Assembly: GCA_041740495.1 (NCBI GenBank)
Contig: JBGSLW010000345.1
Location: 1,431 to 65,430, forward strand
Length of the DNA stretch: 64,000 nt
Reading direction: 5' to 3'
From: Pirellulaceae bacterium
GTDB lineage: Bacteria > Planctomycetota > Planctomycetia > Pirellulales > Pirellulaceae
The notes below the pieces were generated by a model that did no database searches, was not told the origin of the DNA, and saw only the letters and a list, made by a program, of their open reading frames with translations. Below, in pieces: positions 1 to 64,000 of this stretch. The translations under genes were made by a program, and so were the position numbers. Each line of letters opens with the position of its first letter. The first letter of the stretch is position 1.

Positions 1-414
1 GCCGAACCGCAGTGTCAAAGCGCGAGTGGGACGAACGGGGAACGTCGTCGCCGGACGGGCCCGGATGGGGGACGTACCCCATCCCCAGCACGACCAAGAA
101 TACGAACTTGAGCATAGCCACCCACCAGCGGTTGGACGTTGCGTGAACAAGGACCAGGCATCGCCTCAATCCATTCACTCGAATGTTCGAGTCGTCGCCG
201 ATTTTTGCCGGGGGAACGACTCGGAGAGTCGTTCGACGATGTGTCGTTCGACGATGTCAATCCGGATCGAGCCTAGCGCCTTGTCTCGGTATGCATCGGA
301 GACTTTCGCGGCAGGATTCATGAGTTTCTACGGGATCAGGCGGAATCAGTTCGCCGCGAAATTCAAAACCGTGGCAGGTGACCGGTTGTATCGATTACAG
401 CGACCGGGGAGCTG

Positions 415-1074
415 CTAGCAGAGTGCGGCCGACGGCCGCAGGACGTGGACCACAGCGGGAGAATACGATCGGCGACGCCAGCGGTCGGGGTAGGGCAATT
501 GCGCGCCGTCGAACCGCGTATCGGACTCGACGACAAACACGCTTTCGCTCGGCGCCAGATCGATCAGATGCTGCAGCAACCCGATCAGGTCGACCGCCCT
601 TTGCACGTACAGGTCATACGGCGGAGAACAGAAAACCAGCCAAGGGACCGACGTCCCGTAGGGTGGATGCTCGCTGGAAAGCTGCCGGCCCCAGAAAAAC
701 GTGTCCGCCGCAATGACGACGCCGCGAGACTCCAACTGCAATTGCTGCAAGTTCTCTTCGATCAACTGCGCGGTGGGAATGTGTCGTTCGATGAAGATCG
801 CGTGGAGAGCGCCCCGGCTGAGGGCTTCGATTCCCAGCGCGCCGCTTCCGGAAAACAAATCGATTGCCAACCTTCCGGGAACCCAAGCCCCGATCAAGTT
901 GAACACGGCTTCGCGAACATTGTCCTTCATCGGACGGGTTCGCGGATCTCCCGAGTATCGCAATTGGCGTCCGCGGAGTTCCCCGCCGATGATGCGGAGC
1001 GAGTTGGATTGCGCTCGGGTCAGTGCGGGGGATTCAGAATTCGAATCGCGATTGCGGCGGCGGCGGGTGTTCAT
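415..1074 (-). CDS. rsmD: 16S rRNA (guanine966-N2)-methyltransferase RsmD
   Basis: ATG-initiated 219-aa ORF. It has the SAM-binding motif DLFSGSGALGIEALSRGA and a DPPY-type pocket (FCSPPYD). Size and layout are typical of RsmD. Confidence 0.8.
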   Translation of the reverse strand: MNTRRRRNRDSNSESPALTRAQSNSLRIIGGELRGRQLRYSGDPRTRPMKDNVREAVFNLIGAWVPGRLAIDLFSGSGALGIEALSRGALHAIFIERHIPTAQLIEENLQQLQLESRGVVIAADTFFWGRQLSSEHPPYGTSVPWLVFCSPPYDLYVQRAVDLIGLLQHLIDLAPSESVFVVESDTRFDGAQLPYPDRWRRRSYSPAVVHVLRPSAALC

Positions 1075-1342
1075 TCGAGCGTGACGGGGACGATGCGTGG
1101 GTCAAAATGCCCCAACGGGGAACTGGGCCGGTATTGCGCGGCGGGCTGGTATTCTCGACTGCGGTTCGCGAAATCGCAATCGGCGATTTGTTTCGACGCG
1201 GCGCCGGCATCCGTCCGATAGGTGCTTGCCTGCGGATTTGCGGTGTCCAGCGCGACCAGAAACCGATGGCTGGCGGCGGACGACCCATTCTTCAGGAGAC
1301 GGGTATAATGGTTCGTTCGCAGAGAGCAGGCTCGACACGACG

Positions 1343-2548
1343 ATGAGGTGGATACACGTGAAGCAAACGAAACGCCGCTTGAGCGGGTTCGGCCAAGGAC
1401 TCCTGATCGGCTTGATTTGTACCGTTTGTACGGCGAATTGGGCTGCCCCAAGCCACGGGCAACAAACCGACTTATTGGCTCAGTTCGATACGGCGGTCGG
1501 GCAGTGGAAACAGGCGGCCAAAGACGCGATCCTCGCACGGCAACAGTACGTGGTATGTGAACGACACGAGGCCGAACAGATCGCCGCGACTTGGACGAAG
1601 GCCGTGGAGTTGGGGCGAGAGCAATACGACCTGGCGGTCCGTTTGGCCGGGCAGATCGTCGAGCAATCCCCCGAGCAGTTTACGCCCGACGTCGCTTCGT
1701 TGTTGAGCTCGGCGATCACCACCAGTTACGACTCCGGGAACTACGAAACCGCCGCTCAGTTGTCGGACAAGATACTGGCATCGGCGGCGCAAACCCCACC
1801 CAGCATCCTGGGACTGCGCGTGCTCACGGCGTACGCGTTGAACGACTTTGAAAACTGTAAGGTCTTGTTGGAGCGGTACAAGCAGCTGGGCATCCCGCTC
1901 ATGGAACAAATGAAATTGATCGATCAGCACTTGGACGATCTGATCGTGGCATGGCAGCGCGAGCAAGCTTTGCGGGCAGAAGAAGCCGCGCGCGACGACT
2001 TGCCGCGGGTGCGATTGATCTGCGATGTGGACGGCGACAACGAAGTGATTCTGGAGTTATTTGAGGACAGCGCCCCGCGCAATGTCGCCAACTTCCTCTC
2101 GTTGGTCCAACGAGGGTTCTACGATAATTTGACGTTTCACCAGGTACTTACGCACATCGCTGCCATCAGCGGCTCGCCGAACGGCGACGGCGCCGAGGAT
2201 CCTCCCTATCTGGTGCGGGGCGAAGCAGATTCTCCCAATGCCCGGCACTCGTTTCGCGGCGCCGTGGCGATGGCCAGTCTCCGCAACGGGAATTTACACG
2301 GCACGCATTTCTATTTCGCGCTGGCGCCCAGCGTCGATAATTCGGCGGATGCCACGATCATCGGACGGGTGATCTCGGGGATGGATGTGGTCAATCGCCT
2401 CAACATTACCCACGTTTCCAACGACAAGAAGAAGACGTTTGACCGAATCGATGGCGTTCCCGCAACGAAGATCCTCAAAGCCGAAGTCATCCGGGATCGC
2501 GGGCACGACTACCAACCCGAACCGATTGGGGGCGTGCCGGGAGGCTAG
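1343..2548 (+). CDS. secreted cyclophilin-fold protein with long N-terminal helical domain (catalytic motifs degenerate)
   Basis: Internal ATG at 1343 gives a signal-peptide-like start (MRWIHVKQTKRRLSGFGQGLLIGLICTVCTANWAAP). The C-terminal ~170 aa follow the cyclophilin pattern (VILELFEDSAPRNVANFLSLVQRGFYDNLTFHQV). The FHR..GFM.Q.GD and GSQFF motifs instead read FHQVLTHIAAISG and GTHFYF. Confidence 0.7.
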   Translation: MRWIHVKQTKRRLSGFGQGLLIGLICTVCTANWAAPSHGQQTDLLAQFDTAVGQWKQAAKDAILARQQYVVCERHEAEQIAATWTKAVELGREQYDLAVRLAGQIVEQSPEQFTPDVASLLSSAITTSYDSGNYETAAQLSDKILASAAQTPPSILGLRVLTAYALNDFENCKVLLERYKQLGIPLMEQMKLIDQHLDDLIVAWQREQALRAEEAARDDLPRVRLICDVDGDNEVILELFEDSAPRNVANFLSLVQRGFYDNLTFHQVLTHIAAISGSPNGDGAEDPPYLVRGEADSPNARHSFRGAVAMASLRNGNLHGTHFYFALAPSVDNSADATIIGRVISGMDVVNRLNITHVSNDKKKTFDRIDGVPATKILKAEVIRDRGHDYQPEPIGGVPGG

Positions 2549-2785
2549 CTACCGTTTTTTTGGATTCCGTTGCGACCGCAGGAACATTCGCCGATGGCCG
2601 TTGGGCTCGATTTTTGGCGTCCGGCCTGGCGGCAGACTACTGACAAACTCCGCGATAACTGGCAAAATAGTGGATCGGCGAACGGAGACTGCGTGTCGAG
2701 ACGATCGGCGCAAGTTTTCGTTCGGTCGGACCGATCCAATCGACCAACCTTTCGATGTGTGTTTAACGAGTATCGAGCAAGAGAC

Positions 2786-4030
2786 ATGAACAAGTGGAAT
2801 TCGATCATCGGCGCCCTGATCTTTGGGGCGATCGTGTTTGGGGGCGTCGAGTCGCACGCAGGTTGCAGCGGAATTTGGCAGGATACGCCGGCGGACACGG
2901 CGCCGGCAGATTCGGATGCCCCGTCCGCAGACGCCGCGCCTCAGGAAACTCAGGAGACCCCGCCTCCCCAGGATGCAGCGGAAGCGGGAGGCGAGGCCGC
3001 CGCGGAAAAGCCGCAAGAGACTGCAACTCCCCCCGCCGCTGCAGAAACAACGGAGGCGGTTCCGGCGGATGCCGCGGCCGGGGACGACAAATCGTTCGAT
3101 GAGCTGTTGGCGGAATGGCAAAAGACATATGAGCAGCTGGTGACCTTGGAGAAGGCTGCTCGGTCCGACGAAGCGACCGACGAAGCGAAAACGGTCTATA
3201 CCTCGGCGGTCGACCAGGCCTATCAGTTGCTGGACCAGCTGGAAGCGGCCTCGATTGCCGCCATCGCCGCCGACCCGAATAACGAGCGAGCGACGGAGAC
3301 CTTGGTCGGGATCATGCTCAACGCCAGTCGCAAGACCGGCAATGACAGGAAGATCCTGCTGGACGCAGACGGTCTGTTCGCGGCAGCCTCGGCGGAAGCG
3401 ATGCTCGACAAGGCATTGAGCTCCACGCGGATGCAGCCGTATGGGCGCGATTTGTTCAACGAGATCAAAGTCCGCCTCAAAGAAGCGAAAGCGAACGACT
3501 TGCCGCGCGTGAAGCTGGTCACCAGCAAAGGCGAACTCGTCGTGGAGTTGTTCGAGGACCAGGCGCCGAACACTGTCGCGAACTTCATCAGCCTGGTGAA
3601 TTCCGGCAAGTACGCGAACACGCCGTTTCATCGCGTGATCGAGGGCTTCATGGCCCAAACCGGCGACTTTGAAAAGAAAGATGGAACCGGCGGACCGGGG
3701 TACACGATCGCTTGCGAGTGCAGCCGCGAGGATCACCGCACCCACTACACGGGCACGCTGAGCATGGCGCATGGCGGGAAGGATACGGGCGGCTCACAGT
3801 TTTTCATTTGTTTCGGCGCCACCCCGCACTTGGATGGCAGGCATACGGCTTTCGGTCGCGTGGTGAGCGGATTCGATGTATTGGATAGTTTGACGCGAAC
3901 GCACTCGTCCGGCCTGGGAGGAGAGACTCCCATCCCCGGCGTCACCCCCGATACGATTGTTTCCGCCGAAGTCGTTCGCGATCGCGGCCACGAATACAAA
4001 CCCGAAACGACTCCGGACCCCGCGAAGTAG
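2786..4030 (+). CDS. secreted cyclophilin-type peptidyl-prolyl cis-trans isomerase with N-terminal low-complexity/helical domain
   Basis: ATG at 2786 (MNKWNSIIGALIFGAIVFGG, signal/anchor). Canonical cyclophilin motifs are present: FHRVIEGFMAQTGDF, GGSQFFICF and HLDGRHTAFGRVVSG. Confidence 0.85.
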   Translation: MNKWNSIIGALIFGAIVFGGVESHAGCSGIWQDTPADTAPADSDAPSADAAPQETQETPPPQDAAEAGGEAAAEKPQETATPPAAAETTEAVPADAAAGDDKSFDELLAEWQKTYEQLVTLEKAARSDEATDEAKTVYTSAVDQAYQLLDQLEAASIAAIAADPNNERATETLVGIMLNASRKTGNDRKILLDADGLFAAASAEAMLDKALSSTRMQPYGRDLFNEIKVRLKEAKANDLPRVKLVTSKGELVVELFEDQAPNTVANFISLVNSGKYANTPFHRVIEGFMAQTGDFEKKDGTGGPGYTIACECSREDHRTHYTGTLSMAHGGKDTGGSQFFICFGATPHLDGRHTAFGRVVSGFDVLDSLTRTHSSGLGGETPIPGVTPDTIVSAEVVRDRGHEYKPETTPDPAK

Positions 4031-4052
4031 CACCGCTCCCCAGGCCAGCGGC

Positions 4053-4724
4053 ATGACCCAACGTGAACGCGCCGAGTTCATCGCTCGGCGGCTTGAGGAG
4101 CTGTACGGGGATCCGCCGATCCCCCTGCACCATCGCGATCCGTACACGCTGTTGGTGGCGGTGGTGCTCAGCGCACAGTGCACCGATGTCCGCGTCAATC
4201 AGGTGACGAAGCCGCTGTTTGTTCGGGCTCACACGCCCCGACAGATGGCGCGTTTGCCCGTGTCGGAGATTCTGTCGATCATTCGGCCCTGTGGACTCGC
4301 TCCGCGGAAAGCCGCCGCGATATCGCAGCTGTCCCGGATCCTGGTGGAGAAGTATGGTGGTCAAGTCCCGCAATCGTTCGAAGCCCTGGAGGATTTGCCC
4401 GGTGTGGGACACAAGACTGCCAGTGTCGTCATGTCCCAGGCCTTCGGCATCCCAGCGTTTCCGGTCGATACGCATATCCACCGGTTGGCCCGTCGCTGGC
4501 GGCTCTCGTCCGGAAAAAACGTCGTGCAAACCGAAGCCGATTTGAAACGGTTGTTTCCCAGCACGCTGTGGAACCGGCTCCACCTGCAGATCATCTACTA
4601 TGGGCGTGAGCATTGCACGGCTCGCGGTTGCGATGGGACGCGTTGCGAAATCTGCCGGACCTGTAACGCGCGGTCTTCCCGAGCCTCGGGGGACCGGCGG
4701 ACGCCGACCCGGGTTCGACGTTGA
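4053..4724 (+). CDS. nth: endonuclease III (DNA glycosylase/AP lyase)
   Basis: ATG at 4053 (MTQRERAEF). Has the HhH-GPD region LPGVGHKTASVVM and PVDTHIHRLARRW, plus a C-terminal Cys cluster (CTARGCDGTRCEICRTC) for the 4Fe-4S site. Confidence 0.9.
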   Translation: MTQRERAEFIARRLEELYGDPPIPLHHRDPYTLLVAVVLSAQCTDVRVNQVTKPLFVRAHTPRQMARLPVSEILSIIRPCGLAPRKAAAISQLSRILVEKYGGQVPQSFEALEDLPGVGHKTASVVMSQAFGIPAFPVDTHIHRLARRWRLSSGKNVVQTEADLKRLFPSTLWNRLHLQIIYYGREHCTARGCDGTRCEICRTCNARSSRASGDRRTPTRVRR

Positions 4725-4761
4725 TTGCCTCACCGTCGTCCTTTCCCTACGATAAGTGGGC

Positions 4762-6660
4762 ATGACCAGCTCGATCCGATGCCCCGTTTGCGACTTGGAT
4801 TTTCAGCCCGCGCCGTCGGCCCCGGACTCGCATTCGTGCGAATGCCCGTACTGCCGCCATACCTGGGGATCGGCGGAGGCAGCGGCAGCTCGAACCGCCG
4901 CCGCGATCGAATTGCCGATCCGTAAGCCCAAGGCGGTTCAGCCCCGATCGACTGCGGCGACACCGCTGCCGCCCACGGCGCCCCTGCCCGCGGATCCATC
5001 CCCCGTCGCGGAATGGCGAGTCGAGGCGACTTCGCAGCGCCGCGACTCGCATCCCCAACTAACGACGGGGCGGAGCTCTCGGGGTCGCCACGTGCTGTGG
5101 GCTCTCAGTGTTTTTTCTGTCGCCGCCTTGGTGACCTGCGGGTACGTGCTCTACGCCCAATTCGGAGCGCGACGAGATGCTTCGGCCTCGGCGTCGACCT
5201 TGTCGGATTCGGCTGCGAGCGATTCGAGTTCCGCCGGCCAAGCTCGTGGATTGGCGACGAACCCGACCGCGGCCGAACCGACGATCGCAACGAATGCGGA
5301 GAGCGAGCCTGCCCCCACGCCGACCGTGAATGAACTCGATCGGCTTCGATTCCTGGCCAACGATCAGTATCTGTCCCTTTGGAGCAAGCTGTATCCGTAT
5401 CTTGTCGAACTCCGGGTGCATCGCGGAAATGAGACGCGACAAGTTGCGGGGGTGATCGTCGATTCACGGGGCTGGGTCGCGACCAGTTGGACTGCGATTC
5501 GCGACGCCGAATGGATCGAGGTCCGGCCGGCCGCCAAGGCCTTCAATTCCGCACAAGTGACCGGGGAATTGGTCGACGAGTGCCGCGGATTATTGGCCCA
5601 CAACCCGGGGCACGACTTGGCGTTGGTCGCGATCAACCGCCGATTGGTGGGCGGGTTTTCCGCACTCCCGATCGACCGGGGCGAGTTGATCGTGGGGGGG
5701 GATACGTTGATCGGGGCAGCTCCCCCGCCAGAGAAGGAACGAATCTGGCTGTTTGATGCACCGATCCAACAGTCGGCAACGCGAGACCGACTTCCGGCCC
5801 CAATCCAGGGGCGGATCCCATCGCCCGCCGATCCGATCGAATCGTCGGCGGTTTGGCTGATCTGCGGCGGGCCGGCAGATCGACTGCGGCTAGGCGTCCC
5901 GCTTTTCACTCCGCAGGCACAATTGGCGGGGATGCTGGTTGCAGGATCTCAGTCGACCGAAGGGGTGGCGATCACCGCTGCAGCGATCGACCAACTTTGC
6001 CAACAGGCTGGGGAAACCGTGCGTGCATTCCCCTTGCCCGGGAACGGCGGTGGCGCGGAGACCGATACGATGCCGCTGCATGCTGGCGATCCGAGCGCGC
6101 AGGATCCGAGACTGACAGAACTAGAAGCAAGCGCCACTGCGGTTCTTCAGGGTGGCGCGTTCAGCGACCAACCCGAACAATACGAATCCTTTCGGGCGTT
6201 CGCAGAGAATCTGTTGCGCGTGGACCGCGAACTGGGCGAAGCCGATGATTCGGCGGAGGCTCGCCGTGAACTCGATCGCGTCTTGGATCGATTCCAAATT
6301 CAATTGGCGGATCAATGGACTTTAGGACAGTTCAAGGTTGCCGGGTTCAACGCCTTGGCCTGGGATGCGACGACTCTGGACGGAGCGGCGTTCGCGGCGG
6401 TAGGCACGGTCGATCAGGCCGGCATCACCGCCCCCAAAATCAACGGCCGCGAAACGATCGTCTTTCGGTTGGAACCCACCGACCAGCGGTTGATCACGAC
6501 GCTGACACACCACCCCGAAATATTCCTTCCGGGATCTCGTTGGTTGATCGTCGGGGCCAGCCAGTCCGCGGCGCCTGAATTCCACGGTTCGATTCCGATG
6601 CCGTACACGGCGCGGCGCTGCCTGATTACTCGGGTATTTTCGGTGGAGAGCGGGGAATAG
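4762..6660 (+). CDS. hypothetical membrane protein: N-terminal zinc ribbon, one TM helix, degenerate trypsin/HtrA-like domain
   Basis: Long ORF (GTG 4756 / ATG 4762). Has CPVCD...CECPYCRH, the TM segment HVLWALSVFSVAALVTCGYVLY, and a protease-like core (VAGVIVDSRGWVATSW...HDLALVAI...LICGGPA). Confidence 0.6.
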   Translation: MTSSIRCPVCDLDFQPAPSAPDSHSCECPYCRHTWGSAEAAAARTAAAIELPIRKPKAVQPRSTAATPLPPTAPLPADPSPVAEWRVEATSQRRDSHPQLTTGRSSRGRHVLWALSVFSVAALVTCGYVLYAQFGARRDASASASTLSDSAASDSSSAGQARGLATNPTAAEPTIATNAESEPAPTPTVNELDRLRFLANDQYLSLWSKLYPYLVELRVHRGNETRQVAGVIVDSRGWVATSWTAIRDAEWIEVRPAAKAFNSAQVTGELVDECRGLLAHNPGHDLALVAINRRLVGGFSALPIDRGELIVGGDTLIGAAPPPEKERIWLFDAPIQQSATRDRLPAPIQGRIPSPADPIESSAVWLICGGPADRLRLGVPLFTPQAQLAGMLVAGSQSTEGVAITAAAIDQLCQQAGETVRAFPLPGNGGGAETDTMPLHAGDPSAQDPRLTELEASATAVLQGGAFSDQPEQYESFRAFAENLLRVDRELGEADDSAEARRELDRVLDRFQIQLADQWTLGQFKVAGFNALAWDATTLDGAAFAAVGTVDQAGITAPKINGRETIVFRLEPTDQRLITTLTHHPEIFLPGSRWLIVGASQSAAPEFHGSIPMPYTARRCLITRVFSVESGE

Positions 6661-6809
6661 CATCGCGCGGATAGGAACTAGCACGGATCGCAATCGCACC
6701 TGACGCCAAAGGACGCCGTGCCGTTTCCGCTTACGCCATCCCTTGGGGAGAGTGAAAATCGTGTGAGATTCGCCCCGCGGACAACGGCTCAACCTAAAAA
6801 TCGAGGCGA

Positions 6810-7916
6810 TCACAGTCGGTGTGTGGGAACGGGCCGGCCGGGGCGAAAGCTCTGCATTGCCTTGATCTCGGCCGCCGCCTGATATTGGCTGGCAGTGATC
6901 TCGATCGCGCGCGTGGTCAACGCGGCTAACTCCTCCGGATCCAGGGCCACGCGGGCGTTGACGACCAGTTCCGCCTCGCCGGTACGGCAATTCGAGGCCA
7001 ACGAGAGTTGCGGAGGATCGAAGCTGCTGATCAGGTTGACGACGGCGTAATAGCCTTCGTGCATTCCGATGACTTTGAGGTGAGCGGTCTCCGCGCCGCG
7101 GCCCGCCAGATCGTCGCGCATCCGCTCGATCAAACTGAACAAGAGTGCGTCGAGCTCGAAGGGTTGGCGGGCCTGCACGCGGACTTGGGCGTTGAGCCAG
7201 CCGAGTTCTGCTTCGCCTTCCGCATAGACGTCATAGTCGACCTCCATCATGCGGGTTCCGAAGGCTCCGCGTTGGTCCAGAAATTCGTAGAGTGCTTCCA
7301 TTCCCGCACCGGTCTTGGCGGAGACGCGAAGCAGCGGTCGATCGGGAAACTGCGTCTCGATGAGTCCGGTGAGGTCCTCGATTTCCGTCGAGCTCAATTC
7401 GTCGATCCGGTTAAGGATCACGAAGTCCGCTTCCTCGATTTGTTTGCGAAAGATGTACTCGGCTTGAGGGGAAAAGCCGGCGTTACCTCCCCCTCCCAGA
7501 ATTCGCCGACCGTGGCTTGGCTTGACAATCACCCCGTAGGGGGCGATATCGAACGGCTGAGTGTAGACGTGCTGGAGCGGACGGATGACCGTGGCGACCA
7601 GATCTGTGCAACTGCCCACCGGTTCAGCGAGAATCACACTGGGGCGGGCGGCCGCACCGAGACGTTCGACCGTCGCGGTCAGCTCGTTGAAATTGCAACA
7701 GAAGCACGACCCGGCGACTTCCCCCACATCGAAGCCTTGCGCGCGCAGCAAATGCGTATCGACCAGATCGGTCGCTTGATCGTTCGTGACGATCACCACC
7801 CGTTCACCGCGCTGTTGGTACCGAGCTGCCAGCCGCGCGACCGTCGTGGTTTTTCCAGCTCCTAAGAATCCGCCGATCATCAGGAAACGGGGATTATGTT
7901 CGATGGTCGTCATCAT
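6810..7916 (-). CDS. COG0523/CobW-family G3E GTPase (putative metallochaperone)
   Basis: P-loop GGFLGAGKTT, a CxCC-type metal motif (SCFCCN), ~368 aa with a C-terminal CobW_C-like domain. GGAGA lies upstream of the ATG ATG start. Confidence 0.85.
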   Translation of the reverse strand: MMTTIEHNPRFLMIGGFLGAGKTTTVARLAARYQQRGERVVIVTNDQATDLVDTHLLRAQGFDVGEVAGSCFCCNFNELTATVERLGAAARPSVILAEPVGSCTDLVATVIRPLQHVYTQPFDIAPYGVIVKPSHGRRILGGGGNAGFSPQAEYIFRKQIEEADFVILNRIDELSSTEIEDLTGLIETQFPDRPLLRVSAKTGAGMEALYEFLDQRGAFGTRMMEVDYDVYAEGEAELGWLNAQVRVQARQPFELDALLFSLIERMRDDLAGRGAETAHLKVIGMHEGYYAVVNLISSFDPPQLSLASNCRTGEAELVVNARVALDPEELAALTTRAIEITASQYQAAAEIKAMQSFRPGRPVPTHRL

Positions 7917-7933
7917 GAATTCTCCTTCCCAAT

Positions 7934-8106
7934 ATTTCGTTTAACGCCAAGCCGAAGGCGCCGGCTTGCCCTGACCGCCAACCCGAGGGAGCCGGCTTAG
8001 GTCTCCGCGTATTCACCTCATTTCGTTTAACGCCCAGCCGAAGGCGCCGGCTTGCCCTGACCGCCAACCCGAGCGAGCCGGCGCCTTCGGCTTGGCGTTA
8101 AACGAA
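7934..8106. repeat. 86-bp-period direct repeat (2 copies of a ~54-bp core) plus a 31-nt inverted arm forming a long hairpin immediately 3' of the aquaporin gene
   Basis: The core ATTTCGTTTAACGCC(A/C)AGCCGAAGGCGCCGGCTTGCCCTGACCGCCAACCCGAG occurs at 7934-7987 and 8020-8073. Positions 8076-8106 (AGCCGGCGCCTTCGGCTTGGCGTTAAACGAA) are the reverse complement of 7936-7966, and of 8022-8052 with 1 mismatch. Confidence 0.8.
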
Positions 8107-8107
8107 T

Positions 8108-8968
8108 TTATTTGTTATTTGACTCGGACGTTTTTTCGGACGGACTTCCGCGGAGCAGCAGGTAGATCCCGCCGCCGCACCAGGCTCCCGCGATCGGGGC
8201 GGCGACATACACCGTCAACCAGGCCCCGGGCGGTCCCCACGACCAAGGCACGGTTCCCCAACCGGCCAGCGACGAAAATAGTCGCGGGGCCAAGTCGCGT
8301 GCCGGGTTGAAGCCAGCTTGGGTCAGCGGCGCGATCACACAAATCAGCGCCGCAACCGTCAGCCCGATGAACGGCGCCGCTAGATTGGCCAGCGGCCGGC
8401 CCGCGTTGGCCGGATCGGTCACCGCAAAAATCATCAACGCCAAGACTGCCGTCCCCATCGCCTCGGCCAGGATCGCTTGCCACCAACTCACTCGACCCTG
8501 CAGCGCCTCGATCGCGGCAATCGGTACCGGTTCGGTGCTGGTGGCCAGGCCCCCCAAACCCGGAAAATATTCGCCATAGCACATCGCTGTCAGCACACTT
8601 TCCGGTGCGCCGCGGCGAACGCCCAAAGTAGTTTCCCGCTCGGTCAAGAAACTTGCAAACAAACCGAACAAAACCGCGGCGGCGGCAAACGCCCCGGCAA
8701 ATTGTGCGGCAATATAGGGAACGAGCCGACTCGCTGGGAATCGACCCCACGCCGCCAACGCGATACTGACCGCTGGATTCAGGTGTGCTCCGCTGATCGA
8801 ACCGACCGTGTAGATCGCGATCGTAATCCCCAGCCCCCAAACCACCGCGACTTGCCACAGTCCCTGCAGCGCCCCGGTCAGCACGGCGACATGCACCGCA
8901 CCGACGCCGAACAGCACCAGCAGAAACGTTCCGATCGCCTCCGCAAAGCAACACCGCACCAATGGCAT
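8108..8968 (-). CDS. aquaporin / MIP-family channel
   Basis: Both NPA boxes are present (HLNPAVSIA and GFNPARDLA) with six predicted TM segments. ATG at 8968 (MPLVRCCFAEAIGTF) is preceded by GGAG. The ORF is open to a TTG at 9076, so the start is uncertain. Confidence 0.88.
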   Translation of the reverse strand: MPLVRCCFAEAIGTFLLVLFGVGAVHVAVLTGALQGLWQVAVVWGLGITIAIYTVGSISGAHLNPAVSIALAAWGRFPASRLVPYIAAQFAGAFAAAAVLFGLFASFLTERETTLGVRRGAPESVLTAMCYGEYFPGLGGLATSTEPVPIAAIEALQGRVSWWQAILAEAMGTAVLALMIFAVTDPANAGRPLANLAAPFIGLTVAALICVIAPLTQAGFNPARDLAPRLFSSLAGWGTVPWSWGPPGAWLTVYVAAPIAGAWCGGGIYLLLRGSPSEKTSESNNK

Positions 8969-9316
8969 ATGAGACTTGCTCCACTCGAAAACCAGATCGG
9001 CGCCGAAGCCAAACCCGTCACCCACTTCGCCGCGGAAAAGTTGCGCTAAGCTAAGCTTTCTTGCCCCCCGGGTCAAACTGTGGTGGTGATTTCAACGCCG
9101 TGGTGGCGTTCGAATCCGAGAATTTTCGCCAGGTGGTATTGTCGCCGACGCGGAAACACCGAACGTTTCGAAACATGTAACCAACGGATTTCGGATTGGT
9201 GTGCCGATCAATGGACTCGGTTGATCAGGCTCGTGCGATTCCGCGAAACCCCAGCGTGCCCAACGGAATGACTGAAATCTGCCAATTTCGCTCTAATACA
9301 ACGAATAGAGGGGAGA

Positions 9317-11137
9317 GTGTCTCAAACCAAACGGATCGGAGGACCTTTCACAATGTACTCGAACAACCAAGGGCATTCGACCCACGGCGATTGTCAGAAA
9401 GGGGCGCCCCATTTCCTGACGCTGCGCAGTTGGCCCGCCGGGGTGCTGATCGCCGGCATGGGCGTGTCGTTTTTGCCGGATTTGGTTTCACCAGGTTCCC
9501 CTGCATTGCAAACGATCAGGATGTTGGGCCCTCCATTCTGCGGGGTATTGTTGTTGGGGTGGTGGCTCGCCGCTAGCCGAGCGCGTGGCGTTGAGCGAGT
9601 CGTCGTAATGATCGGACTTGCGTCCGCTTTCGCGGCGACTCTGATCGGAGCGGACCGTTCCATGCTGGGACTACCAACGATCGTTGTAACCCTGCCGATG
9701 GGTATGGCGGGCCTGGGCCTGGCGGGAATATTCGCGCGTCGCGTCCTGTCGTGGCGCCGCGCCGCGATCTTGGTGGTTTGTGCCGCGGTCGGATTCGGGT
9801 TTTCGCTGGCCTTACGTGGGGGCGGGGTGGTGGGTCAAACCGGCAGTCTGGTTTTGGATTGGCGTTTCCGTCCCTCGCCGGAACAGCGGCTTCTGGAATC
9901 GCAATCCATTGTGGAGACAACCTCGCGGAGCCCGAGCATCGTTGACCTTCAAGGTGAACAAGTGGCTCGGTGGCTGAGCCAACCCGATTGGCCAGGCTTT
10001 CGCGGCCCTGATCGAAACGCCACCGTTCCCGGAACGGCGCTTGCGATCGACTGGCAGGATCGCTCCCCAGAAAAAATTTGGCAGATCCCCGTGGGTTCCG
10101 GGTGGTCTTCGTTTGCCGCCGCCGGAGAACTGCTGTTCACGCAAGAACAGCGAGGGAAACTAGAAATGGTGGTTTGTTATTCGGCGACGGACGGGGCTGA
10201 AATCTGGTCTTGCGGAATCGAATCCCGGTTTGAAGACAGCATCGGCGGCCCCGGACCCAGGGCGACACCCACCATCGCCCACGGCGATCTATTTGTGCTG
10301 GGGGCCAACGGCCATTTGAAGCGAATCCAAGCGCGAGATGGACAGGCAGTGTGGACCGTCGATTTGCGCACGATCGCCCAACGCCAACCGCCTGGCTGGG
10401 GATTCAGCAGTTCTCCGCTGGTAGTCGATTCGTTGGTGATCGTCCACGCTGGAGGCCCCGGGAACTTGGGAACGTTGGCCTTTGATATCGCGGACGGTGC
10501 GCTCCGCTGGTCCGTGCCCGCGGGGGACCATTCTTACAGTTCGCCTCAGGCCTGCGAACTCTTTGGCGAGAAGCTGGTCTTGATGTTGACCAACCAAGGC
10601 TTGGACCTGATCGATCCACGGAACGGAGCCGTGCGATTGACCCATGCCTGGTCGGAGCAGGGTTACCGCTGCCTGCAGCCTCAGGTTATCGGGAGCAGTT
10701 CGGTTCTTCTCGCGAGTGCATCGGGTTCGCGATTGCTTGAGATTGCACAGAAAGAGAGCCAGTTGACCGCGGAAGTGCTCTGGACAAGCAAAGCGATCAA
10801 GCCCGACTTCAACGACCTGGTGGTGCACCAAGATCATGCCTACGGATTCGACGGCGCCATCTTCGCGTGCGTCGACCTCCAGACCGGTGAACGAGCTTGG
10901 AAACAAGGGCGATATGGCAAGGGACAAGTGCTGTTATTGTCCGAGACCGGGCAGCTTTTGATCGTCAGTGAACTAGGGGCGCTCATCCTGGCCCAGGCCG
11001 ATCCGACCCGACTGATCGAACTGGGACGGATCGAGGCGATTCCGGGGAAAACATGGAATCATCCCGTCGTCGTCGGCGACCGGTTGTATTTGCGGAACTC
11101 GACCGCCGCCGCATGCTTCCGGCTGCCATTGAAATAG
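9317..11137 (+). CDS. membrane-anchored PQQ-like (BamB/YncE-type) beta-propeller repeat protein
   Basis: 606-aa ORF with a GTG start after GAGGGGAG. Several N-terminal TM helices are followed by repeated propeller blades (ATDGAEIWS, ARDGQAVWTVD, IADGALRWSV, LQTGERAWKQ). Confidence 0.75.
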   Translation: MSQTKRIGGPFTMYSNNQGHSTHGDCQKGAPHFLTLRSWPAGVLIAGMGVSFLPDLVSPGSPALQTIRMLGPPFCGVLLLGWWLAASRARGVERVVVMIGLASAFAATLIGADRSMLGLPTIVVTLPMGMAGLGLAGIFARRVLSWRRAAILVVCAAVGFGFSLALRGGGVVGQTGSLVLDWRFRPSPEQRLLESQSIVETTSRSPSIVDLQGEQVARWLSQPDWPGFRGPDRNATVPGTALAIDWQDRSPEKIWQIPVGSGWSSFAAAGELLFTQEQRGKLEMVVCYSATDGAEIWSCGIESRFEDSIGGPGPRATPTIAHGDLFVLGANGHLKRIQARDGQAVWTVDLRTIAQRQPPGWGFSSSPLVVDSLVIVHAGGPGNLGTLAFDIADGALRWSVPAGDHSYSSPQACELFGEKLVLMLTNQGLDLIDPRNGAVRLTHAWSEQGYRCLQPQVIGSSSVLLASASGSRLLEIAQKESQLTAEVLWTSKAIKPDFNDLVVHQDHAYGFDGAIFACVDLQTGERAWKQGRYGKGQVLLLSETGQLLIVSELGALILAQADPTRLIELGRIEAIPGKTWNHPVVVGDRLYLRNSTAAACFRLPLK

Positions 11138-12012
11138 GACACCGTTTCGTCAGGAAGTGACAGGATGCGACATCGAATCTGGTCGTACAAACGGTTCGAT
11201 CAACTTGCCGTCCATCGTCACAAGACGCCGACACCGGACTATTGTGCTGTTTGTGCTTTCTGTGGCTGAAGAAACATGGACGGGGAAATCCGGCAATTCT
11301 GGCGGAGTGCCTCCGCCTGCTTCTCACTCGATTCGGCTGCCGACAGCGTACCCCTCCTAAAATGAGGTGCGCTCCAATACTGTTCGCGGCCTAACATTGG
11401 TGTACACATGTATAGTACTGGCGGTTGCGTCGGGGGGATCGGTGTCGCCGCTCCGCGGCTCTTGGTGAATCTAACGCGACCGACTCTGCGGGCTCGCGCC
11501 CGCAGCTACCGTCTGCCGTCGCTCCGCGACTTGGTCGAGCCAGACGGCTGCCCGAAGTGGTGTTCGAGCGTTTCGCCCATTCCTGGCCGATCTGGCGGTG
11601 CCCTTGCGAGCTGGGAACTTGTCGAAAAATCAGCCGCGTCGCGCTAGCGAGCGGTTTCTTCAGCCCCGGTATTGCCGGAAAACCGCCAGGCCGTTAGACC
11701 GTGTTTTCCAAATCACTCTCCCCCGGCGAGAGTCGGCCCGTTAAGGGCCGGAAAGGGCGAGATCGCCCCTCCCCGGACGCGTTTTCGGCCGACCCTCCCG
11801 TTTTTGGGAGGATAAATCCTACTTTGAAAACACTCTCTTAGCTTCGGCCTAGATGTGATTTGGCACCGACTCCCCCAGTCCTTGGGAGGGCAGCCTATCC
11901 CCCCAGCCCCGCAAGAGACGGCAGAGGTTAGCCAGGGGCTCAAGTCCCTGGCTAAAGACGGAAGTCCGCACCAGACTGAACAGGGGAGGAGTCCCGCGAG
12001 TCCCGTTGAAAA

Positions 12013-14946
12013 CTATTTGGCGGCCGGCGCCGTTTGTGGGACGTGGTGAGGCAGCAAGGCCTCTTGCTGGGCGTCGATTTGCTGATACTCTTTTTGCCAG
12101 GCCGAGGGCGTGGCGCAGCGTTGCACTTCGACCGCCGTGACTTTGTACTCCGGACAGCTGGTCGCCCAGTCGCTCAACTCGGTCGTCACCACATTCGCAC
12201 CCGATTCCGGGAAGTGGAATGTCGTGTAGACGACCCCGGGTTGCACGCGTTCCGTGACGTGGGCTCGCAACCGAGTCTCCCCGGCGCGGCTGGTCAGATG
12301 GATCCAATCGCCGTCTAGAATCCCACGTTCGACCGCATCCGCGGGATGGATCTCCAACTGATCTTCGGCGTGCCACACGACGTTTTCCGTGCGGCGCGTT
12401 TGCGCGCCGACGTTGTATTGGGTGAGGATCCTCCCGGTCGTGAGCAGCAACGGGAACCGCGCCGAGACCTTTTCTTTGGTCGGCACGAATTCAGTGACTA
12501 CGAACTTGCCCTGCCCACGCGTAAAAGTCTGCGTGTGCATGATCGGCGTTCCTTCCGGATGCGAATCATCGCACGGCCATTGGATACTCCCCAGGCGATC
12601 GAGCTTTTCGTAGGTCACGCCGGCGAATGTCGGGGTGAGCGCTGCGATCTCGCGCATGATCTCCGCTGGATGTTCGTAGTGCATCGGCGCCCCCAAGGCG
12701 GCCGCCAGACCGAGCGTCGCCTCCCAATCGGCTTTACCCGCCAGCGGTTCCATCACCTTGCGGACGCGCGAAATCCGCCGTTCCGCGTTGATGAACGTCC
12801 CATCTTTTTCCAGAAACGAAGAGCCGGGCAAAAAGACATGGGCGTATTTGGCCGTCTCGTTGAAGAAGATGTCCTGCACAACCAGGCACTCCAGATTTCG
12901 AAGTGCGGCCTGGACATGTTGGGTGTTCGGGTCGGACTGGGCGACGTCTTCGCCTTGGATGTACATCCCTTTGAACGTCCCGTCCACCGCCGCATCGAGC
13001 ATATTCGGAATTCGATAGCCCGGCTCGGCGTCCAATTCGGTCTTCCAAAACGCGTTGAACTGGCCCCGGACGACAGGGTCGGTCACCGAGCGATACCCGG
13101 GCAGCTCGTGGGGATACGACCCCATATCGCACGAGCCCTGCACGTTATTCTGCCCGCGCAGCGGATTCACTCCCACGCCGCTGCGGCCAATGTTCCCGGT
13201 GACCATGGCCAAGTTGGCGATCCCCATGACGGTCGTCGATCCCTGGCTGTGTTCGGTGACACCGAGTCCGTAATAGATCGCAGCGTTTCTGGCGGTGGCG
13301 TACAACCGGGCCGCGGCTCGGATCTGGTCGGCCGGCACGCCCGAGATTTCAGCGACGGTTTCGGGACTGTTCTCCGGACGCAGAATGAACTCGCGCCACG
13401 CCTGATACGCTGGCTGTTCGCAGCGGCTGGCCACGAATTCCCGATCCTCCAGCCCTTCGCTGACGACGACGTGGGCCAACGCGTTGATCATCGGCACGTT
13501 GGTTCCAGGGCGCAGCGCCAGGTGGTAGTCCGCCTGGACATGCGGTGTGCGGACCAAGTCGATGGCCCGCGGGTCGATCACGATCAGCTTTGCGCCTTCC
13601 CGCAGGCGGCGCTTCATCAGCGAGCCGAAGACCGGATGCCCTTCGGTCGGGTTGGCCCCCATCACGATGATCACGTCGGAATCGAGCACCGACACGAAGT
13701 CTTGCGTTCCGGCGGACTCGCCGAGCGTCTGTTTCAATCCGTAGCCGGTCGGCGAGTGACAGACGCGGGCGCAGGTATCGACGTTGTTGTTGCCGAATGC
13801 GGTGCGGATCAGTTTCTGCACCAGCCAAGTCTCCTCATTCGTGCAGCGGGAGGAGGTGATCCCGCCGACCGATTTCCGACCATATTCTTGCTGGATCCGG
13901 CGGAATTCGTTGGCCGCATAAGTGAACGCCTCATCCCAGGAGACTTCTTGCCAGGGGTCGTCGATGCTCTTGCGTATCATCGGCTTGCGGATGCGATCGG
14001 GGTGGGTGGCGTAACCCCAGGCGAAGCGCCCTTTGACGCAGGCGTGGCCGGCGTTGGCGCCCCCCGCCTTGTGGGGAACCATCCGCACCACTTCCTGACC
14101 TTTGACTTCGGCCAGAAAGGCGCACCCCACCCCGCAATAGGCGCAGGTCGTGGCCACCGTCCGCTCGGCCTGACCGGCGGCGATCAAGCTTTTTTCGGAC
14201 AGCGTCGCCGTGGGGCAGACCGCGACGCAGGCGCCGCAGGAGACGCACTCCGAATCCAGAAAATTTTCGCCGGCGCTGGCGGAGACTTTCGAATCGAACC
14301 CGCGGCCGGAAATCGTCAGGGCAAATGTTCCCTGCACCTCCTCGCACGCTCGCACGCAGCGGCTACAGACGATGCATTTGCTGGGCTCGAACGTGAAATA
14401 CGGATTCGATTCGTCTTTCGGCTCGGCGTGCTGCTGGTCGAAATGATTTTCACCCGCCATCCCGTAACGAACCTCGCGCAAACCGACGACCCCAGCCATG
14501 TCCTGCAATTCGCAGTTGCCGTTCGCGGTGCAGGTGAGGCAATCGAGTGGATGGTCGGAGATGTAAAGCTCCATCACGCCGCGCCGCAGATCGGCCAACC
14601 GCGAAGACTGGGTGCGGATCCGCATTCCTTCCTCGACCGGTGTGGTGCACGAGGCGGGGAAGCCGCGCCGCCCTTCGATCTCGACCAGACACAAACGGCA
14701 CGAGCCGAACGCGGCCAACGAATCGGTGGCGCAGAGCTTCGGAATCTTGATCCCCGCTTCGGCTGCAGCCCGCATCACGGAAGTTCCCCGCGCGGCCTGG
14801 ATCTCGATTCCGTCAATCGACAGCCCGACCAGGGACTCGACCTGGCGGACCGGTGGTGTACCGAAGTCCCCCGGTTGTCCAGGTCCGGTTGTCAGACTTA
14901 CGAGTTTGCTAGTGCTGCAATGACACGAATTGCATTGGCACGACAT
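12013..14946 (-). CDS. fdsA: NAD-linked formate dehydrogenase alpha subunit (molybdopterin; NuoG-like Fe-S N-terminus), Cys-type
   Basis: Has a 2Fe-2S motif (CATDSLAAFGSCRLC), multiple 4Fe-4S Cys clusters, and the molybdopterin oxidoreductase core with CARVCHSPTG (Cys where selenoprotein FDHs have Sec). ATG at 14946; the ORF is open to a GTG at 15009. Confidence 0.9.
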   Translation of the reverse strand: MSCQCNSCHCSTSKLVSLTTGPGQPGDFGTPPVRQVESLVGLSIDGIEIQAARGTSVMRAAAEAGIKIPKLCATDSLAAFGSCRLCLVEIEGRRGFPASCTTPVEEGMRIRTQSSRLADLRRGVMELYISDHPLDCLTCTANGNCELQDMAGVVGLREVRYGMAGENHFDQQHAEPKDESNPYFTFEPSKCIVCSRCVRACEEVQGTFALTISGRGFDSKVSASAGENFLDSECVSCGACVAVCPTATLSEKSLIAAGQAERTVATTCAYCGVGCAFLAEVKGQEVVRMVPHKAGGANAGHACVKGRFAWGYATHPDRIRKPMIRKSIDDPWQEVSWDEAFTYAANEFRRIQQEYGRKSVGGITSSRCTNEETWLVQKLIRTAFGNNNVDTCARVCHSPTGYGLKQTLGESAGTQDFVSVLDSDVIIVMGANPTEGHPVFGSLMKRRLREGAKLIVIDPRAIDLVRTPHVQADYHLALRPGTNVPMINALAHVVVSEGLEDREFVASRCEQPAYQAWREFILRPENSPETVAEISGVPADQIRAAARLYATARNAAIYYGLGVTEHSQGSTTVMGIANLAMVTGNIGRSGVGVNPLRGQNNVQGSCDMGSYPHELPGYRSVTDPVVRGQFNAFWKTELDAEPGYRIPNMLDAAVDGTFKGMYIQGEDVAQSDPNTQHVQAALRNLECLVVQDIFFNETAKYAHVFLPGSSFLEKDGTFINAERRISRVRKVMEPLAGKADWEATLGLAAALGAPMHYEHPAEIMREIAALTPTFAGVTYEKLDRLGSIQWPCDDSHPEGTPIMHTQTFTRGQGKFVVTEFVPTKEKVSARFPLLLTTGRILTQYNVGAQTRRTENVVWHAEDQLEIHPADAVERGILDGDWIHLTSRAGETRLRAHVTERVQPGVVYTTFHFPESGANVVTTELSDWATSCPEYKVTAVEVQRCATPSAWQKEYQQIDAQQEALLPHHVPQTAPAAK

Positions 14947-15067
14947 CGCGGAACTCCTCAAGATCGAAGCGACACGGAACCGATCCCAACGGCCGGCGGC
15001 CCCCACCACTTTGCTTTCTCCCGCGCAGCGGGGGAGAGAGAAAGTGAATAGTTTTCCAAATGGCTTC

Positions 15068-16624
15068 TTAGGAAGTGGCGTGGCCGTCGTCGGGCAGCCC
15101 GAAATCGCGGGGAAAGTGCTTCAAAGCGCTCAGCACCGGCGCGGGGATCAGCCCCCCCATCGCACAGAGCGAACCATACTGCATTGTATCGCACAAACTG
15201 CGCAAAAGCTCCAGATTTTCTCGTGGGCGAATGCCTGCACCGATCCGGTCGATGACCTCCACGCCGCGGACTGAGCCGATTCGGCAGGGAGTGCATTTCC
15301 CGCACGATTCCTCGGCGCAGAATTCCATGGCAAAGCGGGCCATTTTCTGCATGTCGACGGTGTCGTCGAAGACCACGATCCCGCCGTGCCCCAGCATCGC
15401 GCCGCGTTCGGCGAACGCTTCGTAATCGAGCGGCATGTCGAAATCGTGGGGGGGAATATAGGCTCCCAGGGGCCCTCCCGCCTGGATAGCTCGGATCGGC
15501 CGGCCGCTCGCCGACCCGCCACCAAAGTCGTAGAGCAAAGCATGCAGCGACATCCCAAACGCCTTCTCGACCAAACCGCCCCGTTGCACATTTCCAGCGA
15601 GTTGAAAGACGTTGGTCCCGCGGGAACGCCCCAAGCCGTAGTCGCGATAAAACGGGGCGCCGCATCCCAGAATGACTGGAATACTGGCCAACGTAATGAC
15701 GTTGTTGACCACCGTCGGCTGCCCGAACAAGCCGGAGATCGCCGGTAGCGGCGGCTTCGCGCGGACCTGACCGCGCTTTCCTTCCAAGCTCTCCAGCATC
15801 GCCGTCTCTTCCCCGCAGATGTAGGCGCCGGCTCCCAGTCGCACCTCCAGATCGAAACGACGTCCCGACTCAAAAATATTCTCGCCCAAGCCGCCGCGGC
15901 GATACGCTTCGGCGATCGCGGAGTTCAACGTCCGCCAGGCCCGCGGATACTCGGAGCGCAAGTAGATGTAGCCTTGGGTGGCGCCCACCGCCATGCCGGC
16001 GATGATCATCCCCTCGATCAGACAAAATGGATCCCCTTCCATCAGCATCCGATCGGCGAAGGTCCCCGAGTCCCCTTCGTCGGCATTGCACACGATGTAC
16101 TTCTGCTCGCCGGCGGCCCGCAACACGGTTTGCCATTTGATGCCGGTGGGGAACGCTGCGCCGCCTCGGCCGCGCAGCCCCGATTCGATCACCGTCTCGA
16201 CGATCTGTTCCGGCGGCATCTGCAAGGCATGGCGAAAGCCCGCCAATCCGCCGTGCGCCTTATAGTCTTCCAGCGAAAGGGGATCGGTCACTCCGACGCG
16301 AGCAAAGGTGAGTCGCTCCTGCCGTTTGAAATACGGAATATCCGCGGTCAACCCCAGCAGTTTAGGGTGCGCGGCTCCTTGCCAGAACTTCGCGGCGAAC
16401 AATTCGGGAATGTCCGCGACGTCAATCGGTCCATAGGCGACTCGACCTTCGGGTGTCTCGACCTCGACCAGCGGCTCTAGCCAGAACATGCCGCGCGATC
16501 CATTCCGGACCAAATCCAGCGGCAATTTACCCTCGGTCGCGGTCGCGGCAATCGCCGCCGCGACCGCATCGGCGCCCACCGAAGCAGCCGTGGTATCGCA
16601 GGGAACGTAGACGCGCGTCCTCAT
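15068..16624 (-). CDS. fdsB: formate dehydrogenase beta subunit / NuoF-like NADH-binding flavoprotein
   Basis: Motifs are GRGGAAFPTGIKW (FMN), CNADEGDSGTFADR and ESCGKCTPCR (4Fe-4S). Its ATG overlaps the stop of the upstream gene (ATGA). Confidence 0.9.
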   Translation of the reverse strand: MRTRVYVPCDTTAASVGADAVAAAIAATATEGKLPLDLVRNGSRGMFWLEPLVEVETPEGRVAYGPIDVADIPELFAAKFWQGAAHPKLLGLTADIPYFKRQERLTFARVGVTDPLSLEDYKAHGGLAGFRHALQMPPEQIVETVIESGLRGRGGAAFPTGIKWQTVLRAAGEQKYIVCNADEGDSGTFADRMLMEGDPFCLIEGMIIAGMAVGATQGYIYLRSEYPRAWRTLNSAIAEAYRRGGLGENIFESGRRFDLEVRLGAGAYICGEETAMLESLEGKRGQVRAKPPLPAISGLFGQPTVVNNVITLASIPVILGCGAPFYRDYGLGRSRGTNVFQLAGNVQRGGLVEKAFGMSLHALLYDFGGGSASGRPIRAIQAGGPLGAYIPPHDFDMPLDYEAFAERGAMLGHGGIVVFDDTVDMQKMARFAMEFCAEESCGKCTPCRIGSVRGVEVIDRIGAGIRPRENLELLRSLCDTMQYGSLCAMGGLIPAPVLSALKHFPRDFGLPDDGHATS

Positions 16625-17088
16625 CGGACCTTCTCCCGGCGGAGTTCTTGCAACAGCGCCTGGAGGCGCTCCCCGTCGACTCGGCCCAGAATGTCATCGC
16701 CGACGCGAACCGCTGGCGAGCAAGCGCAATTCCCCAGGCAATACACCGGTTCCAAGGTCACCGCGTCGTCACGGCTGGTTTGATGGTAGTCGACCCCCAA
16801 GGTCTGTTTGGCCAACGCCTCTAAATCGGCCCCCCCCATCGCCTGGCACGATTCGCCGCGGCAGATTTGCACGACATGCCGACCGGGTGGGGCCTGGCGA
16901 AAGTCCGCATAAAACGTGATCACTCCATAGACCTCGGCGCGGGAGATGTTCAACCCGTGGGCGATCAATGGAATCGAATCGGGCGGGATAAACCCGTACG
17001 CCTCTTGAACCGCATGCAAAATCGGCAGCAGCGCACCAGGGCGACGACTCTGTTCCGCGACAATTGATTCGATGCGGTTCGGATCCAT
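16621..17088 (-). CDS. fdsG: formate dehydrogenase gamma subunit / NuoE-like 2Fe-2S thioredoxin-fold protein
   Basis: ALLPILHAVQEAYGFIP, with Cys ligands in CRGESCQ and CLGNCACSPA. ATG at 17088 (MDPNRIE); an alternative GTG lies at 17121. Confidence 0.85.
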   Translation of the reverse strand: MDPNRIESIVAEQSRRPGALLPILHAVQEAYGFIPPDSIPLIAHGLNISRAEVYGVITFYADFRQAPPGRHVVQICRGESCQAMGGADLEALAKQTLGVDYHQTSRDDAVTLEPVYCLGNCACSPAVRVGDDILGRVDGERLQALLQELRREKVR

Positions 17089-17318
17089 CACCCAGTGTCC
17101 CTCTGAAATTGCGGCGCACACGAGAGTATAATCGGTTCAGCAACTCGAAGAAACACGCGAATCTGCAGAGTTCCGTTGAAACCGATGCCTACCTCCGACC
17201 AATGTGCAAGGCTGCTGCGGGCAGTCGCCGATCCTGACCGCCTGCAGATCGTCCGCGCGCTCCGAGAACGACCGCCTACCTGGAGCTCGGCTGTTGCCGC
17301 TTGGAATTTCGCGCGTAG

Positions 17319-17615
17319 TCAATCCGCGGACAAAAAATGCCGAACCAGCGCATCGCGTTCGGCCTGGATCGAGACGGTCGGCATCGGTTGGCCCGCCGCG
17401 CGATACCAATACTGGGCGTTCCCCAGATCCCCCTCTTCCCGGTGCAAGTGCGCATGAATCCAAGCTCCCTCCGCGCCGGTAAGTGCCTGAGCGTACTCGT
17501 GCGCCTCGTCCCACTCGCCCCGCACCGCGTGCCATAGCGCTCGCAAAGGCTGGGACAACCCCGGGGGAGGTTGGGGTTCCGTCGTACTCTGGTGGAATGT
17601 CGTCAGCTCCATCAT
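17319..17615 (-). CDS. small conserved-looking hypothetical protein (98 aa)
   Basis: ATG ATG start, no overlap with neighbours, helical-repeat-like sequence (WIHAHLHREEGDLGNAQYWYRAAG). I recognise no named motif. Confidence 0.45.
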   Translation of the reverse strand: MMELTTFHQSTTEPQPPPGLSQPLRALWHAVRGEWDEAHEYAQALTGAEGAWIHAHLHREEGDLGNAQYWYRAAGQPMPTVSIQAERDALVRHFLSAD

Positions 17616-17624
17616 GACGATGTG

Positions 17625-18335
17625 TTATTCGTCCCGCCCGCCCAAGAGTCCCGACCGGAGCAGGAAATAGACCAACGTCAAAAGTGTGCTGATCGCCGCC
17701 GCCACGTAGGTCATTGCCGCGGCATTGAGCACCGCATGGATTCCGCGTTGCTCGTCCGGACGGATGATCCCGGTTTCCAACACCAGGTACTTCGCGCGGG
17801 AGCTGGCGTTGAATTCGACCGGCAGCGTGACGATCTGGAACAGCAACATCCCGGAGAAGAGGATAGCCCCGGCCGCGACGATCCATTTTCCGACAAACGG
17901 CGAGCTGGCGACGAAAAACAACCCGACGAACATCACCAGATAACCCAAGCTGCTGCCGACCTGCGCGACGGGGACGATCGCCGATCGCCAGGCCAACGGC
18001 CAATATCCCCGCGCATGCTGGATCGCGTGCCCCGCCTCGTGCGTCGCGACGCCGACAGCGGCGATCGAGTTACTGGCGTAGACCGAGTCCGAGAGGGCCA
18101 ATTCCTTGGTCATCGGGTTGTAGTGGTCGCTGAGGTAGCCGTGGGTCTGGACCACTCGCACATCGTGAATCCCCGCCCCATCCAACAGCCGTTGGGCGGC
18201 TTGGGCGCCGGTCAAACCGCTGCGAACCGGGACGCGCGAGTATCGGTTGAACGCCGAGCGAACCGCCCAGCTCGCCAGCCCCGAAATCACCAGCGAGGGG
18301 ACCATCACGAGCAACAAATAGAGTGGATCAAACAT
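17625..18335 (-). CDS. YugP-family (Zn_peptidase_2) membrane zinc metallopeptidase
   Basis: MFDPLYLLLV N-terminal TM, an HEAGHAIQH zinc motif, and C-terminal TM helices. Length is 236 aa. Confidence 0.85.
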   Translation of the reverse strand: MFDPLYLLLVMVPSLVISGLASWAVRSAFNRYSRVPVRSGLTGAQAAQRLLDGAGIHDVRVVQTHGYLSDHYNPMTKELALSDSVYASNSIAAVGVATHEAGHAIQHARGYWPLAWRSAIVPVAQVGSSLGYLVMFVGLFFVASSPFVGKWIVAAGAILFSGMLLFQIVTLPVEFNASSRAKYLVLETGIIRPDEQRGIHAVLNAAAMTYVAAAISTLLTLVYFLLRSGLLGGRDE

Positions 18336-18518
18336 GTTTGTCGTTACTTTCCTGAACCTTCGTAAGCGTGATACGCCCGCTGGCCGTGGACCAACCTTGT
18401 GCCACTATGACACGGTCCGACGCGCGGGCTATTTATTCTAACGCAAAAACAGTGCCGAATGAACGCAATCGAGGGCGATTATCGGGCGATTCGCGCCGCA
18501 AACGCATTCGGCTGACAG

Positions 18519-19328
18519 CTAAACGTCGAAAGGCGACGCGATCCCGCCATTGGGCCGCACCCCCTGAATCGTGAGATAGCGCCGGGACCAGATGTCGATC
18601 ATGTCCGCGACGAACAGCACATCGCCCGGGTGTGCGACCAGCAGGTGGTCGGCGCCATCCACCGTGACCAAGGTTCTCGGACCGCGGACGCGCTGGAAGA
18701 TCCGTTCGGCATGATTCCAAGCCAGCGTCTCGTCAGCGGGAGAATGAAACGCGATCAAGGGGATCCGGACGGAGCTCAGTCGTTCGCCGAAATCGGTCTG
18801 CCGAAGAGTCTCCAGCATTTGTCGGGTGATGCGGTGCGACAAACCGCCGATCGTCACGTTCCCTTCGCCGTCGGAGTCGATGGCGGGGTTCATGCCGGAG
18901 AGCAATTCGGCCAGGTGCACTGTATCGGAGGGCGCTGCGATCGTCGCGATCGCGCGCACGGAGGAGAGGGAGGGGGCAGTCGCCAGGGCGGCGGCTCCCC
19001 CCAGGCTGTGGCCGATCAACAGTTGAGGCGGCTGGTACGACGTTCCGAGAAACTCGGCGGCGGCTCGGATGTCCTGCCGATTGGTCTGGAAGTTGGTCGC
19101 CGAAAAGTCCCCGGCACTCTCCCCCAGCCCTGTGAAATCGAATCGCAGCACAGCCAACCCGTGGTCGGCGAGCCGCCGACTGATCCGCACGATCGCCTTG
19201 AGATCCTTGGTGCAGGTGAAGCAAGGGGAGAACAGCGCGAAACCGCGGGGGTGCAACGGCAGCTCCAGGATCCCCGCCAGCTGTTGGCCGCGGCCATTCG
19301 GAAAGCGGACTCGGGTACTTTTTCGCAT
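18519..19328 (-). CDS. alpha/beta-fold hydrolase
   Basis: Internal ATG at 19328 (MRKSTRVRFPNGRGQQ) and nucleophile elbow GHSLGG. The ORF-track extension to 20105 runs through a non-coding repeat array and is not credible as protein. Confidence 0.8.
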   Translation of the reverse strand: MRKSTRVRFPNGRGQQLAGILELPLHPRGFALFSPCFTCTKDLKAIVRISRRLADHGLAVLRFDFTGLGESAGDFSATNFQTNRQDIRAAAEFLGTSYQPPQLLIGHSLGGAAALATAPSLSSVRAIATIAAPSDTVHLAELLSGMNPAIDSDGEGNVTIGGLSHRITRQMLETLRQTDFGERLSSVRIPLIAFHSPADETLAWNHAERIFQRVRGPRTLVTVDGADHLLVAHPGDVLFVADMIDIWSRRYLTIQGVRPNGGIASPFDV

Positions 19329-19428
19329 GATGGAATCGTCCGGCGAGGGCCGCTTGAGTTTCTGGGCCTTGGGTTGTCGGATCCTGGGACTGTCCCAGGA
19401 TACCAACGCGCGTGGATTCCTGCCTCCG

Positions 19429-20144
19429 CAGGAATGACGGTGAGGTGACAGGAATGACGGTGAGGTGACAGGAATGACGATCGGGTGGCACGAACAGTGG
19501 GGTGACACGAACAGTGGGGTGACACGAACGGTGGATTGGCACGAAGACGGTGAGGTGACAGGAATGACGATCGGGTGGCACGAACAGTGGGGTGACACGA
19601 ACGGTGGATTGGCACGAAGACGGTGAGGTGGCAGGAATAACGATCGGGTGGCAGGAACAGGGGGGTGACTCGAATAGTGGGGTGGCAGGAACAGGGGCGT
19701 GGCACGAACAGTGAGGTGACACGAATACGGTGGATTGGCACGAAGACGGTGGGGTGGCAGGAATGACGATCGGGTGGCGCAAACAGTGGGGTGACACGAA
19801 CGGTGGATTGGCACGAAGGCGGTGAGGTGACAGGAATGACGATCGGGTGGCGCAAACAGTGGGGTGACACGAACGGTGGATTGGCACGAAGGCGGTGAGG
19901 TGACACGAAGACGGTGGGGTGGCAGGAATGACGATCGGGTGGCGCGAACAGTGGGGTGACACGAACGGTGGATTGGCACGAAGACGGTGAGGTGACAGGA
20001 ATGACGATCGGGTGGCACGAACAGTGGGGTGACTCGAATAGTGGGGTGGCAGGAACAGGGGCGTGGCACGAACAGTGAGGTGACACGAATACGGTGGATT
20101 GGCACGAAGACGGTGGGGTGGCAGGAATGACGATCGGGTGGCAG
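19429..20144. repeat. ~715-bp array of about 40 degenerate 17-20-nt tandem units with ~73-nt and ~363-nt higher-order periodicity
   Basis: Units include GGAATGACGATCGGGTGGCA, CGAACAGTGGGGTGACA, CGAACGGTGGATTGGCA and CGAAGACGGTGAGGTGACA. Positions 19671-19783 are near-identical to 20034-20146. All three minus-strand frames are open across the array. Confidence 0.9.
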
Positions 20145-20222
20145 AAAGGAGTGTGGGGGCTTGGTGTTCGGGGGTGTCCGCGCGGAGCGGGTGTGCGGTA
20201 TGCTAACGGCCAGTTGAAAATT

Positions 20223-20294
20223 AGCCGCCAGGCGCTAGCCTGCGGTTTCTTGGGGTCGAGCGTGGCCAGGAACCACAGGCGAGCGCCTGACGGC
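20223..20294. repeat. REP-like hairpin, family A (AGCCGCCWGGCGCKAGCCTGCGGTTTC arms)
   Basis: Left arm AGCCGCCAGGCGCTAGCCTGCGGTTTC at 20223-20249. A degenerate complementary arm GAACCACAGGCGAGCGCCTGACGGC lies at 20270-20294. Confidence 0.7.
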
Positions 20295-20388
20295 AAAAGG
20301 TGGCTGCGTCGGTATCCGTCGTTTTCAACAGGCTGCGAACGAACGGAAACGATCGATCGAAGGAAAAACTTCGCAACTCAGCGAACCC

Positions 20389-21435
20389 ATGTTGGTCCCC
20401 GCGAACCAAGCCGCCGATGCCGAACATGTGCTGCCGGGAGTGATCGGAACCGGTCCGGCGATGCAGGCGGTTGCCGATTTGACTCGGCGAGCCGCCCAAT
20501 CGTCGGCTTCGGTGTTGTTGTTGGGCGAGTCGGGGACGGGGAAGGAATTGATTGCGGCGGCGGTGCATCAGCTCAGCGCTCGCCGCAGCGGCCCGTTCGT
20601 CCGAGTCAATTGCGGTGCGCTCTCGGAAAGCTTATTGGAGAGCGAATTGTTCGGGCATGTCCGTGGTTCGTTCACGGACGCCGTGAAAGATCGAACGGGA
20701 CGGTTCGAGGCCGCGCACACCGGCACGATTTTCTTGGATGAGATTTGTTCGACGTCGTCGGTGCTGCAAGTCAAGTTGCTGCGCGTGTTGCAGGAGCGCG
20801 AATTCGAGCGCGTGGGGGACTCGCGTACTATCCGCGTCGACGTGCGGGTGATCGCCGCCAGCAACCGGGACTTGTACCAGCAGGCCAGCGAGGGTCGTTT
20901 CCGGGAAGACTTGTTCTGGCGGCTCAACGTCGTCCCGATCCAGCTCCCACCGCTCCGTCGGCGGCGCGAGGACATCCCCCTCTTGGTGCAACATTTCCTT
21001 CACCATTTTTCCCAGGTCAACCAGCGGCCGGTTGAAAGGGTGGAGGAGGACGCCCTCCAGGCTCTGGTGCAATACCATTGGCCGGGGAATGTGCGCGAGT
21101 TGCAGAACTACGTGGAGCGTGCGGTGGTGTTGGCCCAGGGACCGACCCTGACGTTGGACCTTCTCCCTCCCCAGGTCAGCGGGCGGGGTTCCGCCGAGCG
21201 CCTGGTCTTTCGCGGCGGCGATACCCGCTCGCTGATCGAGGAGTTGGTGACAGGGGAGTTGAGCACCGCAGGGGAGGCGCTCGATCTGCACGCCAAGGTT
21301 GTCAACCCGGTCGAGCGCGAGTTGCTGGTGCAGGTCCTGGCGCAGTGCAACCAGGTACAGACCAAGGCCGCGGAACGACTGGGGATCAACCGCAATACGT
21401 TGCACAAAAAGATGAAGGAGTACGGAATCGAGTAG
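20389..21435 (+). CDS. sigma-54-dependent transcriptional activator (bacterial enhancer-binding protein) lacking an N-terminal sensor domain
   Basis: The AAA+ core begins ~17 aa after the first possible start. It has Walker [24 protein letters not shown] (a GAFTGA-loop variant), [21 protein letters not shown] and [12 protein letters not shown]-terminal Fis-type HTH follows ([14 protein letters not shown]). Confidence 0.9.
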
Positions 21436-21477
21436 TGGTCGGTTGGAAGATTGCGTGCCTGGGAGGCTTGGAATACG

Positions 21478-23034
21478 ATGGAGAGTCCTTCGCCAATCCC
21501 TCCTCCGCTCGGGCCCGCCCCGCATCGACCATTGAACGCCGACCAATTCGTCCAACGCTTGATTGAATTTCGACTGCTGGAGCAGAAACAGGTCGACGCG
21601 GTGCACTCGTCCTTCGGGGCTCGGCCGATCACCCTGGAAGAGCTGAAACGCGAGTTGATCCAACGAGAGTGGCTCACGAACTGGCAGATCCAGCGGGTCG
21701 AAGACGGGCACCGCCGCGGATTTTTCTACGGTTTGTGGAAAGTCCAATACCTGGTCGGCTCCGGTACCTTTGCCCGGGTCTACCGAGCCGTCAACGTCAA
21801 GACGGGGGATGTCAAGGCGGTCAAGGTTTTGCGCAGCAGGTACAGCGCGGACCTCGATACCCAAGAGCGTTTTCTCCGCGAGGCTCGAACGGTCATGGGG
21901 CTGCGGCATCCCAATATCGTGCCGATCCACGAAGTCGACGTCGAGCACGGTCGAACCTACATGGTGATGGACTTCATCGAAGGGCAGAACCTGCGGGATT
22001 TTGTGCGAGTCCACCGCAAACTCAAGCTGCTCACGGCGCTGACCATCGCCCGCGATGTGGCGGCTGGCTTGGACTACGCGGCGCAGAAAGGGGTCACTCA
22101 CCGCGACCTCAAACTTTCCAACGTCCTGCTGGCCAGCACGGGTCGGGCCTGTCTGGTCGACTTCGGTCTGGCGATTATGGACAGCGCTCAGGCCGATTCG
22201 CAAGATTTCAATCCGCGCAGCGTCGACTACGCGGGACTCGAGAAAGCAACCGGGGTGGGACGCGACGACAAGCGCAGCGATATTTTTTTTCTGGGGTGCA
22301 TCATCTACCACATGCTCTCCGGGCGGCCGCCCCTCTATGAAACGCGGGAACGGCTCAAGCGGATGAGCGCCGAACGGTTTCGCAACGTCGAACCGATCTC
22401 CAACTTCGTATCGCTTCCCGCGCGGGTCGTGGTCTTCGTCCGACACACCATGGAGATGGATCCGGAGAAACGGATCCAGACCCCGGCGGACCTCGTCCAG
22501 GATCTGGACCATTTGATCACCGCCGTCAAAACCGGCGACGTCGCCCAGTACAGCGACGCCCAAGCCGAACAGGACTCCAGCGAACACTCGGCCCGTACCA
22601 AAAAATACAGCGAAGGGATCGGGCACACGATCATGTTGATCGAACCCAAGATCGACGTGCAAAACCAACTGCGCGAACGCCTGAAGAAACTGGGGTACAA
22701 AGTCCTGATTCTGGGAGACCCCCAGCGTGCCATCGCCCGCTTCGAGGACTTGGACCAGTCCGAAAAGAACCCCGCGGACTGCCTGATTTTCGGGATCGCC
22801 AGTTTGGGGGCCGTCGGCTGGGAAAACTTCAACAAGTTCGCCACCCACGCCCGCTCCCAAAAGGTGCCGGCCGTCGTGATGCTCAACCAACAACAGAAAG
22901 ATGCACTGGATCTGGTCAACTTGAATGACCACCGGGTATGCGTGACGGTCCCCGCCAAGTTCCGAGAAATCCGGCAGGCGCTTCGCACGTTGCTGAAGAT
23001 CGAAACCAACGAAGTACTGGACGACGTGAACTAG
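21478..23034 (+). CDS. Ser/Thr protein kinase with C-terminal receiver-like (pseudo-receiver) domain
   Basis: Has VGSGTFARVY...VKAVKVL (ATP site), HRDLKLSNVLL and DFGLA. The C-terminal ~130 aa have a CheY-like strand/helix pattern (TIMLIEP...CLIFGIASLG...PAVVMLNQ) without the acidic pocket. ATG at 21478; a TTG lies at 21451. Confidence 0.88.
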   Translation: MESPSPIPPPLGPAPHRPLNADQFVQRLIEFRLLEQKQVDAVHSSFGARPITLEELKRELIQREWLTNWQIQRVEDGHRRGFFYGLWKVQYLVGSGTFARVYRAVNVKTGDVKAVKVLRSRYSADLDTQERFLREARTVMGLRHPNIVPIHEVDVEHGRTYMVMDFIEGQNLRDFVRVHRKLKLLTALTIARDVAAGLDYAAQKGVTHRDLKLSNVLLASTGRACLVDFGLAIMDSAQADSQDFNPRSVDYAGLEKATGVGRDDKRSDIFFLGCIIYHMLSGRPPLYETRERLKRMSAERFRNVEPISNFVSLPARVVVFVRHTMEMDPEKRIQTPADLVQDLDHLITAVKTGDVAQYSDAQAEQDSSEHSARTKKYSEGIGHTIMLIEPKIDVQNQLRERLKKLGYKVLILGDPQRAIARFEDLDQSEKNPADCLIFGIASLGAVGWENFNKFATHARSQKVPAVVMLNQQQKDALDLVNLNDHRVCVTVPAKFREIRQALRTLLKIETNEVLDDVN

Positions 23035-23049
23035 CCCAGCGTGGCGCGA

Positions 23050-23619
23050 TCAGCGGCGAATGCAGGCGGAGGCGATCATTGCGGCGAGTCCCGCGCCGGC
23101 CAGTCCGAAGAAGCCGAAAGCCAATCGCCGGCGGAATCGGGCGGCTCGTCGGTTGACGATCAAGCCGCTTTCGACCCATTCTCCCGGCGTCCAACCCAGG
23201 ACATCGTTCTGCCAGATCGACCAAAATTGCTCCATCGAGGCTCGGTCGATTTCTTGGAATTTGGCGCGATTGAGGGCGTCGATCTGAGTTTGCGGCAATT
23301 CGGTTCGGAAGTTTGCGGCCCACGCTAGCAGTCCGCCGCCCGCCGCGGAGGCCAACAGCGCGACCGCCAATCCGCTGGCAAAGAGTCCCCTTTTCCAAGG
23401 GCTGGGCGGGGCGACCACGCGCTGGCGGCCGGAAGTTGCACTGGCCCCCGCAGCAGATGACTCCGAGTCCTGCGCCGCTAACTGTCGCAGAACCCGCATC
23501 GTAGGTACTTCCATCACCTGTTTACAACTGCGGCAGGTAATCGTCTGGCCCGCCTGCCGTATTTCCACCGTCAATTCGGCTGGGCAGTTTGGGCAAGGGA
23601 TGCGCAACGGTTGGGACAT
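23050..23619 (-). CDS. hypothetical zinc-ribbon membrane protein
   Basis: ATG at 23619 (MSQPLRIPCPNCPAELTVEIRQAGQTITCRSCKQVMEVP), followed by two hydrophobic segments. Confidence 0.55.
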   Translation of the reverse strand: MSQPLRIPCPNCPAELTVEIRQAGQTITCRSCKQVMEVPTMRVLRQLAAQDSESSAAGASATSGRQRVVAPPSPWKRGLFASGLAVALLASAAGGGLLAWAANFRTELPQTQIDALNRAKFQEIDRASMEQFWSIWQNDVLGWTPGEWVESGLIVNRRAARFRRRLAFGFFGLAGAGLAAMIASACIRR

Positions 23620-23855
23620 GGCGGCGGGGTAAATGGGCTGGGTGGCGGCGGGCAATTCAGAATTCGGGATTTCCGCTGGTGTTATACCAAGCGTGTGGCA
23701 AAAACACAGCAGCGGAGCGGGGAAACGGAGGAGCGGCGGCGACACATCCGGGAGAAACTGGGGCGTTTCGTCGCGGCGGCTTCGAGAAATGCTCGGCGTC
23801 CCCTTGGGTGTGTGGCATGAACCTATCCGCCGTCACAGCGAAAAATTGTACGCAA

Positions 23856-23871
23856 CGGCACGCGAAATGCC
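23856..23871 (+). promoter_or_regulatory. candidate sigma-54 -24/-12 promoter-like motif
   Basis: cGGCACGcgaaaTGCc matches TGGCACG-N4-TTGC at GGCACG and at TGC with correct spacing. It sits in a ~970-bp gene-free region, ~700 bp from the next plus-strand gene. Confidence 0.2.
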
Positions 23872-24588
23872 TTGCAAAATTCCCCCGCCGATCGCTCGAT
23901 TCGGCGCGGAAAATGCTGGCTGCGGAAAAGCCAGTTTCGCGCCTAGACCTTCGAGTTTGTCCAGCTAAAATTGAGGCACTGGGATCCACGCTTCCCATTT
24001 CATGCCTGTACGATTATCCCCGTACGACTTTAAGCCCAAATGTGGGCGCGAAGGAAGGTGTTGATCCAGTCAGGGCTTTGAGAGTAAGCCAGAACGATTC
24101 GTTCGCGAGCTCCGCTTCCATGGATGGGGGTCGGTAGGATGGGGCAGGGAGGATAGGAGCAGGCCGGTTGGGAGCAGGCCAGGGATGGGCGAGGACCTTC
24201 GGGTTTCCAGGAAGGCTCGCTAGTTCGAGGTGGGTGAGTGCATTCGAGACAGTGCCTTTTCAGGACAGTGCCTTTAAGAAAATGCGGGCGGGCTTGATCA
24301 TTGTCTGATCCGAAACATTGTCTGGGCAGTGAAGTTGTCTCGGCGGAATCAACGCGACGGAACGAAATTCCGCGCGCGATTCGAATCCGCCCTGGTGGGT
24401 TCGCAGATTGAACGTTGCTTCCGGGTGGAACTTACTTCTCTCAATTTTGTCTCGCCGATCGAAACGACGTAACCGTAATTTTTTGACAAATCTGGCTGCG
24501 ATGCGGTGGAGCACGGAGTCAATGGTAGACTTGCCCATCGTGGACTCGGTGCAGTCCGTGCGGGCCAGTCATTTTTGAGCGTGGGAGC

Positions 24589-26160
<1,572 letters not shown>

Positions 26161-26186
26161 GATTGCTCGGTATCGAGTACTCGGTA

Positions 26187-26323
26187 CTAGGCTTTTTCCC
26201 AAAACATCAGCCGCCTGGCGCGAGCCTGCGGTTTCTTCGCGCATCCAACATCGGAAACCGCAGGCTAGCGCCATGCGGCTAATCTCAAGGGGACGCGAAA
26301 CTGTGTTTTGGGACAGAGCCTAG
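26187..26323. repeat. REP/MITE-like nested palindrome, family A, 27 bp downstream of rpoD
   Basis: Inner arms are 26209-26235 (AGCCGCCTGGCGCGAGCCTGCGGTTTC) and 26254-26280 (GAAACCGCAGGCTAGCGCCATGCGGCT). Outer arms are CTAGGCTTTTTCCCAAAACA (26187-26206) and TGTTTTGGGACAGAGCCTAG (26304-26323). Confidence 0.8.
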
Positions 26324-26343
26324 CTGCCGGGTAGTCGGCACTG

Positions 26344-26399
26344 CCCTCAGTCTTCTGCTCTTAGTCTACGGCTCTCAGTCTACGGCTCTCAGTCTACGG
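26344..26399. repeat. 14-bp tandem repeat (CTCTCAGTCTACGG, 3 good plus 1 degenerate copies) overlapping the stop codon of the MOSC gene
   Basis: Read directly: CTCTTAGTCTACGG / CTCTCAGTCTACGG / CTCTCAGTCTACGG at 26358-26399. Confidence 0.8.
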
Positions 26400-26898
26400 C
26401 GTCCTGGAGTTCGCCGCGGGCGAGCCATCGGACAGGATCCCCCACGGCGATGCCCCCACCTTGCTCGATGCGGGCCGTGATGCCACCGTGACCGCGCATC
26501 GCCGCCCAGCCGCCGGGACCCAGATTCTCTTCCATCAATGAGCACGGGGCGCAGTTCCCAGTCCCATAGAAAATCGCCTCACCGATTTGGAACGTCTGCT
26601 CTTTGAGCGCGGTCAAGTTGATCCCGCGGACGACGATGTTCCGCCGCAACAAGCCCGGATCGATCGGCAGCGCCGAGTCAAATGCCGCGCGGGTCAACAG
26701 CCGTCGCAGCGCCTCCAGGTGTTCGTATTGAATCAAGGTGACTTGGCGCAACCGCGTGGCGCCGCCATTCGTCCTTTCCCCCACCAAGCCGTCCTGCGGA
26801 TCGGCGATGACGCGCGGGACCACGATCAGCGGCTCGCGGCGGGCCGGTCGCAAGCCGATCCAGACCACTTCGCCGACTTGGGGAATGCTGCGCGACAC
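26389..26898 (-). CDS. MOSC domain-containing protein
   Basis: The C-terminal MOSC pattern is present (RQVTLIQYEHL...NIVVRGINL...GNCAPCSLME...GGITARIEQGG). There is no ATG near the domain start. A GTG at 26898 is preceded by GGAGGGG; the long N-terminal extension in the ORF track is unlikely. Confidence 0.7.
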   Translation of the reverse strand: MSRSIPQVGEVVWIGLRPARREPLIVVPRVIADPQDGLVGERTNGGATRLRQVTLIQYEHLEALRRLLTRAAFDSALPIDPGLLRRNIVVRGINLTALKEQTFQIGEAIFYGTGNCAPCSLMEENLGPGGWAAMRGHGGITARIEQGGGIAVGDPVRWLARGELQDAVD

Positions 26899-27064
26899 GA
26901 AGGTCCCCTCCAAAAAAAAACCTGTGAAAGCGGGGCTCGCTGCGCCTGTCCACCGCGGCGATTCATTGTAGCGGCCAGCCCCGTGGCTGCTACTTGCGAG
27001 TGACTTTCGACTGTGCCATATTTGCCAGTATTCAGTGGCCGAGCCTCTCAACAAGGTGGGATAC

Positions 27065-29161
27065 ATGGCAAAAACGAGTGTCGAGTCGATTCGCAACGTG
27101 GTGCTTTGTGGCCACGGCTCTTCCGGAAAAACCACGATGGCGGACAACTTCCTGGTCCTGTCCCAGGCGGCGGCCGGGCAGCCCAGCGTCGATGCCGGCA
27201 CGAGTCTCTGCGATTTCGACCCGGAAGAAAAGAATCACAAGTACACGATCGAGGCCTCGGTGGTGCACTTCGACCACGACGGGAATCGATTCAACCTGAT
27301 CGACTGCCCTGGCTATCCCGATTTCATCGGCCAGACGATCGGTGCGATGCACGCTGTCGAGACCGCCCTGATCGTGATCAACGCTCAAGTGGGAATCCAA
27401 GTCAACACGCGGCGGGTCTTCGAGGAAGCGGGCAAGTTGGGCCTGGGGCGGATTCTGGTGATCAACCGGATGGATGCGGACAACATCAACTTCCCCCACT
27501 TGATCGAAAGCCTCCAGCAGATGTGGGGCCCGCGCTGCGTCCTCCTCAATGTCCCCGTGGGGCAGGGGGCCGACTTCCGCGGCGTCGCCAGTACGCTGCA
27601 AGTTCCTGCCGATACCAGCGGAGCCTTGCTCAACCCGGCCGAGATCAGCGATCCGTTGATCGAGTCGATCATCGAAGTCGATGAAGCGGTGATGGAGCGG
27701 TATTTCGAGGGTGAACGCCCCAACCCGGAGGAGCTTTCACGGTTGATCGTCCAGGCCGTCCGCGGAGGGACGCTCGTCCCGATCGTCTGTTGTTCCGCCA
27801 AAACCCAGGTCGGATTGCGCGAAGTCTTGGACGCGGTGTCGATGTGCGGGCTCTCCCCCGCAGATTTGCCGCGGGCGGCGACGCACAACGACCAAGAGGT
27901 GCAAGTGACGCCCGCAACGGAGGGGCTCTGCGCCCGCGTCTTCAAGACGCGGATCGACCCGTTCGTGCAGAAACTCAGCTTCATTCGCGTCTATTCTGGA
28001 TCGTTCAAACGCGACGATCAGGTCCACCTGGTGGGGGCCCGGAAAGCCGTCAAAATCTCCGCGCCGCTGCTGGTCCAAGGAGAAAAGGCCGAAGCGATCG
28101 ACCACGCCGGGCCCGGCGAAATCGTGGCCGTCGCCAAGATGGAAGATCTGCATACGGGAACCGTACTGGGGGATTACCACCTGCCGGCGATGGTCTTCCC
28201 CACGCCGATGGTCGCCCTGGCGGTGACCCCCAAAAGCCGCAACGACGAAGCCAAACTCTCGGGCGCCTTGCACAAGATCGTCGAGGAAGATCCGACCTTC
28301 CACCTCGACCGGGATGCCCAGACCAAAGAGCTGGTGATGACCGGGATGAGCGAACTGCACTTGACGCTGGTCCGCGAAAAACTCCACCGCCGCGATAAGC
28401 TGGACGTCGACACGAAGCAGCCGCGAATCGCTTACCGCGAGACGATCCAAGGGGACGCCGAAGGGAGCTATCGCCACAAAAAGCAGTCGGGGGGTCGCGG
28501 CCAATTCGGCGAAGTCCACATCCGAATGTTCCCCTTGCCGCGCAACACCGACATCGATGCATACGCGGTCAAGAGCCGATTCCCTTCGATGAAGGATAAA
28601 CACTACGACGAAAAGTCCAACTTCCTTTGGATCGATTCGGTCGTGGGTGGATCGATCCCCGGCAACTTCATGCCAGCCATCGCCAAGGGTTTCGCCGAAC
28701 GGATCGGCGGCGGCGTCCTGGCCGGCTACCCCGTACAGGATCTGTGCGTCGAAGTTCACTTCGGGAAATACCACGACGTCGACAGCAGCGAAGCGGCGTT
28801 CAAGACGGCGGCCCGCCAGGCTTTCAAACAAGTCTTCGAAAAGGCCCGCCCCGGCCTGCTGGAACCGATCGTCCGGATGAATATCACCGTCCCCGAGTCC
28901 CACGTCGGAGACGTGTATAGCGACATGTCCAGTCGCAGCGGCCGGGTCTCGGGGAGCGACCCCGCCGGTGGCGGCTTCACGCTGATCCATGCCGAAGTCC
29001 CCCTCCGCGAAGTCATCACCTACGCTCGCTCGCTCTCCAGCATGACCGGCGGCTTGGGAAGCTATTCGATGGAGTTCAGTCACTACGACGTCATGCCGCC
29101 GAATATCCAGCAGGAAGTGATCGCCTCTGCGAACATCAAAGAAGAAGACGAAGAGGGGTAA
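27065..29161 (+). CDS. elongation factor G family GTPase (EF-G paralog, not in the str operon)
   Basis: G1 GHGSSGKTT, G3 DCPGYPDF, G4 NRMD, and EF-G domains II-V through the C-terminus. ATG at 27065 is preceded by AAGGTGG. Confidence 0.88.
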   Translation: MAKTSVESIRNVVLCGHGSSGKTTMADNFLVLSQAAAGQPSVDAGTSLCDFDPEEKNHKYTIEASVVHFDHDGNRFNLIDCPGYPDFIGQTIGAMHAVETALIVINAQVGIQVNTRRVFEEAGKLGLGRILVINRMDADNINFPHLIESLQQMWGPRCVLLNVPVGQGADFRGVASTLQVPADTSGALLNPAEISDPLIESIIEVDEAVMERYFEGERPNPEELSRLIVQAVRGGTLVPIVCCSAKTQVGLREVLDAVSMCGLSPADLPRAATHNDQEVQVTPATEGLCARVFKTRIDPFVQKLSFIRVYSGSFKRDDQVHLVGARKAVKISAPLLVQGEKAEAIDHAGPGEIVAVAKMEDLHTGTVLGDYHLPAMVFPTPMVALAVTPKSRNDEAKLSGALHKIVEEDPTFHLDRDAQTKELVMTGMSELHLTLVREKLHRRDKLDVDTKQPRIAYRETIQGDAEGSYRHKKQSGGRGQFGEVHIRMFPLPRNTDIDAYAVKSRFPSMKDKHYDEKSNFLWIDSVVGGSIPGNFMPAIAKGFAERIGGGVLAGYPVQDLCVEVHFGKYHDVDSSEAAFKTAARQAFKQVFEKARPGLLEPIVRMNITVPESHVGDVYSDMSSRSGRVSGSDPAGGGFTLIHAEVPLREVITYARSLSSMTGGLGSYSMEFSHYDVMPPNIQQEVIASANIKEEDEEG

Positions 29162-29318
29162 GCCCCAACGATCCCGTGTCCCTCTTCTCCACATCGGGCG
29201 AAGCGCGCTCCGTTTGGTCGATTCCGCACACCGGGGAGTCGCTCGTTGGGCGATTTAACGAGAATTCGCCCAGTCTTGCTCCGCGCATCGATTGGCATTC
29301 CATTTGCAACTAATGGCG

Positions 29319-29412
29319 CTAGGCTTTGTCCCAAAACATCAGCCGCCTGGCGCGAGCCTGCGGATTCTTCGCGCATCCAACACCGGAAACCGCTGGCTCG
29401 CGCCAGGCGGTA
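29319..29412. repeat. REP-like hairpin, family A (truncated copy)
   Basis: CTAGGCTTTGTCCCAAAACA followed by arms 29341-29367 and 29386-29411. It is nearly identical to the left two thirds of the 26187 element. Confidence 0.8.
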
Positions 29413-29462
29413 GAACTCGTGAGATACCGAATCCTGAGTTTCGTTTTTTAAAAGGATAGACC

Positions 29463-29879
29463 ATGCTGAGAACCACATTTCTCGTCTTCGTCCTGTGGGG
29501 AAGCACTTGCTTTTCCTGGAGTCAAGAACCGGCTGCCAAGTCGCAGGAAATGGAGACTCCCAAGATCACCAAGGAAAAGCCAATCAGCTTCTGGATGGCA
29601 AAGAAGATGGACTATTCCAAAGGGATGCTCGAAGGGCTGACCGCGGGTGATTTCAAGTCGTTGGAGACCTATGCCACCCAAATGCGGGCTCTGGGGCAGC
29701 TGGAAGGGTTCGTCCGTAGCGGCAGCCCCGAATACGCTGCGCAGATGCACATGTTCGACATGTCGAACACTGACCTGATCGTCCAAGCGCGCAAGGGGAA
29801 TATCGAAGGGGCAACGCTGGCGTTCAACCACCTCACCTCCAGTTGCGTCGCCTGCCACACGGAACTGCGCAAGAAGTAA
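29463..29879 (+). CDS. class II cytochrome c (cytochrome c'-like four-helix bundle), secreted
   Basis: Signal peptide MLRTTFLVFVLWGSTCFS, a helical ~110-aa body, and a single C-terminal haem motif CVACH four residues... from the end region (SSCVACHTELRKK). Confidence 0.65.
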   Translation: MLRTTFLVFVLWGSTCFSWSQEPAAKSQEMETPKITKEKPISFWMAKKMDYSKGMLEGLTAGDFKSLETYATQMRALGQLEGFVRSGSPEYAAQMHMFDMSNTDLIVQARKGNIEGATLAFNHLTSSCVACHTELRKK

Positions 29880-29883
29880 CCGG

Positions 29884-31209
29884 CTATTTCCGCTGGAACA
29901 ACCAGACGTAGCCATGGCAAGTGGCGTACGCATTGATCATCCCCGGCGTTTCCGGTTGGACGAAGTACGCGTTTAGTTTTTCGCGCGCCGTATCGTAACG
30001 GGTTCGCGTATCGACGTAGGAATGGCTGGCTGTCATGTCGCGGTAGGCTTTGGTCCACTCCTGCGTCGCCTCGTTGGACATCGCGGCTTCGCCGGGGTAC
30101 TTGGCCTCGAAGCGCGACCGCAAATCTTCCATGAACTTCCGCAAAGCCGCGGCTGCCTCTTCTCGTTGCGTTTGCGCTTCATCCATCGCCGCGCGTTCCG
30201 CATCGCTCAAATCAGGTCGGACCGTCAAATTGGTACAAAAGTCCCCCAACAGCAGATCGACCTTGCCATCCAAGTTGAAATCGGTGGCGAAGACTTGAGA
30301 ACGAATCCCGGGGCACGGGGCCGATTCGGGCCACAGCCACTCGTCCTCGCCCACTCCTTGGTGCGGTGGAATCAGGTTCTCGATCGCCGCGAACTTCGGC
30401 TCGCCCAGGCGACCGACATTCCGCAACCAGTAAACCCCGCCGTCCTCGCAGCCGGTCAGGATATCCCAGAGACCATCCCCGTCCCAATCGACGACGCCCG
30501 GTGTGGCATGCCCTTTAGGCAACTTGGCCGGCTTGTTGCCGCAAGCAACGATCAAGTTGTCCGTGGCGAACTCTGGCGTGCCGCGCGTCCCTTCGTTCAG
30601 ACGAATGCGGAACTCGCCCGAGTAAGTCCCCAATAACAAATCCAAATCCCCGTCGTGGTCCCAATCGACGACGGCAATCCAACTGCCGAACGACTCGAAC
30701 GGCTGCTGTTGATCCGGTTGGGTGAGAACGGGTTTGCCCGATTTGTCCAGAATCGTCTCGACCGCGGCGTATTCGCCCCGACCTAACCCGCGGAACAAGT
30801 GAAACGTGCCCGGGTCGTAGCTGCCGCTGATCAGATCGATATTGCCGTCGTCGTCGAAGTCCACCAACTGGGGACTGGAGCCGATGCATCAGTAGATTCG
30901 GACTTCGGCGTCGACGCCCCCTGCCTGCAGCGGCATCCCCAGTTCGAACTGCGGCTCGGCGTCGCTCCCCTGATTGCGATAGAACTGAAATTTTCCGCTG
31001 AAGTCCCCGACCAACAGGTCCCGCAGTCCGTCGCCATCGACATCTTCGTAACAAGGTCCGGCATGCCCCCATTGAGCGCCGCAGTCGATCGGAACGTCCG
31101 CGACCGTCAAGCGGACAGGAGGCTGGAAGATCTCGTTCTGCTGGCCGACCGCCGCAATCGTCCATCCCCCCCAGATCGCAGCGATCCATCCGAACAGCAC
31201 GCGTTGCAT
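29884..31209 (-). pseudogene. FG-GAP/VCBS repeat protein interrupted by a single in-frame TGA (30889-30891)
   Basis: The two ORF-track pieces (30889-31302 and 29884-30867) are in the same frame. The read-through sequence ...AEVRIY*CIGSSPQLVDFDDDGNIDLISG continues the repeat pattern (DVDGDGLRDLLVGDF, DWDHDGDLDLLLG, DWDGDGLWDIL, DFNLDGKVDLLLGDF). ATG at 31209 gives a signal-like MQRVLFGWIAAIWGGW. Confidence 0.6.
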
Positions 31210-31424
31210 GACTTCCCCTGGTTTTGCTTCCGAACGATTACGGAGCCCGACATCCGTGCGACGTCGGGCGAATTCCGAATCTCTTATCCAGTTTATGTGC
31301 AAACGGGCCTCCCGTTCAATTGCACAGCTTCCCTTGGGGGCGGGGGGGCGGGGGGCGCCAGAAAAACTTCAGTAACAAAGTGACGGGGCCAGCGTCGATT
31401 GGTTGTCCTCAGAGGAGAACCTAT

Positions 31425-32357
31425 ATGTATCGCCCGCATTGGACGTATCAGCTCGGCGTTCTTGGCTTGATTTTCGCGTCTGGGTGTGCCCAATCCTCGA
31501 TGCCAGGGGCACCGGCCCCGGCACACGGAACCGCCCGAGGGCAAGGCATTTTCGCCGGAAAACTCGACTCGCTGGCCACCGCGGAGGTGAAGCCGGAAAC
31601 TACCCAAACACCGCCTGCGCTCGACGCGACGGCCGAGTCTTCGTACACCCAGGACCCAGTCGCGCCGGTCGATCGCAAGATCATCTACACGGCGTATCTG
31701 TCGATCGAGGTCGAACGATTCGACGCCCTCCCGCAGGAGGTTAACCGGCTGGTTCAACAGTTCGACGGCTATATTGCCCATACCGATGTTCAGCAAATGC
31801 AGGGGAGTCGTCGCGGTGGCCGCTGGACGATCCGTGTGCCGGTCAATCGCTACCGCGAATTTCTGGGCTCCGCCAGCGGGTTGGGCGTTCCGGAGTCCTT
31901 GCGAGAGGAAGCCAGTGATGTTTCGGAAAGGTTTGTCGACCTGGAGGCTCGTGTCGCCAGCAGCAAGCAACTGGAAACACAGATCATGGAACTTCTGAAA
32001 AAGCAGACCGACAAGATCGACCAATTGTTGACGATCGAACGCGAACTGGCTCGTGTCCGTTTGGAGATCGAACAAATGGAGGGCCAATTGCGTCTGCTCA
32101 GCTACCAGGTTGCCATGTCGACCGTGCATTTGAACGCGATCGAGAAAGTGACATTCATGCCGGCCGAGCGTCCTGCGCTGGCTCGCCGCGCCTCGCTGGA
32201 ATGGTCTGAAGCCGTCGGTCGCTTCGGCCGGTTTCTAGAGGACGTCGCCATCCGCCTGATCGCGAATACGTTTGTGATCTTGGCGTGGATCGTGTTCGGT
32301 CTGATCGCGTGGATCGTGTTCCGAGCCGTCCGCCGTCGATACCTGGCCCAGGCCTGA
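31425..32357 (+). CDS. DUF4349-like lipoprotein (coiled-coil, C-terminal TM helices)
   Basis: ATG at 31425 after GAGGAGAA. Has a lipobox-like LIFASGCAQ, then RKIIYTAYLSIEV...FVDLEARV...IERELARVRLEIEQMEG and a hydrophobic C-terminus. Confidence 0.7.
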   Translation: MYRPHWTYQLGVLGLIFASGCAQSSMPGAPAPAHGTARGQGIFAGKLDSLATAEVKPETTQTPPALDATAESSYTQDPVAPVDRKIIYTAYLSIEVERFDALPQEVNRLVQQFDGYIAHTDVQQMQGSRRGGRWTIRVPVNRYREFLGSASGLGVPESLREEASDVSERFVDLEARVASSKQLETQIMELLKKQTDKIDQLLTIERELARVRLEIEQMEGQLRLLSYQVAMSTVHLNAIEKVTFMPAERPALARRASLEWSEAVGRFGRFLEDVAIRLIANTFVILAWIVFGLIAWIVFRAVRRRYLAQA

Positions 32358-32479
32358 CGCCGCTCGTGCCGAATTGTTGTCCTTAACCGTCGGTTGTATC
32401 GGATCGCGCGGGGTGAAGAGAGCAATTGAGGACAATCGCTCTACTCTCAAATCCTCTACGCACTCCGCAAGCTCGCGAG

Positions 32480-34282
32480 CTACAACAATTCCTCCAAGCG
32501 ATCGATCAGCAACGCGAATCGGCGCATCGCGGCGTCGACCGGTTGCGGAGTTTCCAAGTCGACCCCCGCGTCGCGCAGCAGGTCGAGCGGGAACTTGCTG
32601 CAGCCCGCCTGCAAGAATCCCAAGTAGTCGTCTAAAGCGGACGCTCCGCCCGCCAGCACCCGCTCGCTGAGTGCGATCGCGGCCGACAGCCCGGTGGCGT
32701 ACTTGTATACGTAAAACGCTCGATAGAAGTGGGGGATTCGCAAGCACTCCAGCGACAGTTCCTCGTCCAAGGCGAATTCGGGGCCAAAGTAGTCCTCCAA
32801 CAGTTGGCGATAGACTTGCCGGAAGGCCGCCAACGTCAGCGGCTCTCCCGCCTCCACCATCGCGTGCGTCGTCTTTTCAAACTCGGCGAACATGGTTTGC
32901 CGCACGATGGTCGCGCGGATGTCGTCGATCTGGTTGTTGATCAAATACGCCTGCATTTTCGGATCGCGAGTTCGCTCGAGCATATGCTTCGCCAGCAGTT
33001 GTTCGTTAAACGTACTCGCCACCTCGGCGACAAAAATCGTGTAGTGGTAGTACTCGTACGGTTGATGCTGGACGGAGAGGTGGGAGTGCATCGAGTGCCC
33101 CGCTTCGTGGGCCAATGTAAACACGTCGTTCAGCACCTCGGGCTTGTAGTTCATCAAGATGTACGGTTCCCCGTCGTAGGTGCCGTAGCTGAATGCACCG
33201 CTTTGCTTCCCTCGGTTGGGGTAGCGATCGCACCAACGCCCGGAGAGCCCGCGGCGGAGCACGTCGACGTAGTGCGACCCCAGCGGCGCCAGAGATTCCG
33301 TGACCAACTCGACCGCCTCATCCCACGTGTGCCGCTGTTGCATTTGGCTGAGAATCGGTACGTAGGTGTCGTAATGGTGGATCGACTTCAATCGCATCTT
33401 GCGGCGCCGCAGTTCATAGAACCGATAGAGCGTCGGGAGGTGACTGCGCACCGTGGCGATCAGGTTGTCGTAGACCGCGGGCGAGACCTGATCGGGATAC
33501 AGCGCGGACTCCAGGCAACTGGGGTAGCCGCGGGCTCGGGCGTAGTAGACATCTTTTTGGATCGAGCCGTGGAGGATAGCGGCCAAGGTATTCCCGTGGC
33601 CTGTGAACTGCTCGTAAAACTGGTGAAAAGCCCGCTTCCGCACGTCCCGTTCGGGGGACTGGAGCAGCTGCGTGAACGTCGCCGGCGACAATTCGATCTG
33701 CCGCCCTTGGGCGTCCTGCACGTTGCCGAATCTCAGATCGGCGTCGTGCAGCTGACGAAACACGGTGTTGGCGGTTGCGGCCATATCCCCCTGCATCGCC
33801 AGCAGTCGCTCTTGCTCGGCCGGCAACGTGTAGGGGCGGAAGCGCAAAATCCGTTCGATCATCAGCCGGTACAGCGCCACAGCGGGCTCGCGGAGAAATC
33901 GCTTCAACTTGGCCGCCGGAATCGCCAGGAGTTCGGGCTGGATAAAACTGGTCGCTTCGCTCAGTCGCGTGGATGCGGTTTGCCAGCGGCCCAGCATTCG
34001 CTGATAGTCTGCGTTGGCCTGATCTTCGGCGGCTCGCAGATAGGCGTAGTTTCCCAGGCGTTCGGCGATCCGCTCACTGGCGCCGGCGTATTTCAGACAG
34101 GCGGCAATTGTCGCGGCGCTAACGCCGAGTTTCCCTTGCCATTGCGCGTGCTTGCCGATCCGCCGCTCGAGTTTCTTCAGCTCGGACTCCCAGCCGGCAT
34201 CGTCCGCAAAGAGTTTCGAAAGGTCCCACGTATCGCCGGCCGGAACAGCCGAACGCGGAGGGAGACGTACCGTTTTGGTCAT
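32480..34282 (-). CDS. pepF: oligoendopeptidase F (M3B metallopeptidase)
   Basis: 600 aa with the HEAGHSMH zinc motif and an M3B-type N-terminal helical domain. Confidence 0.88.
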   Translation of the reverse strand: MTKTVRLPPRSAVPAGDTWDLSKLFADDAGWESELKKLERRIGKHAQWQGKLGVSAATIAACLKYAGASERIAERLGNYAYLRAAEDQANADYQRMLGRWQTASTRLSEATSFIQPELLAIPAAKLKRFLREPAVALYRLMIERILRFRPYTLPAEQERLLAMQGDMAATANTVFRQLHDADLRFGNVQDAQGRQIELSPATFTQLLQSPERDVRKRAFHQFYEQFTGHGNTLAAILHGSIQKDVYYARARGYPSCLESALYPDQVSPAVYDNLIATVRSHLPTLYRFYELRRRKMRLKSIHHYDTYVPILSQMQQRHTWDEAVELVTESLAPLGSHYVDVLRRGLSGRWCDRYPNRGKQSGAFSYGTYDGEPYILMNYKPEVLNDVFTLAHEAGHSMHSHLSVQHQPYEYYHYTIFVAEVASTFNEQLLAKHMLERTRDPKMQAYLINNQIDDIRATIVRQTMFAEFEKTTHAMVEAGEPLTLAAFRQVYRQLLEDYFGPEFALDEELSLECLRIPHFYRAFYVYKYATGLSAAIALSERVLAGGASALDDYLGFLQAGCSKFPLDLLRDAGVDLETPQPVDAAMRRFALLIDRLEELL

Positions 34283-34317
34283 AGGGCGGGTCCAGTGAAC
34301 AGCGATCGGGGCGGCGG

Positions 34318-37300
34318 TTATTTTCGTTCGAATAGCGGTCCAGTGCTCAGTACGCCGTGGGTGATCCCCTCGGCCTCCGCGGCCTGGTCGCGCAGACGAT
34401 ACTTGATTTTAGCCGCGACCAGGGGGTTGCGCGGAGCGCCGGGAGCGGTTTGATATTCCAGCCGGGCCTGGTTGCGCGCATCCCCCTCCAGCACCAAGAT
34501 CTCGCGGGCCTGGTCGAAACTGAGTCGTTGGGCCAGCGCCGAAAACAACTCTCCCTCCAACTGCAACTGCCCTTGTGCGATCATCTCCAGGTGCGGCTCG
34601 GCGGCGGTCGACCTTTGCCATTGCACGACGCGCAATTCGTCGGCCCGCAGCCGATACCGGCCGGTGGATAGCTGGGATACGTCCGCATCCAGGGATTCGT
34701 CCGTCCCCCCCACGCTCCCGTAGATCACCCGCACGTTGCCACGAAACGTCAAGTCGCTCCGTTCCAGATCTCCTTCGATTTCCCGATCGAATTTTATTTG
34801 TGTATTCCCCCAAGCGCTCGCGCCGGCGGCGGGACGATCGGAACTGGGGAGCGTCGATTGCAAGTTCTGCCCAAGTTGACTGGCGGGCATCCACGCCGTC
34901 AGCGCCCCAGGTCCGTTGCTGCGGACTCCGCCGGAGCGCACCTGGACCTGCAGCCACGGCACGTCGAAACGCTGCAGCTGCTGTAAGGTCGCTTGCGAGT
35001 CGAAAACCTGGCGCTCCAGAATCGAACGGCGCGCCTCGGGATCGCCTCCCGCCGCGACCTGTGGAAAGACGCGTTGGTCTGCGGAGATCTCGCGGGCCAA
35101 CGTGATCGATTCGACCCGCGTCGCGGCCATCGTCGAACCGCCCGCCGAAGCCGACTCACCTGCGCCCGAGAAATCGAGCTGATCCTCCAGCGTCAGGTTC
35201 AACGCGGCGCACTCGACTCGCGTCCGCACCAGTCCGGATTCCGCCGGTTCGTCGATCGTCGCGACGACGCCGGACTCAAAGTAAACCTGGCGCCCATCGA
35301 AAACCATGCCCCCCTCCCAGGCGAGTGCCAACTGGCGAACGATCTCCGCAGGTGCTGCCGCGACGCCCGCATCGACCGCGGCGGCGGGGAGCGGCGTTTC
35401 CTGCGATCGCGCTCCACCGCTGGCCAATGACGCCAATTCCCCGGCCAACGCTCCCTGTAGATTGCCGGCGCCATCGATCCAGAGTCGATTGGCCTTTTGA
35501 TCGACCGTCACTTGTGCACCGGACATCGTCATCCCGGCGGCGGTGATGATCATGGGGCGATCGGGCGCCCCTTGCACGACGGCTCGCCGATGCTCTGCAT
35601 CTTGTGGCACTACCTTCAACTGATTGCCTTCGATCTGCAGTTCGGCTTCTTGGTTCAGGGGATTCCGCTGTTGTAACAGGACATTGCCATCGATGGTGAT
35701 TTCGTCAAATTGAACTGCGGCCGCGGAACCACCCAAGGCGCTGCTGGATTCGGTGGAGGACGTGGGCGCTCCGTCGACGGTTCGAGCGGCAAGGAGGGGC
35801 TTTGCCGCAAAGCGGATCGTAGCGACCTGGCCGCGAACCCACAGCGGCACTCCACCCGGTTTCGGCGGGTTGGCCAGCGGCAGGCTGGAATTGCTCAAGG
35901 CGGCGGGTGCGTTCGAGTCTTCTCGGGCGGGGCTTACCGACGTCGCAGCCCGAACCGCTTCTTGCGGTGTTGCGCCGACATAGTCCGAACGCGCCACCGC
36001 AGCCCGCAGCGATTGTGCTCCGGATCCGGCGTCCCCACCCACCCCTGCCTCGATCGGAGCCGGCCAGTACGCCAACAACTGCTCGACGCGGACATCCAGA
36101 CGATCGGCGGTCACGTGCACTTGCCCGGTCGCGATCAGCTTGACCAGGTCGACCGCCGCGGCCCCGGTCCCGGCTGGTTTGCCCTGCCGAAACCAAAGCT
36201 CGATTTGATCGGTTTCCAGGGCGATCGTCGGACCGAAGTTCGCCACGACCTTTCCCAGAACGGTCAGTTTGCGTTGCTCCCCCTGGACCTCGATCGACAA
36301 GCCCTGCTGCCAGGCGACCACCATCGGTGGCTGATCGGGATCGGAGGTTTGCACTAATCGCCCCGGACCGCGGATCGTTGTCGGCCCAATCGAGCCATCC
36401 TCCATCCGCCGATACTCGACGTCGCTCGCCATCAGCTCCAGGTTTTCCTGCCGCAACGGTTGCGGGACCGTATTCTCGATCCGTACGGTATCCCGAGCAA
36501 AGTCATAGGCCAGGCGTTCACCCAAGACAGTAACTCGGTGCGACGGGAAATTGATTTGCGCTGGTTGACCGACCACCGCCACCGATTGCACGCTCCAGCT
36601 TTTCGGCTGGGGAGCTCGCGGATCGCTCGGTTCCACGCCGGTGTCGTTTGCCTGGTCCGTGGAGTTCGACAGCGCGCCGCCGCTGAACGCTATCTCCAAC
36701 CGATCGGCTTTCATCCAATCGCGTGGATCGGCAAGTGAAATCATTTCCACCTGCTGATTCAGACTTGCCAGCCCGGATGTCACGTCGATCACCAGCGGCC
36801 CCGCTGCGGTGACGCGGTACAAAGTCGGCGGCGCCTTGGGAGTTGCAGTGGTCGATTCGACGGCAGGCGCCTGCGGACTCGACGGAGGGTTCCGGGCCGG
36901 CACTCCCCCCAACGCCAGCGGCGGAGACGAGGCGTCGGACGGGGTTGCCGCCGGCGCCTCGTCAACTTCCAATCGCATTTCCGCGATTTTCACGAGTTCG
37001 ATTCGCGCCGCGCCGCGTACCGCTGCCATCGTTTTCTGTCCGGCCCGCAGAGGATCTCGCTCCAATGTCACGATCAAATGCCGGCCGCGCCCGACGTTCG
37101 GCCCGAACTGGAATTCCACGTCTTGCAGTGTTTGGATTCGTTCGTTGGTGAGTTGGACCTCGCTCGTGAGGACTCGCCAATCATCTCGGCGGTCGGGCGC
37201 CGAGGCTTGGCGATAAATTTCCACCGGCCCAAAGAGCATCCCTCCCTCCAGCTGACCGGTCTTGGCGCTGAGATTGAGCGGGGCGTCGAACTTCAGCACG

Positions 37301-37668
37301 GCCCCTTGCGGCGCCCGCAACACGATCTGCGGCGCTTCGGGCGGGTCTCCGGCCGCCCGATACAGAATCGTCAGCGGACGAACCTCGACTCGACCATCGT
37401 CGTGCGGCTGGTAATCTTGAAACAGGAGATGTCCGGCGGCGGTGTCTAGCCGCTTGCAAGGCTGCAGCTCCCAAGCCCCGGCGGGGAGCCAACGGCTAAG
37501 GTCCGGCGATTGGGAATGGATGTCGGCAGAAACCAACGCCGTTTCGCGGATCCGTTTGGGAGGTCCCTCGATCCACGGGATCGCCAGGCGAGCGTAGAGC
37601 GCGTACGCCGCTAGGACCCCAGCCAACGCCGAGAGGAATCGGCCCCACGGACCGCGTAATCGCCTCAT
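34318..37668 (-). CDS. giant membrane-anchored periplasmic/secreted protein built of OstA/LptA-like repeats (hypothetical)
   Basis: ATG at 37668 (MRRLRGPWGRFLSALAGVLAAYALYA, TM anchor); a GTG alternative lies at 37749. It contains repeated segments of the type LTFRGNVRV / LRADELRVV / RLSFDQAREILVLEGDAR. Confidence 0.7.
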   Translation of the reverse strand: MRRLRGPWGRFLSALAGVLAAYALYARLAIPWIEGPPKRIRETALVSADIHSQSPDLSRWLPAGAWELQPCKRLDTAAGHLLFQDYQPHDDGRVEVRPLTILYRAAGDPPEAPQIVLRAPQGAVLKFDAPLNLSAKTGQLEGGMLFGPVEIYRQASAPDRRDDWRVLTSEVQLTNERIQTLQDVEFQFGPNVGRGRHLIVTLERDPLRAGQKTMAAVRGAARIELVKIAEMRLEVDEAPAATPSDASSPPLALGGVPARNPPSSPQAPAVESTTATPKAPPTLYRVTAAGPLVIDVTSGLASLNQQVEMISLADPRDWMKADRLEIAFSGGALSNSTDQANDTGVEPSDPRAPQPKSWSVQSVAVVGQPAQINFPSHRVTVLGERLAYDFARDTVRIENTVPQPLRQENLELMASDVEYRRMEDGSIGPTTIRGPGRLVQTSDPDQPPMVVAWQQGLSIEVQGEQRKLTVLGKVVANFGPTIALETDQIELWFRQGKPAGTGAAAVDLVKLIATGQVHVTADRLDVRVEQLLAYWPAPIEAGVGGDAGSGAQSLRAAVARSDYVGATPQEAVRAATSVSPAREDSNAPAALSNSSLPLANPPKPGGVPLWVRGQVATIRFAAKPLLAARTVDGAPTSSTESSSALGGSAAAVQFDEITIDGNVLLQQRNPLNQEAELQIEGNQLKVVPQDAEHRRAVVQGAPDRPMIITAAGMTMSGAQVTVDQKANRLWIDGAGNLQGALAGELASLASGGARSQETPLPAAAVDAGVAAAPAEIVRQLALAWEGGMVFDGRQVYFESGVVATIDEPAESGLVRTRVECAALNLTLEDQLDFSGAGESASAGGSTMAATRVESITLAREISADQRVFPQVAAGGDPEARRSILERQVFDSQATLQQLQRFDVPWLQVQVRSGGVRSNGPGALTAWMPASQLGQNLQSTLPSSDRPAAGASAWGNTQIKFDREIEGDLERSDLTFRGNVRVIYGSVGGTDESLDADVSQLSTGRYRLRADELRVVQWQRSTAAEPHLEMIAQGQLQLEGELFSALAQRLSFDQAREILVLEGDARNQARLEYQTAPGAPRNPLVAAKIKYRLRDQAAEAEGITHGVLSTGPLFERK

Positions 37669-37705
37669 CGCACACCACCTCCCTGCAACGTCGCACCCCC
37701 GTCGC

Positions 37706-37765
37706 GCGACTCTCCGAGTCGCGATCCTGCCGCTACCGCTCGCCGTCACGACTCTCCGAGTCGTG
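37706..37765. repeat. two copies of palindrome CGACTC-TCC-GAGTCG (family B) between kdsC and the giant gene
   Basis: GCGACTCTCCGAGTCGC at 37706-37722 and CACGACTCTCCGAGTCGTG at 37747-37765. The same core occurs at 214-234 and 58893-58909. Confidence 0.8.
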
Positions 37766-37770
37766 CGACG

Positions 37771-38295
37771 TTAGGCGCCGGTGTAGCGGCGGAGGACTTC
37801 ATCCCATCGCCCTTGGGCTTTGAGAATCATCTCGATCAACTCGCGCACTGCGCCCTTGCCTCCGTCGGTGGCCGTCACGTGGTGGGCCACGGCTCGCGCG
37901 TCGTTCGCCCCGTTCGCCACCGCAACGCCCAGTCCGACGTGTTGCATCAACGGAATATCGGCCAGGTCGTCGCCGATGTAGCACACCTGCTCCGGTGACA
38001 ACCGCATCTGTTCGATAATCTGTTGGGCCACCGGCAGCTTGTCGTCAAACCCTTGTCGGATCAGGTCAATCCCCAGTTCGGCAGCTCGCACGCGGACGAT
38101 ATGACTGGTCCGCGCGGTCAACAAGCCGAAGGTCCATCCGACGCGCTGCCACAGTTTGATTCCCAGGCCATCCCGCACATGGAACTGCTTGTATTCGATC
38201 CCTTGGTTGTCGTAGGCGATTCCCCCATCGGTCAGCACGCCATCCACATCGGAAAGGATCAACTCAATCTTGGCAGCCCGTTGATCAAATCGCAT
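37771..38295 (-). CDS. kdsC: 3-deoxy-D-manno-octulosonate 8-phosphate phosphatase (HAD-IIIA)
   Basis: DVDGVLTDG motif I, GDDLADIPLM motif, 174 aa. Confidence 0.85.
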   Translation of the reverse strand: MRFDQRAAKIELILSDVDGVLTDGGIAYDNQGIEYKQFHVRDGLGIKLWQRVGWTFGLLTARTSHIVRVRAAELGIDLIRQGFDDKLPVAQQIIEQMRLSPEQVCYIGDDLADIPLMQHVGLGVAVANGANDARAVAHHVTATDGGKGAVRELIEMILKAQGRWDEVLRRYTGA

Positions 38296-38426
38296 AATGG
38301 GTCGTTCCAGCCAATCGGCCGGGCAGGGGAGGAGAGCGGCGAGTTTTCGCGGATTTTAGTGGGTCCCTTCGCGAGGGGCAACTCCGACCGGCGGCTTTCA
38401 AGTCAACCGCTAGCAGAACCGTTTGC

Positions 38427-38879
38427 ATGATACTGGACGCATTCCCGTTCGACGACCGATGGCGGACGACCCACCCCGGATTTCCTGCCGCGTTTGACTT
38501 TTTGCGGCAGGCCATGGCGGCGCCCCCGCCAGCCGGGAAACATGTCTTGGAGCCAGATCGGCTGTGGGTGATCATCGAATCGGCCCAGGGGCGGACTCGA
38601 GCCAACGCGCCGCTCGAATTCCATCGGCGGTATATCGACATCCAATTGGTGCTGACCGGGGAGGAGACGATCGGCTGGTCGCCGCTTTCCACCCAGGCGG
38701 CCGCGACTGCGAATTACGACTCGGTCCGCGACATCGCTTTTCTGACCGACGTTCCCCGAGCCTGGTTCCAGCTGCGAGTCGGCGAGTTCGCCGTGTTCTT
38801 CCCGCACGATGGGCATGCTCCCTTGGCCGGCGATACTCCTGTGCTCAAAGCGATCGCCAAGGTCGCCGTGGATTGGTAA
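38427..38879 (+). CDS. YhcH/YjgK/YiaL (DUF386, EbgC-like) family protein
   Basis: 150 aa with LEFHRRYIDIQLVLTGEE and FAVFFPHDGHAP, typical of this cupin-like family. Confidence 0.78.
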   Translation: MILDAFPFDDRWRTTHPGFPAAFDFLRQAMAAPPPAGKHVLEPDRLWVIIESAQGRTRANAPLEFHRRYIDIQLVLTGEETIGWSPLSTQAAATANYDSVRDIAFLTDVPRAWFQLRVGEFAVFFPHDGHAPLAGDTPVLKAIAKVAVDW

Positions 38880-38886
38880 ACCATGT

Positions 38887-38913
38887 GCCGGAACCGCGAA
38901 GACTTGTTCCGGC
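38887..38913 (+). terminator. hairpin 8 nt after the YhcH-family stop (no U-tract)
   Basis: GCCGGAAC-cgcgaagactt-GTTCCGGC forms an 8-bp stem. Confidence 0.3.
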
Positions 38914-39060
38914 CTACGGTGTAAACAATTCGTGATTTTTCAAAAATGTGCGCGAAAAACGCTTTCTTCCGGCGTATAGCGGGTGAAAGTCGCAAGCGCG
39001 GCGTGGCCGCACGCTGAAATCGGCGTCGGCATCACATAAGTCAACTTGGGGAGATCGAAA

Positions 39061-39765
39061 ATGAAAAACCGATGGTCGTGGCTTGCGCTCGGCGCGTGGA
39101 TCGCAATGGCTGTCTTATTCGCACCGTGCGAATTGTCGGCACAGGATGGCAGTGCGGGGACGCAAAGTTCGCAAGAACCGCTCGAAGAACTGTCGATGCA
39201 AGACGAGCTGGCCAAGGTCCTCCCGGAAATTCAGTTCGACGGTGGATCGGTCGCGGACTACATCCGCACGATTCGCGACTTGTCGGGCAGTCTGGCCTCG
39301 TTGAATATCATCGTCAAAGATGAAGCCTCTCGGATTACCTTACCGTCGATCGAGTTGCGAAAGGTATCGATCGGGACCGCACTCGAAGCGATGAGCACGG
39401 CCACATCGGGCAGGGTCATCGTGGAACAGTCAGGGGGAGGCAACGGCGATTCCTTTATGTTGATTGGTCGCGACTACGGCGCCGAGCAGCCCGGGGAAAT
39501 GCTGGTGCTGAATGTGCGTGGCATCCTGCAGTCCTTGCCGAAGGAGCAACTCGAAGCCGTCTTTTCGGTCGGCCTGAAGATGTTGGACTCGGAAGAGTTG
39601 CAACTGCAGTTGCATGAAGAATCGGGGCTCCTGTTTGCCAAGGGGACTCCGCAAGCGCTGCGGATGATTCAGAACTCGGTGGAAGAACTGTCGCGGGGGA
39701 TGGAAATGGGCCCGTTTGGCCGAGCCAAACCGCAGTCCTCTGAGGGGGCGTCCTCCCCCAAGTAG
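39061..39765 (+). CDS. hypothetical secreted protein
   Basis: ATG at 39061 with signal peptide MKNRWSWLALGAWIAMAVLFAPCELSAQD. I recognise no motif. It lies directly upstream of an ECF sigma/anti-sigma pair. Confidence 0.55.
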   Translation: MKNRWSWLALGAWIAMAVLFAPCELSAQDGSAGTQSSQEPLEELSMQDELAKVLPEIQFDGGSVADYIRTIRDLSGSLASLNIIVKDEASRITLPSIELRKVSIGTALEAMSTATSGRVIVEQSGGGNGDSFMLIGRDYGAEQPGEMLVLNVRGILQSLPKEQLEAVFSVGLKMLDSEELQLQLHEESGLLFAKGTPQALRMIQNSVEELSRGMEMGPFGRAKPQSSEGASSPK

Positions 39766-39825
39766 AATAGTAGACGTGCGTCGGCCGGAGTTCCTCCCGG
39801 TCGGTGTAGACAGGCGCGAACTTCG

Positions 39826-40464
39826 ATGCAGGCAGTGATCTCCATGCGATCAGCGTCTCCCGCCGCCACGGCTCCATCCGAAGCCGCTTCGGACATCGCC
39901 GCGGCCACCGAGACTCGAACTACCATCGATTGGCTTGCGGTCACGCGCGGTTTCGCCGCGGGTGACCGCGTCTGTTTCGAAAGCTTTTACGACGCGTTTT
40001 TCCAGTTGATGTACCAGGACGCGCGACGACTGACCGGGCGCGATGAGAACACCTGCCTGGACCTGGTGCACGAGGCGATGCTCAAGGCGATTCGCTCGAT
40101 CAAACCGATCGCCGAATACCCGCGTTTGCGAAACTGGTGCGGCGCGCTGATCAAAAGCGTCGCCTACGATTGGCTGCGACGCGAGTGCCGACGCCGGCAC
40201 GAGCCCTTGTCGGCGGAAGCGGAACCTCGGCAACACCTCCAGTCGACTTCGGACAACGAAGCCCGCTGGCGCTGGATCCAGGAACAAATCCGCCAGGCGC
40301 CGCGCGAACTTCAGCAGTTGTTCGCGCTGCGTTACCGCTGGGGGTGGACCCTGGAACAGATCGCTGGTCGCCTGGGTCTGAAGACGGGCGCGGTCGACGG
40401 CCAGCTTCGCCGGGCGATCGATCAACTGCGCATCAAAGCCGAACGGGAGTTTGAAGCACCATGA
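39826..40464 (+). CDS. ECF-type (group IV) sigma-70 family sigma factor
   Basis: Region 2 (DLVHEAMLKAIRSI...AYDWLRRE) and region 4 HTH (WTLEQIAGRLGLKTGAVDGQLRRA). Confidence 0.85.
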   Translation: MQAVISMRSASPAATAPSEAASDIAAATETRTTIDWLAVTRGFAAGDRVCFESFYDAFFQLMYQDARRLTGRDENTCLDLVHEAMLKAIRSIKPIAEYPRLRNWCGALIKSVAYDWLRRECRRRHEPLSAEAEPRQHLQSTSDNEARWRWIQEQIRQAPRELQQLFALRYRWGWTLEQIAGRLGLKTGAVDGQLRRAIDQLRIKAEREFEAP

Positions 40465-40901
40465 ACGCACCGCAAATGGAATCCGATCGACTCGATCTCG
40501 AACTGTCCGCAGCCGGCCAGCTGCGCCGCGAGCGGATCAAAGTAGAATGCACCGGGCGACTCCCGGGGATTCGGACTCGTCAGCGTTGGATGAAGCGAGG
40601 AACGGGCGCGGCCGCTCTGGCCGCCGCCTGTCTGGTGCTGCTGGCGGTGCGATGGGTCGGCACAGGCTCGGACAACGCAAGTCCTCAACGTTCGTTGGTG
40701 GCCCACCACCCGCCGGTCGCTGCGCATGCGGTATCGGTGTCGCCGCAGCCCTCTGCCAAGATCGAATCGATTGACGATGACCAGCTGTTGAGATTATTGA
40801 CGGCAGCGGGTCGCCCCTCTGCCCTGGGTCGGATCGACGGCAAGCTGGTCATTCTGCCCCAAACCGTCGCGGCTCGCTCCGGTGATTCCCTCTCCCCGTG
40901 A
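40461..40901 (+). CDS. putative anti-sigma factor (single-pass membrane protein)
   Basis: The start overlaps the sigma stop (ATGA). It has a cytoplasmic N-segment, then the TM helix GAAALAAACLVLLAV. The call rests on position only. Confidence 0.5.
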   Translation: MNAPQMESDRLDLELSAAGQLRRERIKVECTGRLPGIRTRQRWMKRGTGAAALAAACLVLLAVRWVGTGSDNASPQRSLVAHHPPVAAHAVSVSPQPSAKIESIDDDQLLRLLTAAGRPSALGRIDGKLVILPQTVAARSGDSLSP

Positions 40902-40915
40902 GCCGCTCAGGGCCC

Positions 40916-40945
40916 TTGGCCGTTCCGGCCGGTTTCGGCTATAAT
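40916..40945 (+). promoter_or_regulatory. candidate sigma-70 promoter (TTGGCC-18 nt-TATAAT) upstream of the small basic protein gene
   Basis: A perfect TATAAT at 40940-40945 is rare in this GC-rich sequence. A -35-like TTGGCC lies at 40916-40921. Confidence 0.3.
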
Positions 40946-41096
40946 AGGGGGCTTCTACGGCAGCCCTTCGCCTGACCGAGCCAGCTTGGATCGTTGAGAC
41001 AAGTCGATCTTTGGGACGTGAATTCCTCAGATCCGCATCTCCTCCATGTGCCGCGGCGCGGTCGATTTTCATTCGCTCCTGAACCAGGTACTATCG

Positions 41097-41402
41097 ATGA
41101 CGCTCGACAAATCACTTCGAATCAAAGCCGGCGCAGCCAAACAGCGCAATGTTCTCAAACGCGGCGAGCGACTGGCCAAGCTCAAGGAAATGGATCGCTG
41201 GACCGACGGGGGTAACGTGCTGGGCTTGCCCAAAGTCCGAGTGCTGAAGCTCTCGATGAAGAAGAAAAAGAAGACGAAAGCGGAAGGGGAAGAAGGAGCT
41301 GCTGCCGCTCCCGCCGCCGCGAAGGCCCCCGCCGCCAAGGCCCCCGCCGCCAAGGCGCCGGCCGGAAAAGCACCTGCCGGAAAGGCCGCTCCCAAGAAGT
41401 AA
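41097..41402 (+). CDS. small basic protein with Ala/Pro/Lys-rich histone-H1-like tail
   Basis: ATG at 41097 (MTLDKSLRIKAGAAKQRNVLKRGERLAKL...). The tail reads KKKKKTKAEGEEGAAAAPAAAKAPAAKAPAAKAPAGKAPAGKAAPKK. Confidence 0.7.
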   Translation: MTLDKSLRIKAGAAKQRNVLKRGERLAKLKEMDRWTDGGNVLGLPKVRVLKLSMKKKKKTKAEGEEGAAAAPAAAKAPAAKAPAAKAPAGKAPAGKAAPKK

Positions 41403-41425
41403 GTCGGCTCGCTCCGTAACAACGT

Positions 41426-41821
41426 ATGGCGCGAACGTTCCAGTTTGAACTTTTCGCCGATATGTTCGCGGTGTGTCGGTTGGACCCGGACACCATCGTT
41501 CCGGATCTCCGCTCCGACAGCTTCGTCTCCTGGACGCACACCGCCGGCGAGACTTCGATTATTTGCCCCTGGCAAGCCCCCCCCAAGGGCGCTCGGATCG
41601 AAGGCCCGTTTCGGTGCCTGCGAATCGTCGGCGCGCTCGACTTTAACGAAGTCGGTATCATCGCGGAAATCAGCGGGCTGCTGGCCAGCGCTCGCATCAG
41701 TTTGCTGACGATTTCGACGTTCGACACAGACTATTTCTTTGTCCGCGCGGAGTCGCTCGCTGCGACCCTCGACCTGCTTACCGCCGCCGGCCATCAGTTT
41801 GTCTCAACCGCAAACCCATAG
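41426..41821 (+). CDS. ACT domain-containing protein
   Basis: 131 aa. FAVCRL...WTHTAGETSIICP...FRCLRIVGALDFNEVGIIAEISGLLASARISLLTISTFDTDYFFV is an ACT-like ligand-binding fold pattern. Confidence 0.72.
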   Translation: MARTFQFELFADMFAVCRLDPDTIVPDLRSDSFVSWTHTAGETSIICPWQAPPKGARIEGPFRCLRIVGALDFNEVGIIAEISGLLASARISLLTISTFDTDYFFVRAESLAATLDLLTAAGHQFVSTANP

Positions 41822-41831
41822 GGATCGCCGC

Positions 41832-42020
41832 GTTAGTTTCCAGACCTGCCCTCCACCGAGACAAGCTCGGTGGGGAGGCGGAACTGTTGATGGCGGTCTG
41901 CGTTAGTTTCCAGACCTGCCTTCCACCGAGACAGGCTCGGTGGGGAGGCGGAACTGTTGATGGCGGTCTGCGTTAGTTTCCAGACCTGCCTTCCACCGAG
42001 ACAGGCTCGGTGGGGAAAGC
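41832..42020. repeat. 70-bp tandem repeat, ~2.7 copies, each with an internal 8-bp-stem hairpin
   Basis: The unit GTTAGTTTCCAGACCTGCC(C/T)TCCACCGAGACA(A/G)GCTCGGTGGGGAGGCGGAACTGTTGATGGCGGTCTGC starts at 41832, 41902 and 41972. The hairpin is CCACCGAG-acarg-CTCGGTGG. Confidence 0.9.
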
Positions 42021-42080
42021 GGTGGAGTTTAACGTGATCCAAAGGTGATAGCCCACGGGCCTTTTGACCTGGTTTGGCTT

Positions 42081-42121
42081 CCCTCTCCCCCCAGCCGCAC
42101 GACGCGGCTGGGGGGAGAGGG
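42081..42121. repeat. perfect 18-bp-stem hairpin, family C (CCCTCTCCCC...GGGGAGAGGG)
   Basis: CCCTCTCCCCCCAGCCGC-acgac-GCGGCTGGGGGGAGAGGG. Confidence 0.85.
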
Positions 42122-42237
42122 ATCGAGGGTGAGGGGGGCCGCGCCGGAGAGTCCGCCTCACGACTCGATTCCGGTTACCATAATGCGCTCAGACACCATC
42201 CCTTCCATTGGACTCTTTTGCTGAATCGGTGGCCGAT

Positions 42238-44943
42238 ATGCCAACTCCTAATTCACTGAACCGGCTTCGTGGTCTATTCCCCCGCGCTACTTACTTGCTG
42301 CTCTTTTGCCTTACCGCGTCGGCCCAGCAAGTCGGCTACGGTCCCGACCAGATTCAGACGCCCGTCAATCAGGTCCTCACCCCCTTCGGCCAACTGGTGC
42401 AGCTCCCCGGAGTTCGGCCGCAGGCCGTCGCACTTTCGCCCGATGGTGAACTGTTGGTCCTTTCCGGCAAGAGTTCCCAGTTACTGGTATTCGGGTTCGC
42501 CGGCGATGGTTCCGTCGTCGAACGACAGCGGGTTGCATTCCCGGATGAGCAGCAGACCGAACCCGCCGATCCTGCCGTTGCCGTAAGCGCCGACTCGCGA
42601 GCCCAAGTCAGCTACACGGGCCTCATCTTTTCTCCGGACGGCGATCGAATCTACGCCAGCAACGTCAACGGCTCCGTGAAAGTCTTTCGAGTGGACGAGC
42701 AACACCAGGTGCATCCCGCCTACACGATTCCGCTGCCGGCGGCTGGAGCGCCGCGGCGGGAAGCCGAGATCCCGAGCGGACTTTGTCTCACCCCGGACGG
42801 AGATCGTTTGTATGTCTGCGGCAACCTTTCCAATCGACTGCTCGAAATCGAACTGGCCGCGCTTAAGGTCACGCGTACCTTCGATGTTGGTGTGGCCCCC
42901 TACGATGTGAAGATCGTCGGCACACAAGCCTATGTCAGTAACTGGGGTGGCCGTCGCCCTGCCGAGGGAGACTTGACTGGCCCGGCCGGACAAGGCACCA
43001 CCGTCCGCGTCGACCCCACGCGACACATCGCCAGCGAAGGTTCGGTCTCGATCATCGACTTGAGCAGCGGCGACTTGGTGACGGAGCTGGTGACCGGATT
43101 GCACGCCTCCGCCCTGGCGGTCTCGCCTGACGAGAAATATGTCGTTTGTGCCAATGCCGCCAGCGATAACTTGTCGGTGATCGAGGTCGCGACGGCTAAA
43201 ATCACCGAGACGATCTGGACCAAGCCCTCTCCGGCGGACCTGTTCGGCGCGGCGCCTAATGCGCTCGCCTTTGGCGCCGAAAACGACCAGCTGTGGGTCG
43301 CCAACGGCAGCTACAACGCGATTGGCCTGATCGAATTCGAACCCGAAACGAAGGGTGAATCCAAATTGTTGGGCCTGGTGCCGGTCGGCTGGTATCCGGG
43401 AGGCCTACTGTACGACACGCGGCGAAACCAGGTCTGCGCTGTGAACATCAAGGGACTTCCCGACCAAGCCAAATCCGCGCCAACCGGTGGAGAAGGATTC
43501 AACTCGCATCTCTACCAAGGGACGCTTTCGGTCTTTCGCCCGGCGGAGGCCGAAGCCAAACTCGCGGAACTGTCTCAGCAAGTCGCCGACAATATGCGCG
43601 CTCCGGCGATCCAGGCCGCGCTGCTGCCACCCCGAGCCGATGCGGCCCCGAAGCCGATCCCCGAACGAATCGGCGAACCGAGCTCGATCCAACATGTCGT
43701 GTACGTAATCAAGGAAAACCGCACGTACGACCAGGTCTTGGGCAAATTGGAAAAGGGGAGGGGGCACGCCGATTTGTGCATTTTCGATGAACAGATCGCA
43801 CCGAACCAATACAAATTGGTCCGCGAATTCGTACTGCTGGATAACACCTATTGCGCGGGGATCCTCAGCGCCGATGGGCACCAGTGGAGCACCACGGCGA
43901 TGAGCACCGACTACATGGAAAAGAGCTTTGCAGGCTTTCCGCGAAGTTACCCGGACGGCATGGGGGACGACGATGTCGACGCGCTGGCCTATTCGCCCGC
44001 CGGTTTCATTTGGGACAACGCATTGCGGTACAAAAAATCGATTCGCAACTACGGCGAGTTCATGATGCCGCGTGTCAAATGGCGCGATCCGAACAAGAAC
44101 GGGACCCCGACGTTTACCGCCTGCTATAAAACCTGGCGGGGAGAAAGCGACGAAGTCATTTTCGCCAGCGAGCCGGGCATCGAGTCCATCCGACCGTTTT
44201 CGCCGACCGATTACGTCGGTTGGGAAATGGCGGTCCCGGATCAGTACCGTGCCGACTTCATTCTGCGGGAGCTCGCAGAGTTTGAAAAATCAGGTGAGTT
44301 TCCGCAGCTGGTGATCATCTGCCTGCCGAACGACCACACCAGCGGCACCAGCCCTGGTTTTCCGACTCCCGCCGCGTCGATCGCCGACAACGACCTGGCC
44401 TTCGGCCGGATCGTCGACGCGCTCAGCCACAGTCGTTTCTGGCCGCAGATGGCGATCTTCGCGATCGAAGACGACCCGCAAGCGGGCTGGGACCACGTCA
44501 GCGGCTACCGGACCACCGCCTACTGCATCAGCCCATTTGCCAAACGCGGTGCGACGGTCAGCGCATACTACAACACGACGAGCATTCTGCGGACGATTGA
44601 ACAGATTCTCGGTCTGCCGTCGATGAACATCTTCGACGCCAGCGCCACGCCGATGTTCGAGTGCTTCCAAGAAACCCCCGACCTGACACCGTACACGCAC
44701 GTGGCCAACAACGTGCCGCTGGATCAAATGAACCCCAGCCCGCAGAGCCTGCTCGACCCCCAACTGCGAGCCGATGCACTCGCGTCCGCCGAAATGAACT
44801 TCCGCGAAATCGACCGTGCCCCCGAGGACGCGCTCAACCGCATCCTCTGGCGGTCAATGAAAGGGACCGCGGAACCATACCCCGAATGGGCGATCACAGG
44901 GGAGGAGGAGGAAGAAGAGGAAGAAACAGCTGACCGCAGATGA
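42238..44943 (+). CDS. secreted fusion protein: YncE-like beta-propeller + phosphoesterase (PLC/acid phosphatase, PF04185-like) domain, poly-Glu tail
   Basis: ATG at 42238 with signal peptide. Propeller blades are visible (SPDGELLV, SPDGDRIYASN, TPDGDRLYV, SPDEKYVVCAN). The phosphoesterase signature is HVVYVIKENRTYDQVLG with later CLPNDHTSG. The C-terminus reads GEEEEEEEETADRR. Confidence 0.8.
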   Translation: MPTPNSLNRLRGLFPRATYLLLFCLTASAQQVGYGPDQIQTPVNQVLTPFGQLVQLPGVRPQAVALSPDGELLVLSGKSSQLLVFGFAGDGSVVERQRVAFPDEQQTEPADPAVAVSADSRAQVSYTGLIFSPDGDRIYASNVNGSVKVFRVDEQHQVHPAYTIPLPAAGAPRREAEIPSGLCLTPDGDRLYVCGNLSNRLLEIELAALKVTRTFDVGVAPYDVKIVGTQAYVSNWGGRRPAEGDLTGPAGQGTTVRVDPTRHIASEGSVSIIDLSSGDLVTELVTGLHASALAVSPDEKYVVCANAASDNLSVIEVATAKITETIWTKPSPADLFGAAPNALAFGAENDQLWVANGSYNAIGLIEFEPETKGESKLLGLVPVGWYPGGLLYDTRRNQVCAVNIKGLPDQAKSAPTGGEGFNSHLYQGTLSVFRPAEAEAKLAELSQQVADNMRAPAIQAALLPPRADAAPKPIPERIGEPSSIQHVVYVIKENRTYDQVLGKLEKGRGHADLCIFDEQIAPNQYKLVREFVLLDNTYCAGILSADGHQWSTTAMSTDYMEKSFAGFPRSYPDGMGDDDVDALAYSPAGFIWDNALRYKKSIRNYGEFMMPRVKWRDPNKNGTPTFTACYKTWRGESDEVIFASEPGIESIRPFSPTDYVGWEMAVPDQYRADFILRELAEFEKSGEFPQLVIICLPNDHTSGTSPGFPTPAASIADNDLAFGRIVDALSHSRFWPQMAIFAIEDDPQAGWDHVSGYRTTAYCISPFAKRGATVSAYYNTTSILRTIEQILGLPSMNIFDASATPMFECFQETPDLTPYTHVANNVPLDQMNPSPQSLLDPQLRADALASAEMNFREIDRAPEDALNRILWRSMKGTAEPYPEWAITGEEEEEEEETADRR

Positions 44944-45224
44944 ACGCAGAATTCCGCAGATTAGAAAGATTCGAAGCTTAGGCTGCGGAATTCAACTCTA
45001 TTTGTACTCCGGACGCCAAATCTCAAATCACAAATCTTGAGTCTTGAGTCTTGAGTCTTGAGTCTTGAGTCTTGAGTCTTGAGTCTTGAGTCTTGAGTCT
45101 TGAGTCTTGAGTCTTGAATTTTGAATTTTGAATTTTCAACTCCCCACCCAAACTCTTACGCAAACTTTCCCCCGATCCCCCCCTTCCTTTTCTTATCTGC
45201 GCCAATCTGCGTCCATCTGCGGTC
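44932..45224. mobile_element. MITE-like 293-bp element: ~33-bp imperfect terminal inverted repeats flanking a hairpin and a heptanucleotide microsatellite
   Basis: Left end is GACCGCAGATGAACGCAGAATTCCGCAGATTAG (44932-44964). The reverse complement of the right end (45192-45224) is GACCGCAGATGGACGCAGATTGGCGCAGATAAG, matching at about 27 of 33 positions. No transposase is present. Confidence 0.4.
45035..45139. repeat. heptanucleotide microsatellite: (TCTTGAG)x11, then TCTTGAA, (TTTTGAA)x2, TTTTCAA
   Basis: Counted directly from the sequence as 15 consecutive heptads. Confidence 0.95.
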
Positions 45225-45269
45225 CCTCACTTCTTTACGGCTTTCTGCGCTCCCCGTTTTTGATTCCTT

Positions 45270-46493
45270 CTATCCCGCGTGCACTTTGACCGTCTGCCCG
45301 ACATCGTCCAGCATCGAGCGCAGCGTGTCGTAGTCGGGATGCTTCATGCGGATCCAGGCGTTGGCCATGTAGCCGGCTTCGACCCCCGCGGTCGGCGTGC
45401 CGGGCTCGGGAGTGTGCCAGTCGATCAGCCACTCGCCGTAGCGTTCGCGGATGGCATCGAGTCCGCTGTATCCGGTAATCCGACCATCCCGCTGCGGGCG
45501 AAGGGCGATGATCCCGGTGCTGAAGCGGCGCGAGGTCCGCTGGGTCGGTCGACCATGTACGATCGCCGAAGCCCACTCGACATACAAATCGATGTCGTTG
45601 GCAATGTTATAGAGGTCCCAGGCGCGGACTCCCGGCGGCCGGCAGCCGATTTCGGAAAACCGCAGGCCTTTCGGGCCGAAAAACCACTCCATATGCGTTG
45701 CCGCGGTGCCGATCCCGATCGCGGAGTTGACTGTGCGACCGAGCGCTTTCAGCTCGCCATAGGCCGCTGCGCTGTCGACCTGGTTGGTGGTGATGAACTG
45801 CGGGGAAATCCAGCGCGTTCGCATCGCCTCCAGGACATTCGGGTAATAGTGCGAGACGAATTCGTGCACGACCTGCCCGCCGATGGTGAGCGTATCATAA
45901 AAGCCCTCGTGCCCCTCGATGAACTCTTCCACCGCGACCTCGCCGCCACGCCCGACATGGGATGCATCGAGGGCTGAATGCAGCTGCGGGTCGTCGTCGA
46001 CGCGAGTCGCCCCCGAGGCCCCCGCGCCCGCCCGCGGTTTGACGATCAGCGGATACCCGACTCGCCGGGAAAACTCGAAGATCGCGTCGCGGTCGCCGCT
46101 TCCTAGCGTCTGCGCACAAGGAACGCCGTGCCGCCGCAAGTGTTCCTTCATCAGCGGCTTGTCCCGGCAGAGCGTCGCCGTCTCGATCGAGATGCCTGGA
46201 ATCGTACAAGCCGCCCGCACCTCGGCGACCGGCAAGATATGCGCTTCGACCGTCGCCTCCAGTCGATCGACGTAGATTTTGCTCTGAATAAATCGGACGG
46301 CCTGAGTCATCGCCCCCACATCGCAGACACTGGGGACTTGGATGTAGTCCAATAGCCAGTCCTGCAGCTGGCCGTCGAGCTGCTCTTTGGGCGACTCGCC
46401 AATCGCCACCACCGTCGCCCCGACTTGTTTCAGCCCGCGCACAAACTCCCGCTGATTCGCGGGAAACGAGGGTTCGACGAAAATCACCTGCAT
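45270..46493 (-). CDS. ATP-grasp domain ligase, paralog 1
   Basis: ATG at 46493 (MQVIFVEPSFP). Motifs are GYPLIVKPRAGAGASG, EEFIEGHEGFYD, THMEWF and SEIGCRPPG. Length 407 aa. Confidence 0.85.
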   Translation of the reverse strand: MQVIFVEPSFPANQREFVRGLKQVGATVVAIGESPKEQLDGQLQDWLLDYIQVPSVCDVGAMTQAVRFIQSKIYVDRLEATVEAHILPVAEVRAACTIPGISIETATLCRDKPLMKEHLRRHGVPCAQTLGSGDRDAIFEFSRRVGYPLIVKPRAGAGASGATRVDDDPQLHSALDASHVGRGGEVAVEEFIEGHEGFYDTLTIGGQVVHEFVSHYYPNVLEAMRTRWISPQFITTNQVDSAAAYGELKALGRTVNSAIGIGTAATHMEWFFGPKGLRFSEIGCRPPGVRAWDLYNIANDIDLYVEWASAIVHGRPTQRTSRRFSTGIIALRPQRDGRITGYSGLDAIRERYGEWLIDWHTPEPGTPTAGVEAGYMANAWIRMKHPDYDTLRSMLDDVGQTVKVHAG

Positions 46494-46612
46494 CGCTGCG
46501 TTCCCAAGAAAGGTAGGTTCGATTATCGTTACCGCTTGTGCGACGGGCAATGGTGTTCATGATGGATTTGGCCCGTCATAGATCTGGTGGCCTTTTCTCC
46601 CGTTGTTTCCCC

Positions 46613-46720
46613 GTACTCGTACTCGTACTCGTACTCGTACTCGTACTCAGTGAAACGGTACTCGTAATCGATTGCGGCTTGAGGCGGGAATTACGCGAGT
46701 ACGAGTACGAGTAGGAGTAC
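46613..46720. repeat. (GTACTC)x6 hexamer run facing an inverted (GAGTAC)x4 run in the divergent ATP-grasp intergenic region
   Basis: GTACTC x6 at 46613-46648, one more copy at 46658-46663, and GAGTACGAGTACGAGTAGGAGTAC at 46697-46720. Confidence 0.9.
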
Positions 46721-46736
46721 GGATCAATAAACATCT

Positions 46737-47957
46737 ATGAAAAATGTCATCTTCGTCGCGCCGTATTTCTTAGACGCCACCGAGCGGTTTATCGCCGCGG
46801 CGGCGAGTTTACCGGGTGTGCGGCTCGGTCTGGTCAGTTGCGACGCGGAAGCGAAACTGAAACCGGGAATCCGCTCGAGGTTGGCCTGTCATTACGCGGT
46901 GCCGTCGCTCGAGACCGATGACCTGCTCCGCGGCGTCCTGGCGCTCCGCCAGCAATTGGGAGGCGCCGATTGCCTTTTGGGGATGCTGGAGCAAATCCAA
47001 GTCGGCCTGGGCGAGATTCGCGATCGACTGGGGATCCCGGGCATGGGGGCCGAAGTCGCCCACAACTTCCGCGACAAATCGCGAATGAAGAATGTCCTGC
47101 GAAATGCCGGGATCCCGTGCGCACGGCATCGCCTGGCGGCGGATGAAGCGACGGCGCTGGAATTCTCTCGCGAGGTCGGCTTTCCCATCGTGGTCAAACC
47201 CCCCGATGGGGCCGGGGCCAAAGGAACTTTTCGCTGCGAGAACGTCGACCAATTGCTGGGGGCCGTTCGCAGCCTGCGTCCCACGCCGCAGCAGCCCGCG
47301 TTGTTAGAAGAGTTTATCACGGGGATCGAACATTCGTATGACAGCGTCTTCGTCGGAGGTCGCTCGGTCTGGTATTCCATTTCGCACTATTTTCCCGGCC
47401 CCCTGGAAGTCCTCCGCGAGCCGTGGATTCAGTGGTGCGTGATCATTCCGCGCGAGTCACTGCATCCTCGCTACGAAGCGATTGTCGAGTGCGGGCCGCG
47501 GGCGATCGCCGCGCTCGGCTTGCGGACCGGCCTCAGTCACCTGGAATGGTTCCGTCGTCCGGACGGTTCGATCGCAGTTTCCGAAGTCGGCGCCCGCCCC
47601 CCCGGCGCGCAATTCACGTCGCTGCTTTCCTACGCCCACGACTTCGATTTCTACCAAGGCTGGGCCGAGCTGCTGATCTTTGAACGGTTTGCGCCCCCCG
47701 AACGCAAGTACGCTTGCGGGGCGGCGTATCTCCGCGGAATGGGGCAGGGGAGAATCGCTCACGTGCACGGAGTCGCCGAGGTCGCGGCGGAAATGGGCTC
47801 GGTGATCGTAGAAGCCAAGCTGCCACAAACCGGACAAAACCCCTCCAGCTCGTACGAAGGGGATGGGTACATCATCGTGCGCCACCCGGAAACTCGCGTC
47901 GTTGAGGAGGCGCTGGAGAAGATCATCCAGCGAATACGGGTCGAAGTCGCGGGGTGA
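46737..47957 (+). CDS. ATP-grasp domain ligase, paralog 2
   Basis: MKNVIFVAPYF start. Motifs are GFPIVVKPPDGAGAKG, EEFITGIEHSYD, SHLEWF and SEVGARPPG. Length 406 aa. Confidence 0.85.
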   Translation: MKNVIFVAPYFLDATERFIAAAASLPGVRLGLVSCDAEAKLKPGIRSRLACHYAVPSLETDDLLRGVLALRQQLGGADCLLGMLEQIQVGLGEIRDRLGIPGMGAEVAHNFRDKSRMKNVLRNAGIPCARHRLAADEATALEFSREVGFPIVVKPPDGAGAKGTFRCENVDQLLGAVRSLRPTPQQPALLEEFITGIEHSYDSVFVGGRSVWYSISHYFPGPLEVLREPWIQWCVIIPRESLHPRYEAIVECGPRAIAALGLRTGLSHLEWFRRPDGSIAVSEVGARPPGAQFTSLLSYAHDFDFYQGWAELLIFERFAPPERKYACGAAYLRGMGQGRIAHVHGVAEVAAEMGSVIVEAKLPQTGQNPSSSYEGDGYIIVRHPETRVVEEALEKIIQRIRVEVAG

Positions 47958-48148
47958 AATCGCTCCTCCAACTTCATTGCGATATGGTGTACACACATAC
48001 ACTATGTTGACGTTGGTTCCACTTTCACAATGCCCCTCGGAATAATGCAGTATTCCTTTTCACCCTCCCGCGGGGAGGATCGGACGCACGATGCGGCCGG
48101 GGAGGGCCAATCTTGCGCTCCGTGGCGACAGCATTTTGCAGCCGCTCT

Positions 48149-48195
48149 CCGCCCGCATCCTTGCGGGCGGCTCTCCCCTCGAAGACGGGGGAGAG
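48149..48195. repeat. two adjacent GC-rich hairpins (second one family C-like) between ATP-grasp paralogs 2 and 3
   Basis: CCGCCCGCA-tcct-TGCGGGCGG (48149-48170), then CTCTCCCC-tcgaagac-GGGGGAGAG (48171-48195). Confidence 0.7.
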
Positions 48196-48290
48196 TGAAT
48201 TTCGGTCCGTGGATTATAGTAGTATGCAGTGAACGTTGAGCCTCCGGGACAAGACTTACGGCAGCGCTTTCTCTATCAACTCGAATCTCC

Positions 48291-49508
48291 ATGAACGTCT
48301 TGATGTTTTCTCCCGGCTTTCCTTACGAGCAGCCGTTTTTCACGCGCGGGTTGCGGCGGCAGGGGGCGAACGTGATCGGCGTGGGGGATCAGCCCGCGCA
48401 CGACGTGTCCCCGATGGCCCGCGAAGCCTTGGCCGATTACTGGCAGATCGGCTCGTTCAGCGACGAAGAACAAGTGCTTGAGCAAATCGTCGACCGCGCA
48501 CGGCATGTGCGGATCGACCAGGTCGAATCGACGTGGGAGCCGCTGATGACCCTCGCCGCCAAGCTGCGGGCCCGCTTGGGACTCGCTGGGATGACGCTCG
48601 AGGAGACGATCCCCTTCCGCGATAAGGAAGTGATGAAACGGATGCTCGATCGGCACGGGATCCGGACTCCGCGGCATGCCAGTTCGACCAGCGCCGACGG
48701 AGTCCGCCAGGCCGCCGCGGCGATCGGTTATCCGATCTGCGTCAAGCCGATTGCGGGGGCGGGGTCCGCCGACACGTTCCGGGTGGAGAACGAGCGCGAA
48801 CTAGAAGACGTGCTGCCGCAGCTGCGGCATGTCCCCGAGGTGAGCGTGGAGGAGTTCATCGAGGGGGAGGAGTATACGTTCGACACAATCTGCATCGACG
48901 GGGAGATCCGCTACTACAACATTTCCTGGTACCGTCCCAATCCCCTGGTGCAACGGCAACATCAATGGATCAGCCCGCAGACGATGGCGTTGCGGAACCC
49001 GGACGATCCGAAGCTCGCGGGGGGGCGGGCCTTGGGTGCGGCGGTCCTCAAGGCTCTGGGGTTTCGCACCGGCTTCACCCATATGGAGTGGTTCCGCAAG
49101 TCGAACGGCGAAGCGGTCTTCGGGGAAATCGCCGCGCGACCCCCTGGGGCCAGTTCGGTCGATATCATGAACTTCGCCAGCGACGTCGACTTGTACGAGG
49201 GCTGGGCCGAGGCGGTCCTGCATCGCCGGTTCAGCATACCGCTGGAGCGAAAATACAACGCCGCGCATATCTTCAAACGGGCCCAGGGGGAGGGGCGGGT
49301 CCAGCGGATCACCGGCCTGGAGAGCTTGCTGGCCGATTATGGCCCCCAGATTTGCACGATCGACCTGCTGCCGATCGGGGCCCCCCGGCGCAACTGGAAG
49401 CAAACCCTCCGCTCCGATGGGATGGTGATCATTCGCCATCCCGACTTGGCCACCGCCTGCGAAATTGCGGATCAGGTCGGGATCCGCTTGCAGATGTATG
49501 CGAGTTAG
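48291..49508 (+). CDS. ATP-grasp domain ligase, paralog 3
   Basis: MNVLMFSPGFP start. Motifs are GYPICVKPIAGAGSAD, EEFIEGEEYTFD, THMEWF and GEIAARPPG. Length 405 aa. Confidence 0.85.
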   Translation: MNVLMFSPGFPYEQPFFTRGLRRQGANVIGVGDQPAHDVSPMAREALADYWQIGSFSDEEQVLEQIVDRARHVRIDQVESTWEPLMTLAAKLRARLGLAGMTLEETIPFRDKEVMKRMLDRHGIRTPRHASSTSADGVRQAAAAIGYPICVKPIAGAGSADTFRVENERELEDVLPQLRHVPEVSVEEFIEGEEYTFDTICIDGEIRYYNISWYRPNPLVQRQHQWISPQTMALRNPDDPKLAGGRALGAAVLKALGFRTGFTHMEWFRKSNGEAVFGEIAARPPGASSVDIMNFASDVDLYEGWAEAVLHRRFSIPLERKYNAAHIFKRAQGEGRVQRITGLESLLADYGPQICTIDLLPIGAPRRNWKQTLRSDGMVIIRHPDLATACEIADQVGIRLQMYAS

Positions 49509-49543
49509 AGCCGATCTCAAAACTCGCTGATCCCCACACCCTG

Positions 49544-49570
49544 CCCTCTCCCCCGCAGCGGGGGAGAGGG
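49544..49570 (+). terminator. family C hairpin 36 nt after ATP-grasp paralog 3 (terminator-like, no clear U-tract)
   Basis: CCCTCTCCCCCGC-a-GCGGGGGAGAGGG. Confidence 0.35.
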
Positions 49571-49724
49571 TTATGGGATAGGCTCTTTCCCGGTACGCAA
49601 ACGCATACACTTGCAACCTTCACCTTGAGTAACGATGATCTTCTAAAGGCCGATTTGCGATCAACTTTCGCGTTGAATTGAAAACGGTTTCGATTTGATT
49701 TCTCTGTCCTCGTCCCGGAGAGCC

Positions 49725-50417
49725 ATGTCGAACAACACGTCAAGTCGTTTGAAACGTGGGATCCGACACGCTATCGTTCTGGTCGCCATGGTATTGGTGT
49801 CGCCGATGATTCTCATGGCGCAACTGGAGAAATGGCTTCAATGGGGCGAGTGGTGGTTTGTCGCCTTTTCCGAAATGTTGAGCCAAATCCCCGGCCGAAC
49901 CGGCGCTGCTTTGCGCTTGGGTTACTATCGCGGAACATTGAACCGATGCGGGTTCAATGTCTACTTTGGCTTTGGAACCAAAATCAACCACCGAACGGCG
50001 GAAATTGCCCAAGGTGTGGTCATCGGGTCACATTGCAATATCGGAACAGTAACGCTGGGCGAAGGGGTCTTGGTCGGATCGCGCGTTTGTCTTTTGAGTG
50101 GGGGTCGGCAACACGACCACACGGGAGACAATGAAAGGCTGGAGCACGGCGCACCCTATTTTGTCAGAATTCATATTGGCCCGCGGACTTGGCTGGGCGA
50201 GGGAGCCATCGTGATGGCCGATGTCGGCGGTCGGAGCACCGTCGCGGCAGGCAGCGTGGTCTTTCGGCCGATTCCTGAAGGCGTCATGGCCATGGGGAAC
50301 CCCGCCCGAGTTGTTTCGCGAGATTTCTCCGTGCCCGCCATTCCGAAAGACCGGGCGGACGGTCAGCCGATTCCGTCCATCGTGGGAGCCGTGTCTCCAA
50401 AGATCGATTCACCCTGA
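49725..50417 (+). CDS. membrane-associated hexapeptide-repeat (LbH, WcaF/MAT-like) acyltransferase
   Basis: ATG at 49725. An N-terminal hydrophobic segment AIVLVAMVLVSPMILM is followed by left-handed beta-helix hexapeptide repeats (GVVIGSHCNIGTVTLGEGVLVGSRVCLL...IGPRTWLGEGAIVMADVGGRSTVAAGSVV). Confidence 0.8.
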   Translation: MSNNTSSRLKRGIRHAIVLVAMVLVSPMILMAQLEKWLQWGEWWFVAFSEMLSQIPGRTGAALRLGYYRGTLNRCGFNVYFGFGTKINHRTAEIAQGVVIGSHCNIGTVTLGEGVLVGSRVCLLSGGRQHDHTGDNERLEHGAPYFVRIHIGPRTWLGEGAIVMADVGGRSTVAAGSVVFRPIPEGVMAMGNPARVVSRDFSVPAIPKDRADGQPIPSIVGAVSPKIDSP

Positions 50418-50432
50418 TTGGCAAGTGGAAAA

Positions 50433-50566
50433 GTAAGCGTTCACGGGGCGAACAACCGAATGGTTCACTTGGAGGGGGTCAGACCCATTTTTCGGAGTTA
50501 GCGTACCTTGCAGATTGCCCTTTCAAGCCGAAACATGCGTCAGACCCCCGGCGCGTGAACGGTTAC
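50433..50566. repeat. 134-bp inverted repeat, left copy (IR-L)
   Basis: The reverse complement of 56801-56934 matches 50433-50566 with about 5 mismatches by hand alignment. It ends 12 nt before the ATG at 50579. Confidence 0.9.
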
Positions 50567-50578
50567 AGTGGAATACCC

Positions 50579-51577
50579 ATGGACAAGACTCGACTGAAAC
50601 CGATTCGATACGGCCGCCCCGTATTAGGATTGTTAACCGTAGTGACGTTGTTGCTGGTCCTGCAAATCCCCATCGTTCCGAAAGAGCCTCCTATGTCACC
50701 CAAGTCCAATCGCGTTCCCGACTGGAGCAATTATTCCAGCGCGTCGCCGGGCGGCCGACTCCGGCTGCTTTTCATCCACCATTCCTGTGGCGGTCAATGG
50801 CTGGCGCCGCTGGGAACCAATCAGGGCCGCCAGAGTATTTACGAAAGTTCGGACAAGGGCGGAGGCTTGCGTCCGGCATTGGAGGAACAAGGCTACGAAA
50901 TCCATGAGGCCTCGTATGGAAGCCGCGTCGGCGATCGGACCGATCTGTTTGATTGGTGGCCGAAATTCCGAGATCAGATGCCGCAAATTCTCCAATGTGC
51001 CCACCAAGACGAGGTCTACTCCAACGGCGAGTCGAATCAGATTGTGGTCTTCAAATCGTGTTTTCCGAACAGCTTTTTCGTGGGGGAGGGAAAGTCACCT
51101 GGGAATCCGCTTGGTCCTGAATTGACTGTGGCGAATGCCCAGGCGGCGTATCGGGAGCTGTTGCCCCTGTTCGAAAACCAACCGCAGACGCTGTTCGTCG
51201 TGGTTACGGCCCCGCCGTTGGTCCTCGAGTCGATTCCGCTGTACAAATCGCTTGCCAAATGGCTTTTGGGTCGGCCCAGTCTCAGCCGTTCCGGGGTTTT
51301 CGCCCGGAAATTCAACAACTGGCTCAAGGATCCCGAGACCGGTTGGTTGGCAAATTATTCCCAGAAAAATGTAGCCGTTTTCGACTATTTCGACGTTTTG
51401 ACGGAGGATGGGAAATCCAACTTCTTGCGTTTCCCGTCCGGCCCAAGAAAAATGGACAATCACCCGAGTTCGGCCGGCAACCAACGTGCCACCGAAGCGT
51501 TTATTCCTTTCCTGAACCAAGCCGTCCGACGATCGGGACTGGTTCAACTGCCTCATCTTCAACCCTCACCCCAGTAA
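50579..51577 (+). CDS. hypothetical N-terminally anchored protein (alpha/beta-fold-like, no named motif recognised)
   Basis: ATG at 50579 (MDKTRLKPIRYGRPVLGLLTVVTLLLVL, TM). It has strand-end motifs LLFIHHSCGG, IVVFKSCFPN and LFVVVTAPPL. Sampled lines look somewhat lower in GC than the neighbours. Confidence 0.6.
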   Translation: MDKTRLKPIRYGRPVLGLLTVVTLLLVLQIPIVPKEPPMSPKSNRVPDWSNYSSASPGGRLRLLFIHHSCGGQWLAPLGTNQGRQSIYESSDKGGGLRPALEEQGYEIHEASYGSRVGDRTDLFDWWPKFRDQMPQILQCAHQDEVYSNGESNQIVVFKSCFPNSFFVGEGKSPGNPLGPELTVANAQAAYRELLPLFENQPQTLFVVVTAPPLVLESIPLYKSLAKWLLGRPSLSRSGVFARKFNNWLKDPETGWLANYSQKNVAVFDYFDVLTEDGKSNFLRFPSGPRKMDNHPSSAGNQRATEAFIPFLNQAVRRSGLVQLPHLQPSPQ

Positions 51578-51791
51578 GTCATGTCGGTTGGATATCGATA
51601 GCGCCGAACGCAATTGCGATCGGAATCGGATCCCTTGTCTCGTGGTGCGTCTCGGCCGATGGAGGCCTGAATGCACACCGCGATTCGATCAGGCGATCTC
51701 CGGCACACGGATCGAGCCGTAACATCTTTTCCCGCTTTCCCTTCCAGCTGCCTCACCTCTCAATTCGCCTCGTCATCGGTAGGAGTAATTC

Positions 51792-52046
51792 GTGGATCCA
51801 TGCTCGCGCATTCGACAATTTTTGACCGAGAATTTCTTGTACGGCGCCGGCGAAACACTGACGGATGACAACGCATCGCTGGTGCAATCCGGGATCGTGG
51901 ACTCGACCGGTATCCTGGAACTCGTCGCGTTCGTGGAAGAATCGTTCGAGATGCGGGTCCGCGACGAAGAGATCATTCCAGCCAACTTCGATTCGGTGAA
52001 CCAGATTCTCATGTTCGTCCAGCGCAAATCCGCCGTAACCGCCTAA
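51792..52046 (+). CDS. acyl/peptidyl carrier protein (DltC-like)
   Basis: GTG start 6 nt after AGGAG. The 84-aa protein has the phosphopantetheine-site motif GIVDSTGILELV. Confidence 0.8.
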   Translation: MDPCSRIRQFLTENFLYGAGETLTDDNASLVQSGIVDSTGILELVAFVEESFEMRVRDEEIIPANFDSVNQILMFVQRKSAVTA

Positions 52047-52078
52047 GCGCTTTTGGGCAATCCGGCCGGAAGGACGAT

Positions 52079-53614
52079 ATGCAGCTGGTCCAGGACTATC
52101 TCGAGCAAAGTGCCGAACGGAACCCAGACAAGATCGCTCTGGTCTGCGATGGCCAGCGGTATTCCTACGCAGCGATCGACACGCTGGCGAATCGGCTGGC
52201 GAACGTGCTGCTCGCTCATGGCGTTGACCGTGGGGATCGCGTGGTTCTCTTGCTTCCCAATGGCCTGGAATTGGCGATTGGCATATTCGGCGTGTTGAAG
52301 GCGGGCGCCGTTTTTGTGGTGCTCCACAGCTCCATGAAATTTGACAAAGTCCAGCGGATCGCGGCGGACTGCGGAGCGGTGGCGATGTTGGCCTCGACCA
52401 GGGACCGTGCGTCGGCGGCCTGGATCAAGGATAACGTCCCCTCGTTGAAGCGGGTGATGTTGATGGACGATTCGGGACAACCCTCGGGGCCCGACGACCC
52501 GAGGTTTCTCCGCTGGACCGATCTGTCAATAGCGGCGTCGTCGGAACGTCCGCACCGCAAAACGATCGATCGAGATTTGGCTTTTTTGGTCTATACCTCG
52601 GGGAGCAGTGGCGTCGCCAAGGGGGTGATGTCGGCGCATGCCAACGTGACCTTCGCGGTGGAGTCGATAACGACGTATCTCGAAAACGTCGCGGACGACG
52701 TCCTCCTCTGCGCGCTGCCGATGTCGTTCAGCTACGGGCTGTACCAGCTGTTCATGATGTTGCAGGTAGGCGCCACCCTGGTGCTCGAACGATCCTTTGC
52801 GTTTCCAGCCCATTTTCTCCAGTTGATGGAGCGGGAGGGGGTGACGGGACTGCCCGGAGTTCCCACCTTGTTCAGTATCTTACTGGAAACGGACACCTCG
52901 CCCTACGATTGCAGCCGATTGCGGTACATCACGAATGCCGGGGCCGCATTGAATACGACTCTGATCTCGCGGCTGCGCGAACGGTTTCCGCGCGCGCAAC
53001 TCTATTCGATGTACGGATTGACGGAAACCAAGCGGACGTTGTACTTGCCCCCTGCCGAACTCGATCGCCGGCCCGAATCGGTCGGAATCGCCATCCCGGG
53101 GACCGAAGTCTGGCTGGTCGACGAGGACGATCAACGGTTGGGAGCCAACCAAGTCGGAGAGCTGGTAGTACGCGGCGGCCATGTGATGCGAGGATATTGG
53201 AACGATCCGGTCGGCACCGCGCGTCGTTTTCGGCCCGGTCCGCTCCCCGGGGAATTTGTGTGTTATAGCGGGGACCTGTTCCGCCGGGATGACGAAGGTT
53301 TCTATTACTTCGTCAGCCGCAAAGACGACATCCTCAAATGCCGTGGAGAAAAAGTTGCGCCGAAGGAAATCGAGGAAGTCCTGTGCCGCATGGCGGACGT
53401 CTTCGAAGCGGCGGTGATCGGCGTCCCCGACCCGACACTCGGACAGGCGATCAAGGCCTTTGTTGTCCGCCGGACAGCTGCCTTGACGGACAATGACGTG
53501 CTGCGGCATTGTCGGGCGCATCTCGAAGATTTCATGATCCCGCGCGAAATTGTGTTCGTGACGGAACTCCCCAAAAACGCCAACGGCAAGATTCAAAAGT
53601 CACTTCTGCAGTGA
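52079..53614 (+). CDS. ANL-superfamily adenylating enzyme (AMP-dependent acyl-CoA/acyl-carrier-protein ligase)
   Basis: Motifs are LVYTSGSSGVAKGV (A3), YGLTET (A5), YSGDLFRRDDEGFYYFVSRKDD (A7/A8) and PKNANGKIQK (A10 Lys). Confidence 0.9.
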   Translation: MQLVQDYLEQSAERNPDKIALVCDGQRYSYAAIDTLANRLANVLLAHGVDRGDRVVLLLPNGLELAIGIFGVLKAGAVFVVLHSSMKFDKVQRIAADCGAVAMLASTRDRASAAWIKDNVPSLKRVMLMDDSGQPSGPDDPRFLRWTDLSIAASSERPHRKTIDRDLAFLVYTSGSSGVAKGVMSAHANVTFAVESITTYLENVADDVLLCALPMSFSYGLYQLFMMLQVGATLVLERSFAFPAHFLQLMEREGVTGLPGVPTLFSILLETDTSPYDCSRLRYITNAGAALNTTLISRLRERFPRAQLYSMYGLTETKRTLYLPPAELDRRPESVGIAIPGTEVWLVDEDDQRLGANQVGELVVRGGHVMRGYWNDPVGTARRFRPGPLPGEFVCYSGDLFRRDDEGFYYFVSRKDDILKCRGEKVAPKEIEEVLCRMADVFEAAVIGVPDPTLGQAIKAFVVRRTAALTDNDVLRHCRAHLEDFMIPREIVFVTELPKNANGKIQKSLLQ

Positions 53615-53623
53615 TGCGATCGA

Positions 53624-55675
53624 ATGTGTGGACTCGTCGGTATGCTTGATCCCCGGCGCGCGACGTCGGACCCCGGCGGCGCCATGCGGCGGATGCTTGG
53701 TTCGATCCAGCATCGTGGACCCGATCAGTGCGGCTTGTACTTGTACGCCAGCGGCGCCTTGCAGGTCGCATTGGCACATGCTCGGTTGAGTATTATCGAC
53801 ATCGACGGTGGGCAACAGCCGCTTGGCAACCGGGACGGCGCCAAATGGATTGTCTTCAACGGCGAAGTTTTCAACTTTCGGGAACTTCGACGCGACTTGG
53901 AGAAGCTCGGCCATCGCTTTGCCACCTCCACCGATACGGAGGTGGTGTTGCATCTCTACGAACGATATGGAGCGGCCTGTCTGGAGCTGCTCAATGGGCA
54001 ATTTGCCCTGGCGATCTGGGACGAGTCCGCCCGGCGCTTGTTCTTGGCTCGCGATCCGCAGGGGATCTTGCCGCTGTATTACACCTGGCGAAATGGGCAG
54101 CTGTTGTTCGCTTCGGAAATCAAAGCGTTGCTGGCCCACCCGCATGTCGAAGCGGCGATCGACCCGATTGGATTGGATCAAGTGTTTTCCTATTGGGGGC
54201 CGTTGGCGCCTCGCACTTGCTTTACCGACGTCCGAGCACTGCCGCCGGGGCATCGCGCTACGGTTTCCGCCGACGGCCAAATGCAGGTTGAACGTTACTG
54301 GTCCCTGTCGTTTCCGGGGCAAGGGGATGAGTCGCGGCTGGACCTCCGGGAGGCCGCGGAGGAATTGCACGCGTTGTTAGACGATGCCACCAAAATCCGC
54401 CTGCGAGCCGATGTGACGGTGGGCGCCTATTTGAGCGGGGGACTCGATTCTTCCGCGGTCACGGCCCTGGCCCGGCGAGCTGTCGAGGAACGGCTTGAGA
54501 CCTTTTCTGTTGCGTTTGCGGACGAGTCGTTCGATGAGAGCAAATTCCAACGGGCGACGGCCGATTTCTTGGGAACTCGGCACCGCGTGGTGACTTGTGA
54601 CTCAAACGATATTGGAGCGGTGTTTCCGGAGGTGGTTTGGCACGCGGAGGCGGCGCTGCTGCGAACCGCGCCGGCCCCGCTATTCTTGTTGTCAAGGCTC
54701 GTGCGGGATTCGGGGATCAAAGTCGTCTTGACCGGCGAAGGATCCGACGAGTTCCTAGGGGGCTACAACATTTTCAAGGAAGCCAAGGTCCGGCGATTCT
54801 GGGCGCGGCAGCCTGAATCGGCGTGGCGGCCCCGCTTGCTGGAACGGCTCTATCCCTACATACCGCAGTTGAGCGCCGCGGGGCTTCCCTATCTCAAGTC
54901 ATTTTTTGGCCAGGACTTGGATGCGTCCGGACCCTACTTTTCACACCAGGTCCGTTGGAACGGCACGTCGCGCCTCAAGCGGATCTTTTCCGCAGAATTC
55001 CGCGAGACGATCCGTAACGAATTCGCGACTTCCGGAGCTGGCCGCGAACCGTCGTTCATTGGCCCGCTGGTGCCACCGGAGTTTGAAGGCTGGAGTGGAC
55101 TGGCGCGGGCCCAGTTTCTGGAGGCGACGGTTTTTCTGCCCGACTACTTGCTCTCGTCTCAGGGAGATCGGATGTTGATGGCCCACGGGATCGAAGGGCG
55201 ATTCCCATTTCTGGATCCGCGCGTGATCTCCTTTTGCAACCAATTATCGCCGCACCTGAAACTGTGCGGACTCAACGAAAAATTCGTACTAAAACAGGCG
55301 ATAGGCCGCGAGTTGCCGACCAGCGTGGGCGAACGGACCAAACGCCCGTTCCGCGCGCCCATCCAAGCAGCCTTTGTTCGCAACGGGCAATGGGTGGAAT
55401 GGGCCGCCGATTTGTTATCCGCGCCGGCCATTCAATCGAGCGGCTATTTTGAGCCGAAAGCCGTTGCGGGTTTGACCCACAAGGCGACTCGCGCCCAATC
55501 GCTCAGCGAAATGGACGGGATGGCCTTGGTCGGTGTGATTTCGACACAATTGCTGCATTCAATGTTTGTGCAGCGCGTGCGGCAGCCCAGCAACTTCCAC
55601 CGTGTGCACGAGTGGAAAGTTGTGGACCACTCGCACGAGCCCTCGGCGGCAACTCAAGAACGATTTTTGCAATGA
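53624..55675 (+). CDS. asparagine synthetase B-family glutamine amidotransferase
   Basis: N-terminal nucleophile MCGLVG (Cys2), Ntn-GATase domain, PP-loop SGGLDSS. Length 683 aa. Confidence 0.9.
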   Translation: MCGLVGMLDPRRATSDPGGAMRRMLGSIQHRGPDQCGLYLYASGALQVALAHARLSIIDIDGGQQPLGNRDGAKWIVFNGEVFNFRELRRDLEKLGHRFATSTDTEVVLHLYERYGAACLELLNGQFALAIWDESARRLFLARDPQGILPLYYTWRNGQLLFASEIKALLAHPHVEAAIDPIGLDQVFSYWGPLAPRTCFTDVRALPPGHRATVSADGQMQVERYWSLSFPGQGDESRLDLREAAEELHALLDDATKIRLRADVTVGAYLSGGLDSSAVTALARRAVEERLETFSVAFADESFDESKFQRATADFLGTRHRVVTCDSNDIGAVFPEVVWHAEAALLRTAPAPLFLLSRLVRDSGIKVVLTGEGSDEFLGGYNIFKEAKVRRFWARQPESAWRPRLLERLYPYIPQLSAAGLPYLKSFFGQDLDASGPYFSHQVRWNGTSRLKRIFSAEFRETIRNEFATSGAGREPSFIGPLVPPEFEGWSGLARAQFLEATVFLPDYLLSSQGDRMLMAHGIEGRFPFLDPRVISFCNQLSPHLKLCGLNEKFVLKQAIGRELPTSVGERTKRPFRAPIQAAFVRNGQWVEWAADLLSAPAIQSSGYFEPKAVAGLTHKATRAQSLSEMDGMALVGVISTQLLHSMFVQRVRQPSNFHRVHEWKVVDHSHEPSAATQERFLQ

Positions 55676-55689
55676 AGGAGAACAGAGCG

Positions 55690-56661
55690 ATGCCCGAATT
55701 CCACCGCGACATTCTACGGATCGACCCGAAAGGCGAGGTCGATCGGATTGTCGATCGCCTGCGGCGCCAGGTATTGGAGACCCTGCATCGTGAAGGCGCC
55801 GTCTTGGGTGTGAGCGGCGGGGTGGACTCGGCCGTCACCTTGGCTTTGTGTGTGCGGGCGTTCGCACCCCAACAGATCGTGGCGTTGTTGTTACCGGAAA
55901 TCGATTCGAGCCCGGATAGCGTTCGCCTCGGTCGCTCCGTTTGCCGGCAGTTCGGGATCGCGCCGATTGTCGAGAACCTCACCGCGGCACTCTACGGATT
56001 CGGTTGTTACCAACGGCGCGATGAAGCCGTACGGGCCTTGATCCCCGACTACGACAGCACCCACCGGCTGAAGATCACGCTCCCCCCATCCACCTTGGAT
56101 CAGGGAAGCCTCAATGTCTACAGCGTGGTGGCCGTCAGTCCCGAGGGGATCGAGGAGCGAAAGCGGCTGCGGGCGAAAGAGCTTCGCCAAATCGTGGCCG
56201 CGACGAATTTCAAACAACGTTCTCGAGCTGCGATGTTGTTTTACTACGCCGATCTCCGAAACTTCGCAGTGATCGGCACGCCGCCCAAGAACGAGCACGA
56301 CATGGGGTTCTTCGTCAAGTTCGGCGACGGCGCGCTGGATGTCAAGCCGCTAGGGCATTTGTACAAAAGCCAAGTCTACCAACTCGCCGAGTATTTGGAG
56401 GTTCCGGCCGAGATCCGCAGCCGCCCGCCGACTTCCGATACGTACAGCGCGGGGAGTTCACAGGAGGAGTTTTTTTTCAGGCTGCCGTGTCAGCAAATGG
56501 ACTTGCTCTGGTACGGCTGGGAAAACAATATATCGCCGACGGTCGTCGCACGCGAAATGGAACTCTCCGAAGCACAGGTCCAACACGCTTTTCAGGACTT
56601 CGCGCGGCGAACGCAAACCACCGCCTACCTCCGCACGCCGCCATTGGATTGCAGAGAATGA
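55690..56661 (+). CDS. NAD+ synthetase-family (NadE-like) PP-loop ATP pyrophosphatase
   Basis: ATG at 55690, 9 nt after AAGGAG, with PP-loop GVSGGVDSAVT. It lies 15 nt after the AsnB-family stop. Confidence 0.8.
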   Translation: MPEFHRDILRIDPKGEVDRIVDRLRRQVLETLHREGAVLGVSGGVDSAVTLALCVRAFAPQQIVALLLPEIDSSPDSVRLGRSVCRQFGIAPIVENLTAALYGFGCYQRRDEAVRALIPDYDSTHRLKITLPPSTLDQGSLNVYSVVAVSPEGIEERKRLRAKELRQIVAATNFKQRSRAAMLFYYADLRNFAVIGTPPKNEHDMGFFVKFGDGALDVKPLGHLYKSQVYQLAEYLEVPAEIRSRPPTSDTYSAGSSQEEFFFRLPCQQMDLLWYGWENNISPTVVAREMELSEAQVQHAFQDFARRTQTTAYLRTPPLDCRE

Positions 56662-56800
56662 AGCCACACGCATTCCGGCCGGGAGGGAAGTAAATTCACT
56701 GCTGGGCCGTGAGGCCCCGAGCGCGGTGGTTATGACTCGGGACGCACCACGTGCCAGCGGAAAAACGCACGGCACTTTCGCACGAATAGCCCGCCGTACG

Positions 56801-56934
56801 GTAACCGTTCACGCGCCGGGGGTCTGACGCATTTTTCGGCTTGAAAGGGGAATCTGCAAGGTACGCCAACTCCGAAAAATGGGTCTGCCCCCCTCCAAGT
56901 GAACCATTCGGTTGTTCGCCCCATGAACGCTTAC
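56801..56934. repeat. 134-bp inverted repeat, right copy (IR-R)
   Basis: See IR-L. It lies between the converging ends of the NadE-like gene (stop 56661) and the TlpA-like gene (stop 56992). Confidence 0.9.
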
Positions 56935-56991
56935 TGACGAACAATACCTCGTTCGACGGTATCTCCGTCCGGAAAAAAATGCGCGACGGTA

Positions 56992-58230
56992 TCAGTCTTT
57001 CTTCTCCTCCCCCTGTATCGGCTCGACCCCGTATTTCTTCGCCTGCTGTTCGAGGTATTGCCGCACGCCGGCGTTCTCGGGGTCAGCCAGGCGGATCGCC
57101 TTTTCGGCTGCGGATTTGGCTTTGTCGGCGTCTCCTGCCGCGAGATGGGCGGCGGCAATTTGAAAATGGGCCGCGGCAATTTGCAGCGTGTCCTCGGCGT
57201 CCGACAGACCGTGCAAGGCCTTCTCGGCGGCGGCCACGGCCTTGGGGCCATACTCTTTTACCTTCGCAATGTCGCCGGTCGCAGCGTAGGTCTTGGTCAA
57301 ACGGACTAGCGCCGCCGGAGTTTCGCCGTCGATCGCCATCGCCGCTTCCGCTGCCTTCAGGCCCGCCGCGGCCAAGTCAGGCTGTTCGATCGCTTGCTCG
57401 GCGGTCAGCGCGTCGGCGACGATGGCGAGACACATGGTATCGTTTCGTTGTAGCGCCTTAATCACCATGGCGTCGGCGAGAGTTGCCGCGTCGGGGAATC
57501 GTTCGGCCGCAATCAGCAGTCGAAGCCGGGCGGCGTTCATATACGGATCGGTCGCCAGCCGGGGCCACCGGGCATAAAACTTCTCCCATTCAGCCAATTG
57601 GGCGGCGGGGTCGCCCGGCTGGCTCATCACCGCGTAGGTAGCGTCCCACAAGTCGTCGGCGGCCTCGAGCTCCGCCGTTCCCTTCACCGGATCCCATGAG
57701 CCTTCGATGACCTTCGGCAACACTTCATCCAAGAATAGCGGATGACCGATGTAGGCAATCTTGCCGTCCGCGCCGATCACAAACGAGCAGGGAATACCGC
57801 CTCGACCCGCCGCGGTCATATAGGCCTCGTACGTCTGGCGGTCGTCAGTGTAGGCGATGGAGTATCCGAGTTTGCCTGCTCGCTTTCGAACGAACTCGGC
57901 GACCTTCTCGAAACTGTTGCCCGGGTCGTTGGATGTGAACCCGATGATCGTGACGCCTTTGGACCCCAGCTCATCTTGGAGGTCGCCCAGGTGAGGCATC
58001 ATGCAGACGCAAGGACCGCACCAGGTAGCCCAAAACTCCACGACGTACACCCGGCCCTGCTCGAACGACGTTACCTCCGCGCCGGCTAGCCACTTCGTTG
58101 CCTGCAACGGGGGCGGCGCATCGCCCAGTCGCAACCGCGGTTTTTCCGCAACGGGCTCGGAAACATCTTGAGCCGATGTCGAGACGCAGCCCAGGGCGAC
58201 AACCGACAAAATAAGAAGTATGGTTCGCAT
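56992..58230 (-). CDS. TlpA/redoxin-family thiol-disulfide oxidoreductase with C-terminal TPR-like domain, secreted
   Basis: ATG at 58230 after AGGAG. Signal peptide MRTILLILSVVALGCVSTSAQ, the active site WATWCGPC, and an Ala-rich helical-repeat C-terminus. Confidence 0.82.
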   Translation of the reverse strand: MRTILLILSVVALGCVSTSAQDVSEPVAEKPRLRLGDAPPPLQATKWLAGAEVTSFEQGRVYVVEFWATWCGPCVCMMPHLGDLQDELGSKGVTIIGFTSNDPGNSFEKVAEFVRKRAGKLGYSIAYTDDRQTYEAYMTAAGRGGIPCSFVIGADGKIAYIGHPLFLDEVLPKVIEGSWDPVKGTAELEAADDLWDATYAVMSQPGDPAAQLAEWEKFYARWPRLATDPYMNAARLRLLIAAERFPDAATLADAMVIKALQRNDTMCLAIVADALTAEQAIEQPDLAAAGLKAAEAAMAIDGETPAALVRLTKTYAATGDIAKVKEYGPKAVAAAEKALHGLSDAEDTLQIAAAHFQIAAAHLAAGDADKAKSAAEKAIRLADPENAGVRQYLEQQAKKYGVEPIQGEEKKD

Positions 58231-58358
58231 GTTTGACTCCTGCAAAATTGTGGGCACAGACAGTCCTAGCGGTTGGCAACCACCTTCAAGCAGCGCCGAA
58301 AGACTAGGTAGAGTCTATCCTAGAAACGGTGCACCAGTCGAACCAAGGCTGCGCTTGT

Positions 58359-58739
58359 CTATTGGCTGACCGGTGGATCGTGGGCCAGGGCGACGACGAT
58401 TTTCCAGCCGGCGGGGGTGAGACGGAGCGCGTAGCGGAAGCCGAATCGGTTGATTTCCTCGCCTGCGTGATTGCGGCGGATGAACATCCCTTGCAGCGAA
58501 CCGAGGTTCGCAGCCAGCAGTTCCACGCGGAGGTCGACGATTTCGGTCCGCGCATAACCTTGGGATCGCGCTTGTTCGATCAGCTGGGCGGCGATCTGCC
58601 GGGCTTGTTCCGGCGTGGCCGCGACAGTTTCCCCCCACGGAGCGAGAAACAGGCAAGGCGCGTGGTAGAACTCGGCGACGCGGTCCGCGTCTAGCGCTTC
58701 GAAGGCGCGGACGTAGTCCCGGAGCGTTTGTTCCGCCAC
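58359..58739 (-). CDS. NTF2/SnoaL-like fold protein (hypothetical)
   Basis: LRDYVRAFEALDADRVAEFYHAPCLF...GFRYALRLTPAGWKIVVALAH fits an NTF2-like cone. There is no internal ATG. The GTG at 58739 is my guess; the ORF is open to a TTG at 58868. Confidence 0.5.
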   Translation of the reverse strand: MAEQTLRDYVRAFEALDADRVAEFYHAPCLFLAPWGETVAATPEQARQIAAQLIEQARSQGYARTEIVDLRVELLAANLGSLQGMFIRRNHAGEEINRFGFRYALRLTPAGWKIVVALAHDPPVSQ

Positions 58740-58892
58740 GGCCAGTGGAGACGGTGGATGCGCTGCAGGTGGATTCAAGGGGGCGAACTTCCGGTAAGAG
58801 CCTGTGCTTCTTGAGCGTAGCAACAGCGACCAACCGAGGACAGCGCGTCCGCGCAGTGGGGCGTGCAACGTGCCGTGGGAGGCAGAAGAAGT

Positions 58893-58909
58893 TCGACTCG
58901 GAGAGTCGA
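58893..58909. repeat. family B palindrome TCGACTC-GGA-GAGTCGA just 3' of rpsG
   Basis: Read directly. It has the same CGACTC-N3-GAGTCG core as at 214 and 37706/37747. Confidence 0.8.
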
Positions 58910-58920
58910 GCGACTTTGCT

Positions 58921-59391
58921 TTACCAGGCGAAGTGGGCGAAGGCTTTGTTGGCGTCGGCCATCTTGTGGGTGTTTTCCCGTTTGGTGATCGCAGCCCCTT
59001 CGCGGTTGAAGGCGGCGACCAGTTCGTCGGCCAACTTCATCGCGGTACCGCGCCCTTTGCGGTCGCGGACCGCGCCCAGAATCCAGCGGATCGCGAGCGA
59101 TTGCTGCCGCTGTCGATTGACTTGCATCGGGACCTGGTACGACGCACCACCGACGCGCTTCGAGCGAACCTCGACATAGGGCTTCACGTTTTCCAACGCC
59201 TGCGTGAAAACTTCGATCGGCTCGGTCCCGGGGACGCGTTTGGCGATTTCCGCCAGCGCATCGTAGAAGACTTTCTGCGCCGTCGCCTTCTTGCCGTCCC
59301 ACATCATGCAGTTGATGAACTTGCCGGCGAGCAGCGAGTCATGCCGAGGATCGGGTTTGAGTTGTACGTTGCTGGCGGTGATGCGACCCAT
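58921..59391 (-). CDS. rpsG: 30S ribosomal protein S7
   Basis: 156 aa. N-terminus [35 protein letters not shown] and C-terminus [20 protein letters not shown]. Confidence 0.95.
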
Positions 59392-59449
59392 ACTTGAGCA
59401 GTCCGTCGAAGGAGTTGTGTGCGGTGATGGCGGTGTAAATGGCGGGGAA

Positions 59450-59626
59450 GAAACCGCAGGCTAGCGCCTGGCGGCTCATAGGAAACGATGGCAAAGTTAA
59501 TCGGCGGGTTATTCGAAACAGACTCACGGCGTCCAGGGGAGGAAACCGCAGGCTAGCGCCTGGCGGCTCGTAGGAAACGATGACAATGTTAATCGGCGGG
59601 TTATTCGAAGCGGACTCACGGCGTGT
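59450..59626. repeat. 92-bp tandem duplication (~1.9 copies), each unit starting with a family A REP arm
   Basis: GAAACCGCAGGCTAGCGCCTGGCGGCTC(A/G)TAGGAAACGATG(G/A)CAA(A/T)GTTAATCGGCGGGTTATTCGAA... starts at 59450 and 59542. Confidence 0.85.
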
Positions 59627-59695
59627 AGGGATTACTGCGTCTAAGGATTACTGTGTCTAAGGAATACTGCGCCTAAGGATTAACGCGTCTAGGGC
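59626..59695. repeat. 16-bp tandem repeat (TAAGGATTACTGCGTC-like), ~4.3 copies, running into the rpsL stop codon
   Basis: TAGGGATTACTGCGTC / TAAGGATTACTGTGTC / TAAGGAATACTGCGCC / TAAGGATTAACGCGTC / TAGGGC... Confidence 0.85.
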
Positions 59696-60057
59696 TTCTT
59701 GGTGCCGTACATGCTGCGGGCCTGGCGACGTTTTTCGACGCCCAGCGTATCGAGCGTTCCACGGACGACGTGATACCGAACCCCGGGGAGGTCGCGGACG
59801 CGGCCCCCGCGGACGAGCACGATCGAGTGTTCCTGCAGGTTGTGTCCCTCGCCCGGAATATAGACCGTGACTTCCTTGCTGTTGGAAAGGCGGACGCGGG
59901 TGATCTTCCGCAGGGCCGAATTCGGCTTCTTGGGGGTCATGGTCCGCACTTGTAGACAGACGCCGCGGCGCTGCGGGCAGCGCTCGAGCACGGGCGACTT
60001 GGAAAATCGCCGCTTTTTGCCACGGCCCTTGCGAACGAGTTGATTGATTGTCGGCAT
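59689..60057 (-). CDS. rpsL: 30S ribosomal protein S12
   Basis: ATG at 60057 ([12 protein letters not shown]), with [10 protein letters not shown] and [16 protein letters not shown]. Confidence 0.95.
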
Positions 60058-60159
60058 AAATTCCAAGGCAAACTAAGGGGAAGCCGGTCGAGCGGGAGGC
60101 TCAATCCGGACCAAATAGGGTATCGGTTTTCTCGCCGATGTCAACGGCTTGGGGTGGTT

Positions 60160-64000
<3,841 letters not shown>

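Follow-up and report, generated by a model that had tools for sequence, protein, structure and literature searches.

Nine adjacent acyl-handling genes in a Pirellulaceae genome are two separately conserved, uncharacterized modules joined by a recent 9.4-kb insertion

Nine acyl-handling genes found next to each other in a 64-kb stretch of Pirellulaceae DNA (the window) are two separately conserved and uncharacterized modules that were joined by a recent 9.4-kb insertion. The best explanation, in which we have moderate confidence, is that two independent modules were juxtaposed, with Module A being an ATP-grasp system and Module B a carrier-dependent acyl-decoration cassette. No literature on either module was found. 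The features of the locus are listed below.

45270-46493, minus strand: g1, ATP-grasp ligase of predicted L-amino-acid-ligase type, 407 aa from the likely start, Pfam ATP-grasp families (Module A)
46737-47957, plus strand: g2, ATP-grasp ligase paralog, 406 aa (Module A)
48291-49508, plus strand: g3, third ATP-grasp ligase paralog (405 aa), best conserved of the Module A genes
49509-58921, no strand: lineage-specific 9.4-kb segment containing g4-g9, g10 and one unannotated ORF
49725-50417, plus strand: g4, left-handed beta-helix (hexapeptide) acyltransferase with N-terminal transmembrane anchor, PF00132
50432-50569, no strand: left arm of inverted repeat, 138 nt, an imperfect palindrome in itself
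50579-51577, plus strand: g5, predicted membrane-anchored SGNH-like hydrolase/acyltransferase
51792-52046, plus strand: g6, stand-alone carrier protein with the phosphopantetheine Ser in GIVDSTG
52079-53614, plus strand: g7, ANL adenylating enzyme, presumed loader of g6, PF00501 (302 bits) and PF13193
53624-55675, plus strand: g8, AsnB-type glutamine amidotransferase, 683 aa, Cys2 nucleophile, PF00733, PF13537 and PF13522
55690-56661, plus strand: g9, NadE-family PP-loop ATP pyrophosphatase with an inserted beta segment
56798-56935, no strand: right arm of inverted repeat, in the convergent g9/g10 spacer
56992-58257, minus strand: g10, secreted TlpA/ResA-like thioredoxin with TPR repeats, PF08534 and PF00578

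Pfam and NCBIfam profile searches agreed with the domain assignments made in an earlier reading of the DNA (the sequence-only reading), and the genes and motifs were located where it had placed them: the three ATP-grasp ligases, the carrier (GIVDSTG), the ANL enzyme, the AsnB-type (MCGLVG, SGGLDSS) and NadE-type (SGGVDS) enzymes and the hexapeptide acyltransferase. The close adjacency of g8 and g9 was also correct, with a gap of 14 nt between the g8 stop and the g9 start instead of the 15 nt given. As it had reported, a Pfam domain search of the gene block gave no match to a C-domain, PKS, glycosyltransferase or transporter; a thioesterase was likewise absent. Unlike g2-g3, from which it diverges, g1 is encoded on the minus strand; its open reading frame reaches 46550, the likely start being at 46493.

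In the sequence-only reading, the nine genes had been proposed to constitute a single ribosome-independent ligase pathway in which the ATP-grasp enzyme is triplicated and which assembles one oligo-amide or peptide-like metabolite. The genes are contiguous, g2-g9 lie on one strand with short spacers, and every product acts on acyl or carboxyl groups. Dapdiamide-type pathways do combine ATP-grasp and amidotransferase logic, and weak DdaF matches were obtained (18-27 bits compared to a cut-off of 840). Nevertheless, a single pathway is highly improbable in view of the following comparisons. When the window was compared by blastn with two close relatives (L006 and L175), homology ended at 49501/49508 and restarted at 58922, so that g4-g10 were absent at this site. 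In both relatives the synteny from the trio to rpsG/rpsL/rpoC was kept, with 0.4-1.4 kb from the third ATP-grasp gene to these genes (435 bp between g3 and rpsG in L175), and 49509-58921 is therefore lineage-specific. The g3 proteins of L006 and L175 were 95% (over an aligned 79%) and 97% identical in amino acids, with nucleotide identities of approximately 90% and of 89%, respectively; g1 was also syntenic in L006. Conserved adjacency in relatives, which the sequence-only reading had itself named as a test of its proposal, fails at the g3/g4 junction.

Further evidence for separability came from co-occurrence. Two sets of loci were used, one of 61 cassette loci that had a NadE-like gene and at least 5 kb upstream, and the other of 29 trio loci from metagenomes, each at least 8 kb long. 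ATP-grasp homologs were found within 10 kb in 0 of the 61 NadE-anchored loci, and homologs of the ANL, AsnB, NadE or carrier genes in 0 of the 29 trio loci. Linkage inside each module was far beyond chance and linkage between them was not conserved; each module has its own, differing recurrent partner genes. The GC content of the trio was 0.63 compared to 0.55-0.60 in g4-g9. Moreover, the two 138-nt inverted-repeat arms, 96% complementary, bracket exactly g5-g9 and leave g4 outside, the left arm stopping 10 nt ahead of the g5 start. The repeat occurred in two copies only in the window, and no copy was present in the fetched loci. These findings show directly that the modules are separable and that each is conserved. 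The six carboxylate-activating enzymes are indeed concentrated here, but as two neighboring conserved modules of three enzymes each and not as one block. The case shows that genes of similar chemistry can stand densely together through a recent accident of insertion and without forming a pathway.

In Module A, g1, g2 and g3 were 30-33% identical pairwise, and the ATP-grasp motifs VKPxxGAG, EEFI, HxEWF and E..RPPG were intact in all three. The closest PDB entry was the L-amino acid ligase 4wd3 (E 5.5e-12, 2.4e-14 and 7e-19 for g1, g2 and g3, respectively), top PDB matches scored 48-71 bits, and the L-amino acid ligase domain scores were under the Pfam cut-offs (PF18603 LAL_C2, 22.6 compared to 29.4; PF18130 ATPgrasp_N, 25.7 compared to 27). 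On sequence grounds, g1-g3 are three anciently diverged paralogs, putatively of L-amino-acid-ligase type. Identity as PurK, PurT or Ddl, the outcome that the sequence-only reading had set against its own proposal, was rejected together with biotin carboxylase, with best scores of 15-40 bits missing all NCBIfam cut-offs (243-740) by a wide margin.

The trio was conserved widely. There were 7808 homologs of g3, and its orthologs were 58-70% identical across Planctomycetota, Acidobacteriota and Eisenbacteria. In the examined loci, a g2 homolog directly preceded the g3 ortholog, and all three ATP-grasp genes were found together in 22 of the 29 metagenome trio loci. Partner genes, counted in 33 trio loci of at least 8 kb (the 29 metagenome loci and four fetched earlier), were two PF00756 esterases of the esterase-D type, an S51-like protein, a fourth ATP-grasp and often glgA/glgB (esterase c1 in 24/33, c3 and c4 in 22/33 each, the fourth ATP-grasp c5 in 17/33 and a glycogen gene in 15/33). 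None of these partner genes, the S51-like gene included, was found in the window.

Among proteins of known structure, the L-amino acid ligases RizA (4wd3), BL00235 (3vot) and BacD (3vmm) are the best relatives of g1-g3. They share the ATP-grasp architecture and a size of approximately 405-470 aa, but the similarity is low and g1-g3 differ in forming a conserved paralog trio with esterase, S51-like and glycogen-gene partners; we know of no such trio arrangement for L-amino acid ligases. Likewise, g1-g3 showed weak ATP-grasp similarity to the G-domain of the cyanophycin synthetase CphA (30-40 bits), and the S51-like protein encoded in the extended trio operon resembles cyanophycinase (S51). In contrast to cyanophycin synthetase, g1-g3 have no Mur-ligase domain and scored far under the cut-offs of 850-877. 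The three enzymes probably cooperate as acyl-phosphate-forming ligases, and their product may be linked to storage metabolism, either as a small peptide or as an ester/amide adduct. The trio is a second, independent lead, consisting of three strongly conserved ligase paralogs beside glycogen genes.

Module B comprises g4-g9, with the carrier, ANL, AsnB-type and NadE-type genes (g6-g9) as its core. The cassette was searched for with g9 as anchor (7497 homologs). At least 539 matches were confirmed in species-representative genomes, and the 80 best loci come from at least 10 phyla. The AsnB homolog was present in all 61 cassette loci, the carrier homolog in 59 and an ANL homolog of at least 40% identity in 49, with more divergent ANLs in several others; the median spacing of the AsnB and NadE tblastn matches was 96 nt. 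Every NCBIfam ACP match of g6 was weak and under cut-off, and its top PDB matches were the type II peptidyl carrier proteins PigG, PltL and DltC. PDB matches of g7 included the LgrA A-domain, entry 3wvn and the malonyl-CoA synthetase 4fuq. In a manual alignment, made with no tool, the A4 motif of g7 had Ser in place of the alpha-amino-binding Asp, and g7 probably takes no alpha-amino acid.

The remaining two core genes could be taken for a housekeeping asparagine synthetase and an ammonia-dependent NAD synthetase that stand beside an acyl-carrier operon through nitrogen-assimilation co-regulation. Consistent with this, g8 was above the cut-off of TIGR01536 (496.8 compared to 267.1), and g9 was above those of NF002048, named 'NAD(+) synthase' (431.5 compared to 313), and TIGR00552 (139 compared to 63.65). 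The NadE P-loop (PP-loop SGGxDS), the catalytic Glu and Asp motifs, the GT..NE...GFF.K.GDG motif and the overall fold are kept in g9, whose AlphaFold2 model gave ammonia-dependent NAD synthetases as top Foldseek matches (E ~1e-12). Its motif GFFVKFGDG is similar to the canonical NadE FFTKYGDG, and in view of this and the NF002048 score, g9 may have NaAD as its true substrate. However, g8 was under the cut-off of the AsnB-proper model NF006949 (325.7 compared to 499) and is approximately 130 aa longer than that model, and g9 differs from solved NadE in its 20-23% identity and in an insertion of about 45 residues (roughly residues 115-160), a region which we take to match the one in which canonical NadE, as in the B. 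subtilis structure, binds the adenylyl half of NaAD across its dimer. The genes are also absent at this site in the close relatives, and neighbors as specific as those seen in at least 10 phyla are untypical of housekeeping genes. A housekeeping role for g9 is disfavored because of its obligate synteny with the AsnB-like (61/61) and carrier (59/61) genes, and we regard the housekeeping explanation as improbable.

A single N-terminal hydrophobic/transmembrane segment (residues 12-36) was found in g4, and its top PDB matches were CoA-dependent sugar O-acetyltransferases of the LacA/Maa type. Hexapeptide transferases non-orthologous to g4 were present in 21 cassette loci and adjoined the cassette in approximately 14 of them. 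That g4 is LacA/Maa-like, lies outside the repeats and has no orthology with these cassette-linked enzymes speaks against a role of the cassette in glycan decoration.

The gene that the sequence-only reading had left as hypothetical, g5, is not without features. No Pfam match was obtained for g5 itself, and a few of its 1621 homologs matched GDSL/SGNH families (PF00657, PF13472 and PF19040). Residues H75, H76, S77, G79, G80, N194, D301 and H303 were invariant in the family; of these, S77, N194, D301 and H303 may represent the Ser of block I, the Asn of block III and the Asp/His of block V that mark the SGNH superfamily with its alpha/beta/alpha fold. The AlphaFold2 model (pLDDT 90.6) gave weak Foldseek matches to CE2 SGNH esterases (E 1.8e-4, TM ~0.37) and to the OafB SGNH domain. 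Accordingly classed by homologs and predicted structure, g5 is a putative membrane-anchored SGNH-like protein. Orthologs with 57-62% identity were located within the cassette in other Planctomycetota, and g5-family proteins were also found in O-antigen-like loci lacking the carrier.

Among the closest known arrangements is the XrtA/PEP-CTERM-associated set, in which a carrier encoded on its own, an ANL ligase and an amidotransferase of the AsnB type also stand together in EPS loci. This set contains an acyl-CoA ligase (TIGR03098), a carrier, a PLP decarboxylase (TIGR03099), hydrolases (TIGR03100/TIGR03101) and an amidotransferase (TIGR03108); its models are typed 'hypoth_equivalog' and the set itself is biochemically uncharacterized. 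The top NCBIfam matches of g7 and g8 were TIGR03098 and TIGR03108, respectively, and homologous cassettes occur in polysaccharide loci, which fits the earlier remark that AMP-ligase, ACP and AsnB trios occur in exosortase/EPS loci. In a Thermoguttaceae locus, the cassette was preceded by hydrolase-2-like and hydrolase-1-like genes as in the exosortase-A-associated set, and the g7 ortholog there scored 514.5 against TIGR03098, under the cut-off of 592.35. Membership of Module B in the set was rejected, as g7 and g8 were under the family cut-offs (466 compared to 592.35 and 395.4 compared to 816.9, respectively). A search of g1-g10 and of the 20 larger ORFs between window positions 1 and 45 kb gave no PLP decarboxylase (TIGR03099) and no exosortase/PEP-CTERM gene, and the cassette has a NadE-family enzyme, which the XrtA set does not.

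Other systems share parts of this logic. The Dlt D-alanylation system consists of the ANL enzyme DltA, the carrier DltC, the MBOAT protein DltB and the SGNH-like DltD. As in Dlt, an ANL enzyme would load a small stand-alone carrier and a membrane-anchored SGNH-like protein would serve transfer to an extracytoplasmic polymer, and g6 is weakly similar to DltC. Dlt membership was rejected, with a g6 score of 17.5 against the DltC model NF003464 (cut-off 68) and no MBOAT gene in the block; unlike Dlt, the cassette has amidotransferases and an ANL enzyme that is probably not alpha-amino-acid-specific. OxyD-type AsnB homologs amidate the free carboxylate of an activated dicarboxylate to give malonamyl starter units, and in Vibrio cholerae O1 a carrier, a ligase and a hexapeptide transferase, encoded by the RfbK-O genes, supply an unusual acyl group to an O-antigen sugar (N-tetronyl perosamine). 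The cassette may resemble both in its logic, and neither has a NadE-type enzyme. The planctomycete ornithine-lipid pathway employs the GH3-like OlsH, the alpha/beta-hydrolase OlsI and a cognate ACP (PMC12493201). This pathway was also rejected, since g6 scored 44.1 against the ACP model NF052616 (cut-off 130) and the block has no GH3-like or alpha/beta-hydrolase gene.

In other genomes, the cassette was directly observed to lie mostly among polysaccharide genes. Among 50 cassette loci of at least 15 kb, 38 contained recurrent polysaccharide families (GT1, GT2, Bac_transf, Wzz/BY-kinase, Wzy_C, DegT, Acyl_transf_3 and hexapeptide transferases), and hexapeptide sugar acyltransferases were the commonest direct neighbor of the cassette. 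Because no glycosyltransferase, flippase, polymerase or exosortase was present among the larger ORFs of the window, the acceptor glycan is deduced from other genomes only. The likely role of the cassette is to assemble an amidated acyl group on its carrier and to pass this group on to a glycan of the cell surface, and we infer its substrates, step order and final acceptor as follows. First, g7 would adenylate a carboxylic acid, most likely a di- or tricarboxylate, and form a thioester with g6. Then the glutamine-dependent g8 and the NadE-type g9 would each convert a remaining carboxylate, via an acyl-adenylate, into a carboxamide; alternatively, g9 might further process the first amide. Finally, a sugar in a polysaccharide of the cell surface would receive this amidated group from acyltransferases, here g4 and g5. 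Of the products suggested by the sequence-only reading, amide decoration of a glycan is retained as the best reading for g4-g9.

In 7-8 cassette loci, the recurrent neighbors were a C-T-TE (Condensation-PP-binding-Thioesterase) NRPS-like protein and a methyltransferase, an observation that runs against glycan decoration; a sugar-transferase gene was also present in at least one of these loci. Module B could instead make a free small molecule or lipopeptide-like product, with NRPS-like or hydrolase partners condensing and releasing the amidated acyl-carrier intermediate. In addition to these neighbors, the nearest relatives of the carrier (type II peptidyl carrier proteins) and of the ANL enzyme (NRPS A-domains) and the lack of glycosyltransferases among the larger ORFs of the window are in line with a free product. 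We consider it rather unlikely, given that 38/50 loci are polysaccharide loci with hexapeptide sugar acyltransferases as the commonest direct neighbor, that the g5 family occurs in O-antigen-like loci even where the carrier is lacking, and that the window has no C-domain or thioesterase.

Returning to glycan decoration, a broader joint reading is put forward tentatively, at slightly under an even chance: the cassette would be an undescribed unit of many phyla in which a NadE-family enzyme, recruited from NAD synthesis, acts with an AsnB homolog on a carrier-tethered acid to place a new amide-rich acyl group (diamide, amidine or nitrile) on surface polysaccharides, and the trio would belong to an uncharacterized set of some seven genes, linked to glycogen genes, with a potential part in producing or altering a storage compound. 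Should the cassette reading be right, proteins named 'NAD(+) synthase' by NF002048 (the 7497 relatives) and their 'asparagine synthase' neighbors are wrongly placed in central metabolism and would instead point to a widespread but unstudied chemistry of glycan tailoring in Planctomycetota, Chloroflexota, Acidobacteriota, Ignavibacteriota and other phyla. This would bear on NAD and asparagine pathway reconstructions in MAGs, on EPS and biofilm chemistry and on enzyme discovery, as it would be new for a PP-loop enzyme to act on a substrate bound to a carrier.

Two minor observations concern the inserted segment. The g10 gene is inside it and outside the conserved cassette, with a homolog in just one cassette locus. 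The left repeat arm folded as RNA at -53.5 kcal/mol (z -2.7).

The gene inventory of the block at 45270-56661, which the sequence-only reading had put forward as one candidate nine-gene, ribosome-independent ligase pathway, was borne out by ORF listing, translation, and Pfam and NCBIfam scans. The genes are as follows.

45270-46493, minus strand: g1, ATP-grasp ligase (size range of g1 to g3, 405-407 aa)
46737-47957, plus strand: g2, ATP-grasp ligase in the same size range
48291-49508: g3, ATP-grasp ligase in the same size range
49725-50417: g4, hexapeptide-repeat acyltransferase with a single N-terminal hydrophobic segment
50579-51577: g5, membrane-anchored SGNH-like protein, no Pfam match
51792-52046: g6, carrier protein of 84 aa with GIVDSTG
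52079-53614: g7, ANL enzyme
53624-55675: g8, AsnB-type amidotransferase with MCGLVG and SGGLDSS
55690-56661: g9, NadE-type PP-loop protein with SGGVDS, beginning 14 nt past g8

Here g1 to g3 (the trio) are called Module A and g4 to g9 Module B, with g6 to g9 forming the Module B core cassette. No condensation, PKS, glycosyltransferase or transporter domains were found within the block by the Pfam and NCBIfam scans, and an Rfam search gave no match inside it. A promoter and terminator scan was uninformative, with counts not above those of shuffled sequence.

When the window was compared with contigs L006 and L175 of close relatives, both were found to share the synteny of phosphoesterase, trio and rpsG-rpsL-rpoC. 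The g3 of L006 showed 95% amino-acid identity over the aligned 79% and about 90% nucleotide identity, and that of L175 showed 97% and 89%, respectively. The distance from g3 to rpsG was 1.4 kb in L006 and 0.4 kb in L175, and no counterpart of window positions 49509-58921 was present in either contig. Thus, the adjacency of trio and cassette, whose conservation in relatives had been named as a check, is not kept, and the junction is recent. The g3-rpsG spacer of L175 (1740-2170) contains a segment of approximately 130 nt, repeated two to three times in tandem with slight divergence between the copies, and so differs from the content of the window at the same site.

The GC content was 0.63 in the trio, 0.55-0.57 in g4-g6 and 0.60 in g7-g9. 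The genes g5 to g9, and no others, are enclosed by a 138-nt inverted repeat with 96% complementarity between its arms. The arms, at 50432-50569 and 56798-56935, lie 6.2 kb apart, and each forms a hairpin as an imperfect palindrome. The GC difference and the inverted repeats around g5-g9 are additional signs of separate origin. Within the window the element is confined to these two copies, no fetched locus contained it, and comparable inverted repeats were absent from six other cassette loci. Possible explanations for the pair are that it marks the two ends of a mobile cassette, that it is a pair of MITEs, or that it serves as an inversion substrate. No tRNA was found around the 9.4-kb segment, no transposase or integrase domains were found in the ORFs scanned there, and there was no target-site duplication at the ends of the inverted repeat.

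Co-occurrence was then determined from both sides. For g9 there were 7497 homologs, and a g9-anchored scan of species-representative genomes gave at least 539 confirmed matches. The best 80 of these came from Chloroflexota, Planctomycetota, Acidobacteriota, Verrucomicrobiota and Ignavibacteriota/Bacteroidota, and also from Calditrichota, Gemmatimonadota, Cyanobacteria, Proteobacteria and Zhuqueibacterota. In the 61 loci that extend 5 kb or more upstream of the NadE-like gene, an AsnB-like gene (at least 40% identity) was present in all 61, a g6-like carrier in 59 and a g7-like ANL gene (at least 40% identity) in 49, with more divergent ANLs in several others; ATP-grasp homologs were found in none (0/61). 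For g3, which had 7808 homologs with 58-70% identity across Planctomycetota, Acidobacteriota and Eisenbacteria, the other two ATP-grasps were present in all contexts examined and the ANL, AsnB and NadE genes never were. A g3-anchored metagenome scan yielded 80 loci, 29 of them of at least 8 kb; all three ATP-grasp genes occurred in 22 of these 29, and homologs of g4-g9 in none. With the junction missing in L006 and L175 and co-occurrence at 0/61 and 0/29 loci, the proposal of one pathway with six ligases was not sustained. The nine-gene single-pathway model was rejected on the grounds of synteny and co-occurrence, and the block very probably consists of two independent modules.

The cassette genes follow the order carrier-ANL-AsnB-NadE in most phyla and carrier-AsnB-ANL-NadE in Ignavibacteriota/Bacteroidota. 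Clustering of the cassette-locus ORFs and annotation of the recurrent clusters showed that 21 loci carry a small hexapeptide acyltransferase gene, which lies immediately next to the cassette in about 14 of them. Other neighbours were GT1/GT4, Acyl_transf_3, Wzz/BY-kinase, GT2, Bac_transf, PMT_2 and Wzy_C, together with DegT aminotransferase, NDP-sugar epimerase/dehydratase, sulfotransferase, FemAB-like and GHMP kinase genes. At least one listed polysaccharide family was present in 38 of the 50 cassette loci of at least 15 kb. In seven to eight loci, the recurrent neighbours were instead a Condensation-PP-binding-Thioesterase protein and a methyltransferase. The surroundings in Thermoguttaceae (hydrolase-2-like, hydrolase-1-like, carrier, g5-like, ANL, FemAB-like, deacetylase, AsnB and NadE) mirror the exosortase-A-associated set, yet all scores were under the cut-offs of that set. 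Membership of the window's cassette in this exosortase-A (XrtA)-associated set was rejected as well, with every cut-off missed. In a Planctomycetaceae locus (L026), g5-family paralogs in opposite orientations (6649-7479, plus strand; 11014-11850, minus strand) flank carrier-AsnB-NadE, with an ANL close by that has diverged to 38% identity.

The individual Module B proteins were compared with known families. The nearest relatives of g4 were the LacA/Maa sugar O-acetyltransferases. The g5 family comprises 1621 proteins in which HHSxGG, N194 and D301-x-H303 are invariant, and the AlphaFold2 model of g5 (pLDDT 90.6) gave weak matches to SGNH carbohydrate esterases and to the SGNH domain of the LPS O-acetyltransferase OafB. 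Orthologs of g5 with 57-62% identity lie inside the cassette of other Planctomycetota, and family members were also found in O-antigen-like loci without a carrier. The carrier g6 was nearest to type II peptidyl carrier proteins and DltC. Likeness of Module B to the Dlt system is by analogy only, membership being excluded by the NCBIfam scan. The OlsHI ornithine-lipid pathway, prompted by the top ACP match, was rejected with a score under the cut-off and with the GH3-like and OlsI genes absent. The ANL enzyme g7 was nearest to NRPS A-domains, malonyl-CoA synthetase and PDB entry 3wvn (VinN, the loader of 3-methylaspartate onto a stand-alone ACP). The g9 model matched NH3-dependent NAD synthetases at 20-23% identity and carries an inserted beta segment; g9 belongs to NadE by sequence and fold, but its context makes a NadE function doubtful.

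From domain chemistry and context, we infer that g7 would adenylate a carboxylic acid and load it onto holo-g6. Free carboxylate(s) may then be amidated through acyl-adenylates by g8, with glutamine-derived ammonia, and by g9, with ammonia, and the finished acyl group would be transferred to a surface polysaccharide via beta-helix, SGNH or membrane acyltransferases. As precedents, the AsnB homolog OxyD uses an activated dicarboxylate as its substrate, and the PP-loop enzyme QueC converts an acid via the amide to a nitrile. We consider the chances about even that Module B provides an acyl group, bound to the carrier, with which a glycan is decorated; the specific double amidation by g8 and g9 is a more tentative scheme and less likely than not. 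The nearest described relatives of Module B include the ligase, carrier and amidotransferase families associated with exosortase A, which it resembles without being a member. Full-text literature searches found no paper describing Module A or Module B. We take Module B to be of a kind already known, the carrier-protein-dependent tailoring cassettes of polysaccharide loci, with the NadE paralog as its genuinely unusual component.

Separately from Module B, the finding adds an ATP-grasp system without a described function. The trio proteins share 30-33% pairwise identity, and their catalytic ATP-grasp motifs are intact. Their closest solved structures were the L-amino acid ligases 4wd3, 3vot and BacD, which are relatives, but distant ones. 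Assignment as PurK, PurT, Ddl or biotin carboxylase was rejected, with model scores far under the cut-off. Partners were counted in 33 trio loci of at least 8 kb (the 29 metagenome loci and four further ones); clusters c2, c8 and c10 were left out as spurious antisense ORFs, an artefact of simple ORF calling where GC content is high. A 386-aa PF00756 esterase with an Enterochelin_N/CBM-like N-terminus was present in 24 loci, a 311-aa protein with weak S51 similarity in 22, a 255-aa PF00756 esterase in 22 and a divergent fourth ATP-grasp in 17; 15 loci had a glycogen gene of some kind, and 12 had glgA. None of these recurrent partners occurs in the window. The three predicted ligases, probably acting as a set, would form a product that may be a hydrolysis substrate of the linked esterases and S51-like protein. 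Because the trio is linked to glycogen genes, a storage-related role is suggested, though this is speculative. The extended system reaches approximately seven genes (L092-L171, L002, L003, L005 and L007), sometimes including GCS2, and adjoins glgA, glgB, glgC, glgP or malQ in about 45% of loci. The 333-nt g2-g3 spacer (47958-48290) did not align to L006, though both flanking genes align at approximately 90%; a 96-aa antisense ORF there (48002-48292) looks spurious.

Outside the block, the window contains housekeeping genes (cyclophilins, a formate-dehydrogenase/NuoF-like pair, sigma-70, EF-G, PepF and rpoC). The tandem paralogs at 1097-2548 and 2570-4030 (plus strand, approximately 485 aa) each have a cyclophilin domain at the C-terminus, whereas their long N-terminal regions gave no Pfam match. 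Two minus-strand ORFs had no Pfam match at E ≤1e-4: one of 1143 aa (34318-37749) and one of 766 aa (20632-22932), which overlaps an opposite-strand Ser/Thr kinase ORF and may be spurious. The sole Rfam match of the window was an Acido-Lenti-1 sRNA (RF01687) at 11486-11531 on the plus strand, scoring 40.8 bits where the gathering score is 37. The gene at 42208-44943 (plus strand), syntenic in L006, encodes a secreted protein of 911 aa in which a lactonase/YNCE-like beta-propeller is joined to a PF04185 phosphoesterase domain at the C-terminal side, with poly-Glu as the final stretch.

Follow-up and report, generated by a model that had tools for sequence, protein, structure and literature searches.

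Insertion sequences of the IS66 family carry terminal repeats of 20–30 bp that start with GTAAGCG, together with 8-bp direct repeats (PMC11946415), and further examples of these terminal features are available (PMC12888890; PMC12898284). Bacterial MITEs such as MITEPsy1 are small, non-coding, multi-copy and mostly intergenic sequences with terminal inverted repeats and target-site duplications, which form a long hairpin when transcribed and depend on a trans-acting transposase (PMC3189936). No description of an IS66-derived MITE was found in the literature searched, and a 2024 review of prokaryotic MITEs makes no mention of IS66. REP sequences and REPINs (RAYT, Y1 transposases) are also dispersed, intergenic, hairpin-forming imperfect palindromes of ~100–150 nt; REPINs are not known to leave an 8–9-bp target-site duplication or to have GTAA...TTAC termini. 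The Correia elements of Neisseria are bacterial MITEs comparable with the element described below. Invertons have short inverted repeats around a segment whose orientation would affect expression, with a site-specific recombinase nearby, and integron attC sites have RYYYAAC ... GTTRRRY cores, same-orientation arrays and an integrase.

The window analysed here, a stretch of 64,000 nt, contains two inverted 134-nt repeats around five co-oriented genes, for which the initial annotation had proposed an invertible segment, a unit mobilised by paired MITE-like ends or two copies of a dispersed repeat. Each repeat is very probably a separate insertion of a non-coding MITE with IS66-family ends and not a cassette border. 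The element shares GTAAGCG/GTAACCG termini and mostly 8-bp duplications with insertion sequences of the IS66 family, the single-ORF ISBst12 group among them; unlike these, it measures 134 nt and lacks a transposase gene, and a minority of its family, probably including copy L, has 9-bp duplications. MITEPsy1 differs from it in its parent IS family and its 4-nt duplication (PMC3189936). In contrast to inverton repeats, those in the window are, on our reading, copies of a transposon that carry a duplication of their own, and no recombinase was found among the scanned window ORFs. An attC identity was rejected, as the termini GTAAGCG and GGTTAC misfit the cores, the copies are inverted and no integrase was found in the window.

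Two inverted copies of a 134-nt element

An inverted-repeat search of the window returned one pair, with arms of 138 nt (50432-50569 and 56798-56935) that are 96% complementary and lie 6,228 nt apart. Global alignment of copy L with the reverse complement of copy R (Table 1) gave 129/134 identical positions, bearing out the five or so differences previously counted by eye, and the similarity ceases within 1–3 nt of the borders, as sharply as had been described. Two blocks of 30–34 nt from the element, searched with up to three mismatches, occur in the window in the two copies only (expectation in shuffles, 0), and nhmmer with subfamily profiles found no further or partial copies there, for a total of two per 64 kb. 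ORF positions agree with the gene distances first noted: copy L starts 16 nt past the acyltransferase stop and ends 12 nt short of the next ATG, and copy R occupies the space where the NadE-like and TlpA/redoxin genes converge. The outer, TlpA-side junction of copy R recurs identically in the only independent assembly, Logan contig L130 (SRR28170474); this contig terminates within the repeat, an instance of how IS66-type MITEs interrupt short-read assemblies.

Table 1 Positions of the repeat copies, their parts and the neighbouring genes in the window
Feature	Position	Strand	Remarks
Hexapeptide-repeat acyltransferase gene	49695..50417	+	Directly upstream of copy L
Copy L, left target-site duplication	50424..50432		AGTGGAAAA; abuts terminus
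Copy L of the probable MITE	50433..50566	+	134 nt, no ORF
Copy L, outer terminal inverted repeats	50433-50445 and 50554-50566		GTAAGCGTTCACG and CGTGAACGGTTAC
Copy L, inner inverted arms	50474-50495 and 50528-50549		GGGGGTCAGACCCATTTTTCGG and CCGAAACATGCGTCAGACCCCC
Copy L, right target-site duplication	50567..50575		AGTGGAATA; then ACC, ATG at 50579
Five co-oriented genes between the copies	50579..56661	+	
Hypothetical protein	50579-51577	+	GDSL/SGNH Pfam matches in some homologues
Carrier-like ORF	51792-52046	+	84 aa
ANL ligase	52079-53614	+	
AsnB-like gene	53624-55675	+	
NadE-like gene	55612-56661	+	
Copy R of the probable MITE	56801..56934	-	134 nt, inverted orientation relative to copy L
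TlpA/redoxin-family gene	56992-58257	-	3' end faces copy R, 56 nt off

The element has the size and structure of a MITE (<~300 bp and non-coding, with terminal repeats): no ORF is confined to its 134 nt, and its outer terminal repeats match at 12/13 positions, with inner arms besides. The quasi-palindrome already noticed inside each copy is real, each folding as one long hairpin of ~-52 kcal/mol (z-scores -1.9 to -3.0). No Rfam family was matched at either copy at gathering or permissive thresholds, and blastn of the element against phages gave no match.

A dispersed family with IS66-type ends

The element ends, GTAAGCGTTCACGG...CGTGAACGGTTAC, are of the type described for the IS66 family, reading GTAAGCG and GTAACCG where IS66 elements start with GTAAGCG or GTAA. 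The sole notable plasmid match by blastn was the end of an IS66-family element on an Aeromonas salmonicida plasmid (L125:2498-4030), which has GTAACCGTTCACCG... at either end and codes for a protein containing DDE_Tnp_IS66, zf-IS66 and DUF6444 domains. The right-hand 31 nt of the window element match this terminus, with ~28/31 nt in common, and the alignment of the Aeromonas right end GCGTCAACCCCCGGCCGGTGAACGGTTAC to the window end GCGTCAGACCCCCGGCGCGTGAACGGTTAC is in register. We caution that the match is short, with E = 0.4 taken alone, and carries weight only because it is in register with the element's terminus; on this single reference element, the ends are homologous to those of an element encoding DDE_Tnp_IS66. 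Additional termini in L055 (4550...8482) and L113 were considered as bounds of full-length IS66 elements and dismissed, Pfam giving a response regulator and an AAA ATPase, or nothing. L063 holds an IS66-like N-terminal fragment (DUF6444, zf-IS66) with no family terminus seen upstream.

A metagenome scan for GTAASCGTTCAYG, a gap of 95–125 nt and then CRTGAACGSTTAC matched at least 120 contigs. Among the matches listed, the interiors fell into 44 clusters at 75% identity and were unrelated between subfamilies; only the termini were fixed, over 244 ends, with two more positions being G in ~80%. Also among those matches, one metagenome had 14 contigs with copies 83–97% identical at differing target sites. 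Five copies with the architecture of the window element were found within 20 kb at L131, the locus of the nearest relative (TlpA 70% identical), and perfect 9-bp duplications flank three of them; orthology of copy R to the MITE downstream of the L131 TlpA gene found no support, as the flanks are unalignable past the last codons. A search of 185,579 reference genomes, the host genome not among them, with an exact 20-nt subfamily block gave no true copy, the single match, in a Paracoccaceae MAG, being attributed to chance with no similarity outside the 20-mer, and an exact 22-nt subfamily block was absent from the metagenome collection. Dispersal is thus established at the level of the family and the nearest relative rather than of the exact 134-mer. 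Of the three readings first offered, that of two copies of a dispersed repeat is the one supported, with the family at more than 100 unrelated metagenome loci and five times in 20 kb of L131. The end-to-end pattern recovers a large and diverse set of IS66-type MITEs from environmental metagenomes, and this class, not described in the literature searched, should be modestly useful to the mobile-element field; the two window repeats are themselves essentially ordinary, of a known kind of element.

Target-site duplications at the element borders

Copy L is abutted on both sides by a 9-bp duplication matching at 8/9 positions (AGTGGAAAA versus AGTGGAATA). The flanks of copy R (CGCCGTACG and TGACGAACA) agree at just 5/9, so copy R has no clear target-site duplication. 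In a survey of 117 fully flanked elements (115 metagenome copies among the matches listed and the two window copies), 88 (75%) showed 8- or 9-bp repeats directly at the borders, with no more than one mismatch: perfect direct repeats in 67 (8 bp in 54, 9 bp in 11 and 8/9 in 2) and a single mismatch in a further 21. No control flanks, taken 20 nt further out from the element ends, reached 7/8 (0/114). The family therefore has the fixed-length duplication of a MITE, predominantly the 8-bp direct repeat of IS66 (54 perfect cases among the matches listed), with a 9-bp minority to which the L131 copies and probably copy L belong; the geometry of copy L is seen in perfect form in the 11 metagenome copies (again among the matches listed) and the three L131 copies. 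A REPIN reading was discarded in view of the duplications flanking 75% of family members among the matches listed.

These data suggest that a 134-nt non-autonomous element that encodes nothing would be moved in trans by a DDE transposase recognising its ~30-bp ends, with integration at a staggered cut leaving an 8- or 9-bp target-site duplication. Two separate insertions into short intergenic spacers would have taken place: that of copy L into an 18-nt spacer within an operon, between the acyltransferase and hypothetical genes, where the site before insertion would read TGATTGGCAAGTGGAAWACCCATG, and that of copy R where the NadE-like and TlpA genes converge. Their opposite orientation, 6.2 kb apart, would be happenstance. 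The transposase responsible for mobilisation is probably of the IS66 family and encoded outside this region of the host genome. No TnpC was found in the window by tblastn with an IS66 transposase, and no recombinase, transposase or integrase among ~48 window ORFs scanned against Pfam, in keeping with the absence of recombinase and transposase genes first reported. Since the copies are 96% identical, the element has probably amplified recently.

Both copies are probably also co-transcribed as long mRNA hairpins, IS66-type MITEs of this kind placing hairpins of ~-50 kcal/mol within operons. An alternative interpretation is that the hairpin itself is selected as a cis-regulatory or small RNA, acting as a processing or stability signal and duplicated at two transcripts. 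The ~-52 kcal/mol folds, the position of both copies just 3' of a gene on its sense strand (16 nt and 56 nt past the stop) and inner-arm changes that preserve pairing across subfamilies are all compatible with such a function; we nevertheless consider it highly improbable as the explanation of the repeats, given that no Rfam match was obtained at either copy, that target-site duplications flank most family members, that interiors are unrelated across subfamilies with the termini alone fixed, and that syntenic relatives lack the element in the corresponding intergenic spacer. Paired changes are expected in any case in two transposon ends, because one transposase binds both. A MITE copy may have undergone secondary exaptation as an mRNA hairpin.

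Gene order in relatives and orientation of the segment

In L003/L004 and L128 the gene order is Hexapep, hypothetical, carrier, AMP-binding, AsnB and NadE, with the first two genes overlapping by 4 nt at one extreme and lying 66 nt apart at the other; these loci have no family termini, and blastn gave no match to the element in them. In L002 only the Hexapep–hypothetical pair is retained, co-oriented. In three distant relatives the five genes follow the acyltransferase gene directly and no repeat intervenes, the very outcome that the initial annotation had named beforehand as counting against a cassette. Long 'inverted repeats' in L003 proved to be octamer microsatellites unrelated to the element. 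The five genes belong to a conserved six-gene unit, of which they form the downstream part and which copy L interrupts; the unit should be annotated as split by a small transposon, and the five genes not as a mobile or invertible cassette.

These comparisons also bear on the idea that the two MITE copies are the ends of a 6.5-kb composite transposon that brought the five genes to the locus. MITE pairs around passenger genes are known elsewhere (PMC3189936), and the inverted arrangement, with its outward-facing termini, has the required geometry. However, the sequences outside the pair do not match (AGTGGAAAA at the left end, TGACGAACA at the right), whereas the two flanks of copy L match each other, so the 6.2-kb segment did not come in as a unit; the check for duplications outside 50433 and 56934 that had been proposed thus came out negative. 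The same acyltransferase gene precedes the five genes in L003/L004 and L128 without repeats, and the left 'end' therefore falls inside a conserved unit. GC content shows no step at the cassette borders either (0.56–0.60 between the copies versus 0.56–0.63 around them). We give this interpretation almost no credence: the earlier description of 'MITE-like ends' was right about the kind of sequence and wrong, with outer flanks unlike each other, about a unit mobilised by the pair.

Inversion of the segment could in principle act as an on/off switch, the two copies serving as substrates for RecA-dependent recombination or an unlinked recombinase and a 6.2-kb flip uncoupling the five genes from their upstream promoter. 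Inverted 134-nt repeats of 96% identity, 6.2 kb apart, are long enough in principle for homologous recombination, and the genes on either side of copy L are co-oriented and, in relatives, direct neighbours, which means that inversion would alter expression. We consider this very unlikely because no recombinase was found among the ~48 scanned window ORFs, the assembled orientation agrees with the conserved gene order of L003 and L128, and the element family occurs at more than 100 unrelated single sites. Moreover, the duplications of copy L still match on both sides (8/9), and an odd number of inversions since insertion is unlikely, as these flanking sequences would have been parted; the copies also retain five differences, which argues against homogenisation by frequent recombination with gene conversion. 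With its own duplication at copy L, unlike outer flanks and a conserved gene pair split by the left copy, the pair does not mark out 6.2 kb of DNA moving or inverting as one cassette, contrary to the earlier proposal. That co-opted MITE copies occasionally invert the 6.2 kb and so cut the five genes (SGNH-like, carrier, ANL ligase, AsnB-like and NadE-like) off from the upstream ATP-grasp and acyltransferase genes is likewise most improbable; if true, it would amount to phase-variable surface glycan modification in a Planctomycetota.

Between 50000 and 57500, a scan found no sigma-70 promoters, and terminator-like sites numbered 11 versus 9.4 in shuffles, with no excess. Among the gene labels first given to the five-gene half, 'carrier protein' drew no support from Pfam, the 84-aa ORF having no match in the window; its syntenic homologue in L003 gives a faint PP-binding match only.

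Two copies of an element with IS66-type ends

The initial annotation described near-identical inverted repeats of 134 nt at copies L and R, and these are real: a repeat search of the window returned a single long inverted pair (arms 50432-50569 and 56798-56935; 138 nt, 96% complementary, 6228 nt apart), and copy L is identical to the reverse complement of copy R at 129/134 aligned positions. The gene layout described around them also matches ours. Two long blocks of the element, searched across the window with up to three mismatches allowed (chance expectation none), were confined to these copies, and nhmmer profile searches of the window found no third copy, degenerate or partial. Each copy folds as one long hairpin (~-52 kcal/mol), and neither gave an Rfam family at gathering or permissive thresholds.

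IS66 elements have 20-30-bp terminal repeats beginning GTAAGCG and 8-bp direct repeats, as set out in a paper on Frankia insertion sequences (PMC11946415), and other IS66 examples agree (PMC12888890; PMC12898284). Of the two ends of the window element, one has GTAAGCG and the other GTAACCG. Its sole notable blastn match among 72,556 plasmids was to the end of an annotated IS66-family transposase gene on Aeromonas salmonicida plasmids (locus L125), whose product carries DDE_Tnp_IS66, zf-IS66 and DUF6444 domains. The right end of that plasmid element, GCGTCAACCCCCGGCCGGTGAACGGTTAC, is in register with the MITE right end, GCGTCAGACCCCCGGCGCGTGAACGGTTAC; this weak match (blastn E 0.4) carries weight because it coincides with the element's terminus. 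The window MITE family shares GTAAGCG termini and 8-bp repeats with the IS66 family, but also has 9-bp repeats. It follows that the duplicated GTCAGACCC noticed earlier within the repeat is the inner portion of the two roughly 30-nt ends, one of which has ~27 extra nucleotides, an asymmetry common to a related subfamily in metagenomes and at L131, the nearest relative locus. Both MITEs and the IS66 family are well known; no description of IS66-derived MITEs was found in the searchable literature, of which coverage is incomplete, and IS66 is absent from a 2024 review of prokaryotic MITEs.

Features of the window and of compared loci
Sequence	Feature	Position	Remarks
Window	ATP-grasp gene	45270-46550	opposite strand to the tandem pair; upstream of acyltransferase gene
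Window	ATP-grasp genes, tandem paralogues	46737-47957, 48291-49508	upstream of acyltransferase gene
Window	Hexapeptide acyltransferase	49695-50417	5' of copy L
Window	Copy L	50433-50566 (+)	
Window	Hypothetical protein	50579-51577	3' of copy L
Window	84-aa ORF, then ANL ligase, then AsnB-like gene		after hypothetical protein gene
Window	NadE-like gene	end at 56661	before copy R
Window	Copy R	56801-56934 (-)	
Window	TlpA/redoxin gene	56992-58257 (-)	3' end faces copy R
Window	AAGAAACCGCAGGCTAGCGCCTGGCGGCT family copies	11626-11660, 20217-20251, 26187-26283, 29319-29410, 59444-59627	
L125	IS66-family element	2498-4030	1533 bp; GTAACCGTTCACCG on both sides
L131	MITEs bracketing TlpA homologue	8585-8690, 10037-10170	one subfamily architecture; upstream one truncated, close by
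L003/L004	Hexapep, hypothetical, PP-binding (faint), AMP-binding, Asn synthase, NAD synthase		Hexapep-hypothetical spacer 66 nt
L128	Gene order of L003/L004		carrier-sized ORF without Pfam hit; Hexapep and hypothetical overlap by 4 nt
L002	Hexapep-hypothetical pair alone		

Transposition across the family

Exact element blocks gave no genuine match in reference genomes or metagenomes, and the family was delimited by a pattern of its two 13-nt termini (four degenerate positions, 95-125 nt apart), which matched at least 120 metagenome contigs. Among the matches listed, the termini are fixed, two further positions outside the pattern are G in ~80% of ends, and the interiors are highly varied, 122 elements (window copies included) falling into 44 clusters at 75% identity, with copies L and R in a separate cluster of their own. 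Target-site duplications were counted in the 117 elements whose flanks were complete (the two window copies and, among the matches listed, 115 from metagenomes): a direct repeat abutting GTAA...TTAC is perfect over 8 bp in 54/117 and over 9 bp in 11/117 and matches at 8/9 in 2/117, and 21 more carried one mismatch, compared with 0/114 at 7/8 for control flanks taken 20 nt further out. Abutting repeats of this kind are what transposition leaves behind when its staggered cut is of fixed length, and they mark the family as MITEs rather than as a structural or regulatory repeat. A stop-free stretch of 250 codons or more extended across 42% of the reconstructed empty sites but across 77% of random positions on the same contigs, a rough indication that the family prefers intergenic DNA. 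Copies on 14 contigs of one metagenome, among the matches listed, are 83-97% identical at differing target sites.

The host belongs to the Planctomycetota, its best named EF-G matches being Pirellulaceae (70-71% identity); the best named TlpA matches are Gemmata and Gemmataceae (61-63%). A 1.3-Mb contig carries the closest TlpA homologue (70% identical), and the 20-kb neighbourhood of that homologue (L131) holds five MITE copies with the architecture of the window copies, one truncated, one with an internal deletion and three with perfect 9-bp duplications (CAATTTGAC, GTGTCGCTG and ACATGGGTC). The proposed scenario of a repeat that is generic and occurs at dozens of unrelated loci therefore holds for the family and for this relative. 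The untruncated MITE bracketing the TlpA homologue lies 199 nt downstream in the orientation of copy R, but its flanks do not align with those of copy R and so give no support to a shared ancestral insertion. Duplications come in two lengths, 8 bp (54 perfect among the metagenome matches listed) and 9 bp (11 perfect, all three intact L131 copies and copy L), which may reflect different mobilising transposases or subfamilies.

Insertion of copy L and the 6.2-kb segment

Copy L has its own target-site duplication, AGTGGAAAA (50424-50432) and AGTGGAATA (50567-50575), matching at 8/9 positions and abutting both termini; we put the probability of such a match by chance at ~5 in 10,000. Taking out copy L and one duplicate leaves 18 nt separating the acyltransferase stop from the ATG at 50579, and the right-hand duplicate presumably keeps the original 12 nt 5' of that ATG. 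The flanks of copy R match at 5/9, which we treated as no clear duplication.

An alternative interpretation is a composite transposon in which five genes move between MITE ends. However, outside 50433 and 56934, where a target-site duplication had been proposed as a check, the two outer flanks (AGTGGAAAA and TGACGAACA) show no match to each other, and there is therefore no composite-transposon signature; together with the separate duplication of copy L, this led us to reject it. Synteny gave the same answer. The closest hypothetical-protein homologues used for context are only ~60% identical. Distant-relative loci L003/L004 and L128 carry the same five genes without flanking repeats, and neither family termini nor a blastn match to the element was found in these loci or in L002. 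As Hexapep-hypothetical adjacency is conserved in relatives, copy L lies within a conserved unit rather than at the edge of a module. GC content does not step up or down at the borders of the repeats. These four results speak against the cassette that the repeats were thought to delimit: the 6.2-kb segment is not a unit, and the finding as first put forward is ordinary.

The two inverted 134-nt copies, at 96% identity, could nevertheless recombine and flip the segment. Against a working switch, a scan of ~48 ORFs across the window found no recombinase, as first reported, the five differences between the copies persist, and the duplication of copy L is intact on both sides, whereas an odd number of inversions since insertion would have separated its halves. 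The window gene order is also that of the relatives, and the orientation seen in the assembly is ancestral. An independent Logan assembly (SRR28170474; contig L130, 1544 nt) reproduces the TlpA-flank-to-MITE junction exactly and runs out after 42 nt of copy R, 30 nt past the last copy-specific difference, which would fit an assembly graph collapsing at the repeat if k = 31 is assumed. This contig illustrates MITEs breaking up assemblies, and its run is a likely source of host reads.

On the plus strand the hairpin of copy L is not followed by a T-run, so this copy is probably part of the operon transcript. A terminator-like hairpin occurs at 56784-56766 (minus strand), although such sites are no commoner than in shuffled sequence; copy R falls between this hairpin and the TlpA stop, and so is probably within the 3' untranslated region of the TlpA gene.

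Other repeats and neighbouring genes

The window 84-aa ORF has no Pfam match. At L003 and L128 the six-gene unit lacks adjoining ATP-grasp genes and neighbours glycosyltransferase, Wzy, MurJ and Poly_export genes. A (TCTTGAG)n heptamer microsatellite (45007-45139) marks the left edge of the window ATP-grasp cluster, and the L003 cluster is flanked (60-340 and 15900-16190) by microsatellites of two octamers, (CCACTCCA)n and (TATTGGAG)n, that run in opposite orientation. A second dispersed palindromic family in the window, with core AAGAAACCGCAGGCTAGCGCCTGGCGGCT, comprises seven or more copies, which occur in both orientations and in some cases in tandem or as hairpin pairs. A tandem array at 19439-20147 (17-nt period, higher-order units of 73-165 nt) overlaps the 5' part of an alpha/beta hydrolase ORF (18519-20105); a 70-nt unit, each with a GC-rich hairpin, occurs three times at 41830-42039; and an 86-nt tandem palindromic repeat (7934-8106) separates a cobW-like gene from a MIP-channel gene. 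Only Acido-Lenti-1 RNA (11486-11531, plus strand; 40.8 bits, E = 8.5e-06) scores above the Rfam gathering threshold in the window.
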